A stretch of DNA of 64,000 nt from Acidimicrobiales bacterium (lineage in GTDB: Bacteria; Actinomycetota; Acidimicrobiia; Acidimicrobiales; Aldehydirespiratoraceae): assembly GCA_033344915.1 (NCBI GenBank), contig JAWPML010000001.1, positions 3,550,263 through 3,614,262 on the forward strand. Reading direction: 5' to 3'. The translations under genes were made by a program, and so were the position numbers. Of the stretch, positions 1 to 64,000 are shown one piece after another. The stretch's first letter is position 1. The number at the start of each line of letters is the position of its first letter. The notes under the pieces were generated by a model. That model was given only the letters and a program-made list of their open reading frames with translations, was not told where the DNA came from and made no database searches.

Positions 1-300
1 GTGCATCGCGGTGTGGGTGCGCATCAGCCGGTGCCGGCGGTCCCAGTCGATCTCGCCGGTCACGGTGTCGCCGACGGCAGGCAGCTCGCCGTCGAGGGTG
101 TGCCAGACGTCGGCACCCTCCTTGCGCACGTTCGTGACGGCGGCGCCGCCCAGGGTGCCGAGGTCGTGCGGTTGCCCGCCTCCGGTTGCGTAGAACGCCG
201 TGCGGTCGAGGGCGACCCGGCCGTTCTCCTCGTCGACGGCGGTCACGGTGGCATCGAACGTGCGCAGGTAGGCATCGGCGAGGAACAGCAACTCGGTCAT
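1..300 (-). CDS. AlaX-like alanyl-tRNA editing / AlaRS-related protein, N-terminal part (gene runs off the window start)
   Basis: My own translation of the minus strand from the ATG at 300 gives MTELLFLADAYLRTFDATVTAVDEENGRVALDRTAFYATGGGQPHDLG...HTAMH. FYxTGGGQPxD is the AlaRS/AlaX N-domain signature. This ORF is not in the supplied track; the + ORF 1..420 is its shadow. Confidence 0.6.
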   Translation of the reverse strand, partial: MTELLFLADAYLRTFDATVTAVDEENGRVALDRTAFYATGGGQPHDLGTLGGAAVTNVRKEGADVWHTLDGELPAVGDTVTGEIDWDRRHRLMRTHTAMH

Positions 301-324
301 GTCCGAGAGCTTGCCCCATCCCCA

Positions 325-438
325 CGAACTGGCGTGTGCATCACCCTGGTTTCGGGTGACACGCACGCCAGTTCGGGACGGCGAGCGAACTGGCGTGTGC
401 ATCGCCCTGGTTTCGGGTGACGCGCACGCCACTTCGGG
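325..438. repeat. Two tandem copies (61-bp period) of a 53-bp palindromic element
   Basis: 325..377 and 386..438 read cgaactggcgtgtgcatc(a/g)ccctggtttcgggtgac(a/g)cgcacgcca(g/c)ttcggg. Each unit is an imperfect hairpin. A third copy lies at 7457..7509. Confidence 0.8.
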
Positions 439-457
439 TGGGTAGGGCGTGGACGGG

Positions 458-1960
458 TCAGGGGTGGGGGAGGGCGGCGTCGCGCAGGAGGGCCTCGGCG
501 GCGGCGAGTTCGGGGGAGAGGAAACGGTCGGGGCCGGCGCCGGGGACCCGGGTCCGCAGCAGCTCGACCAGCGCACCGGTGGCCGGGGCGGGGACCAACG
601 GGGCCCGCAGTTCGATGGCGCGGGCCGCGCACACCCACTCGACGGCCAGGATGCGCCGCGTGTTGTCGACCACGCGGCGCAGCTTGCGGGTGGCGTGCCA
701 CGCCATCGACACATGGTCCTCCTGCATCGCGGAGGTCGGCAGTGAGTCGACCGACGCGGGGGCGGCCAGTCGCTTGTTCTCCGACGCGAGCCCGGCCGCG
801 GTGTAGTGCCCGATCATGATCCCGCTGTCGACCCCGACCTCCTCGGCCAGGAAGGGCGCGAGCCCGTGGTTGCGGCCCTGGTCCATCATCCGGTCGATGC
901 GCCGTTCGGCGATCGCGCCGACCTCGGCGAGCGCGATGGCGAGGAAGTCGGCGGCGAATCCCAGGGGCGCGCCGTGGAAGTTGCCGCACGACTCGACCCG
1001 GCCGTCCGGCAGCACCATCGGATTGTCGATCGCCGAGGCCAGCTCGCGTTCGGCGACGGCGCGGCCGTGGTCGAGAGTGTCGCGAGCGGCGCCGTGGACC
1101 GCCGGCGTGCAGCGGATCGAGTAGGCGTCCTGGACCCGGGTGTCGGTCGGCCCGGCATGGCTGGCGATGATCGGGGAGTCGGCGAGCATCCGCCGGAGGT
1201 TGGCCGCCGACGCGCGCTGGCCGGGATGGGGCCGCAGGTCCTGGAGGTCGGCGGCGAAGGGCGCGTCGGTCGCCAGGAGCCCCTCGACGGTCATCGCGGC
1301 CACCATGTCGGCCTGGTCCAGCAGGTCGGTGATGTCGTGGACGGCCAGGCACAGCTGGCCGAGGATCCCGTCGGTGCCGTTGGTGAGGGCCAGGCCCTCC
1401 TTCTCGGCCAGGTCGATCGGCTCGAGCCCCGCGTCGGCGAGCGCCTCGGCCGCGGTGACGGTCTCGCCGTCACGCGAGGCCGTGCCTTCGCCGATCAGGG
1501 TCATCGCCGCGTGGGCGAGGGGGGCCAGGTCGCCGCTGGCGCCCAGTGAGCCGTACTCGGGAACGACGGGAGTGATCCCGGCATTGAGGATGTCGACCAT
1601 CGCCTCGGCGAGCCGGGGCCGGGTGCCGCTGTGACCCATCGCCAGGGTGCGGGCCCGCAGGAACACCATCGCCCGGACGACCTCGTCCTCCACGGGGTCG
1701 CCCATGCCCGCCGCGTGGGACCGCACGAGGGCGAACTGTAGATCCCGCCGTCGTTCCGGGGGTATCGCGACCGTGGCGAGGGCACCGAAACCGGTGGAGA
1801 TGCCGTACTTCGCGGCGCCGCCGGCGAGGCCGTCGACGATCGCCCGCGAGGCGGCCATGCGCTCGATCGCCGCGGCCGTGAGGCGAACCGGGTCGCCGGT
1901 GCGGGCGACGGCGACCACATCGGCGACGGTCGTGCCGGGCCCGTCGAGCTCGATGGTCAT
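458..1960 (-). CDS. hutH: Histidine ammonia-lyase
   Basis: Starts MTIELDGPG...; contains the MIO-forming GSLGASGDLAPL motif; about 500 aa. The ATG at 1960 overlaps the stop of the upstream IclR gene (ATGA). Confidence 0.93.
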   Translation of the reverse strand: MTIELDGPGTTVADVVAVARTGDPVRLTAAAIERMAASRAIVDGLAGGAAKYGISTGFGALATVAIPPERRRDLQFALVRSHAAGMGDPVEDEVVRAMVFLRARTLAMGHSGTRPRLAEAMVDILNAGITPVVPEYGSLGASGDLAPLAHAAMTLIGEGTASRDGETVTAAEALADAGLEPIDLAEKEGLALTNGTDGILGQLCLAVHDITDLLDQADMVAAMTVEGLLATDAPFAADLQDLRPHPGQRASAANLRRMLADSPIIASHAGPTDTRVQDAYSIRCTPAVHGAARDTLDHGRAVAERELASAIDNPMVLPDGRVESCGNFHGAPLGFAADFLAIALAEVGAIAERRIDRMMDQGRNHGLAPFLAEEVGVDSGIMIGHYTAAGLASENKRLAAPASVDSLPTSAMQEDHVSMAWHATRKLRRVVDNTRRILAVEWVCAARAIELRAPLVPAPATGALVELLRTRVPGAGPDRFLSPELAAAEALLRDAALPHP

Positions 1961-2673
1961 CGGGCGACTCCTTGTTCGTTGGCGGTGTCGGTGCGGGTGC
2001 GGCGGAGATCGTGTTCGAGGGCGTCGACCGCGGCCTGCAGCGCTGTCTCGTGCTCGCGGGCGGTGCGGCGGGTGAAGCGATGGGCCGGGCCGACCACGGA
2101 GACGGCGGCGCGGCCCGCCCACGGCCCGCCGAGGCCGAGGCTGACGGCCGCGATGTCGGGCTCCACGGTGCCGCTGCGCGTGGCCGGAGCGCCGGGTGAC
2201 GCCAGGGCGGCCCCCACCGCCGTGCCGGCGAGCGGTACCCGTTGGCCGACACCACCGGCGTGACGGATGGCCCGGGAGCTCTCGGCGGTGTCGACATAGG
2301 TGGCCGTGTCGCCATCGGCGATCGCGAGATACGTGGACTCGCCGGTGTGGGCCGCGAGCCGCCGCAGGTGGGGCTGGGCGACCGCCGACAGGAGCTGGAC
2401 CTCGTCGGTCTGGCGCAGCGTGTCGGCCATCGATCGGATCATCGGCCCCGGCGTGTATTCCCCCGCGTCGCCCCGGCGGACGTAGCCCCGGGTGCCGAGG
2501 GCCTGGAGGTAGCGGCGCGCCGTGGTCGGCGTGAGACCCGTCTTCTCGGCGGCGACGGTGAGGGTGCAGGCCCGGTGGGCGACGACGACCTCGAGGAGAT
2601 CGAGCACCCGGCCGATCGATCGGGGGACGGCAGCGTCCGGCGCCGAGGTGTCATTAGCTGACAATGCTGTCAT
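1957..2673 (-). CDS. IclR-family transcriptional regulator (probable hut regulator)
   Basis: MTALSANDTS...SIGRVLDLLEVV...TLTVAAEKTGLTPTTARRYLQAL is an N-terminal wHTH, followed by an IclR-type effector domain. Translationally coupled to hutH and divergent from hutU. The longer track ORF (to 3345) is rejected. Confidence 0.8.
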   Translation of the reverse strand: MTALSANDTSAPDAAVPRSIGRVLDLLEVVVAHRACTLTVAAEKTGLTPTTARRYLQALGTRGYVRRGDAGEYTPGPMIRSMADTLRQTDEVQLLSAVAQPHLRRLAAHTGESTYLAIADGDTATYVDTAESSRAIRHAGGVGQRVPLAGTAVGAALASPGAPATRSGTVEPDIAAVSLGLGGPWAGRAAVSVVGPAHRFTRRTAREHETALQAAVDALEHDLRRTRTDTANEQGVAR

Positions 2674-2682
2674 TGATTGACA
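2649..2682. promoter_or_regulatory. Two tandem TGTCA-N5-TGACA palindromes (candidate operator)
   Basis: TGTCAttagcTGACA (2649..2663) and TGTCAttgatTGACA (2668..2682) lie in the 40-bp divergent gap between the IclR gene start (2673) and the hutU start (2713). The region is locally AT-rich. Confidence 0.5.
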
Positions 2683-2712
2683 CACTAGGGATACTGCGCG
2701 CACACTGCAACC

Positions 2713-4395
2713 ATGAGTTCGTTCGGCCCGATCGGCAGTCCTGTCCGCGACATCTCGGCGCCTCGCGGCAACACCCTGCACTGCCGCGGGTGGTCGCAGG
2801 AAGCGGCCTACCGCATGCTGCAGAACAATCTGGACGCGGAGGTCGCCGAGAATCCCGACGAGCTCGTCGTCTACGGCGGCACCGGCCGGGCCGCCCGCTC
2901 GTGGCCGGCCTACCAGGCCATGCTCCACACGCTCACGACGCTGGCCGACGACGAGACGATGCTCGTGCAGTCGGGCAAGCCGGTGGGTGTCGTCCGCACC
3001 CACGAGTGGGCGCCGCGGGTGCTCATCGCCAACTCGAACCTGGTGCCCGACTGGGCGAACTGGGACGAGTTCCGTCGGCTCGAACACGAGGGTCTGACGA
3101 TGTACGGCCAGATGACGGCGGGCTCGTGGATCTACATCGGCACGCAGGGGATCCTCCAGGGCACCTTCGAGTGCTTCGCCGAGATCGCCCGGCGCCGCTT
3201 CGGCGGCACGCTTGCCGGCACGCTGACCGTCACCGCCGGCGCCGGCGGGATGGGCGGGGCCCAGCCCCTCGCGGTCACGATGAACGACGGCGTCGTGCTC
3301 ATCGTGGACGTCGACCGGCACATGCTCGAGCGCCGGGTGGAGCACCGCTATCTCGACGAGATCGCCGACGACTACGAGGCCGCCGTCGCCCGGGTCACGG
3401 CGGCGAAGGCGTCACGCACGCCGCTCTCGGTGGGCCTGCTCGGCAATGCGGCCGACGTGCTGCCCCGGCTCCTCGCCGACGGAGTGGCCGCCGACATCGT
3501 CACCGACCAGACCTCGGCCCACGACCCGCTCAGCTACCTCCCCAACGACCTCTCCCCCGAGGCGGCCGCCGAACTCCGTTCGAGCGATCCCGCGGAGTTC
3601 ACCCGTCGGGCCCGGGTCGCCATGGCGACCCACTGCCAGGCGATGGTCGGTTTCATGGACGCCGGGAGCGAGGTGTTCGACTACGGCAACAGCCTCCGGG
3701 CCGAAGCGAAGCTCGGCGGTTTCGAGCGGGCCTTCGACTATCCGGGCTTCCTGCCCGCCTACATCCGTCCCCTCTTCTGCGAGGGGATGGGGCCGTTCCG
3801 GTGGGTGGCGCTCTCGGGCGACCCGGCCGACATCGCGGCGACCGACCGCGCCGTGCTGGAGGAGTTCCCCGAGAACGAGTCGCTCGCCCGCTGGATCCGC
3901 CTCGCCGGCGAACGGGTCGCGTTCCAGGGTCTGCCGGCGCGGATCTGCTGGCTCGGCTACGGCGAACGTCACCGCCTCGGCCTGCGCTTCAACGAGATGG
4001 TGCGCACCGGTGAGCTCTCGGCCCCGGTCGTCATCGGTCGCGACCATCTCGACTCGGGATCGGTGGCGTCGCCGTACCGCGAGACCGAGGGGATGCTCGA
4101 CGGGTCCGACGCGATCGCCGACTGGCCGCTGCTGAACGGGCTCGTCAACAGCTGCTCGGGGGCGACGTGGGTGAGCATCCACCACGGCGGCGGGGTCGGC
4201 ATCGGTCGGTCGATCCACGCGGGTCAGGTCACGGTCGCCGACGGGACCGAACTCGCGGCGGAGAAACTCGAACGGGTGCTGACGAACGATCCCGCCACCG
4301 GTGTGATGCGCCATGTCGACGCCGGCTACGAGGCGGCCGCCGCCGTCGCGAGGGAACGGGGCGTGCAGGTGCCGATGCTGGAGCCCGACGCATGA
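2713..4395 (+). CDS. hutU: Urocanate hydratase
   Basis: 560 aa; [18 protein letters not shown]..., the [11 protein letters not shown]-site motif, and full-length urocanase-like sequence. Confidence 0.95.
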
Positions 4396-4961
4396 CCGTG
4401 CGGTCGATCCTCCAGCTCGGCGACCCGGCGTTGCGGGTGGTGGCCGAGCCGGTGGATCCCGCCGAGATCGGGTCCCCCGAGGTGCAGCGGCTCGTCGACG
4501 ACCTGATCGAGACGATGCGTGACGCGAACGGCGCCGGGCTCGCCGCGACGCAGATCGGCGTGCACCGCCGAGTGGTCGTGATGGAGGTCGCCGACAACCC
4601 CCGCTACCCGTACAAACCCCGGCTGCCCCTCACCGTTGCGATCAACCCCGTGATCGAGCCGATCGACGACGAGACGGTGGTGATCAACGAGGGGTGCCTC
4701 TCGGTACCCGTGCGGGGCGATGTGACGCGCCACGTGCAGGTGCGGGTCCGCTATCTCGATCGCGAGGGGGTCGACCACGACGAGGTCGTGCGCGGACTCA
4801 CCGCGGGCACGTGGCAGCACGAGTGCGATCATCTCGACGGTCTGCTGATCGTCGACCGGGCCGACCCGCGATCGCTGAGCACCTGGGAGGAATTCGAACG
4901 GCACCATCGCGACGCGTTCGTCGAACGGATCTCCGCGTTCGTGGAGCGCGTCGGGTCGTGA
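4392..4961 (+). CDS. def: Peptide deformylase family protein
   Basis: All three PDF motifs are present: [17 protein letters not shown] and HECDHLDG. The ATG at 4392 overlaps the hutU stop (ATGA); its stop overlaps the hutF GTG (GTGA). Confidence 0.85.
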
Positions 4962-6295
4962 GCCGCTGGTGGTGCGAACACGCGGTGCTCCCGGACGGGC
5001 CGCAGTCCGGCATCACGATCGACGCGACGGACGGCCGGATCACCGCGATCGCCCCCGACCCGTCACCGCCGCGTGATGCGGTGCGGCTCGCCGGCGTGAC
5101 GATCCCCGGCCTCGCCAACACCCACAGCCACGCGTTCCACCGGGCGCTGCGCTCGCGCACCCAGGCCGGCTCGGGGTCGTTCTGGACGTGGCGCGACGTC
5201 ATGTACGAGGCCGCGGGGCGGCTCGATCCCGACAACTACCGGCGCCTCGCCCGGGCGGTGTTCGCGGAGATGGTCACAGCCGGTCACACCGTCGTCGGCG
5301 AGTTCCACTATGTCCACCATCAGCCCGACGGCACGCCGTACGACGACGCCAACGCGATGGGGGCGGCGCTGCTCGAGGCTGCGGGTGAGGCGGGTCTGCG
5401 CATCACGTTGCTCGACACGCTGTACCTCCACGGTGGCCTGGACGCCGACGGCTACCGTCCGGTGTCCGATGCCCAGCGTCGCTACGCCGATGCCGGGGCC
5501 GAGGCGTGGGTCGACCGGGTGGCGGGGCTGGCGGCCGGGCCCGGGCAGGCGATCGGGGCGGCGATCCACAGCGTGCGGGCGGTGGACCCGGCGGCCGCCG
5601 CCGTGGTCGCCCGGTGGGCCGACGCGGCGCAGGCGCCGGTGCACGCGCACGTGAGCGAGCAGCCGGCCGAGAACGACGCCTGCCTCGCCCACCACGGCCG
5701 CACGCCGATGGCCCTGCTCGGCGGGGTCGGCGCGCTGGGGCCGCGGTTCAGTGCGATTCATGCGACCCATCTCGAGCCGGGCGACATCGACCTCCTGGCG
5801 GCGACGGGAGCCTCCGTGGGCCTCTGCCCGACGACGGAACGTGACCTCGGCGACGGCATCGGCCCGTCGGTCGACCTCGGCGCGACCGGCGTGGGGATGC
5901 ACCTCGGCAGCGACAGCCACGCCGTGATCGACCACTTCGTCGAGGCCCGCGCGGTGGAGCTCCACGAGCGGCTCCGCGCGGAGCAACGGGGACTACATTC
6001 CGCTGCCGCCTTGCTGACGATGGCGACACGCAACGGCCATGGCGCGCTCGGCTGGCCCGACGCCGGCGCCCTCGCGGTGGGGATGCGGGCCGATCTCGTG
6101 ACCGTGCGGCTCGACTCGCAACGCACGGCCGGGACCCCCGACGACGCCGTGATCGAGGCCGTCGTGTTCGCGGCGACCGCGGCCGATGTCACCGACGTGG
6201 TCGTCGATGGTCGCGCCGTGGTGGCCGACGGTCGTCATCTGACTCTCGACGTCCCGGGCGAACTCGACGCCGCGATCAAGGAGTTGTTCGCATGA
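4958..6295 (+). CDS. hutF: Formimidoylglutamate deiminase (amidohydrolase superfamily)
   Basis: [14 protein letters not shown]...[16 protein letters not shown]; HutF-like N-terminus and metal-binding HxH; about 445 aa. GTG start chosen from coupling with def. Confidence 0.8.
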
Positions 6296-7452
6296 CCACC
6301 ACCGTCATCGACGACATCGGTCTGCTCGTGACCAACGATCCCGCCCTGGGGGAGGGTCCGCTGGGCCTCGTGCGCGACGCGTCGGTCGTGATCGACGACG
6401 ACATGGTCGTCGCCGTCGGCCCGGCGGGCCAGATCGCCGACGAGCGGATCGGGGCGGAGGGCGGGTGTGTCCTGCCCGGCTTCGTGGACAGTCACACCCA
6501 TCTGGTCTTCGCCGGTGATCGCAGCGAGGAGTTCACCGCCCGCATGGCCGGTCGCCCCTATGACGGCGGCGGAATCCGGGTGACGACGGACGCGACCAGG
6601 GCCGCGGCCACGTCCGAGCTCGACCGTCTCGTGCGCATCCGTCTCCGCGAAGCGCACCGGGCGGGGACGACGACGATCGAGATCAAGTCCGGCTACGGCC
6701 TCAACGTCGACGACGAGGTGCGCAGTCTGGACGTCGCCGGTCGTCACACCACGGAGACGACGTTCCTCGGTGCCCATCTCGTGCCCGCCGAGTACGAGGG
6801 TCGGACGGACGACTATGTCGACCTCGTCTGCGGCGAGATGCTCGAGGCGTCCGCGTCGAAGGCCCGCTGGATCGATGCCTTCTGCGAGACCGGCGCGTTC
6901 GACGAGGACCAGAGCCGCGCCGTGCTCGAGGCCGGCCGGGCTGCCGGGCTCGGTCTGCGCCTGCACGGCAACCAGCTCGGTGCCGGGCCGGGTGTGCAGC
7001 TCGCCGTGGAGTGCGGCTGCGCGTCGGTCGACCACTGCACCTACCTCACCGACACCGACATCGAGGCGCTGGCCGGGAGCGACACGGTGGCGACCTTCCT
7101 TCCCGCCGCGGACTTCTCGACCCGCCAGCCCTATGCGGACGCCCGCCGGGTGATCGACGCGGGCGTCACAGTCGCGATCGCCTCGAACTGCAATCCCGGA
7201 TCGAGCTACACGACGTCCATCTCGTTCTGCATCGCCATCGCGGTGCGCGACATGGGCATGACGATCGACGAGGCGATCCAGGCGGTGACGATCGGCGGTG
7301 CCGCGGCCCTGCGCCGAGACGACGTCGGCCGACTCACCCCCGGCGCCGCCCCCCACGCGGTGATCCTCGACGCCCCGAGCCACCATCATCTCGCCTATCG
7401 CCCCGGTGTCCCCCTGATCCGCCACACGATCGGCCCCCTCGCCACCCACTGA
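6292..7452 (+). CDS. hutI: Imidazolonepropionase
   Basis: 386 aa; [16 protein letters not shown] motif; amidohydrolase fold; ATGA overlap with hutF. Confidence 0.9.
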
Positions 7453-7456
7453 TCAC

Positions 7457-7509
7457 CGAACCGGCGTGCCGGTCACCCGGATTCCGGGTGATGCACACGC
7501 CAGTTCGCC
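7457..7509. repeat. Third copy of the 53-bp palindromic element seen at 325..438
   Basis: cgaaccggcgtgccggtcacccggattccgggtgatgcacacgccagttcgcc. Its right arm is the exact reverse complement of the left arm of copy 325..377. It sits 5 bp after the hutI stop. Confidence 0.75.
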
Positions 7510-7579
7510 GCGGTGCGGGGGTGGGTGTCACACCCCGTCGGCAGAGTGGTGTGCATGCGCTGCGCCGGTAGCCTTCAGG

Positions 7580-7676
7580 CGTCCCTTCGGGGGCCGTCCC
7601 CTCGGGGACGTACAACCGACACAACCCCTGCCCCGGGAAGGGGCCCCGTGCAAGCGGGTCCAGAGGAGGTGAGCTC
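7580..7676 (+). promoter_or_regulatory. Structured 5' leader of rpsF (possible S6:S18 autoregulatory leader)
   Basis: Several short perfect hairpins (cccTTCGggg at 7583..7592; GTCCCCtcGGGGAC at 7596..7609) are followed by the RBS gaggagg (7663..7669) and the GTG at 7677. Assigning this to the known rpsF leader class is an inference only. Confidence 0.25.
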
Positions 7677-8027
7677 GTGGCACTGCAACGAGCCTATGAA
7701 CTGATGATCATCGTGGATTCCGATGTCGCCGAGATCGACATCCCCAAGATGATCACCCGTACCGAAGGTCTGATCACCGACGAAGGTGGCACCGTGAAGT
7801 CGACCGACAACTGGGGTCGGCGCCGGTTCGCCTACGAGATCGACCACAAGACCGAAGGCACCTACGTGGTGTGGGAGATTGTGACCGAGACAGCCGGTCT
7901 GCCCAACACCGAGCGCCAGCTCCGTCTCGCGGACGACATCGTCCGCCACAAGCTGTTCCGTCTCCCCGAGAAGGAGGCCGCCAAGCGTGGTCTCTTCGGT
8001 GAGGCGGCGCCGGCCGCGGCCGGCTGA
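7677..8027 (+). CDS. rpsF: 30S ribosomal protein S6
   Basis: (V)ALQRAYELMIIVD...GRRRFAYEI.H...G.Y; canonical S6; strong RBS upstream. Confidence 0.92.
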   Translation: MALQRAYELMIIVDSDVAEIDIPKMITRTEGLITDEGGTVKSTDNWGRRRFAYEIDHKTEGTYVVWEIVTETAGLPNTERQLRLADDIVRHKLFRLPEKEAAKRGLFGEAAPAAAG

Positions 8028-8042
8028 CCGGGAGGTACCGAC

Positions 8043-8504
8043 ATGGCATTCGACAACACCATCACCGTCGTGGGCAACGTGACCCGCGATCCGGAGCTGC
8101 GGTTCACGCAGGGCGGCATGGCCGTCGCGAACTTCGGCGTCGCGTGGAACAAGCGCAAGGCGGACGGCGAAGAAGAGGTCTCGTTCTTCAACGTGAGCTG
8201 CTTCCGGCAGCTCGCGGAGAACGTCGCCGAGTCGATCACGAAGGGTTCGCGTGTCGTGGTCTACGGCATGCTCCAGCAGCGCAGCTGGGACACGCCCGAC
8301 GGTGATCGCCGCTCCGCGGTCGAGATCATCGCCGACGACGTCGCCCCGAGTCTCAAGTGGGCCTCGGCCGAGATCCGCAAGAACGAGTTCCGCGGCGAAG
8401 GCGGCGGACAGGGCGGAGGCCAGGGCGGCGGAGGTGGCGGCGCGAGCCGTCCGGCCGCCAACCAGGCGCCCCCCGCATACGACATGGACGAAGAGCCCTT
8501 CTAG
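8043..8504 (+). CDS. ssb: Single-stranded DNA-binding protein
   Basis: OB fold (ITVVGNVTRDPELRFT), a Gly-rich linker and an acidic tail ending DMDEEPF. Confidence 0.93.
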   Translation: MAFDNTITVVGNVTRDPELRFTQGGMAVANFGVAWNKRKADGEEEVSFFNVSCFRQLAENVAESITKGSRVVVYGMLQQRSWDTPDGDRRSAVEIIADDVAPSLKWASAEIRKNEFRGEGGGQGGGQGGGGGGASRPAANQAPPAYDMDEEPF

Positions 8505-8531
8505 GGCCACCGACACGAGAGAACGAAGAAC

Positions 8532-9014
8532 ATGGCAAAGGCAAAGTCGAAACCGCGCGGTGGCCCGAAGGGCATGAAGGCCAACGACCGTCGCGGCGGC
8601 AAGAAGAAGGTCTCGATCCTCGCTCAGGAGAAGATCGAGTACGTCGATTGGAAGGACGCGAACCTGCTGCGTCGTTTCATGTCCGAACGGGCGAAGATCC
8701 GCGCCCGTCGGGTCACCGGCAACGACACCCAGCAGCAGAAGCTGGTTGCGGACGCGATCAAGGTCGCCCGTGAGATGGCGTTGATCCCCTACGCCAACCG
8801 CGTCACGAACCAGAGCCGTAGCCGCGATCGCGGTGAACGCGGCCGCGCCGACGGTCCGGCGCCGCGTCCGAGCGGTCCGCCGCCCGGTGGCGACGAGGAG
8901 ACCGACGACACGGAGACCACGGACGTGGTCGACACGACCGAGCTCGAGGGCGTCACCATCGACGGCGAGACCGCCACGATGGCCGATGCGGCCGGCGAGG
9001 AGGCCGAATCGTGA
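8532..9014 (+). CDS. rpsR: 30S ribosomal protein S18 with a long acidic C-terminal extension
   Basis: S18 core ([29 protein letters not shown]...[13 protein letters not shown]) followed by about 70 extra residues rich in P/G/D/E/T. The stop overlaps the rplI start. Confidence 0.88.
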
Positions 9015-9457
9015 AGGTGATCCTGCGACAGGACGTCGACGGACTCGGCCGCAAGGGCGACATCTGTGATGTCGCGGACGGCCACTTCCGGAATCTGCTC
9101 GACCCGCGCGGCCTCGCGATGAAGGCCACGAAGGGCGCGGAGGTGCAGGCCGAGGCCATGCGCCGCGCCGCGTCGATGAAGAACGCGGCGAGCCGCGCCG
9201 ACGCCGAAGAGGTCGCCACGATGCTGGTGCCCTCGGTCATCACGATCGCGGCCAAGGCCGGCGATGGTGGTCGACTGTTCGGCTCGGTCGGTGCCGCAGA
9301 GATCGTGGAAGCGGTCGAAGCCCAGACCGGCGCGGTGGTCGACCGTCGCTCCCTCAACCTCGAGCATCCCCTCAAGGATCTCGGCCAGGCGATGGTGATG
9401 TGCAAGCTCCACCCCGAGGTGGAGTTCCCCATCACCGTCGAGGTGATCGAAGCGTGA
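9011..9457 (+). CDS. rplI: 50S ribosomal protein L9
   Basis: [30 protein letters not shown]; canonical L9; 148 aa. Confidence 0.92.
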
Positions 9458-9459
9458 TG

Positions 9460-9491
9460 GTGCGGTCACCTCGATCCCGGGGTGACCGCAC
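9460..9491 (+). terminator. Hairpin immediately after rplI (candidate intrinsic terminator without a U-tract)
   Basis: gtgcggtcacc (9460..9470) pairs perfectly with ggtgaccgcac (9481..9491) around a 10-nt loop. Confidence 0.4.
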
Positions 9492-9701
9492 GATCAACCG
9501 AGTGCCCGGCGGGCCCACTTCGGCGCGCCCGGACGGTCGTCCCCACCCGTCCACAGGGTCATCCCCAGGGCGAGGGATCTGTGTGCAAGATCTGTCCACA
9601 GGAATTCGCCCTGATTTCCCCGTGAATTCGGGAGATTCCCACTGGCTCCGCACAGGCCCGCGGGGCCAGGATCGTGCGTCGGCGTCGGGAGTGGAACCCA
9701 C

Positions 9702-11057
9702 ATGGTGATGAGCGAGATGGACACGACCCGGGCCTCCCGTGTGCCGCCCCACAATCTGGAGGCCGAGGAGTCCCTGCTCGGCGCCATGCTGCTGAGCCGC
9801 GACGCCATCGCCGATGCCGTCGAGGTCGCCTCCGTCGAGCACTTCTACCGCCCGGCCCACGCCCACGTCTACGACGCGATCTCCACGCTCTATGCCGCCG
9901 GCGATCCGGTCGACCCGGTCACGGTCGCCGAGGAACTCGATCGCGCCGGGGTCCTCGAGACCATCGGCGGTCTCGATGGTCTGATCGCGTTGCAGGTCAA
10001 CACCCCCGCCACCTCGAACGCGGGCAAGTACGCCAGCATCGTGCAGGAGCGCTACACCCTGCGCCGGCTCATCGAGACGGCCGGCGAGATCGCCGAGATC
10101 GGCTACAGCCGGCCCGACGACGTCACCAAGGCGGTCGACGAGGCCGAGAACATGATGTTCCAGGTCGCCCAGGGCAGGGTGGCCGACACGATGGGGGAGA
10201 TCCGCGATCTTCTCGACGCGACCCTCGACCGGCTCGAACAGCTCTACGAGGCCGGCGAGGGCATCACCGGCACGCCGACCGGATTCATCGATCTCGACGA
10301 GCTGCTGTCCGGGCTCCAGCCCAACGCCCTGCTGATCGTCGGCGCCCGTCCGGCCATGGGCAAGACCTCCTTCGCCCTCAACATGGCCGCCCACGCGGCG
10401 GTGCGGGAGAACCGGCCGACCCTCGTCTTCAGCCTGGAGATGGGCCATCTCGAACTCACCCAGCGGCTGTTGTGTGCCGAGGCCAACGTGGACGCGAAGG
10501 CGATGCGCGACGGCAACCTCAAGGAGGACGACTGGACCCGCATCTCGAACGGCATCGGTCGTCTGGCCGAGGCGCCGTTGTGGATCGACGACAACCCCAA
10601 CCTCACGATCATGGAGATCCGGGCCAAGGCCCGGCGGCTGAAGAGTCGGGTCGGTGATCTCGGCATGATCGTGGTCGACTATCTCCAGCTGATGACCGGC
10701 CGAGCGGGGGCCGAGAGCCGTCAGGTCGAGGTCGCGGAGATCAGTCGAGGTCTCAAGATCCTCGCTCGCGAGCTCCAGTGCCCGGTGGTCGGCCTGTCCC
10801 AGCTCTCCCGAAATCTCGAGATGCGGCAGGACAAGCGACCGATGCTGGCCGACCTGCGCGAGTCGGGCTCGATCGAACAGGATGCCGACGTCGTGATGTT
10901 CCTGTACCGCGACGAGGTCTACAACCCGGGGAGCGAGAACGAGGGCATGGCCGAGGTGATCGTCGCCAAGCACCGCAACGGTCCGACGGGCACCATCAAT
11001 CTGGGCTTCCTCCCCCGGTTCACCTCCTTCAAGAACCTCACCCGCCGCGACCTCTGA
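9702..11057 (+). CDS. dnaB: Replicative DNA helicase DnaB (no intein)
   Basis: PPHNLEAEESLLGAMLL at the N-terminus; Walker A GARPAMGKTSFALN; 451 aa. Confidence 0.93.
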   Translation: MVMSEMDTTRASRVPPHNLEAEESLLGAMLLSRDAIADAVEVASVEHFYRPAHAHVYDAISTLYAAGDPVDPVTVAEELDRAGVLETIGGLDGLIALQVNTPATSNAGKYASIVQERYTLRRLIETAGEIAEIGYSRPDDVTKAVDEAENMMFQVAQGRVADTMGEIRDLLDATLDRLEQLYEAGEGITGTPTGFIDLDELLSGLQPNALLIVGARPAMGKTSFALNMAAHAAVRENRPTLVFSLEMGHLELTQRLLCAEANVDAKAMRDGNLKEDDWTRISNGIGRLAEAPLWIDDNPNLTIMEIRAKARRLKSRVGDLGMIVVDYLQLMTGRAGAESRQVEVAEISRGLKILARELQCPVVGLSQLSRNLEMRQDKRPMLADLRESGSIEQDADVVMFLYRDEVYNPGSENEGMAEVIVAKHRNGPTGTINLGFLPRFTSFKNLTRRDL

Positions 11058-11848
11058 TGCTCGCCGACGTCACCGTCGAGGAGTGGGTCACCGCCGGCGC
11101 CGTCGCCCTCGGTGCGATCCTCGGCACGGTCCTCATCGGTCGCGTGGTCATGGCCGGCCTCACCCGACGGCTCGCCCAGCCGTCCCTCGCCGTCGGGCTC
11201 GTCGTGCGGATCGTCCGGTGGACGGTCCTGCTGTTCGGGTTCATCTACGCGGCGAGCATCGTCGGCGTCCAGATCGGCCCGTTGATCGGCGCCCTCGGGC
11301 TCGGTGGCCTCGCCATCGCCTTGGCCCTGCAGCCGGTCCTGCAGAACCTGTTCGCCGGGGTGGTGCTCCAGACCGAGCGACCCCTCGAGTGCGGGGAGGA
11401 GATCACCACGAACGGCCATGACGGTGTGGTGGTCGAGGTCACGGGTCGGGCGGTGATGCTGAAGACGTTCGACGGTGAACTCGTCACCATCCCGAATTCC
11501 ATGGTGCTCGACAGCCCGTTGGTCAACCACAGCCGCGAAGGTCACCGTCGATCCCGGGTGGAGGTGGGGGTGGCGTACCGCAGCGATCTGCCGACGGTCA
11601 CGGACGTCCTGCGCACCGCAGTGGCGGCCGCGGACGGCGTGCGGGAGACCCCCGAACCGACCGTCGTGGCCCGCTCCTTCGCCGACTCGTCCATCGAGTT
11701 CCAGATCGACTTCTGGCATCGGGCGACGAACCAGATCGAACGCGAGACCCGCGCCGCGGTCATCTTGTCGGTCCACGCGGCCCTGGCCGATGCGGGAATC
11801 ACGATCCCGTTCCCCCAGCGCGACGTGCATCTCCCGCCCGCGGGCTGA
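11057..11848 (+). CDS. Small-conductance mechanosensitive channel (MscS family)
   Basis: Three N-terminal TM helices followed by ...FAGVVLQTERPLECGEEIT..GVVVEVTGRAVMLKTFDGELVTIPNSMV (MscS beta-domain signature). The ATG overlaps the dnaB stop by 1 nt. Confidence 0.8.
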   Translation: MLADVTVEEWVTAGAVALGAILGTVLIGRVVMAGLTRRLAQPSLAVGLVVRIVRWTVLLFGFIYAASIVGVQIGPLIGALGLGGLAIALALQPVLQNLFAGVVLQTERPLECGEEITTNGHDGVVVEVTGRAVMLKTFDGELVTIPNSMVLDSPLVNHSREGHRRSRVEVGVAYRSDLPTVTDVLRTAVAAADGVRETPEPTVVARSFADSSIEFQIDFWHRATNQIERETRAAVILSVHAALADAGITIPFPQRDVHLPPAG

Positions 11849-11856
11849 CGTCGATC

Positions 11857-12624
11857 TCAGCCGATCGGCTGGGGTGCCCCGGCGAGACATCCCTGCGTGT
11901 ACGCGATGCGGCTCGCCATGACGGAGGCCAACTGGGCGGGCCGCTCCACGGCCTGAGCGACGAGGTCGTACCCCTGGGCGTGGAGCTCGTCGGCGGTGCG
12001 GGCGAGGATGTCGCGGCCGAACGCATCGTCGCACGAACCCACCAGGGCACGATCGAGCTTCACGATCGAGCCGGTCGGCAACCAGTCCGGCGACGGCCGG
12101 GTGGCCGATCCCTCGCCGCGATGGTCGTCGAGGGCCAGCCGGGCCCCGTCGGCGCACAGTGATGCGAGATGGTCGACGGCCCGGCGGCAGGCGTCGGGTC
12201 CGATGTGGTCGGGGATCTCGAGCAGGAGGTTGTCGGCCCGGAGGGTGTGCCGTTCCAGCAGTTCCTCGATCTCGTCGGCGACGGTCGGCCGGGCGAGCTG
12301 CGTGTGGTGCAGGTTGAGCGCAAGGCGCCCGCCGTGGGGTGCGTCGGACCGGCGGGCCCAGTGGCTGATGGCGAGTTCGGTCGCCCGGTTCGTGCACTCC
12401 TCGATCCGGCTCGTCTGCTCCGCGATCGGGAGGATCATGCCGGCTGCCCAGAGCTCGTTCGCCGAGCGCCGCCAGCGCAGGAGGGCTTCGGTCGCCAGCA
12501 GCGAACCATCCGCCGTGTGGTGGATGCCCTGTCCATGGATCTCGAGGCTGTCCCAGCTGGCCGTGAATTCCGTCCGGAGATCGATGGTCGGCACGACATG
12601 CTCGGAGCGACGCAGCAAACGCAT
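11857..12624 (-). CDS. Stand-alone EAL-domain protein (c-di-GMP phosphodiesterase type)
   Basis: Shows EALLRW, LALNL, LLLEIPD, ALDDHRGEG, VKLD, AQAVE and TQGC, so the conserved EAL catalytic positions appear present. No GGDEF or sensor domain. Confidence 0.7.
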   Translation of the reverse strand: MRLLRRSEHVVPTIDLRTEFTASWDSLEIHGQGIHHTADGSLLATEALLRWRRSANELWAAGMILPIAEQTSRIEECTNRATELAISHWARRSDAPHGGRLALNLHHTQLARPTVADEIEELLERHTLRADNLLLEIPDHIGPDACRRAVDHLASLCADGARLALDDHRGEGSATRPSPDWLPTGSIVKLDRALVGSCDDAFGRDILARTADELHAQGYDLVAQAVERPAQLASVMASRIAYTQGCLAGAPQPIG

Positions 12625-12713
12625 ACCTCACGGATCGTCCCGAACCGCGTGGCCCCTGAGCCCGAACCCGGTGTTCGGGACGATGGTCCCACGCACCTGG
12701 TGACCGAAGTACC

Positions 12714-13400
12714 TTGCGGGACATGCGACCCGTCATCCTCGTGGTTGCGGGTGTGGCGATCGGGCTGCTCGCCGCGGTCGTGCTCACCACTGTCGTGTGG
12801 GACGACGAGCCCGACGATTCCGGGCCGCCCCTCGAGCTCTCCTTCCCACCGGTCGACCATGACGTGGATGCGGCGGAGGCGCTGATCGTCGCGTGGAACC
12901 GGTGGCGCACCGCCACCTTCGTGACGTCGGGCACCTGGACCCGGACCCTCGACGACGGCGGCGAACCCCTGATCGGAGACGTCCTCGTCGCCCAGGATCC
13001 GCCGCGCCGACTGGTGTTCCGGCTCGGCTCGGTCAGCGAGTCGATCGACGGCAGCGTGACGACCTGCGACACGTCCACGGACCAGGCGATCTCACCGGGC
13101 TGTCTGGCCGCGTCCTCGCAACGCACCTACGCCGAGCGGGTTGCCGACGAGATGCAGCTGGTGCTCGGGTTCGTCGTCGGCGACGCCCGTCTCTACGACG
13201 TTGCCCGCGACGACGGGTGTTTCCAGGTCGAACTGCGCGAGCCCCTGCTGCGGTCGACCTGGGGACGGGCCGCGGCGTTCTGTTTCGACGAGGAAACGGG
13301 GGCCCTGCTGTCCAGCCGGGTCCGCCGACAGTCGGCGACGGACGTGGAGATCACCACGTCCATCCGCACCGACGTGACCGACGACGATTTTCTCAGTTGA
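12714..13400 (+). CDS. Hypothetical membrane-anchored protein
   Basis: N-terminal TM or signal anchor (PVILVVAGVAIGLLAAVVLTTVVW); coding-like composition; no motif recognised. Confidence 0.5.
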   Translation: MRDMRPVILVVAGVAIGLLAAVVLTTVVWDDEPDDSGPPLELSFPPVDHDVDAAEALIVAWNRWRTATFVTSGTWTRTLDDGGEPLIGDVLVAQDPPRRLVFRLGSVSESIDGSVTTCDTSTDQAISPGCLAASSQRTYAERVADEMQLVLGFVVGDARLYDVARDDGCFQVELREPLLRSTWGRAAAFCFDEETGALLSSRVRRQSATDVEITTSIRTDVTDDDFLS

Positions 13401-13401
13401 T

Positions 13402-13526
13402 GAGAGGAGGGCGGAGGCCGAACGAGGCGCCGGCACCCTGGAGAAGCGCGGCGGCGCTGCGTTGGAGGGAGTGTCCGACCCCCACCCGTTCCTCTCGTGG
13501 CCACCGGGGGCGAATCCGTTGGCCAC
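13402..13526 (+). repeat. Structured ~125-nt repeat, copy 1 (candidate ncRNA or 3'UTR element)
   Basis: Begins 2 nt after the stop of 12714..13400. It is homologous to 13878..14005 and shows compensatory substitutions in two predicted stems. Confidence 0.6.
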
Positions 13527-13591
13527 TGTCCGTATCGGAGGCCGGCGCCACGAGTTGATGGCCCCCGGGAAAGGGGGGCCGTTCGGCCCGG

Positions 13592-13837
13592 TTGGCAGGT
13601 GACCCCGGTCGCCGCCAACATGGCCGCGTGTTCCTTGGTGAGGATCTGCTTCCCTGGTTGGTATTGGCGATCGGCGGCGCGATGGCCGCCGGCAACCTCG
13701 CCGCGCTGGTGCGTCCGCCCGACGAGCGCCGTGACGACGCCGACCTCGAGCGGGCGCCGATGGCGCGCAGCATCGTCTTCATCGTGGTGGGCGTGGTCGC
13801 CGCGATCTGGGCCCTCGCCAGCCTGATCTCGGGGTAG
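13592..13837 (+). CDS. Small two-TM membrane protein (start uncertain; GTG at 13628 possible)
   Basis: Two hydrophobic helices (LLPWLVLAIGGAMAAGNLAAL and IVFIVVGVVAAIWALASLI). Flanked by the two structured repeats. Confidence 0.4.
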   Translation: MAGDPGRRQHGRVFLGEDLLPWLVLAIGGAMAAGNLAALVRPPDERRDDADLERAPMARSIVFIVVGVVAAIWALASLISG

Positions 13838-13877
13838 CCCCAGAACGTCGGAACCGCCGACCGAGGGCCGGCGGTTC

Positions 13878-14005
13878 GAGAGGGGGCGGAGGTTGAACGA
13901 GTGCGCCAGCACCCTGGAAAAGCGCTGGTGGCGATGCGTTGGAGGGAGTGTTCAACCCCCACCCGTCTCTCATGTGTGACCGGCGGGGGCGAAACCGCCG
14001 GACAC
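13878..14005 (+). repeat. Structured ~128-nt repeat, copy 2
   Basis: gagagggggcggaggttgaacgagtgcgccagcaccctggaaaagcgctggtggcgatgcgttggagggagtgttcaacccccacccgtctctc, plus a terminal hairpin ccggcgg-gggcgaaa-ccgccgg. Confidence 0.6.
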
Positions 14006-14051
14006 CACTACCTTCGGCGCGTCGGACGGCGTGCTTGAGCGGATTTCCCGC

Positions 14052-14891
14052 TCAGTCGGGAGGTCCCGCGCCCCAACGGGGTGGGCGCTTCTCGTTCAAC
14101 GCTGCGGCCCCTTCGCGATAGTCCGCCTCCGTCATCATCTGCTCGAGTCGCGCCTGTGCGTCGCGCACGCTGCGGGCCGGATCGTCGTGGGTGGCGTCGG
14201 TCGCGAGCTGGCGTTTCGTGGCCCGCAAGGCGTGGGGGCTGACGGTCTCGATCAGCTGACGGGCGTAGCGCTCGGCGCTGGTGAGGACCGCGTCGGCCTC
14301 GGTGACCTGGTTCGCCAGGCCGAGCTCGCCCGCCTCCTCGCCGAGCAGGATCCGTGAACTGAGCAGGATGTCGCTCGCCCGGCCCCGCCCCACCAGCCGG
14401 GGCAGGATCCAGGACAGCCCGTACTCCGCCGGGAGGTTCAGCTTGCCGTGGGCGCTGGTGAGCTTGGCCGTGCGGGCGATGATGCGGATGTCGCACCAGC
14501 ACAGCAGGGCGAGGCCGACGCCCGCCGCCGCCCCGTTGACCGCCGCGATGGTCGGGGTCTCCATCGCCAGCAGGTAGGTGAAGTCGGCCTCGAACGCCGG
14601 ATCGACCCCGGCGCCGGGGGTGGCGAGGTCCGGCGGTGTTCCGGGGTCGTAGCGGCCCCGCTCGGCGTGCGCGGCGAGCGCCTGCGCGTCGCCGCCGGGG
14701 CAGAAGGTGCGACCGGCGGGATCGCCGGTGATGATGATCACCCGCACGTCGGGATCGGACTCGCCCACGTCGAGGAGATGACGCAGTTCGGTGTGCATGC
14801 GCCCCGTCCACGCGTTGTTGGACTCGGGGCGCGACAAGGTGAGCGTGGCCACGCCGTCGTCGATGGCCCAGCGGGTGGTCTTCAGCTCCAT
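14052..14891 (-). CDS. Enoyl-CoA hydratase/isomerase (crotonase) family protein
   Basis: VATLTLSRPESNNAW...VRVIIITGDPAGRTFCPGGD...; crotonase fold; 279 aa. Confidence 0.8.
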   Translation of the reverse strand: MELKTTRWAIDDGVATLTLSRPESNNAWTGRMHTELRHLLDVGESDPDVRVIIITGDPAGRTFCPGGDAQALAAHAERGRYDPGTPPDLATPGAGVDPAFEADFTYLLAMETPTIAAVNGAAAGVGLALLCWCDIRIIARTAKLTSAHGKLNLPAEYGLSWILPRLVGRGRASDILLSSRILLGEEAGELGLANQVTEADAVLTSAERYARQLIETVSPHALRATKRQLATDATHDDPARSVRDAQARLEQMMTEADYREGAAALNEKRPPRWGAGPPD

Positions 14892-14936
14892 GGCCGTCGA
14901 CCCTAGACAGACGACGGGCCGGATACCGTCGCTTGC

Positions 14937-16853
14937 GTGCGGTCCTGGTTCGTTGGTTGCGCGGCACTGGCCGCGATGGTGGTCGTCGCGCCGGCCCCCG
15001 CGTCAGCGACGGAGGCCGATGAGGCCACGCCGGATCGTGATCGGGTCGCCGCGGCGGTCGTCTATCGCGTGGATCCGGAGAACGGGGAAGTGCGGGCGAC
15101 GGCGAGGGTCACGGTGCGCAATGTGGACCCGGCGGCGACGAGCGAGATCGAAGCCGTCTCCCTCGTGTTGCCCGCCGTGGCGCCGGAGACCGTTGCCGCG
15201 AGTCGCAGCGGCGTGGCGGTGGCGGTCGCCGCGGGTCCGGCGGACGACGACTTCGCGGTGTTCACGTTCTCGCTCGGCCGGGCGATCGGTCCCGGCGAGG
15301 TGGCGGAGCTCTCCGTGACGTTCGTGATCCGGTCATCGGTCGGCCTGCGGGTGCCGTCGGCGACGCGGATCGATCCTGCCTACGTCAGCTTCCCGGCCCG
15401 GGGCATCGGCGATCCGGGGAGTGGGTCGGTCGCGATCGAATGGCCCGCGTTCTTCGAGGCCCGCTGGATCGGCGTCGATGCGGAACGCGTCGACGAGGGG
15501 TTCGTCGCCACGTTGGCGACCGACGGTGTGGGTCGTGACTTCGCCGCGGTGTTCGAGATGCGCAACGACGATCGGCTGGAGCGCACCGGCCTCGCGATAC
15601 CCGGCACGGACGCAGGGGTGGAGCTGGCCACGTGGGAGGGGGACGTGTTCTGGCGGTTCGGCATCGGCGCCGATCTCGTCGTGTTGATTCCGACCCTGGT
15701 CGATCTGGTCGGCGAGCCGTGGTCGTTGACCGGCACCCTGGTGGTGCGCGAGACGAATGCCGATGTCGTGCACGGCTACGGCGGCTCGTTCGTGCGAACG
15801 CCCGACGGGGGCGGGGAGATCGAGATGGGGACGGTGTTGGACCGGCGAATCCTCGCCCACGAGCTGGCCCACGCGTGGTTCGATCGGCGCCTCGACCCAT
15901 GGCTCGCGGAAGGGCTCGCGGAGGAGTACGCACGGCAGGCGACCGGACGCACCGGGTTCACACCGGTGGCTCGTGACGACCCGGCCGCCGTCGCGCTGGA
16001 GCTGTGGGAGCCGCGGGCGGGCGCCGACGAGACCGATCGCCACGCCTACGCCGCGGCGGCCGGACTGTTCTCCACGCTCGCCGCCGAGATCGGGGACGAG
16101 GCACTGCGCGACGCGGCCAGCGGCCTGCTCGGCGACGGCTCCCCGTACGGCGACGACCTGCCGATCGTCGACGGGCTGCGGGACTGGCAGCGCCTGCTCG
16201 ATCATGCCGAGGCGGCGGGGAGCGAGATGATCGAGCCCCTGCTCGTCGACTGGGTTCTGGCCACGCCGCCGCGGGATGTTCTCGCAGCCCGGACCGACGC
16301 GCGCGACGGCCTCGCCGCGTTCGAGGCCCGCTCCGGCGAGTGGGGTGTGCCATCCGCGATCCGGCTCGCGCTGGCCCGGTGGGACTTCGCCACGGCCGAG
16401 GAAGCAATGACGGCGGCGTCGGCCCTGCTCGACGAACGGGATCGGCTGGCTGCGGCGAGCGCGGCGGCGGGAGTTGCGGTGCCGGACGACGCCGAAGCCC
16501 TCTTCGCCACCGATCCGCGGGGAGCGGCCGAGGCGCTGCTCGCCCAGGCCGACGGACTCGCTGCGGTCGAGGCGGCCCAGGCTGCGGTCGCGGCGAGCCG
16601 TTCGTGGGTGGCCGACATCGGTAGCTGGGGCACCGACGTCGACGCGGATCTCGCGGCCGTGGTCGCCCACTACGAGGCGGGGGAGCACGATGCGGCGGTC
16701 CAACGGGCGGACGCGCTCCGGCGCGACATCGACGGTGCCGAGTCGCTCGGTGCCCGGCGGATCGCGGCCGCGGTCGCCGGGGTCGCGGTGCTCGCCCTCG
16801 CCGGGCTGCTCATCGGCGTTCGCCGCGTCCGCCGCACCGCGGCGGCTGGGTAA
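14937..16853 (+). CDS. Secreted, C-terminally membrane-anchored M1-like zinc metallopeptidase
   Basis: Signal peptide (AALAAMVVVAPAPASA); HELAHAWF...WLAEGLAEEY (HExxH plus the downstream Glu of gluzincins); C-terminal TM (AAAVAGVAVLALAGLLIGV). Confidence 0.65.
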   Translation: MRSWFVGCAALAAMVVVAPAPASATEADEATPDRDRVAAAVVYRVDPENGEVRATARVTVRNVDPAATSEIEAVSLVLPAVAPETVAASRSGVAVAVAAGPADDDFAVFTFSLGRAIGPGEVAELSVTFVIRSSVGLRVPSATRIDPAYVSFPARGIGDPGSGSVAIEWPAFFEARWIGVDAERVDEGFVATLATDGVGRDFAAVFEMRNDDRLERTGLAIPGTDAGVELATWEGDVFWRFGIGADLVVLIPTLVDLVGEPWSLTGTLVVRETNADVVHGYGGSFVRTPDGGGEIEMGTVLDRRILAHELAHAWFDRRLDPWLAEGLAEEYARQATGRTGFTPVARDDPAAVALELWEPRAGADETDRHAYAAAAGLFSTLAAEIGDEALRDAASGLLGDGSPYGDDLPIVDGLRDWQRLLDHAEAAGSEMIEPLLVDWVLATPPRDVLAARTDARDGLAAFEARSGEWGVPSAIRLALARWDFATAEEAMTAASALLDERDRLAAASAAAGVAVPDDAEALFATDPRGAAEALLAQADGLAAVEAAQAAVAASRSWVADIGSWGTDVDADLAAVVAHYEAGEHDAAVQRADALRRDIDGAESLGARRIAAAVAGVAVLALAGLLIGVRRVRRTAAAG

Positions 16854-16862
16854 CCTGCGCCC

Positions 16863-18662
16863 GTGTTCGGCCGCCTCCCCCTCCGTCTCGTCGCGGTCCT
16901 GGTCGCGGTGGTCGCGCTGCTCGTACCTGCGGCCGGCGCCGGCGCCCAGGACGGCACCCTCCGGCAGACGACGAGCGTCGACTATGTCGTGCTACCGGAG
17001 GCCGGGCGGGTCGACGTGCGCTTCTCGTACTCGTTCGTGAACGAGGGATCCGGCGTCGCCTACCCCGGGTTCTTCGAATCGCTCCCGGTGACCGCCGACG
17101 AGGTCGCGGCATCGTCGGGCAGTGAGGCGCTGGTCGTCGCGCAGACCGGGTTCGAGGACGGCACCGCGACCTGGTTCGTCCAGTTCGCCCGGTCGCTCGG
17201 GCCCGGGGCCTCGACCGAGATCGAGCTCACGTGGTCGATCATGCACGACGGCCTGCCCGGTCCGCTCGTCGTCCCCGGCGCCGTCTCGTTCGATGCGTTC
17301 CGGCCGGGCCCGGCGACGGACGCGGCGGCTTCCCCTCTCCGGGTGACGATTCCGGCGAGCTACGCCGCGGCGGATGGCTCGACGCCGGTGAGCGGCATCG
17401 ACGAACCGCTCGCCACCTTCGAGTTCCCTGCCGAGGCGTACGACGGGCAGCGGCTGCAGTTCGTCGATCACGCCGCGTTCGACGGCGATCTGATCGATCT
17501 CCCGCCGCTGGCCGCGGTGACCAGCTGGAGCGGCGACCGTGAATGGATCGCCGACACGGCTGACCGGGCGGCGGCGATCGCGAGCGAGCTGGACACCTGG
17601 TTCGGCACGCTCGACGAGGGTTTCGCCATTCGCCGGGCCCTTCCGTCGGCCGGCCATGATCTGGTCGAGGACGACCTCGTCGAGCTCGCCGACGACGACG
17701 CCGCCTCCGTGGACCATCAGCTGGCCCACATCTGGCTGGCCGACGTCGACGTCGACGTCGCATGGTTCATCGAGGGGCTGGCGATCGGGTTCGCCGGCGA
17801 GCCCCACCTCGATGCATCCCCCGAGGCGATGGTCGCCGACCTGGTCGACGAACTCGGCGCGGCGGGCGTGCGGGCGGTCATCGATGCGCTACGAGCGGAG
17901 ACCACGCCGTATCCGGGACCGGTGGCCGAGCCGCGCATCCTCGATCCCGGTTGGCAGACCCTGCTCGATCTGATCGAACGGGCGGGCGGCGTCGACGATG
18001 CCGCGTCGGCCTTTCGCGAGATGGTCACCGACGACGTCGACGACCTGCTGATCGACCGGCGGGCGGCGGCCGTCGTCGACTACGCGGCGCTCGAATCCCG
18101 CGCCGGGAGCTGGGCGCTGCCGCCCTTCCTGCGTCATGCCATGGCGGCGTGGGAGTTCGACACGTTCTTCGGACGCCAGGCCGAGGTCAGCGACGTGATC
18201 GTCACGCGCGACAGCCTCGCCGGCTGGGCGGCGTCGCTCGAGCTCGAGCCCCGCACCGACGCCCAGGTGCTCTTCGAGGAGGCGGCCGACGACCTGACCG
18301 CGGTCGTCGACCTGCTCGAACGGCAGGAGATGGCGCTGGACGCGTTCGACGAAGCCGAGGCCGCCGTGACCGGCGATCGGGGCCTTCTCGCAACCGTCGG
18401 GCTCTGGGGGAGCGATCCGGATGCTGACCTGCTGGCCCTGCGCGAGCTCTGGGCCGCGGGCGACGATGCCGAGCTCGCCCACGATGCCCACGAGCTGACG
18501 GACAGCATCGAGGGAGCGGTCGGCCGCGGCACCATCCGGCTCCTCGTCCCCGCGCTGGTGATCATTGCGCTGTGGCAGGGGTTGCGGTGGGTGCGTCGGC
18601 GCGCCACCGCCGGCGGGGCACGTTCCCCGGAGGCCGATCAGCCGGTGAAGAGCTCGGCGTAG
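16863..18662 (+). CDS. Paralogue of the upstream M1-like peptidase with HQxxH (catalytic Glu replaced by Gln)
   Basis: Same architecture: signal peptide and C-terminal TM (LLVPALVIIALWQGL). The aligned site reads DHQLAHIWL...WFIEGLAIGF. Confidence 0.6.
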   Translation: MFGRLPLRLVAVLVAVVALLVPAAGAGAQDGTLRQTTSVDYVVLPEAGRVDVRFSYSFVNEGSGVAYPGFFESLPVTADEVAASSGSEALVVAQTGFEDGTATWFVQFARSLGPGASTEIELTWSIMHDGLPGPLVVPGAVSFDAFRPGPATDAAASPLRVTIPASYAAADGSTPVSGIDEPLATFEFPAEAYDGQRLQFVDHAAFDGDLIDLPPLAAVTSWSGDREWIADTADRAAAIASELDTWFGTLDEGFAIRRALPSAGHDLVEDDLVELADDDAASVDHQLAHIWLADVDVDVAWFIEGLAIGFAGEPHLDASPEAMVADLVDELGAAGVRAVIDALRAETTPYPGPVAEPRILDPGWQTLLDLIERAGGVDDAASAFREMVTDDVDDLLIDRRAAAVVDYAALESRAGSWALPPFLRHAMAAWEFDTFFGRQAEVSDVIVTRDSLAGWAASLELEPRTDAQVLFEEAADDLTAVVDLLERQEMALDAFDEAEAAVTGDRGLLATVGLWGSDPDADLLALRELWAAGDDAELAHDAHELTDSIEGAVGRGTIRLLVPALVIIALWQGLRWVRRRATAGGARSPEADQPVKSSA

Positions 18663-20086
18663 TCGTCGCGCAGGACGGCCTTTTGCACCTTGCCCATCGC
18701 GTTGCGGGGAAGGGCGTCGACGACGACCGTTGCCTTGGGATGCTTGTAGCGGGCGAGCCGCGCCGCGAGGGCGGCGTCGACGGAGGCCGAGTCGTGGTCG
18801 TCGTCGGCGACCAGCACCGCGACCACGGCCTCGCCGAAGTCGGGATGGGGGACGCCGACGACGGCCGACTCGACGATCCCGGGCTGCTCGTCGAGCACCC
18901 GTTCGATCTCCCGGGGGTAGACATTCTCGCCGCCGCTGATGATCATGTCGCCGGCGCGCCCCTGCAGCGTGATCCGTCCGTCCGATGCCATGCTGCCGAC
19001 ATCGCCGGTCACGAACCAACCGTCGTCGGTGTGCGCGGCCGCCGTCGCCTCGGGCATGCCCCAGTACTCCCGGAACAGATGCGGGCCCCGCACCTCCAGG
19101 TCCCCGGGTTCGCCGTCCGTGGCGATCGATCCGCCGCGGTTGCGCACCCGGATCTCGACGTCGCGCAGGGCGAAGCCGACCGTGCCCGCGAGCCGCTCAC
19201 CGTCGTACGGGTTCGACGTCATGATCCCCGCCTCGCTCATGCCGTAGCGCTCGCACAACCGGTGCCCGGTTCGCTCGCTGAAGAGGTCGAACTGGGCGGC
19301 CGGGAGCGGCGCCGATCCGCAGGTGAAGAGGCGCATGCCGGCCGTGCGGGACCGATCGAAGCGGTCGTCGCCGAGGAGTCGGTGGTAGTGGGTGGGCACC
19401 CCCATCAGCACCGTGGCGTCCGCCAACGCCTCGATCACCGCGTCGACGTCGAAGCGGCGCAGGAACGTCATCGGGACGGCCGACAGCAGCGAACAGTGGA
19501 GCGCGACGAACAGGCCGTGCACGTGGAACAGCGGGAGCGAGTGGATCAGGTGGTCGTCCGGCTCGAACCGCCACGCCTCGTGGAGGGCGAAGGCGTTGTG
19601 GCGCAGGTTCGCGTGGGTGAGCGCGGCGCCCTTCGGCCGGCCGGTCGTCCCCGAGGTGTAGAGCAGGGCCGCGAGGTCGTGGTCGTCCCGGGGGACCACG
19701 GTCGCCGGGGTCGCTCGCCGCGCCTCGTCGACGAGGGTTTCGAGGGGGATCGCTCCCGGACCGACGGTCAGCGCTGGGTCGGCGTCGCCGACGAAGTAGG
19801 CCTGCTCGTCTGCGGTGAAGGCCGGGTTGAGCGGGGTGTGCACCGCGCCGGCGTGCAGACACGCGAGGTAGAGGGCGACCGTGTCGGGGGACTTGTCGGT
19901 CGTGACCAGGACCCGGTCGCCGGGGGTGACCCCGCGATCCGCAAGCACGCGGGCGAGGCGGGCGGCGCGGTCGAACAGGGCGCCGTAGGTGATCGTCGGG
20001 CCGCCGGGTTCGACCAGCGCGGGTGCGTCGAGCCGGTGGTCGGCCGCGGCGCGGAGCGTCTCGATGAGGTTGCCCGGCTCGGGCAT
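18638..20086 (-). CDS. AMP-dependent acyl-CoA synthetase/ligase (MatB-like)
   Basis: MPEPGNLIETL...; YTSGTTGRPKGA AMP-binding motif; 482 aa. The N-terminal 112 codons of the track ORF are rejected. Confidence 0.85.
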   Translation of the reverse strand: MPEPGNLIETLRAAADHRLDAPALVEPGGPTITYGALFDRAARLARVLADRGVTPGDRVLVTTDKSPDTVALYLACLHAGAVHTPLNPAFTADEQAYFVGDADPALTVGPGAIPLETLVDEARRATPATVVPRDDHDLAALLYTSGTTGRPKGAALTHANLRHNAFALHEAWRFEPDDHLIHSLPLFHVHGLFVALHCSLLSAVPMTFLRRFDVDAVIEALADATVLMGVPTHYHRLLGDDRFDRSRTAGMRLFTCGSAPLPAAQFDLFSERTGHRLCERYGMSEAGIMTSNPYDGERLAGTVGFALRDVEIRVRNRGGSIATDGEPGDLEVRGPHLFREYWGMPEATAAAHTDDGWFVTGDVGSMASDGRITLQGRAGDMIISGGENVYPREIERVLDEQPGIVESAVVGVPHPDFGEAVVAVLVADDDHDSASVDAALAARLARYKHPKATVVVDALPRNAMGKVQKAVLRDDYAELFTG

Positions 20087-20091
20087 CGGCG

Positions 20092-20559
20092 TCAGCCCTG
20101 GTAGAGGATCTGGCTCGTGTAGACGAGCGAGGGCTTCTCGTTCCCCTTGACGTGGGTCGCCGACTCGAAGCTGAGCAGGGTGCCGGCCCGGTGCTGCTCG
20201 GCGCCGATCAGGCGGGACCGGGCGTGGATGGTCGATCCGGCGGGCACGGGGGAGAGGAACCGGGCGCCCCCGCAGCCGAAGTTCACGGCGTTCTTCACGC
20301 CGCTCAGCTGGACCGGGACGGAGATCAGCTTCGGCATGAGGCTCATCGTGAGATAGCCGTGGGCGATCGGGCCGCCGAAGGGGCTCTCCTTGATGCAGCG
20401 CTCGACGTCGATGTGGATCCACTGGCGGTCGCCGGTGAGCTCGGCGAAGTCGTTGATCATCTCCTGGGTGACCTCGATCTCGGTCCCCCAGTCGCCGTAC
20501 TCGTCGGAGGCGTGGGCGTTGATGGCGTCGATGTCGTCGAAGGCGATGGCGTCGGACAT
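20092..20559 (-). CDS. MaoC-like (R)-specific enoyl-CoA hydratase / dehydratase
   Basis: FAELTGDRQWIHIDVERC...GGPIAHGYL is the hot-dog fold signature. Confidence 0.8.
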   Translation of the reverse strand: MSDAIAFDDIDAINAHASDEYGDWGTEIEVTQEMINDFAELTGDRQWIHIDVERCIKESPFGGPIAHGYLTMSLMPKLISVPVQLSGVKNAVNFGCGGARFLSPVPAGSTIHARSRLIGAEQHRAGTLLSFESATHVKGNEKPSLVYTSQILYQG

Positions 20560-20576
20560 GTGGGTATTGCTCCTGG

Positions 20577-21587
20577 TCAGGCGATCTTGTCGATCATGTC
20601 ACGGGTGATGCGGTTTCGTTGTGGCCGGCCGGCGACGAACCGCTCGACCTCGTCGCAGACCCAGTCGGCCATGCGGGCGAGCTCGGTGCCCTGCGATCCG
20701 GCGACGTGGGGGGTGTACACGGCGTTGGGAAGCCGGCGCAGGGCGTGATCGTCGGGGAGCGGTTCGAGCGGATCGGTCACGTCGATGATCGCGAAGAGGC
20801 GGCCTGATTCGAGCTCGGCCACGAGGGCGTCGAGGTCCAGACAGTGGCCGCGGCTCGTGTTGATCACCGTCGCCCCGTCGGGCAGCGCGGCGAGATGCTC
20901 GGCGCCGATGAGGTTGTGGGTCGCCGGCAACGCCGGCGCGTGGATCGACAGCACGTCGGCGCGCCGACACAGATCGAGGAGGTCCTCGGCCTTGGTGGCG
21001 CCGAGTGATTCGATCGTGGCGGCGTCGACGAACGGGTCGTAGATCTCCACCGGCAGGTGGGGGAACGGCTGGAGCAGCTCGGCCACCCGACGACCGATCA
21101 GACTCGCCGACACGAGGGCGACGGTCTTGTCCCAGTTGCCGTGCTCGCGGGCGGTCGGGGGTACCGCCCAGGTCTCTCGATCCCGCATGAGGTCGACGGC
21201 GGGGAACACCCGCTTGTTCGCGAGGAGGATCATGGCGAGCGTGTACTCGGCGACCGGCTCGGCGTTGGCCGATGCACCCGAGGTGACGACGAGGTCGCGC
21301 ACATCCCAGGCGTCATCGCTCATCGACCACTTGATGGTGCCGGCGGCGTAGGCGAACATCCGCAGCTTCGGCGCCCGGGCGAGCAGGTCCGCGGTGATGG
21401 TCGGGGTTCCCCAGTGGCCCACGATGATCTCGGCCTCGGCGAGGAGTGCGTCGGCCCGGTCGTCGTCCCAGGACGAGAGCGGCTCGCGATCGAGCAGACG
21501 ACCGACTCGATCGAGACGGTCCAACGCGGCGTCGTCGAACGGGCGCAGGCCCTCCATGTGGGAGATGAGCACGGTGGGACGGGTCAC
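20577..21587 (-). CDS. D-isomer-specific 2-hydroxyacid dehydrogenase family protein
   Basis: INTSRG and NAVYTPHVAGS motifs; 336 aa. Confidence 0.75.
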   Translation of the reverse strand: MTRPTVLISHMEGLRPFDDAALDRLDRVGRLLDREPLSSWDDDRADALLAEAEIIVGHWGTPTITADLLARAPKLRMFAYAAGTIKWSMSDDAWDVRDLVVTSGASANAEPVAEYTLAMILLANKRVFPAVDLMRDRETWAVPPTAREHGNWDKTVALVSASLIGRRVAELLQPFPHLPVEIYDPFVDAATIESLGATKAEDLLDLCRRADVLSIHAPALPATHNLIGAEHLAALPDGATVINTSRGHCLDLDALVAELESGRLFAIIDVTDPLEPLPDDHALRRLPNAVYTPHVAGSQGTELARMADWVCDEVERFVAGRPQRNRITRDMIDKIA

Positions 21588-21634
21588 GGTCCGCGATCCT
21601 CGCCGTCCATCCTGGCCCGTGCAAACCCCCGGCT

Positions 21635-22312
21635 ATGGTCCGGCCCATGAGCGCACCCACTCTCACCCAGGACGGCGAACTCTTCGTCGTGAGCTTCGGC
21701 GACGACCTCAACACCACCGACCGCGGGTGGGTGTCCGCCATGAACGAGATCCTCGACGAGGTGGAGGCCGCGACCGGCCCGAAGGTGCTGCTCACAACGG
21801 GTGCGGGCAAGCACTATTCGAACGGCCTCGACGTGGAGTGGATGGCGGGCAAGCCGTCCGAGGACATCGTCGTCTACGTCAACTCGGTGGAGCGGGTGCT
21901 CGCCCGCATCCTCACGTTCCCGGCGCCGACCGTCGCCGCGGTGAACGGGCACGCCTTCGGTGCCGGCGCGTTCGCGGTGCTCGCCCACGACCATGTCGTC
22001 ATGCGGGAGGACCGGGGCTTCGTGTGCTGGCCCGAGGTCCACCTGGGGATGACCTTCTCCCGTGGCCTGCTCGCGATGATCCAGGACCTGCTCGTGTCGC
22101 CGGTCGCCCGTGACGCGATCGTCACCGGCCACCGCTACACCGCCGCCGAGGCCGTGGCCGCGGGGTTCGTCGACCGGTCCGTGCCGCTGGACAGGCTGAT
22201 GACGGCCGCCGCCGAGCTGGGCCTCCCGCTCGCCGCGACCGCCGAGAGCTCCGTGGGCCGAATCAAACAACAACTGCACCGACGCGTCGTCGACGCCCTC
22301 GGATCCGCCTGA
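21635..22312 (+). CDS. Enoyl-CoA hydratase/isomerase family protein
   Basis: LLTTGAGKHYSNGLD...AAVNGHAFGAGA; crotonase fold. Confidence 0.7.
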   Translation: MVRPMSAPTLTQDGELFVVSFGDDLNTTDRGWVSAMNEILDEVEAATGPKVLLTTGAGKHYSNGLDVEWMAGKPSEDIVVYVNSVERVLARILTFPAPTVAAVNGHAFGAGAFAVLAHDHVVMREDRGFVCWPEVHLGMTFSRGLLAMIQDLLVSPVARDAIVTGHRYTAAEAVAAGFVDRSVPLDRLMTAAAELGLPLAATAESSVGRIKQQLHRRVVDALGSA

Positions 22313-22331
22313 TCCACCCCACCAGACCGCG

Positions 22332-22378
22332 TTCTTAACCGACTTATGGTCGAAAAACGACCATAACTCGGTTAAGAA
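22332..22378. terminator. AT-rich 21-bp-stem hairpin between convergent genes (candidate bidirectional terminator)
   Basis: ttcttaaccgacttatggtcg-aaaaa-cgaccataactcggttaagaa; a near-perfect palindrome in an otherwise GC-rich context. Confidence 0.55.
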
Positions 22379-22387
22379 GCCCGGCTT

Positions 22388-23587
22388 TTAGTTCTTGGGG
22401 ACGTCGGACCAGGCGACGTCCTTGTCGATGCGGGGTTCGCCGGGGAGGCCCAGCATCTGCTCGCCCATGATGTTGCGCAGGACCTCGGAGGTGCCGCCCT
22501 CGATCGAGTTGGCCCGCGCCCGCAGGAACGCATACCCGATGCCCTGGCTGCTGCCGTCGAGATCGACGGCGCCGGGACGGCGGAACGTGTAGTCGAAACC
22601 GACCTGCCCGGCCATGCCCTGGAGACCGACCGCCCAGCTGTAGATGTCCTTGTTCAGCTCGGCGCCGGCGAGCTTGGCCACCGATCCCTCGGGGCCAGGC
22701 TGCCCCTTCTTGGCGGCCTGGATGGCCCGCATGTTGGTGAGACGGAGCACCTCGGCTCGGATCCAGAGCTGCATCAGCTCGTCCTGGCGCGCCTCGTCCT
22801 TCTGGTCGCTCGCTTCGTAGACCTTGACGAGGTTGCCGATCGCGCCGCTGCCCACCTTCGGCGCCGAGCCGCCGCCGCCCCCGCCGATCGCGGTGCGTTC
22901 GTTCATCAGCGTGGTCAGCGCGGCGCGCCACCCCTCGCCCCGCTCACCGATCCGACAGTCGTCGGGCACGCGCACATCGGTCATGTAGACCTCGTTGAAC
23001 TCCGCCTCGCCCGTGATCTGGCGCAGCGGTCGCACTTCGACCCCCTCCGCCTTCATGTCGAGCGCGAAGTAGGTCATGCCCTTGTGTTTCGGCATGTCCG
23101 GGTCGGTGCGGGTGACGAGCATTCCCCAGTCGGCGATGTGGGCGAGCGTGTTCCACACCTTCTGCCCGTTGACGATCCACTCGTCGCCGTCCTGGACGGC
23201 CTTGGTGCCGAGACCGGCGAAGTCGGAACCGGCGCCGGGCTCGGAGAAGAGCTGGCACCACTTGTGTTCACCCGTGAACATGGGGCGCAGGAAGCGATCG
23301 TGCTGTTCGTCGCTGCCGTGGGTGAGGATCGTCGGCCCGGCGAGGGCGATGAAGAACATCGACGGATCCATGGGCTTGGCACCGGCCTCGGCCAGACGGC
23401 GGTTGACCTCGCGCTGGAGCTGGGGCCGGACGCCGAGGCCACCCTTGCCCGCCGGATACTGCACCCAGGCGAGCCCGTGGTCGTACTGATGACCTCGGAA
23501 CTCCTCGTATCCCTCCGCCTTCGGGTCGTGCTCCGCGAGAAGCGTGTCGAGGGCGTCGTTGACCTGGTCGAGTTCTGCGTCACTCAT
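22388..23587 (-). CDS. Acyl-CoA dehydrogenase
   Basis: MSDAELDQV...; WCQLFSEPGAGSD, GQKVW, TSEVLRNIMGE; 399 aa. The upstream extension in the track ORF is rejected. Confidence 0.88.
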   Translation of the reverse strand: MSDAELDQVNDALDTLLAEHDPKAEGYEEFRGHQYDHGLAWVQYPAGKGGLGVRPQLQREVNRRLAEAGAKPMDPSMFFIALAGPTILTHGSDEQHDRFLRPMFTGEHKWCQLFSEPGAGSDFAGLGTKAVQDGDEWIVNGQKVWNTLAHIADWGMLVTRTDPDMPKHKGMTYFALDMKAEGVEVRPLRQITGEAEFNEVYMTDVRVPDDCRIGERGEGWRAALTTLMNERTAIGGGGGGSAPKVGSGAIGNLVKVYEASDQKDEARQDELMQLWIRAEVLRLTNMRAIQAAKKGQPGPEGSVAKLAGAELNKDIYSWAVGLQGMAGQVGFDYTFRRPGAVDLDGSSQGIGYAFLRARANSIEGGTSEVLRNIMGEQMLGLPGEPRIDKDVAWSDVPKN

Positions 23588-23644
23588 AAGTGGCAGTCTG
23601 CCTGACAGTTTCTCGCGGCAGCAACCCCCGGCTACGGTCGCGCC

Positions 23645-24331
23645 ATGAGCGACATCGCGACCGAGCCGCTGAAGATCGCCTTCCACTTCGATGTCATGTG
23701 CCCGTGGGCGTACCAGACGGCCAAGTGGATCCGGACCGTCCGCGAGACGGTGCCCCTCGACATCGACTGGCGCTTCTTCTCGCTCGAGGAGATCAACCGC
23801 GAGGAGGGCAAGAAGCACCCGTGGGAACGCGAGTGGTCCTACGGGTGGGGGATGCTGCGGGTCGCGGCGATGCTGCGGCGGACGTCGATGGACGACTGCG
23901 ACCGGTTCTACGAGGCCGCCGGCCGGGCCCTCCACGAGGACGGGCGCAAGCCCCACCGGCCGGAAGTCGCCGAGGAGATCTGCGAGGAGCTCGGCATCGA
24001 TCCGGCGGTGGTGCGCGCCGCGATCGAGGACGAGACGACCCACGACGACGTCAAGGCCGACCACGACGCGATCGCGAACTCCGGTGGCTTCGGCGTGCCG
24101 ACGATCATCTTCCCCGGCGAACGTCAGGTCTACGGTCCGGTCGTCGCGCCGGCCCCCGTCGGCCAGGAGGCGCTCGACCTGTGGGACCTGACCGTCGCCT
24201 ACAGCAAGGTCGACCGGCTGTACGAGTTGAAGACCCCCAAGACCGACGAGGACATGGGCCACATCGCCAACGTGTTCAAGCCGTACTTCGAAGCCCGTGA
24301 GTGGGAGAGCAGGGAGAAGCCCGCCCGATGA
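23645..24331 (+). CDS. DsbA-like thioredoxin-fold protein
   Basis: FHFDVMCPWAY (CxxA/CPW active-site region) and GGFGVPTIIF; 228 aa. Confidence 0.65.
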   Translation: MSDIATEPLKIAFHFDVMCPWAYQTAKWIRTVRETVPLDIDWRFFSLEEINREEGKKHPWEREWSYGWGMLRVAAMLRRTSMDDCDRFYEAAGRALHEDGRKPHRPEVAEEICEELGIDPAVVRAAIEDETTHDDVKADHDAIANSGGFGVPTIIFPGERQVYGPVVAPAPVGQEALDLWDLTVAYSKVDRLYELKTPKTDEDMGHIANVFKPYFEAREWESREKPAR

Positions 24332-25116
24332 CGTTCCAGTTGTCCGACTATGTGGACGCCCACCGAGGGCTGTTCGCCCACTACAACGACCTCGCCGGCC
24401 GGTTGTCCGACGACGAGATGGCCACCCAGTCGCTGTGCCCCGACTGGGACGTGCGCGGCGTGATCACCCACACTCTCGGGGTGGAGGTCGTGCTGACCGG
24501 CTGGGAGCCGTCTGCCGAGGCACCCCCGCCCTTCGAGAAGATGGGCGCGTTCGAGGCGGAGGCCGCCGCGCTCTCCCGCGCCGACTTCGCGATCCGAGTC
24601 CAGGAGGTCACCGCCACACGGCTGGCCGAGCTCGAACGCCTCGACGCCTCCGTCATCGATCAGCCGTCGATCACCCCCACGGGCATCGGCACCTACGGTG
24701 GCTTCCTCCAGGTCCGCGTGTTCGACCTGTGGGTCCACGCTCGCGACATCGCCGTCCCGCTCGGCGAGTCGCTCGACGACGCCGGCCCGGCCGCCGAGAT
24801 GGCGCTGTCCGAGGTCGATGGGGCGGTGGGTTACATCGTCGGCAAGAAGATCGGTCTGCCCGAGGGGAAGTCGGTCGTCTTCGAGATCCGCGGGGACATC
24901 GAGCGCGACATCGCCGTGACGGTCGACGGTCGGGCGACGCGCGTCGAGCGCGTGGACGAACCCGACGTGGTCGTCACCACCGATGTCGGGACGTTCATCA
25001 TGCTGGCGGCCGGGCGGATCGATCCTCACCAGCAGCTCGATGCCGGGACGATCTCGTGGTCCGGTGACGAGGAGTGGGGTCCGAAGGCCGCGCTCAACCT
25101 GGCGTATACGCGCTAG
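24328..25116 (+). CDS. Maleylpyruvate isomerase-like mycothiol-dependent (DinB/MDMPI_N) family protein
   Basis: MTFQLSDYVDAHRGLFAHYNDLAGRLSDDEMATQSLCPDWDVRGVITH. Start chosen at the ATGA overlap; the track ORF starts at 24301. Confidence 0.65.
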   Translation: MTFQLSDYVDAHRGLFAHYNDLAGRLSDDEMATQSLCPDWDVRGVITHTLGVEVVLTGWEPSAEAPPPFEKMGAFEAEAAALSRADFAIRVQEVTATRLAELERLDASVIDQPSITPTGIGTYGGFLQVRVFDLWVHARDIAVPLGESLDDAGPAAEMALSEVDGAVGYIVGKKIGLPEGKSVVFEIRGDIERDIAVTVDGRATRVERVDEPDVVVTTDVGTFIMLAAGRIDPHQQLDAGTISWSGDEEWGPKAALNLAYTR

Positions 25117-28100
25117 TCGCCAGCACTGCGGCGGCCTCGTCGCGCAGGGCATGCCACCCACTGTGGATCGCCAGGTCGTGCGTGTCGCGCAGCTGACCTT
25201 CGATGTCGTCCCATCGCTCGCGGCTCGGTGGATGGTGGGCGGCGACCCGAGCGGCCAGGACGATGCCGCGGCCGACGTAGATCGGGGCGGCGAGCCGCCT
25301 GGCGACCGCGATGACGGCATCGGCGTGATCGGCGGCATCCGCGGGCCGGTCGGCGGCGAGGGCGATGTGGCACAAGCTGACGTCGACCGGGTCGTAGGCG
25401 CCGTGACCACACCACGAGCCGTTGCCGCGGTAGGGGGCGAGCTGGTCGGCCACGTGCTCGGCGATGTCGACGAGTCCCACCTCGGCGGCGACATGGCCCG
25501 TCGACGTCATCGCCAGCAGCCACACCTGGTCCCGACTGATCGTCTCGTAGTCGATCGCGTGGAGTCGACGCACCATCTCGGCTGCTTGGTGATGGTCGCC
25601 GAGCTCGAACGCGCAACGAGCGGCGGCTGCCAGCCACACACCCATGTGCGGGTGGGCCTCCGACATCGCCTCGGCGAGCGGATGGAGTTCGCCGCCTCGA
25701 CCCTGCTCGAGTCGGATGGCCAGCAGGACTGAGGATGATGCGAGCAGATCCCAGGACTCGGAGAGGACGTTGGGGAAGCCGCTGGCGGCGTTCAGGAATC
25801 CCTCGGCGGCCGCGAGCTCGCCGTGGAGGTGGGCCCGCCCGGCCCGGAAATAGCTCAGGACGCGACGCCCGCGGCCGTTGTGGACCGTGGGTTCGAGCCG
25901 CTCCATCGCGGCGACGTGGGCATCGAGTTCCGCCCCGGTGCCGTGCTGCAGCATCGCGCCATACCCCGCGAGATGACCGCGGTACTCCGCCAGGGGATCG
26001 TCCAGGTCCTCGCCCAGCTCGATGCATCGTCGCGAGAGCTCGACGCGCCATTCCCCGTGGTGGGGGCCGTCGGTTCCCCGGTCGAGGAGGCGGAGCACCT
26101 CACAGACCAGGTGGGGGTCACCGGATTCCTCGGCGACGGTGAGGGCGTCGGCCCAGAGCTCGTGGGCCCGTTGCCATTGGGGCCCCATCGCGAACCACAC
26201 CGATGCGGTCGCCCTGACGCGGGCGCCACGATGCGGGTCGTCCAGGCCAGCGATCAGCTGCGTGACGAGTTCGGTGACGTCCGCGTCCGCGCCGCCGGGC
26301 CCGGTGAGGCGTCCGACGTCGCCGAGCTCGATGAGGGCGTCGGCGGTCAGGTCGGCGTGTCCCTCCTGATGGGCCGTGAACGCGGCGTCGCGCAGGAGCT
26401 CCACGTGGTGGGGGTCACCGGCCTCGCGCCGCGCCGATCCCTCCTCGATGGTCAACCGGATGCCGTGGCGCGAGCGGGGCGCGTCGACGATCTGGCGGGC
26501 CTTGGCGAGATGATCGGCGGCGAACTCGGGGGCCACTGCCTCCCGTGCCGCTTCGGCCGCCCGTTCGAGAGCCTCGACGGCAGCGCCCGGGTCCAGTCGT
26601 CGAGCCGCGAATCGATGCCGCGCCACTCGACCCAGATCGGGCTCGGGTCCGGCGGCGTAGGCCCCGGCGAGGCGATCGTGGATCTCGATCGCTCGGGCGT
26701 CCGACAACATCAGGCGGGTGGCCTCCCCCAGCAGGTCGTGGACGGTGCGCAGCAGTGGGCCGTGCTCGACGAGCACCCGTTCCTGCACGGCTTCCTCGAT
26801 CCCGCGCCCGGCCGCCGGACCCAGAACAGACTCGATGAGAGCGCGATCGACGGGATCGGCTGCGACCGCGACATGGTCCACGACCCGGCGGGCGGCGAGG
26901 GACAGGACGTCGAGGCGCTGGGCGACGGCGACCTCGACCGTCGGCGGCACGCCGGCGTCCCCGCTGAGCGCCCACACGCCGTCGGTGCGGCGCAACGCAC
27001 CGCGGTCGAGGAGGTGGCGCACGGTCGCGACCACGAAGAACGCGTTGCCGCCCGTCCGCCGGGCCAACTCGGCGCCGACGTCGTCCAGGTCGTCGCCCTC
27101 CGCGTCGACCAGGCGTCCGACGAGCGCGGTGACCGCCGCGGCGTCCAGCGGCGTGAGTCCGATCGGACGCAGGCTCTCGGGGAACGGGCGTTCGACGGGT
27201 CGTCCGGCGGCGACCACGGTGGTGTCACCTCGCGACGCCACCGTGGCGAGGATGCCGAGCGTCGTGTCGGGCGCGAGATGGATGTCGTCGATGACGAGGG
27301 TGAGTTGTGCCCGACGTCCCAGCGCCGACAGGAGGCTGCAGACCGCGGCGTCGGCCCGGGCGCGTCGCAGTTCACGACGCGGCGGCGGTTCCGAGTCGGG
27401 ATCGAACGCCATCAGGCCCGGCGCCAACCAGGCCAACGCGCCGGGATCCGCGCCGGGCACCGCCGCCCGGAGTGCGGCGGCGCCGGCCGGATGGGCCGCG
27501 ATCTCGTCCAGGAGGGCGACGATGGGCTCGTACGGGGATTCCGGGTTCTCGGTGCACGTCGTGCGGGCGACGAGACTGCCGAGCCGACCGCACACGGCGT
27601 CGAGCAGGGTCGTCTTGCCGAGTCCGCCGGGCCCGACGATGACCACGCTGCGGCGCCGGGAGATGTGCTCGAGCACCGTGGTCAGCTCCTCGTCCCGGCC
27701 GACCGCCGGTCCGGTACCGGCGGACAGACCGATGTCGCGGCGGATGTCGTCGAGGATGGCGTGGGTGTGCAACGACGGGTCGTTGTCGAGGATGCGCGAG
27801 CGCAGGGACGCGATCCCGGCCGGCAGTCCGATACCGGTCTCCTCCACCGAGCGCCGTTCGGTCAGGTCGAGCAGCGTCAGCGCGTCCGCCGCCGCACCGG
27901 AGCGTTGGAGGGCGACGGCGAGCAGGGCGGCTCGCACGGCCTGGGTCGGTGAGGCGATCAGCGCGGCTTCGAGATAGCCGACCGCCTCGGCGGTGCGTCC
28001 GCTCGCCAGCAGCGCGGCGCCCACCTGGTCCACACCGGCGTCGCGCAGCGACGCGAGCCGTGCCCGCGCGGCCACCACGTCCGGGTCGTCGGCGAGATCC

Positions 28101-28501
28101 GACAGCGCGTGGGGGTCCCAGGCTTCGAGTTCGCGTCGGAGCTCGTCGCCGTCCGTGCTCACGGCGGGTGTGGCGACCGCCGCGGCCACGACGGACACCC
28201 GGGTGGTCACGTCGATGTCGATGCCGTCGGCGAGCCGATACGAGGCACCGTCGGTCTCCACGAGCGACGGATCGGCGAGTTTCGTACGGATGGCGGCGAC
28301 CGCGTTCTGGAGGGCGGCCCGAGCGGTCTTCGGGGCCGCGTCGCCCCAGACCATTGCGATCAGGTCGTCGAACGGAACGGCGCGGGGAAAGCGGAGGGCG
28401 AGTCCGGCGACGACGGCGCGTTGGCGCGGCGACAGGTCGATCACACGGTCCTGCTCGACCAGTCGGGTGCGACCGAGCACGTCGATCCGGGGCGTCGCCA
28501 T
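25094..28501 (-). CDS. AfsR-like large SARP regulator: OmpR-type wHTH + BTAD + NB-ARC/STAND P-loop ATPase + TPR-like repeats
   Basis: N-terminus IDVLGRTRLVEQDRVIDLSPRQRAVVAGLAL...YRL (wHTH); BTAD-like helices; Walker A VVIVGPGGLGKTTLL; Walker B LTLVIDDIHLA; long helical C-terminus. 1135 aa. Confidence 0.8.
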   Translation of the reverse strand: MATPRIDVLGRTRLVEQDRVIDLSPRQRAVVAGLALRFPRAVPFDDLIAMVWGDAAPKTARAALQNAVAAIRTKLADPSLVETDGASYRLADGIDIDVTTRVSVVAAAVATPAVSTDGDELRRELEAWDPHALSDLADDPDVVAARARLASLRDAGVDQVGAALLASGRTAEAVGYLEAALIASPTQAVRAALLAVALQRSGAAADALTLLDLTERRSVEETGIGLPAGIASLRSRILDNDPSLHTHAILDDIRRDIGLSAGTGPAVGRDEELTTVLEHISRRRSVVIVGPGGLGKTTLLDAVCGRLGSLVARTTCTENPESPYEPIVALLDEIAAHPAGAAALRAAVPGADPGALAWLAPGLMAFDPDSEPPPRRELRRARADAAVCSLLSALGRRAQLTLVIDDIHLAPDTTLGILATVASRGDTTVVAAGRPVERPFPESLRPIGLTPLDAAAVTALVGRLVDAEGDDLDDVGAELARRTGGNAFFVVATVRHLLDRGALRRTDGVWALSGDAGVPPTVEVAVAQRLDVLSLAARRVVDHVAVAADPVDRALIESVLGPAAGRGIEEAVQERVLVEHGPLLRTVHDLLGEATRLMLSDARAIEIHDRLAGAYAAGPEPDLGRVARHRFAARRLDPGAAVEALERAAEAAREAVAPEFAADHLAKARQIVDAPRSRHGIRLTIEEGSARREAGDPHHVELLRDAAFTAHQEGHADLTADALIELGDVGRLTGPGGADADVTELVTQLIAGLDDPHRGARVRATASVWFAMGPQWQRAHELWADALTVAEESGDPHLVCEVLRLLDRGTDGPHHGEWRVELSRRCIELGEDLDDPLAEYRGHLAGYGAMLQHGTGAELDAHVAAMERLEPTVHNGRGRRVLSYFRAGRAHLHGELAAAEGFLNAASGFPNVLSESWDLLASSSVLLAIRLEQGRGGELHPLAEAMSEAHPHMGVWLAAAARCAFELGDHHQAAEMVRRLHAIDYETISRDQVWLLAMTSTGHVAAEVGLVDIAEHVADQLAPYRGNGSWCGHGAYDPVDVSLCHIALAADRPADAADHADAVIAVARRLAAPIYVGRGIVLAARVAAHHPPSRERWDDIEGQLRDTHDLAIHSGWHALRDEAAAVLATSAYTPG

Positions 28502-28547
28502 GGAGCATTAATGCCTGACCTCCCCCCGACCCGCAAGCGCGGTGGCT

Positions 28548-28565
28548 AACGGGCCGGTAACGGGA
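28548..28565. promoter_or_regulatory. Heptamer direct repeat TAACGGG-N4-TAACGGG (11-bp period; SARP-box-like)
   Basis: Perfect heptamer pair in the divergent gap between the AfsR-like gene and the FHA-protease operon. Confidence 0.4.
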
Positions 28566-28642
28566 GACTTTCGCACCAGGACAACGAGACGCGATGCTGT
28601 GTCGCCGTCGGCTCGATGGCCGTTCCCGATGTGGGCGCCGCG

Positions 28643-28660
28643 CTAATGGCTCGGTAACAG
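28643..28660. promoter_or_regulatory. Second heptamer pair TAATGGC-N4-TAACAGA (11-bp period)
   Basis: Same orientation and flanks (gcTAA.GG..cggTAAC.G) as the site 95 bp upstream. It lies 74 bp before the ATG at 28734. Confidence 0.35.
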
Positions 28661-28733
28661 AACCGAATCGGCCCTGTTCTTCCTCACCGGGACGGTGAAG
28701 AGTTGGGGCATCTCACATGGAGGGACCAACGGA

Positions 28734-30791
28734 ATGAGCGGGCAAAGACTCACAATTCGCTTCGAGGGGCAGGACCACGTGTTCGAGCCGGCCTCGTCGC
28801 CGGTGCGGATCGGGCGGGACGAGGACGCCGATGTCGTCGTCGAGCGGCAGGGCGTCTCACGACACCACGCCCAGCTCGACTACGACGGCGAGAGCTGGCA
28901 GCTGCGTGACGTCGACAGCACGCAGGGCACCTTCGTGGAAGGCGAACGGGTCACCACCCGGCCCGTCGGCGACTCGCTGTCCGTGACCCTCGCCCGGGGC
29001 GAACACGCGGTTCGGCTCGAGATCTCGACCAGCCCGATCGTCGACGAGCTCGACCGCACCGTGGCCGCGTCCCCGGACGCCACGGCTGTCGTCGGTGACG
29101 GCGGGGCGGTGCGACCGGGCGGCGTTCTGGCCGCCGGCGCGGCCGAGGGTGCCACCCAGGTGACGGGCGAGACCGTGGTCGTCGAGTGCGCCGGCCAGTC
29201 CTACACCTTCTCGCCGGGTCGCAAGTACGTCATCGGCCGCGACTCGAGTGTCGACGTCCAGAGCCAGAACCCCAACGTCTCGCGGCGTCATGCCGTGCTC
29301 GAGTACGAGAACGGGTGGAAGCTCGCCGACCTCGACAGTTCCGGGGGCACCTTCCTCGACGGACGCCGCACGAAGGAGACGCCCATCAGCGGCACCATGG
29401 CGTTCGTGCTCGGCGATGCCGACGCGGGTGAGCGCGTGGTCGTGAAGGCCAGCGGCGTGCGTCAGATCACCCTGGCCCAGCGGTTCAGCCGCCTCGGCGG
29501 CGGCGGCAAGGTCGGCCTGCTGGCCGGCGGTCTCGCCGCCCTGGCCATCATCATCGGTGCCGTGGCATTCCTCGCGACCCGAGGCGACGACGATCCCGAC
29601 TTCGACGCGCTCACCCGCGGGGTGGTGGCGATCAGCGTGCAGTCCGACTCCGGCGTCGGTGGCACTGGCTCGGGCACGATCATCGACAAGGAACGCGGCC
29701 TCGTCCTGACCAATGCGCACGTCGCGGGGTGGGGCGACGGCCAGGGTCTCGCCCTGTGGTACGGAATCAACGACACGTGGTTCGAGGACATCGAGGACAT
29801 CACGATCAGTGTGTCGAGTGGTCTCGACCGCAGTGCCGAGCCCCGGTTCAAGGCCGAGCTCGTCGCGGTCGACGGCTATCTCGACCTGGCGCTGCTGCAA
29901 CTGACCGAGACCCTGAGCGGCAAGATCGTGGAGGCGGTCGATCTCGCCGAGCTGACCGAGGTTCCCCTCGGTACCGTCGAGGGTCTGTCCACCGGCGACG
30001 ATGTCTTCGCCATGGGGTTCCCGGGCGTCGCTGCGAACAGCGCGGTGACCCTCACCGACGGTTCCATCAGTGCGTTCGTCGTCGATGAACGGCTCGAGGA
30101 CAACCGGGGTTGGATCCAGATGGATCTCGAGATCCGGGGTGGCAACTCCGGTGGTCTGCTCACGGACGGCAGCGGCAAGCTCATCGGTGTGCCCAGCCGT
30201 TCCACCATGGAGAGCGTGCTCGAGCTGCGGCCCCAGGAGAGCGGCATCTTCCTCTCCCGGGCGGCCGACTACGCCCAGCCGATGGTCGACGCGTTCGTCG
30301 CCGGGGAGACCTACGTCAGCCCGTACGTCACCCTGCTCGACGGCTCCGAGGACGTCACCGGCGTCTTCTTCGGCGAACTGGTGGAGGCCGAACCTGGCTT
30401 CACGTTCGAGTGCTCGGACAACTTCGCGAGCACGGCCCCCGTCGGAGCGCAGGCCCTGGCGGTGCAGGTCGACTACTTCAACTTCGTCGCCGGTGCCCAT
30501 CAGGACCTGGCGATCATCGTCAAGCGATTGCCGATCTCGGCCGCCGTGCAGCAGGCGTATCAGGATGCCGGCGTCGCCCTTCCCGACCGGCCCAACGAAG
30601 AGGGCTTCGCCGGGGCGGTGCAGACACCGTGGGAAACCATCGTGCCCAGGATCGACGACTGTTTCACGGCGGCTGTCCCGCTGCAGGAGCCACTCCTGCA
30701 ACTCGTCGACTATGTGATCGAGGTCCGTGCGGGAGGCAACTTCAAGCTCATGGAGAGCGTCACCTTCCAACCGGTCCTTCCCCCGGGCTGA
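28734..30791 (+). CDS. Dual-FHA, single-pass membrane, trypsin-like (S1) serine protease
   Basis: FHA1 (VRIGRDEDADVVVERQGVSRHHAQL...STQGTFV); FHA2 (YVIGRDSSVDVQSQNPNVSRRHAVL...SSGGTFLDG); TM (VGLLAGGLAALAIIIGAVAFLAT). Protease triad contexts are LTNAHV, LDLALLQL and GNSGGLL. RBS ggaggg lies before the ATG at 28734. Confidence 0.8.
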   Translation: MSGQRLTIRFEGQDHVFEPASSPVRIGRDEDADVVVERQGVSRHHAQLDYDGESWQLRDVDSTQGTFVEGERVTTRPVGDSLSVTLARGEHAVRLEISTSPIVDELDRTVAASPDATAVVGDGGAVRPGGVLAAGAAEGATQVTGETVVVECAGQSYTFSPGRKYVIGRDSSVDVQSQNPNVSRRHAVLEYENGWKLADLDSSGGTFLDGRRTKETPISGTMAFVLGDADAGERVVVKASGVRQITLAQRFSRLGGGGKVGLLAGGLAALAIIIGAVAFLATRGDDDPDFDALTRGVVAISVQSDSGVGGTGSGTIIDKERGLVLTNAHVAGWGDGQGLALWYGINDTWFEDIEDITISVSSGLDRSAEPRFKAELVAVDGYLDLALLQLTETLSGKIVEAVDLAELTEVPLGTVEGLSTGDDVFAMGFPGVAANSAVTLTDGSISAFVVDERLEDNRGWIQMDLEIRGGNSGGLLTDGSGKLIGVPSRSTMESVLELRPQESGIFLSRAADYAQPMVDAFVAGETYVSPYVTLLDGSEDVTGVFFGELVEAEPGFTFECSDNFASTAPVGAQALAVQVDYFNFVAGAHQDLAIIVKRLPISAAVQQAYQDAGVALPDRPNEEGFAGAVQTPWETIVPRIDDCFTAAVPLQEPLLQLVDYVIEVRAGGNFKLMESVTFQPVLPPG

Positions 30792-30797
30792 ATCGTC

Positions 30798-32084
30798 ATG
30801 GCGGGTGACGAGCACGCCACAGACGCGGCACCGCCGCCGCCCCCTCCCGGGGGCGCGGCGGGGGGCTCCGCGCCGGGCGCGGCGCCGAACTGGAAGAAGA
30901 AGCTGGAGGGCGTCAACAAGGTCGCCGGCGTGAAGTGGAAGGCGGCCAAGGAGAAGGCGCTCGACACCGAGTCGGGGAAGAAGGCGAAGGCCTGGTCGGC
31001 GGCCGGCGCCGAGAAGATGGATGCCCGGATCGAGAAGCTCAGCGGGACCAGTGGTGGCAAGAAGATCGCCGATGGGGCGCGCAAGGTGGGCTCGGTTGCC
31101 GCGAAGTTGCCGCTGATCACCGCGATGGGCGACTCCGTGAAGATGTCCAACGGCGTGGATCTCCTCACCGCCGCGGTCAAGGAGGACCCCAAGCGTCCGG
31201 AACCGAAGATCCATCTCGTGCTCGCCCTCCAGCGGGTCGAGCGCGACATGGCCCAGGTGCGGACCGCCAAGGCGATCTACAAGCCGCAGACCCTCGTCAC
31301 CCGCACGCTGTTGCAGAAGTCGGCGGCGATGGGCGTGGAGGACGACATGGCGATGACGGAGAAGCTCCTCCGCGCCGCCTTTAAGCAGGCCCTGGCGATC
31401 AAGGAGCAGGCGCCGGCCGATGCGGTGAACCTCCACAGCCTCGCCCGGGTCTACCTGCTCCAGTCCGTGCCGGAGACGGCTCGTCAGCTGGCTCGGCTGT
31501 CGCTCTCCGCCGGCCATCCGCATCCGGGCGACGTCTACGTCACGCTGGCCAACGTCGAGAGCCTCGTCGAGAACACCGAGTCCGTGGCCGAGTACGCCGA
31601 GCTGGCCGTGAAGCACGGCTCCACCCTCGGTTACAGCGTGCTGGCCGAGCTCGCCATGACCGGGCCGGGTACGGCGTCCGAGCAGGCGAAGCAGTACGCC
31701 GAATGGGCCTCGCGCGTCGATCCGGCCGACGAGGAGCGCTATTACGGCGTGCGTCTCGATCCGGATCGACTCGACACGCTCCGGCGCCTGGCCAAGGCCC
31801 AGAAGGGCAAAGCGGTGGACCTGAAAGAGTCCTTCAGCGATCGTGCAGCGACTCTGAAGGAGCAGTCGGCAGATTCGTCCCATGACGAACCGGCCAGTGA
31901 TGACTCCCCACCATCCCACCCGCCGGCGGATTGGTACACGGACCCGTACGGGCGCCATGACCACCGCTACTGGGACGGGACGGCGTGGACCGATCACGTG
32001 GCCACGGCGGGACAACAATCCGTTGACCCGATCGACGGTTCGTCCGACCCCAATCAGCTACGAAGCGAAGGACGAGTGACATGA
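30798..32084 (+). CDS. Hypothetical soluble helical protein with a C-terminal DUF2510-like W-rich motif
   Basis: P/G/K-rich N-terminus, helical middle, and C-terminal WYTDPYGRHDHRYWDGTAWTDHV. It starts 7 nt after the protease stop and has an ATGA overlap with the next gene. Confidence 0.6.
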   Translation: MAGDEHATDAAPPPPPPGGAAGGSAPGAAPNWKKKLEGVNKVAGVKWKAAKEKALDTESGKKAKAWSAAGAEKMDARIEKLSGTSGGKKIADGARKVGSVAAKLPLITAMGDSVKMSNGVDLLTAAVKEDPKRPEPKIHLVLALQRVERDMAQVRTAKAIYKPQTLVTRTLLQKSAAMGVEDDMAMTEKLLRAAFKQALAIKEQAPADAVNLHSLARVYLLQSVPETARQLARLSLSAGHPHPGDVYVTLANVESLVENTESVAEYAELAVKHGSTLGYSVLAELAMTGPGTASEQAKQYAEWASRVDPADEERYYGVRLDPDRLDTLRRLAKAQKGKAVDLKESFSDRAATLKEQSADSSHDEPASDDSPPSHPPADWYTDPYGRHDHRYWDGTAWTDHVATAGQQSVDPIDGSSDPNQLRSEGRVT

Positions 32085-32677
32085 GCATGTTCGATCTGGA
32101 CGGAGACGGTTTCCTCGACGGTCTCGACATCGACGACATCGACGGTGAGGCCCTCGAGGGCGGCATCGACATCGACGGCGACGGCATTGCCGACGCGGTC
32201 GACACCACGGGCGACGGCGTCATCGATTCCGTCGATTTCGACGGTGACGGCATGACGGATGCGGTGGACTCCACCGGCGACGGCGCGATCGATTCGATCG
32301 ACTCCACGGGTGACGGCGACTTCGACGTCCTCGACAGCAATCACGACGGCACGATGGACTCGGCCGACTCGACCGGCGACGGCTACGTGAACGCCGTCGA
32401 CTCCGACGGCGACGGCATCATCGACGACGGCACCATCAACGCCGACGGCAGCTTCACCTCCGCCGACCTGGACGGTGACGGCTGGGCCCAGGAGACCGAT
32501 CTCGACGGCGACGGCACCATCGACTCGATGGACACCGACTTCAACGTCGACGGCTTCGGCGAGGTGACGCCGGCGGAGGATCCCTACGCCGTGACCACCG
32601 AGGTCGACTCACTCGACATGAGTGACCCCTTCGACAGCACCGACTCGGGCCTCGACAGCGGCACCGACACCTACTGA
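32081..32677 (+). CDS. Highly acidic DxDGDG/DxTGDG repeat protein (Ca-binding-loop-like repeats)
   Basis: About 12 degenerate 11-residue units (DIDGDGIADAV, DTTGDGVIDSV, DFDGDGMTDAV, DSTGDGAIDSI...). No signal peptide or TM. Confidence 0.7.
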   Translation: MSMFDLDGDGFLDGLDIDDIDGEALEGGIDIDGDGIADAVDTTGDGVIDSVDFDGDGMTDAVDSTGDGAIDSIDSTGDGDFDVLDSNHDGTMDSADSTGDGYVNAVDSDGDGIIDDGTINADGSFTSADLDGDGWAQETDLDGDGTIDSMDTDFNVDGFGEVTPAEDPYAVTTEVDSLDMSDPFDSTDSGLDSGTDTY

Positions 32678-32705
32678 CAGGCACGAGAGGAACGAGGAGA
32701 GAACG

Positions 32706-33287
32706 ATGAGTGATTTCGGTTTGGACGACATGGACATGGGCGACATCGACGTGGATCTCGATGTCGACCTGGACGGCGACGGCATCATGGACAGCGCCGA
32801 CATCGACGGTGACGGCGTGCTCGACGTGAGCGACGTCGACGGCGATGGCGCGGTCGATCTGGTCGACCTCGACGGTGACGGCGTCGGTGACGTCGGTGAC
32901 CTCGACGGCGACGGCCAGGTGGACATCGCCGACCTCGACGGTGACGGCGTCATGGACGTGGCCGACATGGACGGTGACGGTGTGATCGACGCGGTCGACA
33001 CCGACGGCGACGGCATCATGGATGCCGCCGACCAGGACGGCGACGGCTACATCGATGCGGTCGACGTCGACGGAGACGGCGTGATGGACACCTTCGACCT
33101 CGACGGTGACGGTGAGGTCGACGGGTTCGACACGGATGGCGACGGTGTCGCCGATGTGGCCGACCTCGACGGTGACGGCGTCCTCGAACAGGTGGATATC
33201 GGTGAGGACGGTGAGGTCCTCGAGGCCGACCCGACGCTCATCGAGCGCGTGGTGGACGCCCTCCACCTCGAGAACCCCTTCAACTGA
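32706..33287 (+). CDS. Highly acidic protein made of 14 consecutive DxDGDGxxDxx units
   Basis: MSDFGLDDMDMGDIDVDLDV, then DLDGDGIMDSA DIDGDGVLDVS ... DLDGDGVLEQV DIGEDGEVLEA. RBS gaggaga lies before the ATG at 32706. The track ORF start at 32622 is rejected. Confidence 0.7.
   Translation: MSDFGLDDMDMGDIDVDLDVDLDGDGIMDSADIDGDGVLDVSDVDGDGAVDLVDLDGDGVGDVGDLDGDGQVDIADLDGDGVMDVADMDGDGVIDAVDTDGDGIMDAADQDGDGYIDAVDVDGDGVMDTFDLDGDGEVDGFDTDGDGVADVADLDGDGVLEQVDIGEDGEVLEADPTLIERVVDALHLENPFN
32766..33227 (+). repeat. 33-bp in-frame tandem repeat array (14 units) encoding the DxDGDG units
   Basis: The exact 33-bp periodicity is visible in DNA and protein. It generates spurious repeat-ORFs on the minus strand. 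Confidence 0.9.
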
Positions 33288-33289
33288 TC

Positions 33290-34993
33290 ATGCAACCCGA
33301 GGAACGACGAGTAGCGGTCGACGCAGCGCTCACCCAGGTGGTGAACGACTTCGGCCGACGCATCAGTGACGACCCGGTTCGACTGCGCAACCTGCTGGTC
33401 GACGCGACGGGCGCCAACGCCATGTCGCTACGTGACGAGATCGACGCGGTGGTCACCGCGGCGGAGACCGAGTTGCCCGCAACCGTGCTCCAGGGCGACG
33501 ACACCGCCCGTCTCGCCGCGGCGGACCGGCTGACCGAGCGGTTGGGTGAGGAGCACAGCGATCTCGCCCCCTGGGTCACCGAGACGTGGGCGACCGCGCT
33601 CGCCGGCACCTCGCAACGACCGGGCGCCACGCTGGCCGCCGGGAGTGCAGCTCCCGACGGCGATGCGACCGCCGTGGCCGACGACGCAACGGCCGTCGCC
33701 GGCGACGCGACCGTGGCCGCGCCCGACGGCGCGACGGTGCTGCCCGACGGGGCGACCGTGCTGCCCGACGGCGCGACCGTTCTCGCACCGGGTGACGCTG
33801 ACGAGGCACCCGCCGAGGTGGACCGCCGCCCGCTCCTGATCGGCGTGGCCGCACTCATCGTCGTCGTGCTCGTCGCGTTCTTCGCGACGCGCGGCGACGA
33901 CGATCCCCGTCTCGACACGCTGGACCCAGGAACGACGACCCTGCCAACCGGGGGCGACGACGCCGGCGACGACGCGACCGACGGTGCGGACGATGACGGC
34001 AGCGACGACACCGGCTCGATCCCGACCGGCCTCACCGGCTCGACCGACATCGAGGTCGCCGACGGCGTGGCGGGCACCCGCACCCTCCAGGTGGGAGACA
34101 ACGCCACGACCACCGTGCTCGAGTTCACCAACGACACGACGGAACGGTTCCGCGGGCACTGGATCGAAGTGGTCCCGGCCGATCTCGAGGCCGCTGGCTT
34201 CGACGCCGGCCCCGACGCGGCGCTGATCGACGACACGGCCTTCGGCGTCGCCCTCGATCTCCAGCCGGGCGAGACCGCCTCGTACTCCTACACCACGGGC
34301 TGGACCACCGATGACGTCGACGAGTTCGACGAGGCGTTCGACGAGTTCGAGCGGGCGTCGGAGACCTGGTTCGAGGAGAACCCCGATCCGCGGTCGCCGG
34401 CGCTGCGACCGGACTTCGATTCGGGCGAGACCACCCGCAACTCGTCGTTCGCGGTCACGGGCAGCACCGAGCCGTGGAACACGGTCACGGTCAACGGCAC
34501 CACGATCGACGTGGATGTCGACGGCGAGTTCGCGACCGAGATCACCCTCCGACCGGGGGAGAACCTGATCGAGCTCCGGGCCGTCAGTCCGATCGGCGCC
34601 ACCGCGATCCGGAACCGGACGATCACCTACGACAACACGACGACCACGACCACCACGACCACGACGACCACGACGTCGACCGTGGCGCCCAACCAGGCTC
34701 CGGTCAACAGCTGCGGCAACGACTACTTCTCGCTGCCCTACGACACGTCGTACTGGTTCAGTCACCCGTTCAGCTGCTACTCCGATCCCGACGGTGACAC
34801 GGTGAACGTCTACGCCGACACCGGTGTCGCCTCGCCCGGGAACTGTGGAACGGACAACGCCTGCTGGAACTACTACCCGCCGGCCGACTGGGACGGGACT
34901 CCCTACGAGGTGACGATCGCCATCTGGGGCCAGGACCCGGACGGGCTCACGACCGCCGCTTCCTACGTCACCCTGTGCCTGAATTGCGCCTGA
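33290..34993 (+). CDS. Hypothetical bitopic membrane protein (cytoplasmic helical N-domain, TM, D/T-rich linker, Cys-containing extracytoplasmic domain)
   Basis: TM (LLIGVAALIVVVLVAFFAT); 3 x PDGATVL (21-bp repeats at 33722..33784); a 14-residue Thr run; C-terminal Cys-rich region (CGNDY...CYSDPDGD...CGTDNAC...CLNC). Confidence 0.6.
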   Translation: MQPEERRVAVDAALTQVVNDFGRRISDDPVRLRNLLVDATGANAMSLRDEIDAVVTAAETELPATVLQGDDTARLAAADRLTERLGEEHSDLAPWVTETWATALAGTSQRPGATLAAGSAAPDGDATAVADDATAVAGDATVAAPDGATVLPDGATVLPDGATVLAPGDADEAPAEVDRRPLLIGVAALIVVVLVAFFATRGDDDPRLDTLDPGTTTLPTGGDDAGDDATDGADDDGSDDTGSIPTGLTGSTDIEVADGVAGTRTLQVGDNATTTVLEFTNDTTERFRGHWIEVVPADLEAAGFDAGPDAALIDDTAFGVALDLQPGETASYSYTTGWTTDDVDEFDEAFDEFERASETWFEENPDPRSPALRPDFDSGETTRNSSFAVTGSTEPWNTVTVNGTTIDVDVDGEFATEITLRPGENLIELRAVSPIGATAIRNRTITYDNTTTTTTTTTTTTTSTVAPNQAPVNSCGNDYFSLPYDTSYWFSHPFSCYSDPDGDTVNVYADTGVASPGNCGTDNACWNYYPPADWDGTPYEVTIAIWGQDPDGLTTAASYVTLCLNCA

Positions 34994-35016
34994 CGGGCCT
35001 CGATGCCGTGAGGAGA

Positions 35017-36327
35017 TCAGCCGTGCCGGATGACCGCAGTCGACCCACCGAGGTCGATCGTGGCATCCGGCACGAGCCCGATCGCCTGCCCGGGGGTCAC
35101 GGTGTGCTCGTCCCCGGTGGGCAGGGTGACCGTCCACTCGTGTTCGGAGAGATTGCGCAGACCCCACGCGTCGGGCCGGCTGGGATTGGTCGCCACCTCG
35201 GCCACGTCGGTGGTGAAGTCGTAGTTGTGGCGGAGGGGGTGCACCGAGATCCGGGTGTCGTCGTTGAGGACGACACGGTGACGGTCGATCTCCAGCCGCA
35301 GCGGCGCGCCGAGCTCCCGCTTGCAGTTCCAGCAGATCTGGTCGGGCCGATCGGGGTCGTAAAAGGACTCGGAGCGACACCAGGGGCACCGTTGCACGTT
35401 GGCCATGAGGTCGGCCATCGCCGACCGCCACACGCTCTCGCGGACCCGCTTCGACGCGTCCGGTTCGAGCCCGTCGGTGAACGCCTGGACGAAGAGCCGC
35501 TGGATCGACCCCGGGAACAGGGGCCAGTACTGGAGGACCGCGCCATGGTGTTCGCCGCTCGGCGCGTTCGAGCGGTCCTCGGGATGGAAGATGAACAAAG
35601 GATTCACGCCGAACATCTGGCGCTCCGCGTTCTCGTCCCAACACCGGAAGTCGAGCTCGCGCCGGCCGAGCAGTGGATGACCGACCATCAGCACGTAGAA
35701 GAGCAGCACGGCCAGCGAGTAGAGATCGGTGGTGGTGCTCGGCAGCGCCTCACCCCGCACGATCTCCGGCGCCATGAACCGCCGCGTGCCCAGCACGTTG
35801 GACGAACTGTCGCGCTCGACGCCGACATTGTCGTTGTCACAGATGAGTGGCGTCCCGGACTCGGGGTCGAAGAACAGGTTGCCGAAACTGATGTCGCGAT
35901 AGCAGAGGCCCTGGTTGTGCAGGGCGAGGAAGCTGCCCGTCAACTTCATGCACATCATGCAGATCGTGCGGAAGGACGCCGTGATCTTGCCGGTGAGGAG
36001 ATCGGTGAGACTCGCGAACCCGTCCGGCCGCAGCGGCATGACGTAGCCGAACGCGGCGCTGCCGTCCGTCTCGGCCATCTCGAGGGGCCAGAGGAAATGT
36101 TCGTCGGGCGCACCGCGATCCACGAGGAGCTCGATGGCGGATCGCTGGTTGCGCGTCGCCGTGTGGTCGAAGTACCACTTCAGTGCGAGCGCGGGACTGC
36201 CGTCGTCGGGGTGGACCTCGAAGACCGCGCCCTGGCCGCCCTCACCGATGAATCGGCCGACGGTTGCCGTCCGTCCGGTCGGTGTGAGCCTCACCTGCGA
36301 CTGCTCTGCAACCATCGGGAGCATCAT
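35017..36327 (-). CDS. Atypical Ser/Thr protein kinase with a C-terminal zinc ribbon and beta-rich tail
   Basis: Gly-loop IGEGGQGAVFEV; Lys in ALALKW; catalytic loop YRDISFGN; CDNDN in place of DFG; FMAPE; then CPWC...CWNC. 436 aa. Confidence 0.8.
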   Translation of the reverse strand: MMLPMVAEQSQVRLTPTGRTATVGRFIGEGGQGAVFEVHPDDGSPALALKWYFDHTATRNQRSAIELLVDRGAPDEHFLWPLEMAETDGSAAFGYVMPLRPDGFASLTDLLTGKITASFRTICMMCMKLTGSFLALHNQGLCYRDISFGNLFFDPESGTPLICDNDNVGVERDSSSNVLGTRRFMAPEIVRGEALPSTTTDLYSLAVLLFYVLMVGHPLLGRRELDFRCWDENAERQMFGVNPLFIFHPEDRSNAPSGEHHGAVLQYWPLFPGSIQRLFVQAFTDGLEPDASKRVRESVWRSAMADLMANVQRCPWCRSESFYDPDRPDQICWNCKRELGAPLRLEIDRHRVVLNDDTRISVHPLRHNYDFTTDVAEVATNPSRPDAWGLRNLSEHEWTVTLPTGDEHTVTPGQAIGLVPDATIDLGGSTAVIRHG

Positions 36328-36385
36328 GTTCGATATCGGAGGGGCCGGTCAACGCGCCCGCCCGCTCGGAAACGGAGAACCGCCC

Positions 36386-37063
36386 ATGGCTGATCGACCC
36401 GGTGCGCAGCTCGCCACCCGTCCGCTGCACTTCTTCATCCTCGCCGACTGCTCCGGTTCGATGGCGGCCGACGGCAAGATGCACGCGCTCAACAACGCAC
36501 TGCGCGAGACCGTGCCCCACCTCGTCGACATCGCCGAGGGCAACCCGCACGCCGATCTCCTGATCCGCGTGGTCCGCTTCGCGACGGGCGCGACATGGCA
36601 CGTCGAGGAGCCCACCCCGGCGGCCGAGTTCGCCTGGCCCGACATGGAGGCGGAGGGCTACACCGACCTCGGCGCCGCCCTCGACCTCGTGGCGAGTCAG
36701 CTGGAGGTGCCGCCCATGGAGGCGCGAGCACTCCCGCCGGCGATCGTGCTCATCTCCGACGGCATGCCGACGGACGACTGGGAGGACGCGCTCGAGCGGC
36801 TCCTGCTGCTGCCCTGGGGCGAGCGGTCGGTGCGGACCGCCGTCGCGATCGGTCGCGATGCGGCGCGCGACGTGCTGATGGAGTTCGTCTCCGACAAGGA
36901 GGTCGGTCCGGTGTCCGCCAACAATCCCGAGCAGCTCGTCCGGCTCATCCGCTGGGCCTCGACCCAGGTCGGCAAGGCCGCGTCACTCACCGCCAACGAG
37001 ACGACGGCCCAACGCAGCGGTCCCGTGCCCTTCGCGGAGGACGACGAGGCGGTCATCTGGTGA
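36386..37063 (+). CDS. von Willebrand factor A (vWA) domain protein, TerY-like
   Basis: MIDAS motif LADCSGSM, then ...TDLGAAL...VLISDGMPTD; 225 aa. Divergent from the kinase (58-bp gap). Confidence 0.8.
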   Translation: MADRPGAQLATRPLHFFILADCSGSMAADGKMHALNNALRETVPHLVDIAEGNPHADLLIRVVRFATGATWHVEEPTPAAEFAWPDMEAEGYTDLGAALDLVASQLEVPPMEARALPPAIVLISDGMPTDDWEDALERLLLLPWGERSVRTAVAIGRDAARDVLMEFVSDKEVGPVSANNPEQLVRLIRWASTQVGKAASLTANETTAQRSGPVPFAEDDEAVIW

Positions 37064-38076
37064 CGGAGACACGTGAGGTCCTCCGATGGTCGACCGCGTC
37101 CGCATCGGTGCGTGGGTCGTCGCATCGGCGCAGCGACACCGTCAACCAGGACGCGGTGCTGGTCCGCGAGGTCGGCGACGCGGTCGTCGTCGCGGTGGCT
37201 GACGGTCACGGCAGCCGCACCCACATGCGATCCGACGCCGGGTCTCGCCTCGCCGTCGAAGCCGCGTGTTCGCTCGGGGCCGAGCTCGTCGAGGACGGCC
37301 TGCTGCACCGGGCGGAGAGTGACATCGTCACCACGCTCGAATACGAGGCCGGCCCGGCCCTCGTCGAACGGTGGCGCTCGGCGGTACTCGACCATGTCGC
37401 GGACAACCCGTGGACATCCGAGGATCTCGCGGTCTCACCCGGCGCAGCCGGTGATCCGTTCCATGGCTACGGCACGACGATCATGGTCGCGCTGGCCGGT
37501 CCCGATCGGGTCGCCGTGCTCCAGCTGGGCGACGGCGATGTCCTCGTCGGCCACCGATCCGGCCGGGCCACGCTGCCGGTGCCGGGCGACGATCGACTCA
37601 TCGGCAATCAGACCACCTCGTTGTGTCTCGACTCCGCGCCGGATGACTTTCGGGCCGCGGCCATCGCCCTCGACGGCGACCCGGTCCGGTTCGTGTCCAT
37701 CACCACCGACGGCTACGCGAACTCCTTCGCCTCGGAGAACTGGGGGGAGGAGGTCGGCGCCGACATGCTCGAGCATCTCGATCGCGACGGTCTTCCGTAC
37801 GTCGCGGGGAGCCTCGAGGACTGGCTCGGCGAGTCGGCCGAGATCGGTGGGGACGACGTCACGATGGGTCTGCTCGTCGCCGACCTGGAGACGATCGAGG
37901 TCGAGGTGCCCGAGGAGGTCGATGGGCCGGTGCGCGATCTCGACGATCTGGCCGATGTCACGACCGAGGTGAAGGGCCGGCGCCGTGGCCGGCGCCGGAT
38001 CGTGCTGATCGTGCTGCTGATCCTCCTCGTTCTCGGTGGTGGGGTCGGGGCGGCGATCGCCCTGTTCGTCCTGTGA
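37060..38076 (+). CDS. PP2C-family Ser/Thr phosphatase with a C-terminal TM anchor
   Basis: GSSHRRSDTVNQDAV, VAVADGHGS, ITTDGY and GGDDVTM; C-terminal RRRGRRRIVLIVLLILLVLGGGVGAAIALFVL. GTGA overlap with the vWA stop. Confidence 0.8.
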   Translation: MTETREVLRWSTASASVRGSSHRRSDTVNQDAVLVREVGDAVVVAVADGHGSRTHMRSDAGSRLAVEAACSLGAELVEDGLLHRAESDIVTTLEYEAGPALVERWRSAVLDHVADNPWTSEDLAVSPGAAGDPFHGYGTTIMVALAGPDRVAVLQLGDGDVLVGHRSGRATLPVPGDDRLIGNQTTSLCLDSAPDDFRAAAIALDGDPVRFVSITTDGYANSFASENWGEEVGADMLEHLDRDGLPYVAGSLEDWLGESAEIGGDDVTMGLLVADLETIEVEVPEEVDGPVRDLDDLADVTTEVKGRRRGRRRIVLIVLLILLVLGGGVGAAIALFVL

Positions 38077-38153
38077 CACACGCGGAAACGGGCCGCCGCA
38101 CCGGAGTGCAGCGGCCCGTGTTCCCGGGGTTCGAGCGGCCGGTGGCCGCGGAC

Positions 38154-39182
38154 TCAGCGGATGCCCAGCGGGACGTAGTGGTCGCAGGCCGCCGGCGAGG
38201 CACCGTCGTAGCCCTCGGCGAACGCCTGCATGCGCTGCTCCGACGTGCCGTGGTGGTCAGGGCTGTCGAAGTAGCTGTCGCCCACGAGCCAGGCGGCGGT
38301 GAGGCCCTCCTCGACGTCACCCGGGTCCAGGATGCCGGCGGCGTCGGCGCCGGCGGTCCACACGCCGGCCAGGCAGTCGGCGTGCTTTTCGAGGGTGGGG
38401 ACGTCGTACAGGTTTCCGACGCCGAACTCGTTCTGGATCTGGTGGCCGTACTCGTGGGCCATGATCATGGCGACGGCGAAGTCACCGATGACACCGCCCG
38501 CGTACTGGCCGTCGGGGCCGACCATCTCGCCCGAGTAGATCTCCCACGCGGCCTGCTGCGAGACGACGATGCGGTCCGAGGCGGGGCAGTAGAACAGGGC
38601 GCTGTCGTCGATGATCGACGGGTTGCCCTGGGCATCGGTGCACCACGAGTAGGACCACTCGCCGGGGGCGGGGAAGTAGTAGTAGACCCACGGCTCGGCG
38701 AGACCGTTCGCGGCGAACACGTCGGTCCAGTAGACGTCGATCTCGTAGAGGACGTAGGTCATGAACTCCTCCATCGAGTACCACTCGTAGTCCGTGTACA
38801 CGGTCGTGGTGCCGTCGTCCCACTGCTGGCGGGGCGAGAGCATCGGGGTGCTGTCGACTGCCTGCGGGTCGGCGCTGCGTTCGACGGGGCGCACCGAGCG
38901 GGCCTCGTCGCCGTCGGTCGAGACCGTGCGGTCCGGACCGTTCGAGGGGCTGGACGCGACCGAGTCGCCGGAGCGCTGCTCCGCCACGACCCGGGTCCCG
39001 GCGTGGGGCTCGGTCGAGTTGACGGTGCAGGCGCCGGCGAGCACGGCGATCGCCGTCACGACGACGGCGACGAAGCGGCCCCGCACGGTGCGGCGGCGAG
39101 GAGCCGGTGTGATCGGCATCTCGGCCAGCTGGACCGTGTTGGTGCTGTTGGTGCTGTCGGTGTTGGTGGGTTCGGTGGTCAT
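38154..39182 (-). CDS. Putative neutral zinc metallopeptidase (YpfJ-like) lipoprotein
   Basis: Lipobox-like VLAGAC; HEYGHQIQ zinc motif. An alternative start at MPITPAPRRR lies 21 codons downstream. Confidence 0.65.
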   Translation of the reverse strand: MTTEPTNTDSTNSTNTVQLAEMPITPAPRRRTVRGRFVAVVVTAIAVLAGACTVNSTEPHAGTRVVAEQRSGDSVASSPSNGPDRTVSTDGDEARSVRPVERSADPQAVDSTPMLSPRQQWDDGTTTVYTDYEWYSMEEFMTYVLYEIDVYWTDVFAANGLAEPWVYYYFPAPGEWSYSWCTDAQGNPSIIDDSALFYCPASDRIVVSQQAAWEIYSGEMVGPDGQYAGGVIGDFAVAMIMAHEYGHQIQNEFGVGNLYDVPTLEKHADCLAGVWTAGADAAGILDPGDVEEGLTAAWLVGDSYFDSPDHHGTSEQRMQAFAEGYDGASPAACDHYVPLGIR

Positions 39183-39255
39183 GTCGATCTCCTGGGTGGT
39201 AGGTGTGAAGAGATCGAACGACGGGGCGCTTTGCGGCCACTGAAGGTTCGTTGAA

Positions 39256-40356
39256 ATGGCTGAAAACGGGGTGCTGCAGGTTCGGGTGCTCGGCTCGGTG
39301 ACGGTCGAGATCGACGGGTTCGCGGTGTCGGTCGGCGGTGCCCGGCCGGCGCTTCTGCTCGCCCGGCTCGCCGTGTCCGCACCGGCGCCGGTTCGGGTCG
39401 AGCAGCTGATCGACGCGATCTGGGGCGACGACGCCTCGGAGAAGGCCGCGAACACCCTTCAGGTCCACGTCTCGAACCTGCGGCGGACGCTGAAACCGGC
39501 CGGGGACCCGGCCCAACTGCTGCGGACCGTGCGCAACGGCTACGAGCTCGCGCTCACCGCCGATCAGCTCGACATCCTGGCGTTCGAGGAGCACACGGCG
39601 ACGGCCCGCCGGGCGGCCGGGGCCGGTGACCACGAGGGCGCGGCGGCCGCGTTCACCGCCGCGCTGGCGATCCCGCGCGGCGAGCCGCTGGCGGACCTTC
39701 TCGATCACGAGTGGGCCGCCAACGAGGCCACGGTGATCGGGGAACGGCTCGCCGGCGTGTGGCGGGAGTGGGCCCAGGCCGAGCTCGACGCCGGCCGCCA
39801 TCTCGCGGCGCTGCCCTCACTCGAGCAGCGCCTCCGCGACGTTCCCCTCGACGAGGGTGTGGCCGGCCTGCTCGTGCTGGCGCTCTACCGGGCGGGACGC
39901 CAGACCGATGCGCTGCGGGTGGTGTCGGACATGCGCCGCCGGCTCGGCGAGGAGATCGGTGTCGACCCGGGACCGGAACTCGCCGACCTCGAGTCGCGGA
40001 TCCTCGCCCACGACGAACGTCTGCTCGGCGCGGTGGGGGCGATCGACCTCCCGGCATCCACCCGCGTGGTGGACGATCGGGACCGCGGCTTCCTGGTCAT
40101 CGGCGGTCGGCGCCATGTGCTCGCCCGGGGGCTGATGACGATCGGGCGACGCGACGATCAGGACATCGTGATCGACGACGCGGACGTGAGCCGCGAACAC
40201 GCCGTGGTCGAACGCATCGCGACCGGCTTTCGGATCGTCGATCGCGGCTCCACGAACGGCATCTGGGTGAACGGCGTGCAGGTCGACGACGCCGACCTCA
40301 CCGACGGCGACGAACTCCTCCTCGGATCCACAGTCGCCACCTTCCGCTCCACCTGA
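39256..40356 (+). CDS. EmbR-like regulator: OmpR-type wHTH + BTAD + C-terminal FHA
   Basis: LQVRVLGSVTVEIDG...LLLARLAV...NTLQVHVSNLRR (wHTH), a BTAD helical region, and FHA (MTIGRRDDQDIVIDDADVSREHAVV...GSTNGIWVNG). Confidence 0.8.
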   Translation: MAENGVLQVRVLGSVTVEIDGFAVSVGGARPALLLARLAVSAPAPVRVEQLIDAIWGDDASEKAANTLQVHVSNLRRTLKPAGDPAQLLRTVRNGYELALTADQLDILAFEEHTATARRAAGAGDHEGAAAAFTAALAIPRGEPLADLLDHEWAANEATVIGERLAGVWREWAQAELDAGRHLAALPSLEQRLRDVPLDEGVAGLLVLALYRAGRQTDALRVVSDMRRRLGEEIGVDPGPELADLESRILAHDERLLGAVGAIDLPASTRVVDDRDRGFLVIGGRRHVLARGLMTIGRRDDQDIVIDDADVSREHAVVERIATGFRIVDRGSTNGIWVNGVQVDDADLTDGDELLLGSTVATFRST

Positions 40357-40357
40357 A

Positions 40358-40587
40358 GTTGAGACGCGGGGTCAGAGTCCCGTCCCACCTTGCGGCGTCA
40401 CCAATCCCGGAGACGCACCGGCTCGCCGGAGGTACGGGTTCCTCTCGCGTTTCGGGGCTGCACGCCACCAGCAGGACGGCGACCGACAAAAGTCCGACGA
40501 GTCGAGCGCACGGGCGAATGGCCATGCCGTCTCATCGGCGGAACCCGTGGTCGAGATGAGACGGGACTCTGACCCCGGCGTCTCAAC
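40358..40587. repeat. 27/28-bp inverted repeats bracketing a 175-bp spacer between convergent genes
   Basis: gttgagacgcggggtcagagtcccgtc (40358..40384) versus gacgggactctgaccccggcgtctcaac (40560..40587); one indel. Confidence 0.7.
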
Positions 40588-42845
40588 TACTGCTTGCTGA
40601 GCTCGGCTCGCATCTCGGCTTCCATGGCGTCGGTGCTGCCCCGTTCGAGCAGTTGGATGTCGACCTGCTTGACCCGGGCGCCGTAGGGGAAACGCCCCTC
40701 GTACTCGCGTGAGACGGGCGAACTCCCGCCGCGGCCGAGCGAGGCGCCGACGGACGACATCATGCCCGCGACCCACGGGATCTCACCGATCCCGACCGGT
40801 TCACCGTCGATCGACAGCCGGGCGATGCCCTTCCGACCGGGTGCCCGGAGGAACTGCACGTCGAACGTCGACGCGTCGGCCGGCACCGGGATGTCCGATC
40901 GCACGATCGTGTGGTCGTCGAACGCGTTGTAGTCGAACACCAGGTGCCCGTCCTTCACGAAGAGGGCCACTCCCGAGTTCTCGGTGCCGGTGGAGTAGAG
41001 AACGCCGTCGGCGACCCCGTCGACCGTCGCGGTCATCGTCCACGAGCGACCGCCGAGCGTCGCGCCGGCCTGCCCCGGGAGGTCCGACATCGGCGGACGG
41101 TAGACGTAGTGCATGTCCGCCGGATGCGGCGAGCGCTCGCGGTAGCGGTTGCCGAACAGCTCGATCATCCGCTCGTCGAGGGGGAGGACACCTTCCTTCT
41201 CGGCCTCCTGCCACCAGAGGTCGATCATCTCCTGGAGCTTGTCGGGCATCGACTCGGCGAGGTCGTTGCACTCGGACGGGTCCTCGGCGAGGTTGTACAG
41301 CTCCCACCGGTCCTCGTCGAAGGGCACGCCGCTGGTGTGGCGGGTGACGGCCTTCCAGCCGTCGTGCCACAGGCCACGATGGCCGGCCATCTCGTAGTAC
41401 TGGATCTGCTTGGTGGTGGCCGCGTCGGCGTCGGTGAGCGTGTAGGTCATCGGCACGCCGCTGACCGGCATCTGCTCGAAGCCGCGCCGCTCGGTGGGTG
41501 CTTCGATGCCGAGCATGTCGTAGATCGTGGCGGCCACGTCGTTGACATGGTGGAACTGGCGACGGATGCCGCCGGCGTCGGTGACCTGGTCGGGGTAGTG
41601 GACGATGAACGGCACGTGGACGCCGCCCTCGTGGGTGTTCTGCTTGTACCACTTGAACGGGGTGTTGCCGACCTGGGCCCAGCCCCACGGATAGTTGGTG
41701 TGCGAGTGGGGTCCGCCGATGTCGTCGAGGTGCTCGATCGCCTCGTCGGGTGTCTCGAGGATGCCGTTGAAGAACTTCATCTCGTGGAGCACGCCGAACG
41801 GGCCGCCCTCCTGCGACGCGCCGTTGTCTCCCAAGACGACGATCACCGTGTTGTCGAGCTCACCGATCTCGCGCAGGTCCTCGACGAGTCGGTCGATCTG
41901 GTCGTCGGTGTGCTCGAGGAAGGCGGCGAACGCCTCCTGCAGCCGACAGGCCAGCGCCCGGGTGTTGTCGTCCATGTCGTCCCAGGCCTCGACACCTGGG
42001 TTGCGGGGGGCGAGCTGGGTGGTCGGCTCGGTGATCCCGAGCTCGATCTGCCGCTCGAACCAGCGTTGGCGGACGACGTCCCAGCCCTCGTCGTACTTGC
42101 CCCGATACTTCCGCAGGTACTCCTCGGGCGCCTGATGCGGCGCATGGGTCGCGCCGAACGCGCAATAGAGCAGGAACGGCCGGTCCGGCCGGACGGACTT
42201 CGAATCGTGGACGAACTCGATCGCCTTGTCGATCATGTCCTCACTGACGTGGTAGCCGTCCGTGCCGCCCGACGATGCCGGCGCCTCGATGTGGTGGTTG
42301 TCGTACGTGAGCGTCGGGTTGAACTGGTCGGTCTCGCCCTCGAGGAAGCCGTAGAAGCGATCGAACCCGCGTTGCAACGGCCACTGGTCGAAGGGCCCGG
42401 CGGCCGAGCACTGTTCCATCGGCGCGAGGTGCCACTTGCCGACGGCGAACGTCGCGTAGCCCTCGTCGTGGAGGACCTCGGCCATCGTCGCCGCGTGATT
42501 CGAGATGTGGCCCGTCATGTGGGGGAAGCCGGTGTTGAAGTTGGACACCCCCCGCATGCCGACGGCGTGGTGGTTGCGACCGGTGAGGAGCGCGGCGCGG
42601 GTCGGCGAGCACAGGGGGGTGACGTGGAAGTTCGTGTAGCGCAGGCCGTTGGCGGCGAGCGCGTCGACCGCCGGCGTGGCGATGTCGGAGCCGTAGCAGC
42701 CGAGCTGGGAGAAGCCGAGGTCATCGAAGAGGATGATCACGACGTTGGGCGCGTCGTCGCCGGGGTGGGGCGGCTCGACGAAGTGGGGTTCGGACTCGGC
42801 GATGGTGCGCCCGATCGTCCCGTTCCATTCTCCGTATGTCTTCAT
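40587..42845 (-). CDS. Arylsulfatase (formylglycine-dependent sulfatase family)
   Basis: NVVIILFDDLGFSQLGCYGS and the sulfatase signature TPLCSPTRAALLTGRNHH; 752 aa. Confidence 0.9.
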   Translation of the reverse strand: MKTYGEWNGTIGRTIAESEPHFVEPPHPGDDAPNVVIILFDDLGFSQLGCYGSDIATPAVDALAANGLRYTNFHVTPLCSPTRAALLTGRNHHAVGMRGVSNFNTGFPHMTGHISNHAATMAEVLHDEGYATFAVGKWHLAPMEQCSAAGPFDQWPLQRGFDRFYGFLEGETDQFNPTLTYDNHHIEAPASSGGTDGYHVSEDMIDKAIEFVHDSKSVRPDRPFLLYCAFGATHAPHQAPEEYLRKYRGKYDEGWDVVRQRWFERQIELGITEPTTQLAPRNPGVEAWDDMDDNTRALACRLQEAFAAFLEHTDDQIDRLVEDLREIGELDNTVIVVLGDNGASQEGGPFGVLHEMKFFNGILETPDEAIEHLDDIGGPHSHTNYPWGWAQVGNTPFKWYKQNTHEGGVHVPFIVHYPDQVTDAGGIRRQFHHVNDVAATIYDMLGIEAPTERRGFEQMPVSGVPMTYTLTDADAATTKQIQYYEMAGHRGLWHDGWKAVTRHTSGVPFDEDRWELYNLAEDPSECNDLAESMPDKLQEMIDLWWQEAEKEGVLPLDERMIELFGNRYRERSPHPADMHYVYRPPMSDLPGQAGATLGGRSWTMTATVDGVADGVLYSTGTENSGVALFVKDGHLVFDYNAFDDHTIVRSDIPVPADASTFDVQFLRAPGRKGIARLSIDGEPVGIGEIPWVAGMMSSVGASLGRGGSSPVSREYEGRFPYGARVKQVDIQLLERGSTDAMEAEMRAELSKQ

Positions 42846-42983
42846 TGCTGATCCTCCGCTCGGCGGTGGAGATCCCCGTCGCCTCGTCGATCGATGCCCG
42901 ACCGCAACTACGGTCGCGGTTGTGACGATAGGCCGACCAAACTATTGTCGGCAAGACTGACAGAACATGCCTGGAGCCGTTCG

Positions 42984-44021
42984 ATGAAGCTTTCGATGAC
43001 CCTCAACTACTCGGGTGACCCCCGCGCCGCGGGCGAGGAGGCCGCCGATCTCGAGCGGGCCGGCGTCGACGTCGGCTGGGTGGCGGAGCTCTACAGCTTC
43101 GACGCCGTGTCGATCCTCGGCTATCTCGCGGCGAAGACCGAGACGATGGAACTCGGCTCGGCGATCCTGCCGATCTACTCCCGCACGCCGACGCTGACCG
43201 CCATGACCGCGGCCGGTCTCGATGCCGTCTCCGACGGCCGCTTCATCCTCGGCATCGGCGCCTCCGGGCCCCAGGTGATCGAGGGCTGGCACGGGCTGCC
43301 CTACGACAAGCCGATCGGCCGTCAGAAGGAGATCATCGAGATCTGCCGCAAGGTGTGGGCCCGTGAGGTCGTCACCCACGACGGTGACTCCTACCAGCTG
43401 CCGCTCCCGGAGGATCAGGGCACCGGCCTGGGCAAGCCGCTCAAGCTGATCAACCACCCGAAGCGGGCCGACATCCCGATCTACATCGCGTCGCTCGGTC
43501 CGAAGAACGTCGAGGTCACCGCGGAGATGGCCGACGGCTGGATTCCCGTCTTCTTCCATCCCGACAAGGCCAATGACGTGTGGGGCGATGCCCTCGCCAA
43601 GGGTGCGGCGAACCGTGATCCGTCGCTGCCGCCGATGAGCATCGTCGCCGGGGGCACGGTCGCCATCTGCGACGAGGACCAGGCGCAGAAGATCCGCGAC
43701 GGCGGTCGGTTCATGACGGCGCTCTACGTCGGTGGCATGGGGGCCAAGGGCAAGAACTTCTACAACAACATCTTCCGCAAGTACGGCTACGAGGAAGAAG
43801 CGGAGAAGATCCAGGACCTCTATCTCGCCGGCAAGAAGGAAGAAGCCATGGCCGCGGTGCCCCAGGACTTCCTCGACGCGACGGCGATGGTCGGCGACGA
43901 GGGCCGGGTCCGCGAGCGCATCGAGGCGTACCAGGCCGCCGGTGTCACCCACCTGTCGATCACTCCGGCGGGGGCCGATCGCCTCGGCCTCATCGAGAAG
44001 GTCAAGGGCTGGATCAGCTGA
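42984..44021 (+). CDS. LLM-class (luciferase-like) flavin/F420-dependent oxidoreductase
   Basis: MKLSMTLNYSGDP...GRFILGIGASGPQVIEGWHG...; typical LLM F420-type sequence. Confidence 0.75.
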   Translation: MKLSMTLNYSGDPRAAGEEAADLERAGVDVGWVAELYSFDAVSILGYLAAKTETMELGSAILPIYSRTPTLTAMTAAGLDAVSDGRFILGIGASGPQVIEGWHGLPYDKPIGRQKEIIEICRKVWAREVVTHDGDSYQLPLPEDQGTGLGKPLKLINHPKRADIPIYIASLGPKNVEVTAEMADGWIPVFFHPDKANDVWGDALAKGAANRDPSLPPMSIVAGGTVAICDEDQAQKIRDGGRFMTALYVGGMGAKGKNFYNNIFRKYGYEEEAEKIQDLYLAGKKEEAMAAVPQDFLDATAMVGDEGRVRERIEAYQAAGVTHLSITPAGADRLGLIEKVKGWIS

Positions 44022-44635
44022 TGGGGGCGCTGCGGACCGCGGCGAAGACCTTCCTCACGAAGACCGACCCGTCGGTCTACGAGGCGCTGCCCCGGCCCAC
44101 GGATCCCGGTGACTACGAGCTTCCCGAGCTCGATGGTTCCGGCGTGCCGGTCGCCGAGATCCCGCTCGCGGGCACGAAGCCCGACGCGTCGCCCGCAGTG
44201 TGGGCGCCCCGTGTGCTCGCGGCGTCACGCGAGCCGTTGGCGCCGGGATTCCCGGATCTGCGTGGCGTCTGGGAGGTCTACAAGGGTCGCATGACGGGCA
44301 GCGTCCACCGCATCGAGCAGGCCGGCAACCGGATCACGATCACCGTGGGCGGCCTCGTCCACGACATGTTCTGCGACGGCACTCTCGAGAACGGCGTCGA
44401 CGACATCGGTGGCTTCGACGGCTCGCGTATTCGGGTCGCCGCGACGATGGAGAACGGGGTGCACAAGCTGCGCCCCGGCGGCAAGCGGATCGTCGCCGTC
44501 ACCCGTCGCCTCAGCGACGACGGCACCGAGCTGCTCTGGCGCTACGGCCCCGGTAGGAACCGGTGCCGGCGCCTCACCGAGACCCCGATGGATCACGCCC
44601 CGACGCGAGCCGTGGTGCTCGAGGATCAGCGGTAG
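44021..44635 (+). CDS. Hypothetical protein
   Basis: Coding-like composition; start overlaps the LLM stop by 1 nt; no motif recognised. Confidence 0.45.
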   Translation: MGALRTAAKTFLTKTDPSVYEALPRPTDPGDYELPELDGSGVPVAEIPLAGTKPDASPAVWAPRVLAASREPLAPGFPDLRGVWEVYKGRMTGSVHRIEQAGNRITITVGGLVHDMFCDGTLENGVDDIGGFDGSRIRVAATMENGVHKLRPGGKRIVAVTRRLSDDGTELLWRYGPGRNRCRRLTETPMDHAPTRAVVLEDQR

Positions 44636-45228
44636 GTGGTCGACAGCAGGTGGTCGTACTGGCTGATCTCGTAGGTCTGCACGTCGGCTTGAGCACGAGC
44701 GAGCCGGCGCACCTTCTCGAGGTCGGCGAGGTCGGTGGCAGCCTCGGCCATGGCCACGCCGCCGACATGGTGAGCTCGCATGAGAACGAGCCACCGACGG
44801 CCCTGCTCGATGCCGTCGGCCAGTGACAGCTCCCGGAGCTCGCCGGCGGAGGCCAGGCCGGGCATCATCTCGAGCGGCATCCCGGCGCCGTCGTTCATGC
44901 CCATCCAGCCCATCACGAGCTCGGGGGACGCCGTGGACTCGCCCCAGTCGGTGAGCCAGGCGCGCATCTGGCCGACCTCCATCGCCTGGTTGGTGAGCAC
45001 CTCGGTGGCCGCCGCCTGGACCGAATCGCCGGTCGCTCGGCCGAGCACCCGCTGGCACATGGCGAGCGCTTGCACATGGTGAGCGGTCATGTCCGTGCAG
45101 AAGCCGATGTCGGCCTCGCCGGGGGACTCGGTCGTGTTCGCCCCGGCATCACCGGTGGGGATCGCGACGCCCACGGCGGCACCGCCCGCGACCGCCCCGC
45201 CCAGTTGGAGCAGGCGGCGCCGTTCCAT
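44626..45228 (-). CDS. DUF305 family protein with a Tat-like signal
   Basis: MERRRLLQLGGAVAGGAA (twin-Arg) and two HH-containing helices (DMTAHHVQALAM, MRAHHVGGVAMA). Confidence 0.7.
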   Translation of the reverse strand: MERRRLLQLGGAVAGGAAVGVAIPTGDAGANTTESPGEADIGFCTDMTAHHVQALAMCQRVLGRATGDSVQAAATEVLTNQAMEVGQMRAWLTDWGESTASPELVMGWMGMNDGAGMPLEMMPGLASAGELRELSLADGIEQGRRWLVLMRAHHVGGVAMAEAATDLADLEKVRRLARAQADVQTYEISQYDHLLSTTYR

Positions 45229-46133
45229 CACGCCGGCGGGGGGCCGAGTTCGCCCGCACCGCCGCCGGCCGCGCCGAGGTCCACGACGCCCGTGTAGCAA
45301 CCGAGCACGTAGGGGAACGTGTCGGTCGTGTAGTAGGCGTAGTTCCCGTCGGCATCGGTGAGACCGTTGCACTCGTCGAGGTCGCCGCTTCCGGCCACGT
45401 AGGAGTGTGCGCTCCACGTGTCGGTCGCGAACAGCGATTCGTCGGTGAGCTCCCAGGACGACTCGTAGATGCCGTTGCCGGTGTAGATGGGGAAGCCGTC
45501 GAAGGCGTAGCCGACGAGCTGGCGACCCGCGGCGACCTCCTCCGGCGAATAGAGGCAGTCGGTGGACTCGCTGGTGCCGAACAGGTGCATGTGGAAGCCG
45601 GTCGGTCCGTTGTGGCTCCCACACTCGCTCAGCGCCCCGACCAGGGAGAGCACGTCGCCGCCCTGTCCCTCGGTCGGTCCGTAGATGGGTACGCCGTTGA
45701 CGGCGACCGCTGCGGAACCCAGCGCCGGCACCGCCGTCGTCTCGGAGGCCACGGTCGGCTGAGCGGGGATCGTGAACGTCAGGTCGGCGTCGATCGGGGA
45801 GCCGGGCGAGGTCTCGATGTAGGTGTAGTCGGGGATGCCGTTCGAGGTGATGACGACGCTTTCGCCTTCGCACACGGCCTCGACCTCCGGGTCGGGAAGG
45901 TCGGCGTTGGCGGAACCGTCCGTTGCGAACGTGGCGGCGACGTCGGCGCACGACGTGTCGTTCGCGGCGGAATCGGTGTCGGTGGTGGTCGTGGTGTCGG
46001 TGGTGGTCGTGGTGTCGGTGGTGGTCGTGGTGTCGGTGCTGTCGGCCGTGTCCGTGGTCGCGTCATCGGCACACGACGCCGCGAGGAGCGCGACGGCGAG
46101 GAGAGCGGCACTGATTCGTCGTGATCTCGTCAT
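45228..46133 (-). CDS. YHYH-domain family lipoprotein with a TTTTTD repeat linker
   Basis: Lipobox LLAASC; 18-bp repeats (45975..46028) encoding DTTTTT; C-terminal DECNG...YAYYTTDTFPYVLGCY (YHYH-domain-like). Its stop overlaps the DUF305 start by 1 nt. Confidence 0.6.
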   Translation of the reverse strand: MTRSRRISAALLAVALLAASCADDATTDTADSTDTTTTTDTTTTTDTTTTTDTDSAANDTSCADVAATFATDGSANADLPDPEVEAVCEGESVVITSNGIPDYTYIETSPGSPIDADLTFTIPAQPTVASETTAVPALGSAAVAVNGVPIYGPTEGQGGDVLSLVGALSECGSHNGPTGFHMHLFGTSESTDCLYSPEEVAAGRQLVGYAFDGFPIYTGNGIYESSWELTDESLFATDTWSAHSYVAGSGDLDECNGLTDADGNYAYYTTDTFPYVLGCYTGVVDLGAAGGGAGELGPPPA

Positions 46134-46178
46134 GTCGGTGGACCCTACGGAGACCGGCGAAGAGAAGGGTAAGAGCGC

Positions 46179-46712
46179 TCAGCCCGTCGGCCGCTGCGAG
46201 ACGATGTAGGGGCCGAGGTTGTCGAGCGCATTCGCGAGGTTCTTCTGGACGGCCTTGCGGCCGACCTTCAGCAGCGGCGCGACGAGAAGCTTGGCGTCGA
46301 TCCCCATCGTGTAGGTCACCCGCGAGCGGTCGTCGCCGAGATCCTCGATCGTGACGAGCTCGTTCATCGAGTTCAGTCCGCCGATCGTCGCGGACAGGAT
46401 CGTGAACCCCCAGCGCTCGTTCGGCTCCCAGACGTTGAACTCCTCGTCGATCGCCACCCGCTTGTTGATGTGGACCCGACGGTGCGACCCGACCCCCTCG
46501 TGCTGGTCGCCGAAGCGCTCGACGCGCTCGATGTTGGTGAACCACTTCGGCCAGTTCTCGTGGTCGATGAGAGCAGCGAAGACTTCAGCCGGCGACGCGT
46601 CGAGATCGCGCGTGGCGCTCGGTTGGTAGGGGGCCGTGTGGATCCAGTCCGGCCCCTGTGGCGTGAGGGTTCCCATGTCGCATGGTTGCACGCCGTCCAC
46701 CGTCCGGGCCAT
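46179..46712 (-). CDS. SRPBCC (polyketide cyclase/dehydrase-like) family protein
   Basis: ASPAEVFAALIDHENWPKWF...; an alternative start is the ATG at 46676. Confidence 0.6.
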   Translation of the reverse strand: MARTVDGVQPCDMGTLTPQGPDWIHTAPYQPSATRDLDASPAEVFAALIDHENWPKWFTNIERVERFGDQHEGVGSHRRVHINKRVAIDEEFNVWEPNERWGFTILSATIGGLNSMNELVTIEDLGDDRSRVTYTMGIDAKLLVAPLLKVGRKAVQKNLANALDNLGPYIVSQRPTG

Positions 46713-46744
46713 GCGAGTGGACGATCCGGCAGGTGAAGCGGGGG

Positions 46745-47341
46745 TCAGACCCCAGTTGAAGCGGTGAAGTTGGCGTCGACGAACTGCCAGTTGAGGAGCT
46801 TGTCGATGAAGGTGTCGACGTAGGCGGGGCGGGCGTTCTGGTAGTCGAGGTAGTAGGCGTGTTCCCACACGTCGATCGTCAGCAACGCCGTCTGGCCGTG
46901 GGCGAGCGGGGTGTCGGCGTCGTCGGTCTTCACGATCGCGAGGCCGTCGCCCTCCCGCACCAGCCACGTCCAGCCGGAGCCGAAGTTGCCGGTGGCATCG
47001 TCCTTGAACTGCTGCTTGAAGTCGTCGACCGAACCGAAGCTCGCCTCGATCGCGTCGGCCAGGTCACCGCTCGGATCGCCACCGCCGTCGGGCGCCATCG
47101 AGTTCCAGTAGAAGGTGTGGTTCCACACCTGGGCGGCGTTGTTGAACAGCCCGCCCGGCTCGGCCGTGCGCACGATGTCCTCGAGCGACGCGGCGGCGAG
47201 ATCGGTGCCCTCGATGAGCCCGTTGAGGTTCTTCACGTAGGACGCGTGGTGCTTGCCGTAGTGGAACGAGATCGTGCGCTCGCTGATGTGGGGATCGAGC
47301 GCGTCGTCGGCGTAGGGCAGCGGGGGAAGATCGATGGGCAT
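46745..47341 (-). CDS. sod: Fe/Mn superoxide dismutase
   Basis: LPYADDALDPHIS..T..FHYGKHH, AAQVWNHTFYW, DVWEHAYYLDYQN. Confidence 0.93.
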   Translation of the reverse strand: MPIDLPPLPYADDALDPHISERTISFHYGKHHASYVKNLNGLIEGTDLAAASLEDIVRTAEPGGLFNNAAQVWNHTFYWNSMAPDGGGDPSGDLADAIEASFGSVDDFKQQFKDDATGNFGSGWTWLVREGDGLAIVKTDDADTPLAHGQTALLTIDVWEHAYYLDYQNARPAYVDTFIDKLLNWQFVDANFTASTGV

Positions 47342-47373
47342 TCAGCAAGGATACCCTGTCGTATTTCAGACGC

Positions 47374-48297
47374 CTACCCGTCGGCGATGGCTCGCCGCCA
47401 TGCCCGCAGGGTGTTGGTGATGATCTCCGGCGGGACCAGCGACGGCGCCTGGATGACCAGCAACGAATCCTGCTCGAGGTCCGTCGCCCACACCGTCAGG
47501 CCATCCCCGCTGCCCAGCTTCCACAGGCGCACACCGGCTGCGGGCGCGTAGGAGTCGACGGCGGCCTCGATGTTCCAGCGGTCGCGGGCCGACGCGAGAT
47601 AGGCATCGCCCTCCTCGGAGCCGGAGGACGCGATCAGCCACAGCTCGCCGACGTCCTGGTCGTCGCCCGTCGTGACGGTGCGCGCCGCGAACGGCTGCGT
47701 CGTCTCCAGCATCTCGACGTCCAGCGCACCGTCGAACGTCACGATCTCGGGTGGATCGAGCGGGGCGAGCGCCAACCCGCCGGTGAAGAGCGACAGCAGC
47801 TCGTCGACCCGGTCGATGTCGGGCCCGTAGTCGATGTCCTCGTCGAGGAACTCGCCGGTGACGAAATCGACCGGCGGCAGCGTCTCCCACGGCGACAGTC
47901 CGTCCGCCACCTCGCGCGACGTTCCCGGCGCGATCAGGTCGTTCGGCCGCGTCACGGCGTCGGCCGCCGGCGGCGCGTCCGGAGCCTTCGGTTCCGGGTC
48001 GGGCACGTCGACGGCGTTCGGGTCGGGCGGCGGGAGCTCCGTCGCCGTCACCTCGGCTTCGGGCCGCGTGAGGATGAACGCGACGACGCCGGCGATCGCC
48101 AGGACGACCGCGACCGTGGTCGCGACCTTGCGGATCTCGCCGTTCTCGAGCGTCTTCCACCACTTCTCCCGCTCACGGACGGTCGGCGCGGCGACCTCCT
48201 CGAACGCGCTCTTGCCGCAGATCGTGCAGATCGTCGACTGCACCAGCGCCTTGCAGTGCGGACACGTCTCGTGTGCCTCGATACTCACCCGTTCCAA
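47374..48297 (-). CDS. Hypothetical zinc-ribbon / single-TM protein
   Basis: CPHC...CTIC near the N-terminus; TM (VATTVAVVLAIAGVVAFIL); acidic extracytoplasmic part. Start is non-ATG (TTG at 48297 or GTG at 48288). Confidence 0.5.
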   Translation of the reverse strand: MERVSIEAHETCPHCKALVQSTICTICGKSAFEEVAAPTVREREKWWKTLENGEIRKVATTVAVVLAIAGVVAFILTRPEAEVTATELPPPDPNAVDVPDPEPKAPDAPPAADAVTRPNDLIAPGTSREVADGLSPWETLPPVDFVTGEFLDEDIDYGPDIDRVDELLSLFTGGLALAPLDPPEIVTFDGALDVEMLETTQPFAARTVTTGDDQDVGELWLIASSGSEEGDAYLASARDRWNIEAAVDSYAPAAGVRLWKLGSGDGLTVWATDLEQDSLLVIQAPSLVPPEIITNTLRAWRRAIADG

Positions 48298-48330
48298 TCG
48301 GCCGATCCGACGGCGACGTGAGTCGGGGGT

Positions 48331-48690
48331 TCAGCCCGTCAGGTCGGCGAGCAGATCGAGGGAACTGACCACGCCGACCACATGGCTCGCGATGTCGACG
48401 ACGACGAGGTGGTGAACCATGTTCGTCTGCATGATCGCGGCCGCAGTCCTCGCGTCCTCGTCCACGCCGACCGTCAGGACCCGGGGAGTCATCGCGTTGC
48501 GGACCGCTTCGAGCGGCGAATACTCCTCCACGAGGTCCCACGAACTCACGACGCCGATCGGGGCGCCGTCGCGAACGACGGGAAGGCAGTGCACGCCGGC
48601 CTCGAGCATCGCGTCGCGGGCCAGCCCGATCTCGTCGTCGGCGCTGAGCGTGATCGGGGTCGCCGTCATCAGGTCGGCAATGGTGCTCAT
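48331..48690 (-). CDS. CBS-pair domain protein
   Basis: MSTIADLMTATPITLS...HCLPVV...GVVSSWDLV...VHHLVVVD...GVVSSLDLL. ATGA overlap with the upstream gene. Confidence 0.8.
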   Translation of the reverse strand: MSTIADLMTATPITLSADDEIGLARDAMLEAGVHCLPVVRDGAPIGVVSSWDLVEEYSPLEAVRNAMTPRVLTVGVDEDARTAAAIMQTNMVHHLVVVDIASHVVGVVSSLDLLADLTG

Positions 48691-50213
48691 GGTGTCTCTT
48701 TCGTCGGAGCCGTCTCGCGGCGCGGTGGCGTGTCGACCGAACAGGCTCGCGCGGCGCGCTGCTTCGCCTGCTCGGCCCGGCCGTCGGTGGCGATCTCGGT
48801 CGCCTCGGGCCAATGGAACGGCTGGGCGGCCAGGGTGTCGATCAGCTCGGGCGTGGCGTCCGAGATGCTGCCGGGGTCGGTTGGGTCGGCGAGGCGATGA
48901 CGCACGCGGGCCTTGGCGGTCTCGGTGTCGAGTGTGCAACGCAGCTCGACGAGCTCGGCCCCGCGACGCTGGGCCAGCTGGCGAACCGCCTCGCGATCAC
49001 ACGGGTCCCGCCAGGTCGCATCGAGGATCACGCCGCAGCCGTTGCGCAGCAGGAGGTCGGCCTCGCGGCGCAGCTCGTCGTGGGTCTGACGGTTCACCCC
49101 GGGCTGGTAGATGTCGCCGCCGACGGCCGCGAAGTGGTGCTCGTCGCGGGGCGTCGCCGTCACGTCCTTGCGGACCTCGTCGCTGGAGAGCACGGCGTAA
49201 CCGAAGTGTTCGCCGAGCTGGCGGGCCAGTGTGGATTTCCCGGTGCCGGGGCCGCCGCCGACCATGATGACCCGCAGCCGGGCCCGTTCGAGATGGTCGA
49301 GCACCAGACGGAGGTAGGCGCCGGCGATCGAGTGGCTGGCATGGTCACCCTGGGCCGCCCGCAGGCATGCCACCTTCGCCCGTACGGACGCTCGATAGGC
49401 GACATAGTGGTGCGCCAGCGACGCAGGGTGCTGCTCGTTGCTGAACTCGTGGTACCAGGCCATGAGTCGCTCGGCGGCGGTCGCTCCCGCGAGGCGATGG
49501 ATGTCCATCACGAGGAACGCGATGTCCGCCAGCACGTCGACGATGCGCCAGCGGTCGTTGAACGCGAGGCAATCGATCAGTCGGGGGCCGTCATCGAGGC
49601 AGTAGATGTCGTCGGCGATGAGGTCGCCGTGCACGTCGCGCACCCATCCGCCGGAGATCCGATCCGCGAACAGGACCTCGCGACGATCCAGATACCGCCC
49701 GACGAGCTGCTCGACCCGGTCGACGTCGTCTTCGGAGAAGGTCGCGCCGATGTGCTCGCGGAACACCGCGATGTTGTCAGCCCAGTTGCGGGCGACCGCG
49801 GCGTGCTCGGCCATCGGCGCATCGAGCACGGGCGCCCGCTCGGCATGAAGCGTGGCGATGGACTTGGCGACGGCGCGGAGCTGGGTGTCGAAGTCGGGCG
49901 TGCCGACGAGGTTGGACAGCCGGCGCGCCTCCGGGAGACGGCGCATGACCAGCATCCGGTCGACGAGTTCACCGTGTTCGTGGACGTCTGCGGTTCCGAG
50001 GTACACGTCCGGGCTGATGGCGTGGTTGAGTTCGAATTCCCGGTCGATCGACGCAATGCGTTGGGACACGCCCGTGTGATCGATGAACGGCATCGCCACC
50101 GGCTTCAACCGCTTGTAGGCCCGGTCGGGGGTGAAGAACAGCCACGACATGTGGGTTTCGGCCGTGGTCGTCGACAGATCGGGCGCGGCGGGCATACCTG
50201 CAGCGTGACCCAC
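48687..50213 (-). CDS. Bifunctional aminoglycoside-phosphotransferase-like / P-loop ATP-binding protein (Rv2004c-like architecture)
   Basis: N-terminal APH/kinase-like region (HGDLIADDIY) plus a C-terminal P-loop (MVGGGPGTGKST). The exact start is uncertain. Confidence 0.65.
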   Translation of the reverse strand: MGHAAGMPAAPDLSTTTAETHMSWLFFTPDRAYKRLKPVAMPFIDHTGVSQRIASIDREFELNHAISPDVYLGTADVHEHGELVDRMLVMRRLPEARRLSNLVGTPDFDTQLRAVAKSIATLHAERAPVLDAPMAEHAAVARNWADNIAVFREHIGATFSEDDVDRVEQLVGRYLDRREVLFADRISGGWVRDVHGDLIADDIYCLDDGPRLIDCLAFNDRWRIVDVLADIAFLVMDIHRLAGATAAERLMAWYHEFSNEQHPASLAHHYVAYRASVRAKVACLRAAQGDHASHSIAGAYLRLVLDHLERARLRVIMVGGGPGTGKSTLARQLGEHFGYAVLSSDEVRKDVTATPRDEHHFAAVGGDIYQPGVNRQTHDELRREADLLLRNGCGVILDATWRDPCDREAVRQLAQRRGAELVELRCTLDTETAKARVRHRLADPTDPGSISDATPELIDTLAAQPFHWPEATEIATDGRAEQAKQRAARACSVDTPPRRETAPTKETP

Positions 50214-50261
50214 TGCGGCGTCCGACTGGAGGGCCGAAGGTCCTGTTGTCGACCGGCTGCG

Positions 50262-50972
50262 TCAGGCCCGACGGCGGTCCAACAGGAAGTCGACGAGCAT
50301 GCGAGCCACGGTGGCGCCGTCGGCGGGGCGCTCGGCCATGCGGGCGAGCGCGGCGGCCGCCGTCTCCTCACCGATCATCTCGATCCGACTTCTGATGATG
50401 AAGGCTTCGATCCCGTCGTCGTACTCGGGGTGATCCTGGATGCAGAGCACGTGGTCGCCGATGCGAAAGGCCGGGATCGCCGCGGTTTCACCCGTGCCGA
50501 TCATCTCGGCCCCGTCGGGCAAGGCGGTGACGACATCGCGGTGCATGGCGTTGATCGCGAGGGTGGTGCCCCCGAACCACTCGGTCGCGTCGAACGTCAG
50601 CGTTTGCGGGCCGACCTTCCACTCGCCGGCCGGCTCGACCCGGCCGCCGAGGGCTCGGGCGATGGCCTGGTGACCGAAACAGATGCCGGCGATGCGCGTG
50701 CCCGAGGCCACGGCGTCGCGCAGCCACTCGAGGAAGGCCAGGATCCACGGGTCGTCCCCGTACGCATCCGATCGCGACCCGGTCACGATCCACGCGTCGC
50801 ACTCGTCGATCGACGTCGGGCGCTCGCCGCCCCGCACGTCGTACTGGCGGAACTCGAGGGCGGGTTCCGCCTGACCGAAGAGCCGTTCGTGGAGATCCCC
50901 GAGCGGGCCGCCGGCGATCGCCTCGGTCTCGGCCGGGAAGTGATCGCAGACGAGGATCCCGATGGTCGTCAT
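50262..50972 (-). CDS. Class I glutamine amidotransferase-like protein (gamma-glutamyl hydrolase candidate)
   Basis: GICFGHQAIARALGG nucleophile-elbow Cys; 236 aa. Confidence 0.75.
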   Translation of the reverse strand: MTTIGILVCDHFPAETEAIAGGPLGDLHERLFGQAEPALEFRQYDVRGGERPTSIDECDAWIVTGSRSDAYGDDPWILAFLEWLRDAVASGTRIAGICFGHQAIARALGGRVEPAGEWKVGPQTLTFDATEWFGGTTLAINAMHRDVVTALPDGAEMIGTGETAAIPAFRIGDHVLCIQDHPEYDDGIEAFIIRSRIEMIGEETAAAALARMAERPADGATVARMLVDFLLDRRRA

Positions 50973-50973
50973 C

Positions 50974-52323
50974 TCAAATCCGCTCGAAGTAGCGCCGCAT
51001 CTCCCAGTCGGTCACGGCGGCGTTCGCGGCCGCGAGCTCGTTGGCCAGGTGATGGCTGTAGTGGTCCACGACGTCGTCGCCGAGCAGCCGGCGGGCTTCC
51101 GCACTCGCCGCGAACCGGGCGTGCGCCTCGCCGAGCGTCGTCGGCACGGTCGGGATGTCGTCGGCCGCGTAGACGTCGCCGCGGAACTCCGGTGGTGGCT
51201 CGATCTGGTTGCGGATGCCGTCGAGCCCGCTCGCGATCGCGGCCGCGTAGGCGAGGTACGGGTTCACGTCCGCCCCCGGGATCCGGTTCTCGATGCGCAG
51301 GCTCGACCCGGTGCCGACGATGCGGAAGCCGGCGGTGCGGTTGTCCGTCGACCACGCGACCTTCGTCGGGGCCCACGACTGGTCCTGGTAGCGCTTGTAG
51401 CTGTTCACGGTCGGGGCGTAGCAGACCATCAGGTCGGCGGCGTGGCGCATCCACCCCCCGAGGAACCAGCGGAAGACGTCCGAGCGTCCGTCGCCGTCGC
51501 TGGCGGCGAAGGCGTTGGCGTCGTTGGCCCAGAGCGACAGATGGATGTGGCAGCTGTTGCCGGGCTGGGCCGCGTCGGGCTTGGCCATGAAGGTGACGCT
51601 GACGCCCTGGCTGTCGGCCAGCTCCTTCATCGCCTGCTTCATGACGACGTGGCGGTCGGCCATCGCCAGCGCCTCCGCGTAGCGGACGTTGAGTTCGTGC
51701 TGGCCGATCGCCGCCTCGCCCTTCGAGTTCTCGACCGGGATCTCGCTGTCGCGCAGGGCCCGCCGGGCGGCCCCGACATAGTCCTCGACCCGACTCGCCT
51801 GGAGCAGGTGGTAGTCCTCGACGTACCAGCCGGCCGCTTCGAGGCCGCGATAGCCCTTCTCGTGGGCGGCGCGATAGCTGTCGCGGAACAGGTAGAACTC
51901 GAGCTCGCTGGCCGCGGCGGCCGTGAATCCGGCCGCGGCGAGGTCGTCGATCTGGTGGCGCAGGATCGAACGGGGGGCGACGGCGACCGGCGCATGGGTC
52001 GTGTTGTCGATCACGTCGCACAGCACGAAGGCGGTGCCGGTCGTCCACCCGGCGCGGCGCAGTGTGGTGAGGTCCGCGACGAGGTGGAAGTCGCCGTAGC
52101 CGGCGTCCCAGTTCGCGAACGCGAAGCCGTCCACGGGTTCCATCTCCATGTCGACGGTGAGCAGGTAGTCACACGCATGGGTGCCGTCCTCGACGCCGCT
52201 CTCCAGGAAGAAGTCGGCGTCGAACCGCTTGCCCATCGTGCGTCCGTAGTGGTCGGTGAAGCCGACGACGACGGTGTCGATGTCGCCCGCGGCGACCTGG
52301 GTCCGGAGTTCATCGAGGTCCAT
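50974..52323 (-). CDS. Glutamine synthetase family protein (gamma-glutamyl-amine ligase type)
   Basis: MDLDELRTQVAAGDIDTVVV...HELNV...GNSCHIHLSLW...NRTAGFRI; 449 aa. Confidence 0.8.
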   Translation of the reverse strand: MDLDELRTQVAAGDIDTVVVGFTDHYGRTMGKRFDADFFLESGVEDGTHACDYLLTVDMEMEPVDGFAFANWDAGYGDFHLVADLTTLRRAGWTTGTAFVLCDVIDNTTHAPVAVAPRSILRHQIDDLAAAGFTAAAASELEFYLFRDSYRAAHEKGYRGLEAAGWYVEDYHLLQASRVEDYVGAARRALRDSEIPVENSKGEAAIGQHELNVRYAEALAMADRHVVMKQAMKELADSQGVSVTFMAKPDAAQPGNSCHIHLSLWANDANAFAASDGDGRSDVFRWFLGGWMRHAADLMVCYAPTVNSYKRYQDQSWAPTKVAWSTDNRTAGFRIVGTGSSLRIENRIPGADVNPYLAYAAAIASGLDGIRNQIEPPPEFRGDVYAADDIPTVPTTLGEAHARFAASAEARRLLGDDVVDHYSHHLANELAAANAAVTDWEMRRYFERI

Positions 52324-53476
52324 GGAGTGCTCCTTCGCAGGCGGCGAGGTAGATCTCGGCGGCCAGCTCGTGGGTGAGCGGTCGGGGGTTCCCGGCGGCC
52401 GGCGGCTCGAGCAGGGCGTCGGCGGCGATGTCGCCGACGGCGGCCGGATCGGCGCCGAGGTCCACGAGGGTGTTCGGCACGTCGAGCGATTCGCGCCAGC
52501 CGACGATGTGGTTGCGGAGACCGTCACCACCACCCTGGATGCCGCAATAGTCGGCGAGCCGGTCGAGCCGGTCGGCGACATGGGCGGCGTTGGCGTCGAG
52601 CACGTACGGCATCAACACGGCGTTGGTCATGCCGTGGTGGGTGTGCCAGCGCACGCTCACCGGATGGGAGATCGCGTGGATCGCGCCGAGTCCCTTCTGG
52701 AACGCGACGGCGCCCATCGCCGCGGCGGACATCATCTGGCCGCGGGCGTCGATGTCGCCCGGGTCGGCCACGACGCTCGGGAGGTTCTCGATGACGAGCC
52801 GGCAGCCCTCGACGGCGATGCCGTCCGCCATCGGGTGGTACCCGGGTGCGCACAGGGCCTCGAGGCAGTGGGAGAACGCGTCGATCCCGGTGCCGACGGT
52901 GAGCGTCGGGGGCAGGCCGACCGTCAGCTCGGGATCGGCGATGACGACGGCGGCGAGCATGCCGGGATGGAAGGCCACGAACTTGCGGCCCTCGGCTTCG
53001 TTGACGACGACACCGGCTCGCCCGACCTCGCTGCCGGTGCCGGCCGTGGTGGGGACGGCGACCACCGGCGCGATCGCGTCGGCGTCGGCCCGGGTCCAGT
53101 TGTCGCCGACGTCCTCGAAGTCCCACAGCGGCCTCGTCTGACCGGCCATGAAGGCGATCAACTTGCCGACGTCGAGCGCGGATCCGCCGCCGAACGAGAT
53201 CACGCCGTCGTGGCCGCCGGTCCGGAAGGCCTCGACACCGCGGTCCACGTCCGAGCCGAGCGGGTTCGGGCGCAGCTCGTGGAAGGTCGCGTGGGGGACG
53301 GCGTCGGCGTCCAGATGGGCGCGCAGGGTCGCGAGCATCGGCAGCTCCACCATGCCGGGGTCGGTCACGATCAGCGGGCGCGCCAAGCCCGCGGCGGCGC
53401 ACGCGTCCGCGATCTCGGCGATCCGGCCGGCACCGAAGCGGATCGCGGTCGGGAAGCTCCAGTTGGCCGCGGTCAC
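52310..53476 (-). CDS. Iron-containing alcohol dehydrogenase
   Basis: GGGSALDVGK, PTTAGTGSE and a His-rich metal site (HAISHP); 388 aa. Confidence 0.85.
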   Translation of the reverse strand: MTAANWSFPTAIRFGAGRIAEIADACAAAGLARPLIVTDPGMVELPMLATLRAHLDADAVPHATFHELRPNPLGSDVDRGVEAFRTGGHDGVISFGGGSALDVGKLIAFMAGQTRPLWDFEDVGDNWTRADADAIAPVVAVPTTAGTGSEVGRAGVVVNEAEGRKFVAFHPGMLAAVVIADPELTVGLPPTLTVGTGIDAFSHCLEALCAPGYHPMADGIAVEGCRLVIENLPSVVADPGDIDARGQMMSAAAMGAVAFQKGLGAIHAISHPVSVRWHTHHGMTNAVLMPYVLDANAAHVADRLDRLADYCGIQGGGDGLRNHIVGWRESLDVPNTLVDLGADPAAVGDIAADALLEPPAAGNPRPLTHELAAEIYLAACEGALHGPR

Positions 53477-54321
53477 AACTCGCCGGAGGCCAGCAACTCG
53501 GTGGGATGGCGGACATCGACGACACCGAGGTAGCCGCCGCCGGTCTCGATGGCGTCGTGGGCCTTGTAGCCGATCAGCTCCTGCGCCCGCAGGGGCAGGT
53601 CACGGGCGACGTCCGGGGGCGTCGCGAGCGTGTTGTTCTCCTCGGTGCGCAGCCAGCCGACCACGAAGCTGAGGTGAAAGCCGCGCCGCCATTCGTCCTC
53701 GGTGCAGTTGGCCCCGCCCGCATGGAAGACCGACCCGAGATAGATGACTGCCGCGCCCGCGGGCATCTCGGCGATCTCGAGCTCGTCGTCGGTCGGGTAG
53801 CGGTCGCCGTCCCAGTGGTTGCTGCCGGGCACGAGGCGGGTCGCGCCGTTGTCGGCGGTGAACTCGGTGAGGGCGACGAGTGAGGCGAGCTCGACTTCGG
53901 GATGCGGACTCGGCAGGAAGTTCCACACGTCGTGGTCGCGGTGCACGTACTGCTGCTCGGCGCCGGGGCCTCGTTGGAGCAGATGGCCGATGTTGAGCGT
54001 CCACTCGGCGCAGCTCGGTCCGAGCACCCGCCGGCAGACCTCGTCGTAGAGCGGGTGGAGCAGGACGTTGTCCACGAACGCCCGCGAGTGGGTCGCGAGG
54101 CCGCTGAGGTGCTTCACCTTCGTGCCGAAGAAGTCGGCGATGAACGGGTTGACGAACGTCCGGGTGGTCGGATCGTCCGCTTCCACGAGGGGGCCGACCT
54201 CGGCGTTGATCGCGGCGACCGTCGCGGCGTCGAGGAAGTCCTCGATGATGACGGCGCCGTGTTCGCTGAGCGCGGCGCCGATCCGGTCGGGGTCGTCGCC
54301 TCGGTGCAGCACGGGGATCAT
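53473..54321 (-). CDS. Phytanoyl-CoA dioxygenase (PhyH) family Fe(II)/2-oxoglutarate oxygenase
   Basis: YVHRDHDVW (HxD) ...GSVFHAGGAN; 282 aa; ATGA overlap with the ADH. Confidence 0.75.
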   Translation of the reverse strand: MIPVLHRGDDPDRIGAALSEHGAVIIEDFLDAATVAAINAEVGPLVEADDPTTRTFVNPFIADFFGTKVKHLSGLATHSRAFVDNVLLHPLYDEVCRRVLGPSCAEWTLNIGHLLQRGPGAEQQYVHRDHDVWNFLPSPHPEVELASLVALTEFTADNGATRLVPGSNHWDGDRYPTDDELEIAEMPAGAAVIYLGSVFHAGGANCTEDEWRRGFHLSFVVGWLRTEENNTLATPPDVARDLPLRAQELIGYKAHDAIETGGGYLGVVDVRHPTELLASGEL

Positions 54322-54369
54322 GGCCGTGAGGTTACGACCCGGCCGCGGTGGCGTCGATCGGGCCCGCCG

Positions 54370-54594
54370 TCAGGCGGCGCAGCAGCTCACCGGCTGGGGC
54401 TCGGCGGGGAGCTCGAGCGCCTCGCGCACGCGCAGGCGGAGGGCATCGAGTCGCTGCCGCGAAACGAGACGTTCGAGGATCGCGGCGTCGCTGTTGCGCA
54501 GCTGCTGATGGGTGTTCCAGGCGGCGATGAACTCGTCGACGAGTTGCTCGTTTTCCCTGGTCAGAGCACTGTGGAGGGTGGTGCAGGTGGTCAT
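54370..54594 (-). CDS. Small hypothetical helical protein (74 aa)
   Basis: ORF from the ATG at 54594 (MTTCTTLHSALTRENEQLVDEF...). First gene position of the minus-strand operon. Weak support. Confidence 0.3.
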   Translation of the reverse strand: MTTCTTLHSALTRENEQLVDEFIAAWNTHQQLRNSDAAILERLVSRQRLDALRLRVREALELPAEPQPVSCCAA

Positions 54595-54677
54595 GGAATG
54601 CACGGTACGACGATGAGTCCATCGTGAAAAGCGATGAAAATTTGGAATGATCACCCGGTTTGCTTATGATCGGATCC

Positions 54678-55595
54678 ATGTGGGTCGACCTCCAGGTACG
54701 CCATCTCCTCGCCCTGCGCGCCGTCGCCGAGGAGGGCACGTTCTCGGCGGCCGCCGCCCGTCTCGGCTTCAGCCAGTCGGCCGTCTCGCAGCAGATCGGC
54801 AGCCTCGAGAAGATCGTCGGTCACCGCCTCGTCGAACGCTCGGCCGGCCCCCAGCCGTCCGCGCTCACCACGATGGGCCGGGTCGTGCTGGACCATGCCG
54901 ACACCATGCTGGAGTGCATCGTCGCGGCCGAACACGAGGTCTCGCGCTTCGCCGCCGGCCTCACCGGGCGCCTGCGGGTCGGCACCTTCCAGTCCGTCGC
55001 CACCCGCCTGTTGCCCATCGCTTTGCAACAGCTGCGGTCCGAGTCGCCCGACGTCGAGGTCGAGCTCGTCGAGGAGGACCTGGACCTCGACCTCCGACTC
55101 GGAATGCTCGACCGCGGCGAGCTCGATCTGACCTTCGTCGAGTCGGATGTGGACGATCGGTTCGAGATCGACGTGCTCGGCGAGGATCCCCACGTGCTCG
55201 TCGCCCCCCGTGACTTCCCCGAAGGGCCGCTGGACCTCCACCTCCTCGCCGACCACCCGATGGTCGGAGAGCCGCCGGGGGGTGCGTGCGGGCTCCACGC
55301 CGTCCAGACCCTCGAGCGCTACGGCGTCACCCCGCGCTATGTCTTCCGCAGCCACGACAACGGCACCCTCCAGCGCATGGTCTCCGCCGGCATCGGGGTC
55401 GCCATCATGGCGCTGCTGTCGGTCGACCAGTCCGACGACTCGATCGTGATCCGCTCCACCACACCGCCCATCCCGCCGCGCACGCTCGCGTTGGCCTGGA
55501 AGCGCGGTGCGGATCTGCCACCCACGGCGGCGCGGTTCCGTGAGATCATGCACGACGTCTGCCGTCAGGAGCTTGCCGGCGTCCCGGTCGGCTGA
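54678..55595 (+). CDS. LysR-family transcriptional regulator
   Basis: LQVRHLLALRAVAEEGTFSAAAARLGFSQSAVSQQIGSLE is an HTH, followed by a LysR substrate-binding domain. Confidence 0.88.
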   Translation: MWVDLQVRHLLALRAVAEEGTFSAAAARLGFSQSAVSQQIGSLEKIVGHRLVERSAGPQPSALTTMGRVVLDHADTMLECIVAAEHEVSRFAAGLTGRLRVGTFQSVATRLLPIALQQLRSESPDVEVELVEEDLDLDLRLGMLDRGELDLTFVESDVDDRFEIDVLGEDPHVLVAPRDFPEGPLDLHLLADHPMVGEPPGGACGLHAVQTLERYGVTPRYVFRSHDNGTLQRMVSAGIGVAIMALLSVDQSDDSIVIRSTTPPIPPRTLALAWKRGADLPPTAARFREIMHDVCRQELAGVPVG

Positions 55596-55626
55596 GGGGC
55601 GAGTTGCGGACGTGTAGCGTGCGCGG

Positions 55627-56736
55627 ATGGTCAAGGCTGCCGTCTGCCGCGAGTTCGGCGCACCGCTCTGCGTCGAGGACATCATCGTCGCGTCGCCCGG
55701 TCCCGGCCAGGTCAAGGTGGCCGTCGACGCGTGCGCGATCTGCCACTCCGACATCCATTTCATCGATGGCGCCTGGGGCGGGGCCCTCCCCGCGATCTAT
55801 GGGCACGAAGCGGCGGGCACGGTGTCCGAGGTCGGCGACGGCGTCGACACCGTGGCGGTCGGCGATCGGGTCGTCGTCTCGCTGATCCGCAGCTGCGGGT
55901 CGTGCCCGGGATGTGCGAAGGGCATGCCGGTCACCTGCACCGGCCGCTTCTCGATCGACCGCACCCGTCCGCTCACCGATGCCAACGGCGACACCCTCGT
56001 GCACGGACTCAAGACCGGCACCTTCGCCGAGGAGGCGCTCGTCGATCAGTCACAGGTGGTGCCCGTGCCGGCGGACATCCCGATGACCAGTGCGGCCCTG
56101 CTCGGCTGCGGCGTGATCACGGGATTCGGCGCAGTCACCAACACGGCACGGATGGAAGCGGGCGCGGACGTCGCCGTGATCGGCTGCGGTGGCGTCGGCC
56201 TCAACGCGGTCCAGGGCGCCGCGATCGCGGGCGCCGCGCAGGTGATCGCGATCGACATCGCAGCCGACAAGCTCGATGCCGCCCGGGAGTTCGGGGCGAC
56301 CGCCGGCGTGTCGGCGGCGGCGGACGACGTCGCCGCCCAGGTTCGCTCGCTCACCGACGGCGCTGGCGTCGACTATGTGTTCGTCACCGTGGGGGCGAAG
56401 CCGGCGATCGAGCAGGCGTTCTCGCTGCTCGCGCCGGGCGGGGCTGTCGTGCTCGTCGGCATGACCGCAACCGGGGTGATGGTGGAGGTGGACGCCACGG
56501 ACATCGCCGGCAACAGCCAGCGCGTCCTCGGGTCGAAGATGGGCGGCGGTCGGCTGCCGATCGACATCCCGCTGCTCGTCTCGCTGTACCAGAGCGGGCG
56601 ATTGAAGCTCGACGAACTGGTGTCGAAGACCTTCCCGATCGAGGACATCAACGAGGCGATCAACGAGGTGAAGCGGGGCGAGGCGCGCCGCAACGTGATC
56701 GTGTTCGACCGCTCGGCACCCGGAGCCACCCCGTGA
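55627..56736 (+). CDS. Zinc-dependent alcohol dehydrogenase (MDR family)
   Basis: CAICHSDIHF, GHEAAGTV, and the structural Zn Cys cluster CGSCPGCAKG. Confidence 0.88.
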   Translation: MVKAAVCREFGAPLCVEDIIVASPGPGQVKVAVDACAICHSDIHFIDGAWGGALPAIYGHEAAGTVSEVGDGVDTVAVGDRVVVSLIRSCGSCPGCAKGMPVTCTGRFSIDRTRPLTDANGDTLVHGLKTGTFAEEALVDQSQVVPVPADIPMTSAALLGCGVITGFGAVTNTARMEAGADVAVIGCGGVGLNAVQGAAIAGAAQVIAIDIAADKLDAAREFGATAGVSAAADDVAAQVRSLTDGAGVDYVFVTVGAKPAIEQAFSLLAPGGAVVLVGMTATGVMVEVDATDIAGNSQRVLGSKMGGGRLPIDIPLLVSLYQSGRLKLDELVSKTFPIEDINEAINEVKRGEARRNVIVFDRSAPGATP

Positions 56737-57947
56737 AGATCGAGTCGTTCGAGACGTTCGTGGTCGCCAACCCGCCGCCGTCGATGGGCGGGCGCTACTT
56801 CATCTTCGTGAAGCTCGTCACCGACGACGGCATCGTCGGCTACGGCGAGGTCTACACGGCCACGTTCAGCCCCGACGTCGTGGCCCGCATGACCGAGGAC
56901 GTCTGCGAGCGCCACATCGTCGGCAACGATCCCCATCACATCGAGCGCATGTGGCGGGAGGTCTACGGCGCCGGCTACACGCTGCGGCCGGACATCTCGC
57001 TCGGGTCGGTCCTCAGCGGGATCGAGTGTGCCCTGTGGGACATCGTCGGCAAGGCCCACGGCGTCCCGGTGTACGAGTTGCTCGGCGGGCGGGTCCACGA
57101 TCGGCTGCGGGCCTACACCTACCTCTACCCGGCCCCGGCCGAGGCGATGGATGTCTACGAGTATGGCCATCCCGTCTACACGGACCCCGCCGTCGCCGCG
57201 GCGCGAGCGGCCGAGGAGGTCGAACGGCTGGGCTTCACCGCCGTGAAGTTCGACCCGGCCGGGCCCTACACGGTCTACGACGGCCACATGCCCCCGCTCG
57301 AGACGATCGAGCGCTCGGCGAACTTCTGTGCCGCGATCCGTGAGGCGGTCGGGACCAAGGCGGATCTGCTGTTCGGCACCCACGGCCAGTTCACCGCCGC
57401 CGGGGCGATCCGGCTTGCCAAGGCGATCGAGCCCTACGACCCGCTGTGGTTCGAGGAGCCGGTGCCGCCGGAGAACGTGGACGAGATGGCCCGCGTCGCG
57501 CGGGGCACCTCCATCCCCGTCGCCACCGGCGAGCGGCTGACGACGAAGTGGGAGTTCGCCCGCGTGGTCGAGGCCGGCGCGGCCGCGATCCTGCAACCGG
57601 CCCTCGGACGCTGCGGCGGCATCCTCGAAGCGAAGAAGATCGCGGCCATCGCCGAGACCCACTACGTCCAGATGGCGCCCCATCTCTACTGCGGACCGAT
57701 CGAGGCACTCGCCAACATCCAGTTCGCCACCTGCACGCCGAACTTCCTGATCCTCGAAGCGATCCGCGACTTCGGCGGGTTCCACAACGAACTCCTGACG
57801 AACCCGATCGAGCTCGTCGACGGCTACGTCATCCCCCCGACGGAGCCCGGCATCGGCGCCGCCCTCAGCGAGGACGTCGCCCGCGCCCACCCCTGGACCG
57901 GCACCCACCTCCACCTCGAACCGAAGACCACCCCCGAAACCCCCTGA
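56733..57947 (+). CDS. Mandelate racemase/muconate lactonizing enzyme (enolase superfamily; sugar-acid dehydratase-like)
   Basis: (V)KIESFETFVV...SGIECALWDIVGKAHGVPVYELLGG...FEEP...ATGER; GTGA overlap with the ADH. Confidence 0.8.
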   Translation: MKIESFETFVVANPPPSMGGRYFIFVKLVTDDGIVGYGEVYTATFSPDVVARMTEDVCERHIVGNDPHHIERMWREVYGAGYTLRPDISLGSVLSGIECALWDIVGKAHGVPVYELLGGRVHDRLRAYTYLYPAPAEAMDVYEYGHPVYTDPAVAAARAAEEVERLGFTAVKFDPAGPYTVYDGHMPPLETIERSANFCAAIREAVGTKADLLFGTHGQFTAAGAIRLAKAIEPYDPLWFEEPVPPENVDEMARVARGTSIPVATGERLTTKWEFARVVEAGAAAILQPALGRCGGILEAKKIAAIAETHYVQMAPHLYCGPIEALANIQFATCTPNFLILEAIRDFGGFHNELLTNPIELVDGYVIPPTEPGIGAALSEDVARAHPWTGTHLHLEPKTTPETP

Positions 57948-57984
57948 CGCCCACTAGCTCGACCCCCACGCGCTCGACCCCCAC

Positions 57985-58113
57985 GAGCAATCTCTGGTCA
58001 CGAAAGGGTCGAGTTTGGGCCCGAAATGCGCCGATCCGAGCAATCTCTGGTCACGAAAGGGTCGAATCAGCGGGGCCGCAGGTCGCGGCAACGACCCTTT
58101 CGTGACCAGAGAT
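57985..58113. repeat. Direct + inverted copies of a 22-28-bp motif (atctctggtcacgaaagggtcg)
   Basis: Direct copies at 57985..58012 and 58038..58065; a perfect inverted copy at 58092..58113 gives a 22-bp stem with the second direct copy. Confidence 0.8.
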
Positions 58114-58171
58114 CCTTCTTGTGGGGCGGCGGCGGGCGGGCCGGGCGGGGCGGAGATCCCTCGGGGCCGGG

Positions 58172-58954
58172 TCAGGACTCGGTGCGGCGCACGAAGACGG
58201 GGCGGTCGGTCTGGCTGCGCTCGGGGTCGTAGCGATAGCCGTCCTCGGAGAAGTCGAGGAGCGCCCGGGGGGACTTGATCCGGTTGCGGATGATCCAGCC
58301 GCTCATCGTGCCGCGGGCCCGCTTGGCGAAGAAGCTGATGATCTTGGGCTCGGCGTCGTCCTTGGCATCGAGGAAGACCGGGCTGACCAGGCGGCCGTCG
58401 AGCTTCTCGGCGACGACCGCGTTGAAGTACTCGTTGGACGCGAGGTTGATGAGCGCCTGCGAGCCGGGTGACTCGGCGAGGTCGGCGTTGATCAGGTTCG
58501 TGATCGTGTCGCCCCAGAACGAGTAGAGGTCCTTGCCCCGCTTGGTGGTGACCCGTGACCCCATTTCGAGCCGATAGGGCTGCATGAGATCGAGTGGCCG
58601 CAGCACGCCGTAGAGCCCGGACAGGATGCGCAGCACCTTCTGGGCGTGGGTGAAGTCGCGCTCGCTGAACGTGGCCGCCTGCATCCCCATGTAGACGTCG
58701 CCCGTGAAGGCGAGCACCGCGGGACGGGCATTGTCGGGCGTGAAGGGTGTCTCGAAGTCCTGGAACCGTTCGTGGTTCAGCTCACCGAGCGACTCGGAGA
58801 CGCTCATCATCTCGGAGATCTCGTCCGGCGACTTGTCGGACATCACGTCGACGAGCTCTTCGGCGCCGTCGAGCAGGCGGGGTTCCGAGTACTTCTTGGT
58901 GGGCAGCTTCGATTCGAAGTCGAGCGACTTGGCGGGGGAGACGACGATCAGCAC
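58172..58954 (-). CDS. yaaA: Peroxide stress protein YaaA (UPF0246/DUF328)
   Basis: MLIVVSPAKSLDF...LAFTGDVY...LRILSGLYGVLRPLD. Confidence 0.88.
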   Translation of the reverse strand: MLIVVSPAKSLDFESKLPTKKYSEPRLLDGAEELVDVMSDKSPDEISEMMSVSESLGELNHERFQDFETPFTPDNARPAVLAFTGDVYMGMQAATFSERDFTHAQKVLRILSGLYGVLRPLDLMQPYRLEMGSRVTTKRGKDLYSFWGDTITNLINADLAESPGSQALINLASNEYFNAVVAEKLDGRLVSPVFLDAKDDAEPKIISFFAKRARGTMSGWIIRNRIKSPRALLDFSEDGYRYDPERSQTDRPVFVRRTES

Positions 58955-58987
58955 GGTTCTGTTCTACCAGCGAGGCGCGTGGGAACG

Positions 58988-61900
58988 TCAGCCGTCGCAG
59001 GGGCCGACCGTGTGCTTCTGCATGAAGTCGACCAGTCGCTGGCTCGACTTCTGCACGCGGTTGGCGACGGTGCGGGTGCGGCCCTCGACGTCCTGTTGCA
59101 CGTTGTCGGCCGGCGTGTAGTCCTGCGAGTGCTGCGCCCCGCCGATGACCGGGTCGGCCATGTTGATGTCGAGGATGTGTTCCACGCATCGCATCACGCC
59201 GTTCTCGCACTTCCAGATGGCGACCCAGGTGAGGTCACACTGCTGGCTGACGTAGCCCCACTCGGCCCGGAAGCTCACGTGGTTGGCCTGGATCCAGCGG
59301 CTGAACGCGCCGATGATCGACGATCCGACGGCGGCCGCGCCCTCCAGGGCGACGACCGGCACCTGGAAGATGCTCGTCGGGATGTCGATACCGAGCTCCT
59401 CGCCGGCCACCGTGGCGCCGCCCGAAACCCCGGCCTCCACCGCGTCGCTCACGCCCCGACTCACGGTTCCCTTGATCGCGCCGCCGACGCTGATCGCGGC
59501 CGACCCGGTGGCGAACATGTCGCGGTACCAGGCCAGTTCGCCCGAGATCCGCTGCCCCTCGTGCACGCCCTCGGCGCCGTCGGGCATGACCGTGCACCAG
59601 TAGTTGATCAGCACCCGCTCGCTGAACGTGTCGATCACCCGTCGCTCGATGTTGCCCTCCGGGAAGCAGCCGCCGTCGCAGTCCTCACCGGTGCCCTCCG
59701 GGCCACCCCACTTCGTGCCCGGGCCGTCCTTCAGGCCGAGGCACTCGTCCAGGGCGCGCTTCCACTCGGCCGCGCGTGCCTCGGCGTCGTCGGCCTCCTG
59801 GTCGGCCTTGTCCGCCGCTTCCCGGGCGTCGCGGGCCTCCTGCTCCGCCTTCTCGGCCGCCTCGTCGGCCTCGTTCATCTCCTTTTCGGCGTCGTTCAGT
59901 GCCTGCTCGGCGTCCTCGAGCTTCTTCTGCTTCGCCGCCTGGTCCATGTCGTCGGCTTCGCGGCGTTGATCGCGGGCGCCCGGCTCGTCGAGGTCCTCCC
60001 AGTCCTGCTCGGTCTGCTCGGCGGACTCCTGTGACGGGTCGTCGCGATAGCGGTCCCATGCCTCGCCCGCGGCCTCGCGCCGCAGCCGGAGATCGCGCGA
60101 CGTGATGCGCTCGCCGGTCTCGCTGTCCTCGATCCAGCTGTCGTCCTCGTTGGGCGGCGGACGGTCGCGGTCGCGCTCCGCCTTGTCACGGTCGTTCTTC
60201 GCTTTCTCGGCGCGCTCGCCGGCGTCGTTCGCGTCGTTGCGGGCGTCGTTCGCCTTCTGTTCGGCTTCGTTGGCCTCCGTCTCCGCCCGCTCGGCTTCGG
60301 CGCGCTTCGCCTCGGCCTCCGCCTTCGCCGCCTCGTAGGCGCGGCGGATGCGATCGCAGGGACCCTCGCCCACCGGGGCCGTGGTCGCGACCGTCGGGCC
60401 GCCGCTCGTCGTCGTGGGCGGCGGCGCAGTGGTGGGTGGTGCAGTGCCGCCGCCGTCCTCCTCCTTGCCGGCGCCGTCGTCACCGGTGCGGCTCACGAAG
60501 TAGCCACCGACCACCACGATCGCGCCGGTGATCAGCGAGATCCACGGCCAGAGCGGAGCGTCGGTCTCCGTGGTCCCTTCGGATTCGGACCCGTCGGTCG
60601 TGGTGCTGTCGGACGAGCCGCCGTCGGCGTCGCCGTCCGTACCGGAGTCGGAACCGGGACTGTCGGACCCCGTGCTGTCGGACCCCGTGCTGTCGGATCC
60701 CGTGCTGTCGGTGCTGGTCGCGGTGTCGTCACCGCCGTCGCTCGTGCCGTCCGTTCCGGTCTCGACCAGATCGTCGAACCAGCCGGTGATCCCGGCCTGC
60801 AGGTCGTCGAGGTACGCCGAGTCGATCCTCGAGATGTAGTTGCACTCGAGTTCGCCGGCGAAGTAGTCGTAGCGGCCCTCGGGTCCGAGCATGTACCGCT
60901 CCCGGTAGCCGGACCCCTCGCCGGTCGTCTCGATGGAGAACCCGTCGGTGAGGGTCGCGATGCCGAAGGAGAGCTGCCCGGAATCAAACTGGTAGAGCGA
61001 GACATCGAGCGCGTCGGATCTCGCGTCGCTCGGCATGCCCGCGTAGAGCTCGTAGGTGGTGGTCCACTCGTCGACACAGGAGCCGCTGTCGGTGCCGTCG
61101 AGGGTGTGGGTGACGGGGAAGGCGAACGGGTCGTACGCCGACATCACCGGCGTGCCGACGAGGTACGGCGGGTTCGCCTCCGTCATCTCGGGCACGTGGG
61201 GGTGCGACGTCGCGATCGTGTTGTCGGGCTGGTAGCCGCCGCTGGCCGGGGTGGTGAAGGCGAACGAGCGGTAACTCGTCGCCCCGGCCATCTCGGACCC
61301 GTCGGTGATGCCGATGAAGATGTCGTCGAAGATCAAGCCGACGGTGCTGGTCGGCATCGGGGCGAACTGGCTGCCGCCGTTCACGAAGTGGGCGATGTGC
61401 CAGTACGGATCGCAGCGCAGCACCCACGCGTGGGATGCGCCGCCGAAGAGGTCGTAGACCGCGGCGGGCGAGGGCCACGGCTCGCCGCCCATGTTCAGTG
61501 TCGTCAGCCCCAACTCGTGGATCTGTCCGTCGCACTCGCCGTTCAGTGGGAGCCCACCCATGATCCGGCCGCCCCAGATGTCGACGACCCCGCTCGGGAA
61601 CATGCCGTTCTCCGGGGGGACGCCGATCACCGGCCGGTCGAACAGCGTGCCCGGCGTCATCGGATCGAAGTCGAGATCGAGCCCCGACCACGCGGTGTCA
61701 CCTCCTTCGAATCCACTGTTCGGCATCACCGGGGCGAACCGATCGAACACCGCCGATCGAGCGCCGTTGAGAACCGTCGTGGTGTCGGCGTCGTCGAACC
61801 CGAAGCGGTGGAGGTCGACGCCGTCGAAGTCCGGCGTGCCGTCGAAGTCCAGATCGTTGAACACCGCCATGTCGCCGATGTTGGTGCGGAAGTGGAACGT

Positions 61901-62155
61901 GTCGGTGAGCGTTGCCTGCCCGGTGTCGTCGTTCGTCGGCGCGCCGAACGGTGAGAACGGCTCGAGTTCTCCGGCTTCGGCGATGAGGTCCGAGCGACCG
62001 CTGGCGAGCGATTCCAGCACGTCGAACAGCCCGGCGCCCTGCTGTCCCCCCGTGTCCGGAGCCCCGGCCTGGCTCGCCGCGCCGAGCGAGGCCAGCCCGA
62101 GGCTGGCGAGCAGCGTGGCGATGGTGAACAGCGAGAGCCCGACGCGAGGACGCAT
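58988..62155 (-). CDS. Orphan 1055-aa bitopic protein: signal peptide, large extracytoplasmic domain, S/T/D linker, TM, charged coiled coil, Cys-containing C-terminal domain
   Basis: Start chosen at MRPRVGLSLFTIATLLASLGLASLGAASQA. TM is LWPWISLITGAIVVVGGYFV. About 250 aa are E/A/K/D/R-rich. The upstream 257 codons of the track ORF overlap the divergent gene and are rejected. Confidence 0.6.
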   Translation of the reverse strand: MRPRVGLSLFTIATLLASLGLASLGAASQAGAPDTGGQQGAGLFDVLESLASGRSDLIAEAGELEPFSPFGAPTNDDTGQATLTDTFHFRTNIGDMAVFNDLDFDGTPDFDGVDLHRFGFDDADTTTVLNGARSAVFDRFAPVMPNSGFEGGDTAWSGLDLDFDPMTPGTLFDRPVIGVPPENGMFPSGVVDIWGGRIMGGLPLNGECDGQIHELGLTTLNMGGEPWPSPAAVYDLFGGASHAWVLRCDPYWHIAHFVNGGSQFAPMPTSTVGLIFDDIFIGITDGSEMAGATSYRSFAFTTPASGGYQPDNTIATSHPHVPEMTEANPPYLVGTPVMSAYDPFAFPVTHTLDGTDSGSCVDEWTTTYELYAGMPSDARSDALDVSLYQFDSGQLSFGIATLTDGFSIETTGEGSGYRERYMLGPEGRYDYFAGELECNYISRIDSAYLDDLQAGITGWFDDLVETGTDGTSDGGDDTATSTDSTGSDSTGSDSTGSDSPGSDSGTDGDADGGSSDSTTTDGSESEGTTETDAPLWPWISLITGAIVVVGGYFVSRTGDDGAGKEEDGGGTAPPTTAPPPTTTSGGPTVATTAPVGEGPCDRIRRAYEAAKAEAEAKRAEAERAETEANEAEQKANDARNDANDAGERAEKAKNDRDKAERDRDRPPPNEDDSWIEDSETGERITSRDLRLRREAAGEAWDRYRDDPSQESAEQTEQDWEDLDEPGARDQRREADDMDQAAKQKKLEDAEQALNDAEKEMNEADEAAEKAEQEARDAREAADKADQEADDAEARAAEWKRALDECLGLKDGPGTKWGGPEGTGEDCDGGCFPEGNIERRVIDTFSERVLINYWCTVMPDGAEGVHEGQRISGELAWYRDMFATGSAAISVGGAIKGTVSRGVSDAVEAGVSGGATVAGEELGIDIPTSIFQVPVVALEGAAAVGSSIIGAFSRWIQANHVSFRAEWGYVSQQCDLTWVAIWKCENGVMRCVEHILDINMADPVIGGAQHSQDYTPADNVQQDVEGRTRTVANRVQKSSQRLVDFMQKHTVGPCDG

Positions 62156-62221
62156 CCGCGTGTCCTTTCCGACAAGTGGTTGCCCCACCAGTCTCGCCCA
62201 TCGCCGGACCCGACACCGGGA

Positions 62222-62869
62222 ATGGACAAGACTGGGGGAATGGACCGCCAAACGATCGGTAAGGCAGCGATGGCGCTCGGCGCTCTGCTGATCCTGATCG
62301 GGATCGCCGGTCTCCTGTTCGCCGGCGGCTCCACCTCCACGGTCGTCGCCGACGCGGACGGCACGGATGACGCGGACCCGGCCGCCTCCTCGACCTCCTC
62401 GTCGACGACCAGCACCACATCGACCAGCACCACGTCGACCACGACGACGACCACCACCAGCACGACGTCGACCACCACCACGACAACGACGACGACCACG
62501 ACAACGACCCCGCCGGCCGGGGAATCGGTCGTGGAGTTCTTCGACCTCCTGCTCGGCGCCTTCGCCTCGGGCGACGCCGACACGCTGTTCGCCCGACTCA
62601 ACCAGGCCACGCTCGATCGGTACGGCGTCGACCAGTGCGAGACCTACATCGGCCAGGTCGCGGGCACGGCCCAGGACCTCGAGCTGGTGTCGTCGGAGGA
62701 GATCGGCGACTGGGAGTACGCCACCGACGAGGTGACCTCCACCGTCACCGGCACAACGGCCGTGTCGGTCGTGCGCACGCTCGGCGATCAGACCATCGAC
62801 CAGACCCTGCACTGGAAGCGGGTCGACGGGGTCTTCACCTGGTTCACCGACTGCGGCGTCCCCGCGTAG
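62222..62869 (+). CDS. Hypothetical membrane-anchored protein with a ~50-residue S/T linker
   Basis: TM (AAMALGALLILIGIAGLLFAG), a poly-Ser/Thr run, and a ~120-aa globular C-terminus. Start ambiguous (62180, 62222 or 62240). Confidence 0.5.
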   Translation: MDKTGGMDRQTIGKAAMALGALLILIGIAGLLFAGGSTSTVVADADGTDDADPAASSTSSSTTSTTSTSTTSTTTTTTTSTTSTTTTTTTTTTTTTPPAGESVVEFFDLLLGAFASGDADTLFARLNQATLDRYGVDQCETYIGQVAGTAQDLELVSSEEIGDWEYATDEVTSTVTGTTAVSVVRTLGDQTIDQTLHWKRVDGVFTWFTDCGVPA

Positions 62870-62912
62870 GGATTGGGTCGTAGGGATTGCGTCACGCCAT
62901 CGTGCGTGCACC

Positions 62913-63689
62913 ATGATCTCCGCCATGGGAGATCAGTTGGCAGGACGGCGCGTACTCGTGGTCGGGGCGTCTTCGGGAATCGGTGCGGCGCTCGCCAAGG
63001 CCGTGGTCGCGGCGGGTGGTGACGTCACCGTCTCGGCTCGTCGGGCCGACGCGCTCGATGCGCTCGTGGAGAACATGGGCGGCGGCCACGCGGTCGCCGG
63101 TGATGCCGCGGTGCGGGCGGACGCGGAACGAGTGGCGGCGACCGCCGCCGAGCGGATGGGCGGGATCGATCTGTTCGTCTATGTCGCCGGCTACGGACCG
63201 CTCCAGCGCATCGCGGAATGCGACCCGGATCTCTGGTCCGACGTGTACCGGGTGAACGTGTGCGGCGCGAACCTCGCGGCCGGTGCCGCGTTGGCGCACA
63301 TGGACCGCGACGGTATCTGCGCGTTCGTCTCCTCGCGGACGGTGGAGGACGCCCACCCGATGTTCGGGGCCTACTCGTCGACGAAGGCGGCGCTCGACCA
63401 GTGCATTCGTGTGTGGCGCCACGAGTACCCCGACCAGCGCTTCATCCGCGTCGTGATGGGCAACTGTGGCCCGACCGACTTCGCCAACCACATGAACCTC
63501 GAACTCATCGGCGAAGCGCTCACCCGATGGGGTGAACTCGCGATTCCGGGCGGGATGATGGACGTCGACGACGTCGGCGCGAGCCTGGCGGAGTCACTCG
63601 CCGTCGCCCTCGATCACCCCGACATCGACAGCAGCGAGATCAAGCTCGACGCCCGCCCCGAGAACGGCGCCGTCCTCGGCCCGTCCTGA
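62913..63689 (+). CDS. Short-chain dehydrogenase/reductase (SDR)
   Basis: VLVVGASSGIGAAL (TGxxxGxG-type) and YSSTKAAL (YxxxK). The start may be the ATG at 62925. Confidence 0.8.
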   Translation: MISAMGDQLAGRRVLVVGASSGIGAALAKAVVAAGGDVTVSARRADALDALVENMGGGHAVAGDAAVRADAERVAATAAERMGGIDLFVYVAGYGPLQRIAECDPDLWSDVYRVNVCGANLAAGAALAHMDRDGICAFVSSRTVEDAHPMFGAYSSTKAALDQCIRVWRHEYPDQRFIRVVMGNCGPTDFANHMNLELIGEALTRWGELAIPGGMMDVDDVGASLAESLAVALDHPDIDSSEIKLDARPENGAVLGPS

Positions 63690-63695
63690 CGCTCC

Positions 63696-64000
63696 TCAGA
63701 AGACCTTGCCGGGGTTGAGGATGCCGTTCGGGTCGAACGCGTCCTTGATCCGTTGCATCAGGGCGAGCTTCGCCGGGTCCTCGAGCTTGCGGACGTAGTC
63801 CCGCTTGGCGATCCCGATCCCGTGCTCGGCCGAGATGGTGCCGCCGAGCTCCATGCCCGCGGCGAGGATCGCCGTCATCAACGCCGACCGTTTCTCCTCG
63901 TCGCCCTGGAAGACGGAGAGGTGGACGTTGCCGTCGCCCGCGTGCCCGGCCCCGGCGACCCACGCCTCGTGCTCGACCGCCAGCGCGCCGACCGTGTCGA
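63696..64000 (-). CDS. FAD-linked oxidase (GlcD / D-lactate dehydrogenase family), C-terminal part; gene continues beyond the window end
   Basis: My own in-frame extension gives ...GHAGDGNVHLSVFQGDEEKRSALMTAILAAGMELGGTISAEHGIGIAKRDY...DPNGILNPGKVF. Confidence 0.75.
   Translation of the reverse strand, partial: DTVGALAVEHEAWVAGAGHAGDGNVHLSVFQGDEEKRSALMTAILAAGMELGGTISAEHGIGIAKRDYVRKLEDPAKLALMQRIKDAFDPNGILNPGKVF

Follow-up and report, generated by a model that had tools for sequence, protein, structure and literature searches.

The def-like gene at positions 4392 to 4961 of the window, the 64,000-nucleotide stretch of Acidimicrobiales DNA analyzed here, lies between hutU and hutF and probably encodes a peptide deformylase (PDF)-fold N-formyl-L-glutamate deformylase, the fifth enzyme of the HutF-type pathway of histidine degradation. 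On balance, we favour extending this function to the whole RYPYKP-type branch of the PDFs, in which it would have gone unrecognised so far. In the HutF route formimidoylglutamate is converted to N-formyl-L-glutamate, which is deformylated by HutG to yield glutamate and formate. Hydrolysis of a formyl-amide bond is the reaction that PDFs already perform, and it is exactly the step that the pathway requires. Four of the five pathway enzymes are encoded in the cluster, which contains no other amidohydrolase candidate. An earlier note on this DNA had suggested that a Def protein was recruited as the N-formylglutamate deformylase, and this suggestion is supported by conserved linkage, short intergenic gaps, a rearranged gene order, fusions to HutF, parallels with M20 deacylases and substitutions in the S1' pocket. 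The features of the cluster are as follows.

458 to 1960, minus strand: hutH, histidine ammonia-lyase, step 1 (TIGR01225, 639 bits against a cut-off of 539; PF00221 match in contig L001)
1957 to 2673, minus strand: IclR-family regulator (PF09339/PF01614 in the L001 gene table; weak IclR-family NCBIfam matches)
2648 to 2683, no strand: imperfect palindrome with repeated TGTCA/TGACA half-sites (inverted repeat, 16-nt arms, 75% complementary)
2713 to 4395, plus strand: hutU, urocanate hydratase, step 2 (TIGR01228, 887 bits against a cut-off of 375)
4392 to 4961, plus strand: def-like gene, 189 aa, RYPYKP-type PDF subfamily, proposed N-formyl-L-glutamate deformylase, step 5 (PF01327, E = 4.9e-45)
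4958 to 6295, plus strand: hutF, formimidoylglutamate deiminase, step 4 (NF006681, 592 bits, cut-off 362; TIGR02022, 466 bits, cut-off 413)
6292 to 7452, plus strand: hutI, imidazolonepropionase, step 3 (TIGR01224, 352 bits against a cut-off of 298)
7457 to 7507, plus strand: hairpin with 25-nt arms and 1 nt between them (inverted repeat, 80% complementary)

HutH, HutU, HutI and HutF are thus all encoded at one location, and each scores above its NCBIfam equivalog cut-off; the hutU product stays below the cut-offs of the thiourocanate hydratase models. The genes hutU-def-hutF-hutI are all located on the plus strand, and hutH and iclR are divergent from them. At the junctions hutU/def, def/hutF and hutF/hutI neighbouring genes overlap by 4 nt (gcATGAcc, tcGTGAgc and gcATGAcc), the GTG start of hutF overlapping the def stop and the hutI start overlapping the hutF stop. 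An independent gene call on the identical Logan contig (L001) yielded the same starts, so that the gene order and the ATGA, GTGA and ATGA overlaps described in the earlier note are borne out by the coordinates and by this second call. A GGAG motif is found 8 nt 5' of the def-like ATG, and the codon usage of the gene is native (GC3 0.90, like its neighbours) in a window with a G+C content of 69.7%.

The iclR gene shares 4 nt with the start of hutH and is kept beside hutH in most related loci. The TGTCA/TGACA palindrome extends over the iclR start and the 39 bp between iclR and hutU; judged from its sequence, it is a candidate operator. The hairpin directly after hutI has no T-tract and possibly marks the end of the operon; it was not called by the terminator scan, and scanning the high-GC DNA of the window for promoters and terminators gave nothing useful. 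Downstream of the hairpin the genes rpsF-ssb-rpsR-rplI-dnaB follow. Neither the 20 window ORFs of HutG-compatible size nor the L001 gene table, which covers window positions 1 to 14961, contained an FGase (PF05013), arginase or M20 domain. The observation that the cluster is devoid of a HutG-type gene was thereby confirmed.

By sequence and fold the Def-like protein is a member of the peptide deformylase superfamily. Its sequence is 100% identical to that of an NCBI protein from an Acidimicrobiales MAG (MDW3220338.1). PF01327 is its sole Pfam match (153 bits, E = 4.9e-45), and the HutG/FGase family PF05013 was not matched. With 113.6 bits the protein exceeds the cut-off of 104 for TIGR00079, the NCBI peptide-deformylase equivalog, and NCBI rules would name it peptide deformylase. 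The three motifs reported as intact in the earlier note (GxGxAAxQ, EGCLS and HExDH) were located at G47-A-G-L-A-A-T-Q54, E100-G-C-L-S104 and H143-E-C-D-H147. They are invariant among 23 orthologues, and neither the metal ligands nor the catalytic Glu and Gln54 vary among the bacterial and eukaryotic members of the family. Foldseek comparison of an AF2 model (pLDDT 86) identified the Leptospira PDF 1SV2 as the best PDB match (TM 0.79/0.86, 45% identity). Altogether, 162 PDB matches were obtained at E ≤ 0.001, and among the matches listed 50 out of 50 are PDFs.

We define the RYPYKP-type Def subfamily by the sequence NPRYPYKP in the CD loop together with (A/S)G(T/P)xQHExDH; the window protein carries both, as N69PRYPYKP76 and A138GTWQHECDH147. 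The two parts of the signature occur together: among 90 representatives with readable motifs 1 and 3, G[TP]xQHE is present in 25 of the 28 with RYPY[KMR]P versus none of the 62 without RYPYKP. These 25 proteins also have GAG in motif 1. GAG was rejected as a diagnostic feature because it is likewise found in 17 non-family representatives. Building a Def phylogeny had been proposed in the earlier note as a check, and the NJ tree gives a monophyletic RYPYKP-type family: the signature-bearing proteins form one clade, apart from deformylases resembling that of Leptospira interrogans (LiPDF) and from RYPDAP-type deformylases. Inside this clade the eukaryotic fusions described below group together, separately from all hut-linked bacterial proteins, which form a group of their own. 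Ten high-GC Def representatives were also looked up by cluster name, and none of them is from Acidimicrobiia.

The signature includes positions that contact the substrate side chain in known PDFs. In AtPDF1B the methionine-binding S1' pocket is formed by Ile42, Phe58 and Ile130, Ile42 being the second residue of motif 1 and the counterpart of Ile44 in E. coli PDF (PMC3101196); in S. agalactiae PDF it is formed by Val71, Leu125, Glu129, Tyr167, Val171 and His174 (PMC5071857). Positions 48 and 140 of the window protein align with Ile42 and Ile130 of AtPDF1B and with Val71 and Val171 of the S. agalactiae enzyme, a correspondence drawn from the alignment only. According to this mapping, the hydrophobic S1' pattern (Ile or Val as second residue of motif 1; Ile, Val or Cys at H-3) is absent, and Ala48, Thr140 (H-3) and Gly139 (H-4) occupy the S1' positions in all family members. 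The family-specific pair Tyr74-Lys75 is located in the CD loop; in LiPDF this loop covers the pocket. We hypothesize that the S1' pocket is enlarged and gains polarity through Ala48, Gly139 and Thr140, and that the glutamate carboxylates might be bound by Lys75 and Thr140.

A pathway can be proposed on this basis. HutH, HutU and HutI would convert histidine to N-formimidoyl-L-glutamate, which HutF would deiminate to N-formyl-L-glutamate. The Def-like enzyme would hydrolyze the formyl-amide bond of this predicted substrate to release formate and glutamate, and would thereby replace the unrelated FGase-type HutG. For this reaction it would use the PDF machinery, with the metal bound by Cys102, His143 and His147, the catalytic Glu144 and Gln54. 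The pocket lined by Ala48, Gly139 and Thr140, together with Tyr74-Lys75 of the CD loop, may accommodate the glutamate side chain or carboxylates. Co-expression of the genes would be achieved from one presumed IclR-controlled transcript.

To determine how widely the gene is associated with hut genes, one genome per GTDB species was scanned with patterns derived from the 23 orthologues. A RYPYKP-type relative was found in at least 592 species genomes, the best 80 of which are almost all Acidimicrobiia MAGs. In every one of these 80 best genomes the def-like gene adjoins hutU, hutF or hutI (tblastn with the Hut proteins of the window), and all contigs of sufficient length show the order hutU-def-hutF-hutI. 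Another 28 hut-linked loci came from metagenomes, which were scanned with more distantly related members as seeds. The distance between def and hutF does not exceed 10 nt in 71 of 101 pairs, and in 93 of the 101 it does not exceed 60 nt. Two loci (L159 and L148) show the order hutH-hutU-hutF-hutI-def; def stays linked to the hut genes although the order differs, showing that the linkage survives rearrangement. Comparison with the window proteins revealed a median identity of 68% for the Def-like proteins versus 56% for HutF, the Def-like protein thus being the more conserved of the two. Occasionally, genes for a PhyH dioxygenase, an MttB-family methyltransferase, a second aromatic lyase or an HTH protein are inserted between hutU and def. 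No deacylase was found among these inserts or among the recurrent flanking families of the related loci, nor was a recognised N-formylglutamate deformylase (FGase) found among their recurrent neighbours. An alternative candidate for the N-formylglutamate step is absent from all of the more than 100 clusters.

In some eukaryotes the two proteins are fused. A search of 1.84 billion representative proteins returned 90 matches at E ≤ 1e-30, including a protein of 659 aa (P0161) in which a Def domain is followed by an amidohydrolase domain. The C-terminal 430 residues of P0161 are 37% identical to HutF of the window (E = 8e-63), and using P0161 as query about 17 clusters of Def-HutF architecture were retrieved. 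The fusions have 640 to 740 aa, and their C-terminal parts reach HutF equivalog scores (for example, P0271 scores 382 bits against NF006681, cut-off 362). Their Def domains carry AAGTLQHE and the signature of the window protein. The fusions are encoded by uninterrupted single ORFs on 6 and 11 independent contigs, which are eukaryote-like by their neighbours (EF-hand, ankyrin, Oscp1 and a full ABC transporter of 1541 aa). They are also present in transcriptomes of the choanoflagellates Stephanoeca diplocostata and Acanthoeca spectabilis and of the chrysophyte Paraphysomonas. Three long "fusions" from high-GC contigs (P0131, P0145 and P0151) were attributed to frameshifts or faulty gene calls and discarded, since their Def part is followed by Arg/Ala-rich sequence of low complexity.

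An unrelated deacylase is found at the same place in other organisms. Oomycete proteins consist of HutF fused to an M20 deacylase, and in two of the three bacterial hutF loci sampled (L089 and L091) hutF shares 4 nt with a gene for an ArgE-like M20 protein. The Def-HutF and HutF-M20 pairings show that HutF has repeatedly been coupled or fused to a deacylase, and that these deacylases are of unrelated folds. A precedent comparable to the present prediction calls for caution: a COG0624 M20 protein of Streptomyces avermitilis had been predicted from its hut cluster to be the deformylase and showed no deformylase activity in the assay (PMC3223725, Table 3 case 20). The ArgE-like proteins seen here may belong to a different M20 subfamily from the Streptomyces avermitilis protein.

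The signature is not exclusive to hut-linked genes. The full signature is also encoded at about two dozen long-flanked metagenome loci that have no hut genes within 6 kb, and their contexts are varied (nuoA/nuoD, purL, phosphatidylserine decarboxylase, kinases). One unlinked group comes from Myxococcota (Labilithrix and others), and since such members carry the full signature, exclusivity was rejected. The hut genes may be dispersed in these organisms; otherwise, the family would have a role there that is broader or of another kind. The latter touches on the possibility that the protein is a Hut-associated hydrolase for another substrate, such as N-formimidoyl-L-glutamate, another N-formyl amino acid or a formylated side product, or that the family consists of general N-formyl-amino-acid deformylases, of which only the hut-linked clade meets N-formylglutamate. 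Besides the unlinked members, the dioxygenase, methyltransferase and second lyase genes in the hut clusters of relatives are consistent with this possibility, as they suggest variant substrates, and so is the failure of the hut-linked M20 candidate on N-formylglutamate (PMC3223725). On the other side, the protein is tightly coupled or fused to HutF, whose known product is N-formylglutamate, no cluster offers an alternative enzyme, and the chemistry is an exact match to the PDF reaction type. We therefore regard a different substrate as unlikely.

A role as an ordinary peptide deformylase, housekeeping or accessory, acting on nascent proteins would mean that the gene came to lie among the hut genes by chance and that Acidimicrobiia inherited this order. 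The intact catalytic motifs and the score above the TIGR00079 cut-off agree with such a role, as do the closest solved structure, which is a genuine PDF with an RYP-containing CD loop (1SV2), and the housekeeping-like contexts of the signature relatives in Myxococcota and elsewhere. In addition, the hut-linked copy was the only def found when a broad Def profile was run (hmmsearch) against ORFs translated in six frames from the window and from 82 loci. However, the linkage in 80 of 80 genomes spans class-level divergence, was kept through a change in gene order and culminates in the fusion to HutF in eukaryotes. Moreover, the residues that recognise methionine in the S1' pocket are, by alignment, replaced in every member, and a substrate-regulated catabolic operon would be an odd place for the sole essential def gene. 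A homologue of fmt was found neither in the window nor near any of 160 loci (tblastn with E. coli Fmt as query; a weak negative). Taken together, these data make an ordinary PDF quite improbable. That the protein is a non-catalytic partner or stabiliser of HutF would fit the tight coupling and the fusions, but it is very improbable, since invariant metal ligands, catalytic Glu and Gln54 in bacteria and eukaryotes are unexpected for a scaffold.

N-formyl-L-glutamate deformylase thus remains the preferred function. Neither a PDF-fold enzyme for N-formylglutamate nor a def gene in hut operons is described in Pfam, NCBIfam release 20 or the searchable full-text literature, in which the only relevant match was the invalidated M20 prediction (PMC3223725). 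Scaffold and reaction type are known; the substrate and the physiological role, as predicted here, would be new. If confirmed for the whole RYPYKP-type branch, this would be, to our knowledge, the first PDF-fold enzyme in small-molecule catabolism: the PDF scaffold, treated as a single-function antibiotic target, would have been recruited for a metabolite substrate. It would represent one more non-homologous way of carrying out the last Hut step, present in the genomes of at least 592 bacterial species and, fused to HutF, in choanoflagellates and chrysophytes. HutF-type histidine catabolism in Acidimicrobiia and their relatives is without a recognisable N-formylglutamate enzyme, so that a real pathway hole, the "missing HutG" gap of HutF-type pathways, would be filled in these lineages; an earlier candidate for the same gap, from Streptomyces, failed experimentally (PMC3223725).

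The subfamily is sizeable and has a simple sequence signature, and RYPYKP-type Def would offer clear specificity-determining positions. If the assignment holds for the whole branch, hundreds of "peptide deformylase" annotations are wrong. NCBIfam, Pfam and the source names all say peptide deformylase, and metabolic reconstructions would therefore wrongly score histidine degradation as incomplete and over-count def; this would affect the abundant Acidimicrobiia of sea and soil. In protists, the fusion of HutF either to Def or to M20 would neatly illustrate how unrelated enzymes can take each other's place at a single step of a pathway.

Four known systems can be compared with the window protein. 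LiPDF (PDB 1SV2/1SZZ), a type 1 PDF with an enlarged CD loop, is its best PDB sequence match (150 bits) and shares the fold, the three motifs and a CD-loop insertion of equal length that begins with N-x-R-Y-P. The two sequences differ in motif 1 (GVG in LiPDF, GAG in the window protein), in the CD loop (RYPGTP and RYPYKP, respectively) and ahead of motif 3 (KAIVYQHE and TAGTWQHE). Unlike LiPDF, the window protein is hut-linked and possesses a long, highly conserved C-terminal helix (residues 165 to 187). The Def-HutF fusions of choanoflagellates, Paraphysomonas and marine eukaryote contigs resemble the window arrangement in that their Def domain, about 49% identical, bears the same signature and is directly followed by HutF. 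They differ in being one polypeptide instead of two overlapping genes, in forming a separate NJ clade, and in having His at position H-7, where the window protein has Leu. The hutF-linked M20 deacylases occupy the genomic slot of the Def-like protein and have the same predicted role, but their fold is unrelated. Pseudomonas HutG (N-formylglutamate amidohydrolase, EC 3.5.1.68, FGase PF05013) shares with the window protein the proposed reaction and the position after HutF. The two have no sequence relationship and would be analogous, not homologous, enzymes.

The operon that carries the Def-like gene varied in gene content among the related loci. A gene for a PhyH-family (Fe/2-oxoglutarate) dioxygenase was located between hutU and the Def-like gene in several related Acidimicrobiia, and further insertions were detected in this interval:

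L012, 5147-6001: PhyH-family dioxygenase
L077, 5144-6001: PhyH-family dioxygenase
L081, 5108-6001: PhyH-family dioxygenase
L068, 5061-5963: PhyH-family dioxygenase
L049, 3772-5316: MttB-family methyltransferase (627 bits)
L004, 4412-6001: second aromatic amino-acid lyase
L078, 3156-4163: HTH_67 protein

The MttB-family, aromatic lyase and HTH_67 insertions hint at variant substrates, for instance methylated or thio-histidines. Of the 80 genome loci, 14 share a gene for a DAO-family FAD oxidoreductase on the 3' side of hutI (for example L054, 9107-10612). In two loci hutI directly follows the Def-like gene, without hutF in between; one of these is a 3.7-kb Solirubrobacteraceae contig (L080) and the other stops shortly afterwards (L018), and hutF may be located elsewhere in these genomes.

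A palindrome and two hairpins were found in the window, on either side of the hutU-def-hutF-hutI genes:

2648-2683: imperfect palindrome GTGTCATTAGCTGACA/TGTCATTGATTGACAC in which TGTCA/TGACA half-sites recur
7457-7507: hairpin with 25-nt arms, 80% complementary, directly 3' of hutI, without a T-tract
7580-7610: second hairpin, GC-rich, 5' of rpsF

The palindrome overlaps both the 39-bp iclR-hutU spacer and the start of iclR, and is likely an operator of the IclR-type regulator. Away from the cluster, a Trans_reg_C + BTAD + FHA regulator (39244-40356, plus strand) is encoded near a Ser/Thr protein kinase gene (35017-36348, minus strand), and a PhyH dioxygenase (53473-54369, minus strand) adjoins Fe-ADH and a LysR regulator; all of these genes appear unrelated to the hut cluster.

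Four metagenome loci (L117, L118, L128 and L129) encode Def proteins with the full RYPYKP signature of the Def-like subfamily next to nuoA/nuoD, without hut linkage, and their nearest named proteins are from Myxococcota (Labilithrix, Myxococcales bacterium 68-20). The representatives also include other fusions of a Def domain, namely a 590-aa protein with ankyrin repeats (P0264) and a 459-aa protein joining a TatD-like hydrolase to Def (P0232); the signature check of representatives found RYPYKP in neither.

HutF is also paired with M20 deacylases. Three bacterial loci were sampled, and in two of them hutF shares a 4-nt overlap with a gene for an ArgE-like M20 deacylase:

L089, 4856-7308: ArgE-like M20 deacylase and hutF
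L091, 4835-7314: the same pair, in an Acidobacteria MAG according to the source name of its protein

Oomycetes (Phytophthora, Pythium, Lagenidium) encode fusions of N-terminal HutF to C-terminal M20, P0346 among them. In Streptomyces, a related M20 prediction failed in the assay (PMC3223725).

Follow-up and report, generated by a model that had tools for sequence, protein, structure and literature searches.

Direct repeats recognised by SARP regulators lie on one face of the helix at a spacing of 11 bp or 22 bp, and in the canonical arrangement the 3' repeat is placed 8 bp from the −10 element. In the large SARPs of the AfsR type a NOD/STAND ATPase precedes a TPR sensor domain at the C-terminus, and EmbR of Mycobacterium tuberculosis (SARP plus FHA) is controlled by the Ser/Thr kinase PknH. 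To our knowledge, SARPs have been studied almost only as activators of antibiotic clusters in Streptomyces. Binding of SARPs to direct repeats phased at 11 bp has been described (PMC10936776), and the afsS promoter has its DRdown repeat from −29 onwards, a −35 element at −38 to −33 and, separated from the latter by a 20-bp spacer, the weak −10 element CACTGT (PMC10936776, PMC11301090). The mBio paper on M. tuberculosis EmbR mentions no binding motif or consensus (PMC9239209), therefore it holds nothing with which the TAAC repeats described below could be compared. The GlnR box of actinobacteria consists of an a site gTnAc, six nucleotides and a b site GaAAc, usually in two boxes (PMC10235972), and M. 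tuberculosis PhoP binds TCACAGC-N4-TCACAGC (PMC4832192).

We analysed a stretch of 64 kb (hereafter, the window) in which two divergent start codons, that of an AfsR-like gene (28501, minus strand) and that of an operon whose first gene encodes an FHA-protease (28734), are separated by a gap of 232 bp, just as the original prediction had described it. The host is an uncultured Acidimicrobiales bacterium known as a MAG, not a Streptomyces. The gap holds two repeat sites (Table 1). Site 1 lies within gcTAACGGGccggTAACGGGag at 28545-28566, with its heptamers at 28547-28553 and 28558-28564, and site 2 within gcTAATGGCtcggTAACAGAac at 28642-28663, with heptamers at 28644-28650 and 28655-28661; the coordinates proposed earlier, 28546..28567 and 28641..28662, thus pointed to sites that do exist, although their positions were off by 1-3 bp. 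A heptamer repeated at 11 bp had been claimed for both sites; the repeat is exact at site 1 but not at site 2, whose heptamers agree with each other at only 4/7 positions, and compared with site 1, site 2 is equal at 14/17 positions (GCTAACGGGCCGGTAAC vs GCTAATGGCTCGGTAAC). The two sites have the same orientation, as expected, both being on the + strand, and the distance from start to start is 97 bp (about nine helical turns) instead of the 95 bp claimed between them. Counted from the operon ATG, site 1 is 170-187 nt upstream; counted from the ATG of the AfsR-like gene, to which its orientation is opposite, it is 46-63 nt upstream. Site 2 is located 73-90 nt upstream of the ATG of the FHA-protease gene.

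Table 1. Features of the intergenic region and of the flanking genes, in window coordinates.
Feature	Coordinates	Strand	Description
AfsR-like large SARP	25094..28501	-	1135 aa; winged helix + BTAD + AAA_16/STAND NTPase
Putative promoter of a leaderless AfsR-like mRNA	28508..28536	-	TTGCGG (28536-28531), 17 nt, ATTAAT (28513-28508), 6 nt, ATG
Footprint around site 1	28544..28582	.	0 mismatches between window and L082; reaches ~18 bp 3' of the site (GAGACTTTCGCACCAGGA)
Site 1	28547..28564	+	TAACGGG-ccgg-TAACGGG; exact heptamer direct repeat, 11-bp spacing
Footprint around site 2	28640..28685	.	0 mismatches between window and L082; reaches 24 bp 3' of the site and includes the CTGT[T/C]C block
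Site 2	28644..28661	+	TAATGGC-tcgg-TAACAGA; degenerate copy of site 1, same orientation
Candidate weak −10, CCCTGT	28672..28677	+	TACTGT in L081, CGCTGT in L085; predicted from sequence and afsS geometry
Alternative candidate −10, AAGAGT	28698..28703	+	AACAGT in L081; predicted
Shine-Dalgarno GGAGGG of the FHA-protease gene	28719..28724	+	GGAGG-like sequence kept in all orthologous loci
FHA-protease, first gene of the operon	28734..30791	+	685 aa; two FHA domains (Pfam 3.8e-32) + trypsin-like serine protease (Trypsin_2 2.4e-19)
EmbR-type SARP, favoured candidate binder	39256..40356	+	366 aa; winged helix + BTAD + FHA

Exact heptamer pairs spaced by 11 bp were found at nine places in the window, and the probability of such a pair in a shuffled 232-bp region is about 0.015; by itself, as an exact heptamer pair, site 1 is not remarkable. 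The TAAC-N7-TAAC core occurs once in the 64 kb, at site 1, against 0.00 occurrences expected, and when one mismatch was allowed sites 1 and 2 were again its sole matches in the window. They were also the sole matches there of TAAYRG-N5-TAAYRG with up to one mismatch, for which 0.07 were expected, and the background of TAAC-N7-TARC was 6 per 829 kb of unrelated loci. A position-weight matrix derived from seven sites revealed no further sites in the window or the related loci, therefore no regulon could be defined.

The conservation of the region was followed by footprinting on the contigs of eleven FHA-protease homologues (P0012, with no DNA, was left out), with orthologues of the protease at 50-87% identity to that of the window. 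In the loci L082 and L083, whose protease and AfsR-like protein are 85% and 91% identical to their counterparts in the window, both footprint blocks are 100% identical, whereas the DNA between the footprints (28586-28639) has 27 mismatches in 54 positions against L082, that is, about 50% identity. The CTGT of the site-2 footprint is kept in L081 and L085. At the orthologous position, TA[AG][CT]-N7-TA[AG][CT] is present in L081, L082, L083, L085, L086, L087, and L088, and elsewhere in the ~150 kb of the window and related loci the relaxed motif occurs in one place only, in L090. A search of the genome collection with the FHA-protease alignment and generic protease/FHA patterns gave, among the matches listed, sequences of 35% identity or less in unrelated contexts, which were of no use for footprinting, and the metagenome scans gave no matches.

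Seven further loci have a repeat of the form TAAC-N7-TA[A/G]C at 74-95 nt from the start of their FHA-protease orthologue, on the upstream side, with the 5' unit of the site-2 equivalents at −85 to −95 from the ATG, and these repeats were found next to different upstream genes. In L081 (protease 87% identical) there is no AfsR-like gene and a mycothiol-isomerase-like (MDMPI) gene abuts the intergenic region, which carries TAACAGC-cgac-TAACGGA with the 5' unit at −95; L085 (86%) has the same upstream arrangement and carries TAACAGA-ccgc-TAACGGA with the 5' unit at −93. An EmbR-like gene is located upstream in the more distant loci, of which L086 and L087 (66% and 63%) carry TAACAGC-tcgg-TAGCAGC at −85/−74 and L088 (63%) carries TAACAGG-gcgg-TAGCAGC at −92/−81; these three have an additional single TAACGTC at −31 to −37. 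With the same gene upstream, L084 and L092 (65% and 61%) carry TAACGCG-tgcac-TA[AG]CGTC at −47/−35, that is, with 12-bp spacing and nearer to the gene, which counts against the explanation preferred below. Also with an EmbR-like gene upstream, L089 and L090 (~50%) have no site-2 equivalent, and at that position L090 shows a three-unit array phased at 11 bp, TTGACGC-cggc-TTGCCGC-gatc-TTGACTA. As site 2 keeps its place relative to the protease ATG whatever lies upstream, and is no farther from the TAAC consensus where the AfsR-like gene is missing, it would belong to the promoter of the operon and predate the AfsR-like gene.

The history of site 1 seems to be different. The boundary of the AfsR-like insertion/deletion is exactly the left edge of site 1, and in L081 and L085 the site is down to one GCT[A/G]ACGG unit (GCTGACGGGCC and GCTAACGGCCC) that precedes site 2 by about 100-112 bp, the second unit having decayed; this suggests that site 1 is preserved only where the AfsR-like gene is present too. 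Judging from these alignments, both sites 1 and 2 are under constraint, and their conservation in the orthologous loci effectively rules out chance, such that they may be regarded as constrained cis-elements.

The original prediction also placed two SARP-type regulators in the island, which was confirmed by the domain matches of both proteins. In the AfsR-like protein, Pfam BTAD scored 41.9 bits (cutoff 22.1), Trans_reg_C scored 25.8 bits, just below its cutoff of 26.2, and AAA_16 matched at 3.9e-15; residues 5-244 align to structures of the SARP domain of S. coelicolor AfsR (E=1.7e-16), and a TPR domain was not detected in the C-terminal ~700 aa. Against the NCBIfam AfsR equivalog the protein reaches 69 bits where the cutoff is 1430, therefore it is not an AfsR orthologue; by the NCBIfam cutoffs neither of the two island SARPs is. 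We also considered this STAND protein as part of a defence system, which was rejected as there was no PADLOC match. A database of 5.8 billion proteins contained two homologues, the L082 orthologue and one protein of 30% identity (L091), upstream of which there was only one GGCTAACGCC unit, so that this locus was uninformative. With its absence from L081 and L085, the AfsR-like gene is a rare, lineage-specific addition.

The EmbR-like protein matches Pfam Trans_reg_C, BTAD, and FHA, and its residues 9-363 align to M. tuberculosis EmbR (PDB 2FEZ, E=1.3e-39). In the window its gene is 8.5 kb from the sites, and the island encodes Pkinase, PP2C, and FHA-domain proteins around it. In L084, L086, L089, L090, and L092 the orthologue immediately precedes the FHA-protease gene; in L087 and L088 the 3' end of the upstream gene is the same FHA-type sequence as in L086, and evidently the EmbR-like gene precedes the protease there too. 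A SARP gene that could encode the cognate regulator is hence found in the same locus, the AfsR-like gene being adjacent and the EmbR-like gene lying upstream of the protease in 5-7 orthologous loci. The SARP regions of the two proteins are only 33% identical, and their recognition helices, LQVHVSNLRR for the EmbR-like and LQNAVAAIRTKL for the AfsR-like protein, are not the same. In the alignment, the positions of the base-contacting T88/R92 of AfsR are occupied by N/A in the AfsR-like protein and by V/N in the EmbR-like one; being replaced in both, these residues tell only that the specificity differs from that of AfsR and do not indicate which protein reads TAAC.

For the promoter of the operon, a consensus promoter/terminator scan of 28300-28900 found nothing. 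The absence of a convincing −10 hexamer, noted in the original prediction, was upheld; no TANNNT hexamer exists between site 2 and the operon ATG, not one TA dinucleotide is present in 28662-28733, and the only hexamer to mention is the weak CCCTGT. This candidate lies 10 bp past the heptamer, so that 17 nt separate its start from that of the 3' TAAC unit, and an NNCTGT hexamer at that distance is found in the four closest loci only, the corresponding hexamers of L086-L088 being CTCTCG, CGCTCG, and CCCCTC. If CCCTGT were the −10 element, the layout would be that of SARP class II, by analogy with the afsS promoter; if it were AAGAGT, site 2 would stand at about −49 to −66, a class-I-like position. 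On the other strand, the AfsR-like gene appears to have a self-sufficient promoter for a putative leaderless mRNA; both hexamers of this promoter fall in blocks that L082 shares, but the GGAGG farther upstream is not conserved, and ATTAAT was not listed by the promoter scan because the hexamer has no A at position 2. Relative to this putative promoter, site 1 would be inverted and located at −46 to −63. An RNA element was considered as well and rejected, with no Rfam match at E<=1 and a fold z-score of −0.66.

The explanation that we find best as a whole, and to which we give an even chance, is that the repeats are tandem winged-helix operators, site 2 being the ancestral one and site 1 the one linked to the AfsR-like gene, and that they are bound by an island SARP, preferably of the EmbR type. 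Its components are not equally secure. The sites are very probably functional protein-binding elements, and it is fairly probable that the binder is a tandem winged-helix protein; that this protein is an island SARP is plausible, although we would put it somewhat below an even chance, and the EmbR-like protein in particular is a tentative assignment that, taken singly, we hold to be rather unlikely. A factor of the OmpR/SARP class would bind both repeats through its winged helices as a head-to-tail tandem dimer on the same face of the helix. Site 2 would be the ancestral control element of the FHA-protease operon, and its distance to the start codon, ~75-95 nt, stays fixed in relatives down to ~63% protein identity. 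A stronger second copy would be site 1, at the edge of the AfsR-like indel and intact only where that gene is present, which most likely couples to the same factor either the AfsR-like promoter or an auxiliary upstream contact of the operon. Thus, the earlier proposal that these are SARP binding sites fits the architecture phased at 11 bp, the conservation, and the two island SARPs, but it is unlikely to hold for the neighbouring AfsR-like protein as the original or sole binder of site 2, since that site is retained in L081, L085, and L086-L088, which lack the AfsR-like gene. The repeats, their uniqueness in the window, their conservation, and the synteny are observations; as with the binding itself, the identity of the binder, and the position of the promoter, we infer activation rather than repression.

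Within this explanation the most likely binder would be an island SARP, with the EmbR-type SARP+FHA protein ranking before the AfsR-like one next to the sites. The gene of the EmbR-like protein is the constant companion of the protease gene. Wherever TAAC sites precede the protease, the recognition helix of the EmbR-like protein is the same, NTLQVHVSNLRR; in L089 and L090, without TAAC sites there, it is NTFHVHLSNLRR, different at three positions. This correlation favours the EmbR-like protein, although it is thin, since it comes down to one phylogenetic split, and it is weakened by a TAAC-N7-TAGC site that L090 retains at 11430 (CCGGTAAC-ttcc-CCGTAGC), upstream of another FHA gene. The upstream region of the EmbR-like gene carries a different repeat phased at 11 bp, TGAAG-N6-TGAAG, which could instead be the site of the EmbR-like protein itself. 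Were the EmbR-type protein the binder, signalling by Ser/Thr kinase and phosphatase (Pkinase, PP2C, FHA) would set the transcription of the operon. A bolder version, rather doubtful in our opinion, takes TAAC-N7-TAAC as the EmbR-type operator in a two-tier SARP circuit, in which site 1 would place the newly acquired AfsR-like STAND regulator under the control of the same protein.

Other proteins could fill the same sites. A classical response regulator of the OmpR/PhoB family encoded elsewhere, GlnR-like or PhoP-like, is an unlikely binder. Known elements do resemble the sites: site 1 reads cTAAC-n6-GTAAC and L086 reads GTAAC-n6-GTAGC next to the GlnR element, and the L086/L087 repeat, with its 4-bp spacer, comes near to the PhoP repeats. 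The motif, moreover, persists without the AfsR-like gene and is also present in L090, whose EmbR-like recognition helix differs. But GlnR targets typically have two boxes, or four phased sites, and here there are two units per location; nothing evident in the operon points to a role in nitrogen or phosphate metabolism; the motif is found nowhere else in the 64 kb, including the vicinity of a glutamine-synthetase-like gene (50974-52611); and in every locus examined the site is tightly syntenic with a SARP gene. We consider it quite unlikely that the adjacent AfsR-like SARP is the specific binder of both sites, acting in autoregulation and in activation of the divergent operon, although this is what the original prediction most readily suggests. 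The divergent arrangement, with the perfect repeat nearest to the AfsR-like gene and intact only where this gene exists, and the AfsR-related SARP domain of the protein would agree with such a role; nevertheless, the site-2 equivalents are as good or better in the loci without this rare gene (L081, L085, L086-L088), the winged-helix match falls below the Pfam cutoff, the recognition helix is atypical and the SARP region distant from that of the EmbR-like protein, and site 1 is inverted to the putative promoter of the gene, which already has a reasonable −35, TTGCGG.

The repeat could also be secondary to a promoter. Actinobacterial promoters of the SigH/SigE/SigR type have the form GGAA[C/T]-N17-18-GTT, and ECF-sigma promoters more widely a GGAAC-like −35, a spacer of 16-18 nt, and GTT or CGT as −10. 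The 3' TAAC unit of site 2 may be read as the −35 of an ECF-sigma-type promoter, GGTAAC-N17-GTT, with GGTAAC at 28653-28658, 17 nt, and GTT at 28676-28678. CTAAC-N17-GTC in L081, CTAAC-N17-GTT in L085, and the conserved CTGT[T/C]C block point in the same direction, and the reading holds in the four closest loci, but it leaves unexplained the upstream unit, 11 bp distant, whose conservation extends to all three groups of motif-bearing loci, as well as site 1, where N17 is followed by GGA; in L086-L088, CGC or TCC takes the place of GTT, and no sigma or anti-sigma gene was found among the window ORFs scanned. We regard it as improbable. Finally, we disfavour, as having a very slight probability, the view that the repeats have no regulatory role and are either chance similarity or a recombination scar, left when the AfsR-like gene was gained or lost. 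Nine exact heptamer pairs at this spacing do arise in the window by chance alone, and site 1 sits exactly at the indel boundary, but the sites form perfectly conserved islands within diverged intergenic DNA, the motif keeps its position in loci of 63-87% protein identity with different upstream genes, and the 64 kb contain no other match than sites 1 and 2.

If the sites are real, they offer for Acidimicrobiia a concrete candidate operator that can be mutated and that several uncultured lineages have conserved. It precedes an FHA-protease gene within an island of kinase, phosphatase, and FHA genes. It would be possible to test how phospho-signalling reaches transcription through SARP+FHA proteins, which sequence these proteins read, and in what way a regulator gene, once gained, becomes part of a circuit already in place. 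Should the two-tier arrangement with the EmbR-type operator be true, it would provide a candidate DNA motif for the EmbR-type (SARP+FHA) subfamily and a two-tier SARP circuit outside Streptomyces, in which Ser/Thr-kinase/PP2C signals would pass through the EmbR-like protein to an FHA-protease operon associated with type VII secretion. If the binder were a response regulator of the GlnR or PhoP type, the finding would be routine.

Compared with the known systems, the sites share with the afs box, the AfsR-bound element of S. coelicolor afsS, a pair of direct repeats that are phased at 11 bp and so face the same side of the DNA; this spacing is found at sites 1 and 2 and at the orthologous positions, with 12 bp in L084 and L092. 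As in afsS, the −35 region is poor and there is a weak −10-like hexamer, CACTGT there and CCCTGT here, 17 nt from the start of the 3' repeat, and as in other SARP systems a SARP gene is encoded beside the putative target. The differences are that the organism is an Acidimicrobiales MAG and no Streptomyces, that the putative target is a signalling operon headed by an FHA-protease gene instead of an antibiotic cluster, that the −10 is a candidate, and that a second site is located 97 bp upstream. We know of no described SARP heptamer (TCGAGXX, CGGCAAG) that the TAAC heptamer resembles. The EmbR-like protein of the island has the same architecture of winged helix, BTAD, and FHA as M. tuberculosis EmbR, although the target genes of the latter differ from those of the island. 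The GlnR box likewise has 5-bp cores with 6 bp between them and an 11-bp period, and cTAAC and GTAAC fit it at 4/5 positions each, but here there is one a-b pair per location in a context that is not nitrogen metabolism. With M. tuberculosis PhoP the 7+4+7 layout is identical, and TAACAGC-tcgg-TAGCAGC of L086/L087 differs from its repeats at one position per unit, whereas the units of the window (TAACGGG, TAATGGC, TAACAGA) match less well. All of the OmpR/PhoB winged-helix class shares this layout of direct repeats (7+4), and the sites, with the form of a SARP/OmpR-class operator and SARP genes adjoining them, would be elements of a known type whose phylum and gene context are unusual.

A second 11-bp-phased direct repeat, cTGAAG-N6-TGAA[G/A], was observed besides the TAAC repeats upstream of the FHA-protease gene. 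It precedes the EmbR-like gene and is kept in four loci, namely the window and the contigs L084, L086 and L092, which carry FHA-protease homologues. In these three contigs, the 3' unit of the repeat can be read as a −35 element within the layout TTGAAG, 17-19 nt, TACAGT or TACGCT, 7 nt, ATG or GTG, and this arrangement implies, from sequence, that the EmbR-like mRNA would be leaderless. The annotated ATG of the window overlaps with the 3' unit, so translation may actually begin at the GTG of position 39271. The EmbR-like protein might bind this repeat as its own operator.

Features of the regulatory regions in the window and in related contigs
Feature	Position	Remarks
Putative signalling island	window 28734-40356	FHA-protease to EmbR-like gene
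Loci for T7SS comparison	L089 7114-12070; L090 10794-11977; P0012 locus	
cTGAAG-N6-TGAA[G/A]	window 39241-39256	just 5' of EmbR-like gene
Its counterparts	L084 3751-3767; L086 3753-3768; L092 1167-1183	
Lone TAACGTC	L086 4970; L087 261; L088 736; L092 ~2379	upstream of FHA-protease ATG
Lone TAGCGTC	L084 4966	variant of TAACGTC
Putative AfsR-like promoter	window 28508-28536, minus strand	TTGCGG, 17 nt, ATTAAT, 6 nt, ATG
8-mer GTGAAGAG	window 28695-28702	~35 nt 5' of FHA-protease ATG
8-mer, second copy	window 39205-39212	Zn-peptidase/EmbR-like intergenic region
AfsR-like gene and promoter indel	window 25094-28544 vs L081 1864-1975 and L085 849-960	
TTGACGC-cggc-TTGCCGC-gatc-TTGACTA	L090 4812-4840	three phased heptamers; −117 to −89, upstream of FHA-protease
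CCGGTAAC-ttcc-CCGTAGC	L090 11430-11444	upstream of another FHA-domain gene

The AfsR-like gene also appears leaderless from its start region, where no Shine-Dalgarno sequence is conserved; the ATTAAT of its putative promoter is palindromic and reads identically on either strand. Gene and promoter form an indel of ~3.4 kb between a mycothiol-isomerase-like (MDMPI) gene and the operon, carried by the window and L082 but missing from L081 and L085, and the protein has only two homologues in a database of 5.8 billion proteins. The MDMPI gene of L081 takes its TGA stop codon from GCTGACGGGCC, the single retained half of site 1.

Upstream of the protease, the loci of 61-66% identity hold a lone TAACGTC (TAGCGTC in L084) 31-37 nt before the ATG, which in L086 and L087 is ~54 bp (5 helical turns) 3' of the main TAAC pair. 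This motif may represent a proximal site, possibly a repressive one, and the window has no equivalent. The 8-mer found in two intergenic regions of the window is also kept before the protease gene of L082 and L085, L081 having GTCAACAG, and it may represent a common promoter or operator element, or else chance.

In L090, the TAAC site is absent upstream of the FHA-protease, where three phased heptamers were found. The site before another FHA-domain gene of this contig closely resembles the L086-L088 version; this gene, whose called start (11604) is probably ~36 codons too late, and a WXG100-like gene are divergently oriented.

The island encodes the FHA-protease, a DUF2510 protein, a Glucodextran_B-like protein, a Ser/Thr kinase, VWA, PP2C and Zn-peptidase proteins, and the EmbR-like regulator. 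In remoter relatives the module adjoins type VII secretion (T7SS) genes (FHA-FtsK/SpoIIIE ATPase, WXG100), which suggests that the island is a signalling module linked to T7SS.

Follow-up and report, generated by a model that had tools for sequence, protein, structure and literature searches.

Gene organization of the locus

The analyzed window (64,000 nt in total) contains a complete ORF at positions 58988-62155 on the minus strand, which was delimited by ORF search, translation and its ribosome binding site, and which encodes a predicted type I single-pass membrane protein of 1055 aa, followed by a stop codon. The ribosome binding site, GGAAAGGA, is located 7 nt before the ATG at 62155, and the orthologues start with the same MRPR residues. 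Intact full-length orthologues were identified in two other Acidimicrobiia MAGs, L002 (89% identity) and L003 (47%), while an independent gene call in the Logan assembly L004 gave an identical 1055-aa product. Comparison with the close relative L002 (dS 0.355) yielded a dN/dS of 0.16 for the whole gene, with values of 0.23 for the N-terminal domain, 0.13 and 0.10 for the two coiled-coil arms, 0.025 for the tip between them and 0.063 for the C-terminal domain. The ORF is real and under purifying selection; the independent gene call, the orthologues and the dN/dS value bear out the 1055-aa ORF proposed in an earlier, sequence-only reading.

A further copy, L001, is split and frameshifted, carries an in-frame stop and has suffered large deletions. 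The distal part of the first arm, the tip and the second arm were lost together, leaving the end domain still joined to the transmembrane segment (TM), and the end domain of this remnant still shows a dN/dS of 0.19.

The neighbours of the gene in the window are metabolic genes. On the same strand, the peroxide-stress gene yaaA follows after 33 bp, an interval in which no terminator-like site occurs. This adjacency is not conserved and is absent even from the L002 locus.

The partner gene and the shared control region

A smaller gene, transcribed divergently on the plus strand (62240-62869), encodes a protein of 209 aa when read from the ATG at 62240 (the mechanically called ORF begins at 62180). 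Its product consists of a short basic N-terminus, a TM, a long S/T run and a domain of approximately 110 aa with two invariant Cys residues, and ends with TWFTDCGVPA. This partner is conserved in L001, L002, L003, L005, L006, L010 and L011 (dN/dS 0.27), and its family comprises 120 clusters, all of 89-202 aa and most of 160-202 aa. The similarity of the partner to NTF2/SnoaL proteins is weak: SnoaL_3 was matched by one of seven members (E 0.016, 16 bits against a cut-off of 22), and a PDB profile match to the de novo NTF2 protein 5trv (E 0.038, residues 2-106) is marginal.

The partner adjoins a gene of the large family in the window and at L001, L002, L003, L005, L006/7, L008, L010, L011 and L014/15, that is, at every Acidimicrobiia-type locus examined, covering three ectodomain types and three C-terminal domain types. 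The two genes are arranged divergently, in tandem, or with an overlap of 1-4 bp. A reverse check, starting from the distant partner P0118, revealed an adjacent, overlapping gene of the large family (814 aa, E 3e-19). No third conserved gene was found, and the flanks beyond the pair differ among loci.

Between the two genes lies a putative shared control region (62188-62235) with two outward-facing copies of TGGRCRAGACTGG, each upstream of its own gene (62188-62200, minus strand; 62223-62235, plus strand). Across the 64 kb the motif is matched at these two sites alone, as against 0.3 matches expected by chance, and both copies are conserved in L001 and L003.

Domain architecture of the N-terminal half

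All segments of the large protein described below are encoded on the minus strand. The predicted signal peptide (residues 1-28; 62072-62155), composed of an MRPR n-region, a hydrophobic core and an AAS/QA c-region, is kept in L002 and L003, and the most hydrophobic 19-mer spans residues 9-27. There is no lipobox Cys at the cleavage site, the first Cys being residue 208. The ectodomain that follows (residues 29-465; 60761-62071) is acidic (net charge -52) and contains Cys 208, 248, 360 and 438. These four residues are conserved in the orthologues and invariant even in L003, with which the domain shares approximately 40% identity. No homologue of the ectodomain was obtained in a word-indexed search, nor any match in Pfam, NCBIfam or the PDB; an ectodomain of the window type was present only in P0003, P0004, L003 and the L001 remnant.

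The ectodomain is followed by a stalk defined by its S/T/G/D-rich composition (residues 466-533; 60557-60760), whose length in L002 and L003 differs from that in the window protein. It holds a tandem repeat at 60660-60711 (period 15 bp, 3.5 copies, 97% matches) encoding (STGSD)n. Next come an aromatic belt, PLWPW, a single predicted TM (approximately residues 535-555) and an Arg residue, together residues 534-556 (60488-60556); a G-F-P-W-like motif (GFPW in relatives) precedes the TM across the family. A poorly conserved Pro/Thr/Gly spacer (residues 557-597; 60365-60487) completes this half. The signal peptide, the repeat-bearing stalk, the single TM, the spacer and an extracytoplasmic domain lacking recognized motifs had all been described in the sequence-only reading, and all are present.

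Two alanine-zipper arms and a conserved tip

The charged helical region (residues 598-804) had been read as a coiled coil of about 250 aa. Heptads are indeed found in it, but only in two arms of about 60 aa each, separated by approximately 90 aa of non-heptad sequence. The first arm, CC1 (residues 598-655; 60191-60364), opens with the conserved GPC(600)DR and has heptads at approximately residues 600-662; the second, CC2 (residues 746-804; 59744-59920), has heptads at approximately residues 742-808 and closes at LDEC(805). Positions a and d are mostly Ala: small or hydrophobic residues occupy 89% of them in CC1, as against 11% elsewhere, and 95% in CC2, as against 17%. The Ala residues at these positions are invariant between the window protein and the distant orthologue L003.

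The intervening module, predicted to form the tip of a hairpin (residues 656-745; 59921-60190), is acidic and Trp-containing (RDRPP..SWIEDSETGERITSRDLRLRREAAGEAWDRYRDDPS..QDWEDLD) and serves as the signature of the wider family. No other part of the protein is so well conserved (identities of 98% with L002 and 73% with L003, besides the lowest dN/dS), and G16, D23, W35, Y38 and A47 are invariant among 27 diverse members.

The two arms appear to be paired. Among the distinct Cys patterns found in relatives, 12 of 14 have as many Cys residues in CC1 as in CC2, and the spacings within the arms mirror each other to within one residue (14/13; 14,14/13,14; 7/6; 7,28/6,28; 28/27; 3/4; 7/8), the position sums being constant within each pattern. 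The lengths of CC1 and CC2 also covary (Pearson r 0.66, n=23), and L001 has lost the distal part of CC1 jointly with the tip and CC2. Since the Cys residues of the arms are equal in number and spaced as mirror images among the relatives, these data argue for a hairpin with antiparallel arms that touch through their Cys residues. The window protein has one Cys per arm, and the resulting pair, C600/C805, would lie at the base of the hairpin. Mirrored Cys pairs are a classic signature of disulfide stapling, which fits an oxidising compartment better than the actinobacterial cytoplasm.

The C-terminal domain

The Cys-containing C-terminal domain noted in the sequence-only reading corresponds to residues 805-1055 (58991-59743; 251 aa with 8 Cys). 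Its features, in order, are DCDGGC, a predicted long β-hairpin, a predicted helix, a Gly/Ala-rich loop of low confidence, the invariant Pro926-Thr927 leading into a long predicted helix, three predicted long strands that carry WKC(983)ENGxxRC(990), another long predicted helix, and GPC(1053) at the terminus. The Gly/Ala/Val-rich segment (crude hydrophobicity sum +5), earlier taken for a hydrophobic hairpin, was modelled as the single long helix after the invariant Pro-Thr, and is neither a hairpin nor a TM.

Homologues of the domain sharing 55-57% identity were found, and a C-terminal domain of the window type is carried by 39 family members, in which P108 is invariant and T109, C165 and G168 are nearly so. 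The positions of the end-domain Cys residues shift between groups while their total stays at four: one group has WxC..GxWxC with the terminal GPC, and a second has TCxE.WxC with another terminal Cys. The AlphaFold (AF2) model of the domain reached a pLDDT of 69 and a pTM of 0.62, with pLDDT below 50 for model residues 55-120. A structure search with this model gave no match among solved or viral structures. A TULIP/BPI-like lipid-binding fold was considered and rejected: the best Foldseek matches, to SPLUNC1, JHBP and Takeout, had E values of 0.37-1.6, a probability of at most 0.1 and TM scores below 0.16.

A modular protein family

An exhaustive phmmer (HMMER) search with residues 656-1055 as the query detected 62 related clusters at E≤1e-3; for 17 of these the E value was 1e-10 or lower. 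The relatives share the TM-hairpin core and differ in what is joined to it: their ectodomains fall into no fewer than four unrelated types, and their C-terminal domains into several. These similarities place the window gene in an undescribed modular family found mainly in Acidimicrobiia. The description of the protein as an orphan thus stands for the curated libraries, where it had no match, but not beyond them, given the orthologues in two Acidimicrobiia MAGs and the 62 clusters. The ectodomain of P0053 is thioester-adhesin-like (TED, E 0.002; YC..F and Q.AIW motifs). One locus has a Fic-family gene after one end-domain type, and at a second locus the downstream gene is partial. The L005 locus lies between ligT and recA.

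Five relatives, P0026, P0040, P0032, P0056 and P0062, combine a signal peptide with the CC1-tip-CC2 module and have no TM; the C-terminal end of P0062 is an outer-membrane β-barrel (PF13568, E 1e-12). Outside the cytoplasm is thus where the module has to work in these proteins.

Predicted topology

A topology with the N-terminus outside and the C-terminus inside is predicted for the window protein, because of its Sec-type signal peptide and the positive-inside pattern of its family. Cleavage of the signal peptide, together with the single TM, would place the C-terminus in the cytoplasm. Every one of the 30 relatives with a TM has 0-1 K/R in the 15 residues that precede it, as against 1-8 in the 15 that follow. 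In the window protein itself this signal is weak (2 K/R and a net charge of -3 after the TM). Cys counts, which are even on 25 of 30 ectodomain sides and on 19 of 30 C-terminal sides of these members, give no clear answer.

Comparison with known systems

No match above threshold was obtained for the window protein in Pfam, NCBIfam, PADLOC, the PDB, phages or plasmids. None of its domains matches a characterized family, but a split and partly deleted copy does exist (L001).

In plan, though only in plan, the protein resembles methyl-accepting chemotaxis proteins (MCPs, PF00015), with a variable extracytoplasmic sensor and a cytoplasmic antiparallel coiled-coil hairpin whose tip is the most conserved part. 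However, no MCPsignal match was found in Pfam (E≤1), NCBIfam (E≤1) or a PDB profile search, HAMP was not matched, and a signal peptide and one TM are present instead of two TMs. The arms are about 60 aa long, as opposed to well over 100 in MCPs; the hairpin has an alanine core with Cys rungs, its tip comprises 90 aa of non-helical-repeat sequence, and a globular domain of 250 aa follows it. No che genes were found near the target gene.

CHCH (twin-Cx9C, and also twin-Cx3C) proteins, found in the mitochondrial intermembrane space, adopt a helix-loop-helix fold whose mirrored Cys residues pair across the hairpin. They share with the present family helical hairpins in which both helices carry Cys residues at mirror-image positions, but the spacing in the relatives is 3, 7, 14 or 28 instead of 9, the arms are about three times longer and there is no sequence relationship. 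In place of two Cx9C motifs the window protein has one Cys per arm, forming a single pair that is predicted to be cytoplasmic.

Ala at positions a and d also recalls Lpp/OprI (PF11839, NF040598) and the 'Alacoil'. Weak matches to both profiles fall on the two arms, at 21.0 bits (cut-off 23.1) and 18.9 bits (cut-off 43), respectively, and exceed the threshold in the relative P0043. Lpp, however, is a short periplasmic lipoprotein forming a parallel trimer, whereas the window protein lacks a lipobox, and the Cys covariation indicates a hairpin formed within one chain by antiparallel arms. Assignment to the Lpp/OprI lipoproteins was therefore rejected.

Similarity to SMC/MukB-like ATPases was limited to the charged helices (TIGR02168, 9.3 bits against a cut-off of 567; JetC and LmuB below 10 bits). 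The match to a phage tape-measure protein (phrog_1533, E 6.5e-4, 18 bits) was spread over the charged and Gly-rich parts, and tblastn detected no relatives in 50,697 phage records, nor were any found in viral contigs. PADLOC models gave only noise from coiled-coil or low-complexity sequence, with E≥0.07 for the target and, on the S/T run of the partner, E≥0.0036. The GFPW-like motif, the TM and the basic residues evoke a sortase/exosortase sorting signal, but about 500 residues follow.

VirB8-like proteins and mycobacterial Mce-associated membrane proteins are bitopic accessory proteins with an NTF2-like ectodomain. The partner is similar in its short, predicted cytoplasmic N-terminus, one TM, putative α+β ectodomain of about 110 aa and adjacency to a gene for a larger membrane protein; it differs in its long S/T stalk and conserved Cys pair, and no T4SS or mce genes are located nearby. 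Finally, a conserved centre with exchangeable N- and C-terminal domains is shared with polymorphic toxins and modular surface proteins. Here, however, a stop-transfer TM precedes the centre, none of the known toxin, immunity or secretion-system domains occurs, and the small neighbour is conserved without covarying with the end domain.

Possible function

As a tentative best guess, held with rather less than even confidence, we propose that the protein is the larger component of a membrane complex of two proteins, not described before and found mainly in Acidimicrobiia, and acts as a transmembrane receptor or anchor. After cleavage of the signal peptide, the variable acidic ectodomain would be displayed outside on its S/T-rich stalk and bind an external ligand or surface. 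The TM might, speculatively, pack against the Gly-rich TM of the partner, which would supply a constant NTF2-like ectodomain. In the cytoplasm, the antiparallel hairpin would form a rigid finger projecting about 9 nm from the membrane, its base clamped by the Cys pair through a disulfide or a bridging metal, while the conserved tip might conceivably dock a conserved cytoplasmic factor or drive oligomerization. Because CC1, the tip and CC2 make up a hairpin, the chain would return to the membrane, where the α/β end domain of 250 aa, with its four conserved Cys, flexible Gly/Ala-rich loop and long amphipathic helix, could serve as a lineage-specific effector. A polymorphic outside would thus be coupled to a polymorphic inside through a constant core of TM, hairpin and partner.

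Since profile searches revealed no known signalling, enzymatic or cytoskeleton-binding domain anywhere in the family, a receptor or anchor role is proposed from the architecture. The transducer or scaffold suggested by the sequence-only reading is partly supported, because swapped end domains around a constant core, a conserved tip and a conserved bitopic partner, along with the predicted topology, are what would be expected of a modular transducer or scaffold. Known domains and a structural match for the C-terminal domain, which would have lent it support, were not found, and the module also occurs in secreted TM-less proteins. This last observation, the better fit of mirrored Cys pairs to an oxidising compartment and the weak positive-inside signal of the window protein also count against the receptor or anchor complex.

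That the protein is structural, an envelope component or adhesin without a part in signalling, is unlikely, though this is the best of the alternatives. In such a protein a surface module would be carried on a glycosylated S/T stalk, the TM, hairpin and end domain would anchor or organize it laterally (e.g. by oligomerizing under the membrane), and the partner would be a co-anchor. S/T/P-rich stalks occur in both proteins, some relatives have a thioester-adhesin-like ectodomain (P0053), every member lacks a signalling domain, and coiled coils built as alanine zippers are a typical feature of Lpp, to which the weak PF11839 match points, and of other structural envelope proteins. The strongest constraint, however, falls on the cytoplasmic tip and end domain rather than on the surface part, and the swapping of cytoplasmic end domains among relatives would be needless for a passive anchor. 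As the hairpin is predicted to bring the chain back to the membrane, it would not be a spacer.

It is improbable that the topology is reversed, with the C-terminal half in an oxidising compartment, the mirrored Cys residues forming structural disulfides as in a bacterial analogue of the CHCH (twin-CxnC) hairpins, and the partner ectodomain binding the conserved module directly. The cleaved signal peptide and single TM contradict this arrangement, as do the clustering of K/R after the TM in every one of the 30 members that have a TM (as many as 8 within 15 residues), the clearly extracellular type of the ectodomains (Cys pairs, thioester-like domain) and the odd Cys counts on the C-terminal side of 11 of these 30. 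It would nevertheless account for the mirrored Cys ladder, for end-domain Cys residues that shift in position while numbering four, and for the TM-less relatives with signal peptides, one with an outer-membrane β-barrel; it would also give the constant partner ectodomain a constant binding surface.

There is similarly little probability that the protein is a redox or metal sensor, whose hairpin rungs and four end-domain Cys would either bind a metal (Zn, Cu(I) or Fe-S), perhaps between the subunits of a dimer, or form reversible disulfides, switching the hairpin between open and clamped states. Paired core-position Cys residues in a predicted cytoplasmic coiled coil, the constant number of end-domain Cys despite their shifting positions and the nearby yaaA would suit this role. 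But a single ion cannot be chelated by Cys residues placed at i/i+7 or i/i+14 on the same helix, there is just one rung in the window protein, metal-binding families gave no match, and the adjacency of yaaA is not conserved even at L002.

Quite improbable is a polymorphic effector or defence protein, in which the variable surface domain would detect contact or attack (by a phage or competitor) and the conserved transducer would release the swappable cytoplasmic end domain as a toxic or abortive effector. Polymorphic ends around a conserved core are seen in polymorphic toxins and many defence systems, the Gly-rich segments resemble membrane-active toxins, and one end-domain type is followed by the Fic-family gene. 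PADLOC was not matched, however, relatives were not found in phages, plasmids or viral contigs, and the loci lie among housekeeping or metabolic genes, as at L005; the small neighbour is constant across end domains and is therefore not an immunity protein.

A non-functional origin is effectively refuted: DNA with 69% GC commonly yields long spurious ORFs, and many are present in the window, and L001 is decaying, but neither chance nor pseudogenization agrees with the dN/dS values (0.16 overall, locally 0.025), the intact orthologues at 47-89% identity, the 62 related clusters or the end domain of the L001 remnant, still under constraint.

The target gene and its orthologues

At a G+C content of ~69%, chance long ORFs are plentiful in the window. 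The ORF flagged by the sequence-only reading (58988-62155, minus strand), which begins at an ATG 7 nt downstream of GGAAAGGA, proved to be a genuine gene: an identical 1055-aa product is already called in a public assembly (L004), intact orthologues exist, and the gene is under purifying selection. An in-frame upstream extension to 62926 collides with a genuine divergent gene and is used by no orthologue.

The protein comprises a Sec-type signal peptide (residues 1-28), an acidic ectodomain (29-465; net charge -52, four Cys), an S/T/G/D stalk (466-533), a single transmembrane (TM) segment (~535-555), a P/T/G spacer (557-597), a charged helical region (598-804) and an end domain (805-1055; eight Cys). 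The helical region contains two arms, CC1 and CC2, separated by a tip (656-745). A 15-bp sequence repeated 3.5 times in tandem within the stalk encodes (STGSD)n. The short DNA tandem repeats at 60660-60711 and 62406-62509 of the window correspond to this stalk and to an S/T run of the partner protein described below. The stalk is not of equal length in the window and in L002, a difference that points to length variation driven by the repeats.

A scan of genome contigs identified intact orthologues in Acidimicrobiales bacterium DHS20C19 (locus L002, 89% identity) and Acidimicrobiaceae bacterium Ww174 (locus L003, 47% identity). Comparison with L002 (dS 0.355) gave an overall dN/dS of 0.16, with 0.025 for the tip, 0.063 for the end domain, 0.10 for CC2, 0.13 for CC1 and 0.23 for the ectodomain. 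A decayed copy on metagenome contig L001 (6480-8115) is interrupted by an in-frame stop and, close to its 5′ end, by two frameshifts; ~300 ectodomain residues are gone, as is the stretch from mid-CC1 through the end of CC2. The possibility that the gene is split or pseudogenised in relatives, raised earlier, thus holds for L001 but not for L002 and L003, where it is intact. The L001 remnant (P0002; TM plus end domain) shows a dN/dS of 0.19 against L003, and the L001 partner is also under purifying selection (dN/dS 0.20). A gene for an MMPL transporter lies directly after the decayed copy.

A family with exchangeable ends

Sequence and profile searches of the target against Pfam, NCBIfam, PADLOC, PHROGs and PDB returned coiled-coil and low-complexity noise only, as did searches of curated libraries with ten diverse relatives. 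The earlier remarks that the ectodomain shows no recognised motif and that the end domain is unassigned agree with this: remote searches matched no curated family or solved structure. The word-indexed homology search yielded only two homologues of the end domain, and none when the ectodomain served as query. An exhaustive phmmer search of 1.84 billion representatives with residues 656-1055 recovered 62 clusters at E ≤ 1e-3 (17 of these at E ≤ 1e-10), and the protein can no longer be called an orphan.

Around 15 clusters match across all 400 residues at 30-35% identity and carry other ectodomains. At least three further ectodomain types were distinguished. One low-GC subfamily (P0022, P0053 and P0061; locus L013) has a thioester-adhesin-like ectodomain (Pfam TED, E 0.002), whose motifs GYCL(N/D)F and TQxAIW recall the thioester adhesin domains of Gram-positive bacteria. 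Many clusters have only the tip and arms in common with the target; their C-terminal domains differ and include at least three further recurrent types, and an outer-membrane beta-barrel (PF13568, E 1e-12) forms the C-terminal end of P0062. The end-domain type of the window protein is present locally in 39 of the 62 clusters. The common plan consists of a signal peptide, a variable ectodomain, an S/T/P stalk, a G-F-P-W-like aromatic motif, the TM and basic residues, followed by (D)PC.EL leading into CC1, the tip (W-x-E..G-x-R-I-T-x-x-D-L...W..Y), CC2 finishing in ..YE.C, a P/G linker and a variable end domain.

The window holds no paralogue of any target module, no match was found in metagenome contigs scanned with the end domain and with the tip, and a literature search retrieved nothing relevant. 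At L010 (2752-5349) a member carries an end domain with the signature CGPDVT...HTLNDLIYG.CAG, and the next gene encodes a Fic-family protein fused to glycosyltransferase domains. The same end type occurs at L013 (2902-3096), where the partial downstream gene (65 aa) has no assigned family.

The predicted hairpin and the end domain

Strict heptads occupy residues ~600-662 (CC1) and ~742-808 (CC2). Their a/d positions are 89% and 95% small or hydrophobic residues, respectively, Ala in nearly every case, and at the remaining positions such residues make up 11% and 17%; the a/d alanines are unchanged between the window and L003, and surface positions differ. The arms are separated by a non-heptad stretch of ~90 aa (RDRPP..SWIEDSETGERITSRDLRLRREAAGEAWDRYRDDPS..QDWEDLD), the best-conserved part of the target. 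Of the ~250-aa coiled coil proposed in the sequence-only reading, the heptads of both arms stand, but the middle ~90 aa do not belong to it.

Two conserved Cys mark the ends of the module: C600 (GPCDR), just N-terminal to CC1, and C805 (LDEC), the final core position of CC2. Each family protein was anchored on the tip motif and its Cys were listed to either side. The number of Cys in CC1 equalled that in CC2 in 12 of 14 distinct patterns. A 1:1 pattern occurs; the 2:2 spacings are 14/13, 7/6, 7/8, 28/27 and 3/4, and the 3:3 patterns 14,14/13,14 and 7,28/6,28, all mirrored within one residue, while the sum of paired offsets within each pattern is constant to one residue. The lengths of CC1 and CC2 covary (r 0.66, n=23), and both arms are about two heptads longer in the window subfamily than in most relatives. 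Spacings in multiples of seven place the Cys on one helical face, where they fall on core positions. We read this as a predicted intramolecular antiparallel alanine coil of ~9 nm with Cys-Cys contacts as rungs, of which the window protein would have kept only the basal one. In such a fold the end domain re-emerges at the membrane-proximal base. The joint loss of distal CC1, tip and CC2 in L001, which leaves the end domain joined to the TM, is consistent with a hairpin.

Modelled in AlphaFold2 from an alignment of 34 family sequences, the end domain reached a mean pLDDT of 69 and a pTM of 0.62; a 3-sequence alignment gave a pLDDT of 32, so a usable model was obtained only from 34 sequences. Confident parts are a long beta-hairpin (model positions 18-40), three long strands with a WxC..GxWxC motif (144-195) and a long C-terminal helix (201-229). 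A helix following an invariant Pro-Thr (114-140) is of moderate confidence, and a Gly/Ala-rich stretch (55-120) of low confidence. The segment described earlier as a hydrophobic hairpin is modelled as the Pro-Thr helix, which is amphipathic in relatives. A TM or re-entrant hairpin at residues 934-952 was rejected: its hydrophobicity is marginal, its charge distribution wrong, relatives are amphipathic here, and the model places a core helix at this position. End-domain Cys differ in position between two subgroups, their total staying at four. Foldseek searches with the model gave no significant hit in PDB (best E 0.37, TM <0.2) or BFVD (best E 0.33).

A conserved membrane partner

The divergent neighbour of the target gene (62240-62869, plus strand) encodes a protein with a short basic N-terminus, a Gly-rich TM, an S/T run of ~45 residues and a ~110-aa domain that contains two invariant Cys and ends in TWFTDCG.P. 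The mechanical ORF starts at 62180; the start was set from orthologues, which align from the ATG at 62240 (MDRQT...). Partner genes also lie beside target-family genes elsewhere: divergently in L001, L002 and L003, just downstream in L005, L006/7 and L011, overlapping and downstream in L008, overlapping and upstream in L010, and upstream in L014. The L010 member has a different end domain and the L014 member yet another. A reverse check from the distant partner P0118 (23% identity) revealed that the overlapping upstream gene encodes an 814-aa family member (E 3e-19). Outside the pair, flanking genes vary by locus. A profile of the partner domain, which bears a weak likeness to NTF2/SnoaL, collected 120 clusters, nearly all of 160-202 aa, and the few named ones are from Acidimicrobiia.

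Judged from these gene arrangements, the partner follows the constant TM-hairpin core rather than the variable ends, which argues against a role as immunity protein or as ligand-specific co-receptor. On the simplest reading, partner and target would associate through their TMs.

Possible roles and topology

Target and partner constitute a modular, lineage-rich two-gene membrane family made of undescribed modules. A single "hypothetical protein" thereby becomes a defined two-gene family with domain boundaries, a conserved partner and a proposed structure, the Cys-clamped antiparallel alanine-zipper hairpin with its conserved tip. The ectodomain, tip, end domain and partner domain, with no Pfam, NCBIfam, PADLOC or solved-structure match, are candidates for new family definitions; newness here refers to family and fold, for which no relationship was detected, and not to function. 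Oceans, soils and wastewater harbour abundant Acidimicrobiia, whose envelope and signalling biology has, to our knowledge, hardly been studied.

We tentatively favour, at somewhat below even chances, a receptor or anchor complex. A variable surface domain would be coupled to a variable membrane-proximal cytoplasmic domain through a constant core of TM, partner and Cys-clamped hairpin, whose conserved tip might bind a cytoplasmic factor or drive oligomerisation. A passive envelope anchor, which the stalked ectodomain and TM would also suit, is rather unlikely. Variation at either end of an invariant core suggests a coupling device of general use. A bolder form of the receptor reading, which we consider unlikely, would make the pair the first member of a new class of two-component transmembrane devices, in which a Cys-laddered antiparallel alanine-coil hairpin is a mechanical switch, gated by redox state or metal, that links interchangeable ends. 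Interchangeable surface-recognition domains would then communicate with interchangeable cytoplasmic effector domains, assisted by a constant NTF2-like bitopic co-receptor. If true, undescribed folds alone would make up this signalling or surface-surveillance system; the class would be common among Acidimicrobiia, and remote relatives would occur elsewhere.

Signal peptides of the classic type precede the family ectodomains, and all 30 TM-bearing members (30/30) have 0-1 K/R per 15 residues before the TM and 1-8 after it (RRSRKKPKDTRPPPR in P0053 is an example); by this asymmetry the hairpin module should be cytoplasmic. In five relatives (P0026, P0040, P0032, P0056 and P0062), a signal peptide is present and no TM precedes the module, which must there be extracytoplasmic. 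The module thus appears to work on either side of the cytoplasmic membrane, depending on lineage. Disulfide-stapled hairpins show mirror-image Cys pairs, and the mirrored pairs seen here, together with the TM-less relatives, would pull against the cytoplasmic placement indicated by the charges. A reversed topology with the Cys pairs as structural disulfides would suit the former and not the latter, and we hold it to be quite unlikely. Cys parity, even on 25/30 ecto sides and 19/30 C-sides, does not decide topology.

For a mirrored Cys ladder within a coiled coil of predicted cytoplasmic location, disulfide, metal and redox switch are the chemical options. That the protein is a redox or metal sensor would fit such a ladder, and we doubt it to the same degree as reversed topology. 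A Zn(Cys)4 site at the base of the hairpin was rejected because Cys at i/i+7 or more on one helix share no ion; it would be workable across a dimer only. Least likely of these roles is a polymorphic effector or defence module, which the polymorphic ends might recall: nothing linked the pair to phages, plasmids or known defence systems, with no match in scanned viral contigs or, by tblastn, in plasmids and phages.

Probable promoter region and gene neighbourhood

The 84-bp region between target and partner contains TGGRCRAGACTGG twice (62188-62235), the copies facing outward. No copy occurs elsewhere in the 64-kb window (0.3 expected by chance), and both are kept in L001 and L003. Each contains a -10-like hexamer (xAxxxT) suitably spaced from its gene, which suggests coordinated transcription of target and partner; the two copies probably serve as twin divergent promoters or as an operator. 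A 19-nt stretch of L001 and L003 that contains their Shine-Dalgarno sequence is absent in the window and L002. Its absence places the -10-like hexamer of the partner 6 nt from the ATG, so that the mRNA is possibly leaderless in these two.

The peroxide stress gene yaaA (58172-58954, minus strand; PF03883, E 3e-82) shares the strand of the target and begins 33 bp past the target stop; the gap contains neither a consensus sigma-70 site nor a terminator-like site. A yaaA linkage was rejected: it is confined to the lineage of the window, and in L002, the locus with 89% identity, the two genes are not neighbours.

ECF-type sigma genes lie within ~4 kb of the pair in L002 (7336-9623), L014 (7770-8249) and L016 (209-799). 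A linkage was likewise discarded, as none occurs near the pair in the window, L003, L005 or L011, and the proximity is probably due to chance. In L002 the end of the sigma gene is overlapped by a gene for a 633-aa TM protein. In the MAG locus L005 (133-13800), the pair separates ligT from recA; the cinA-recA-rny-miaB-miaA-dapF-lexA neighbourhood is otherwise conserved, which indicates a chromosomal setting and not an island.
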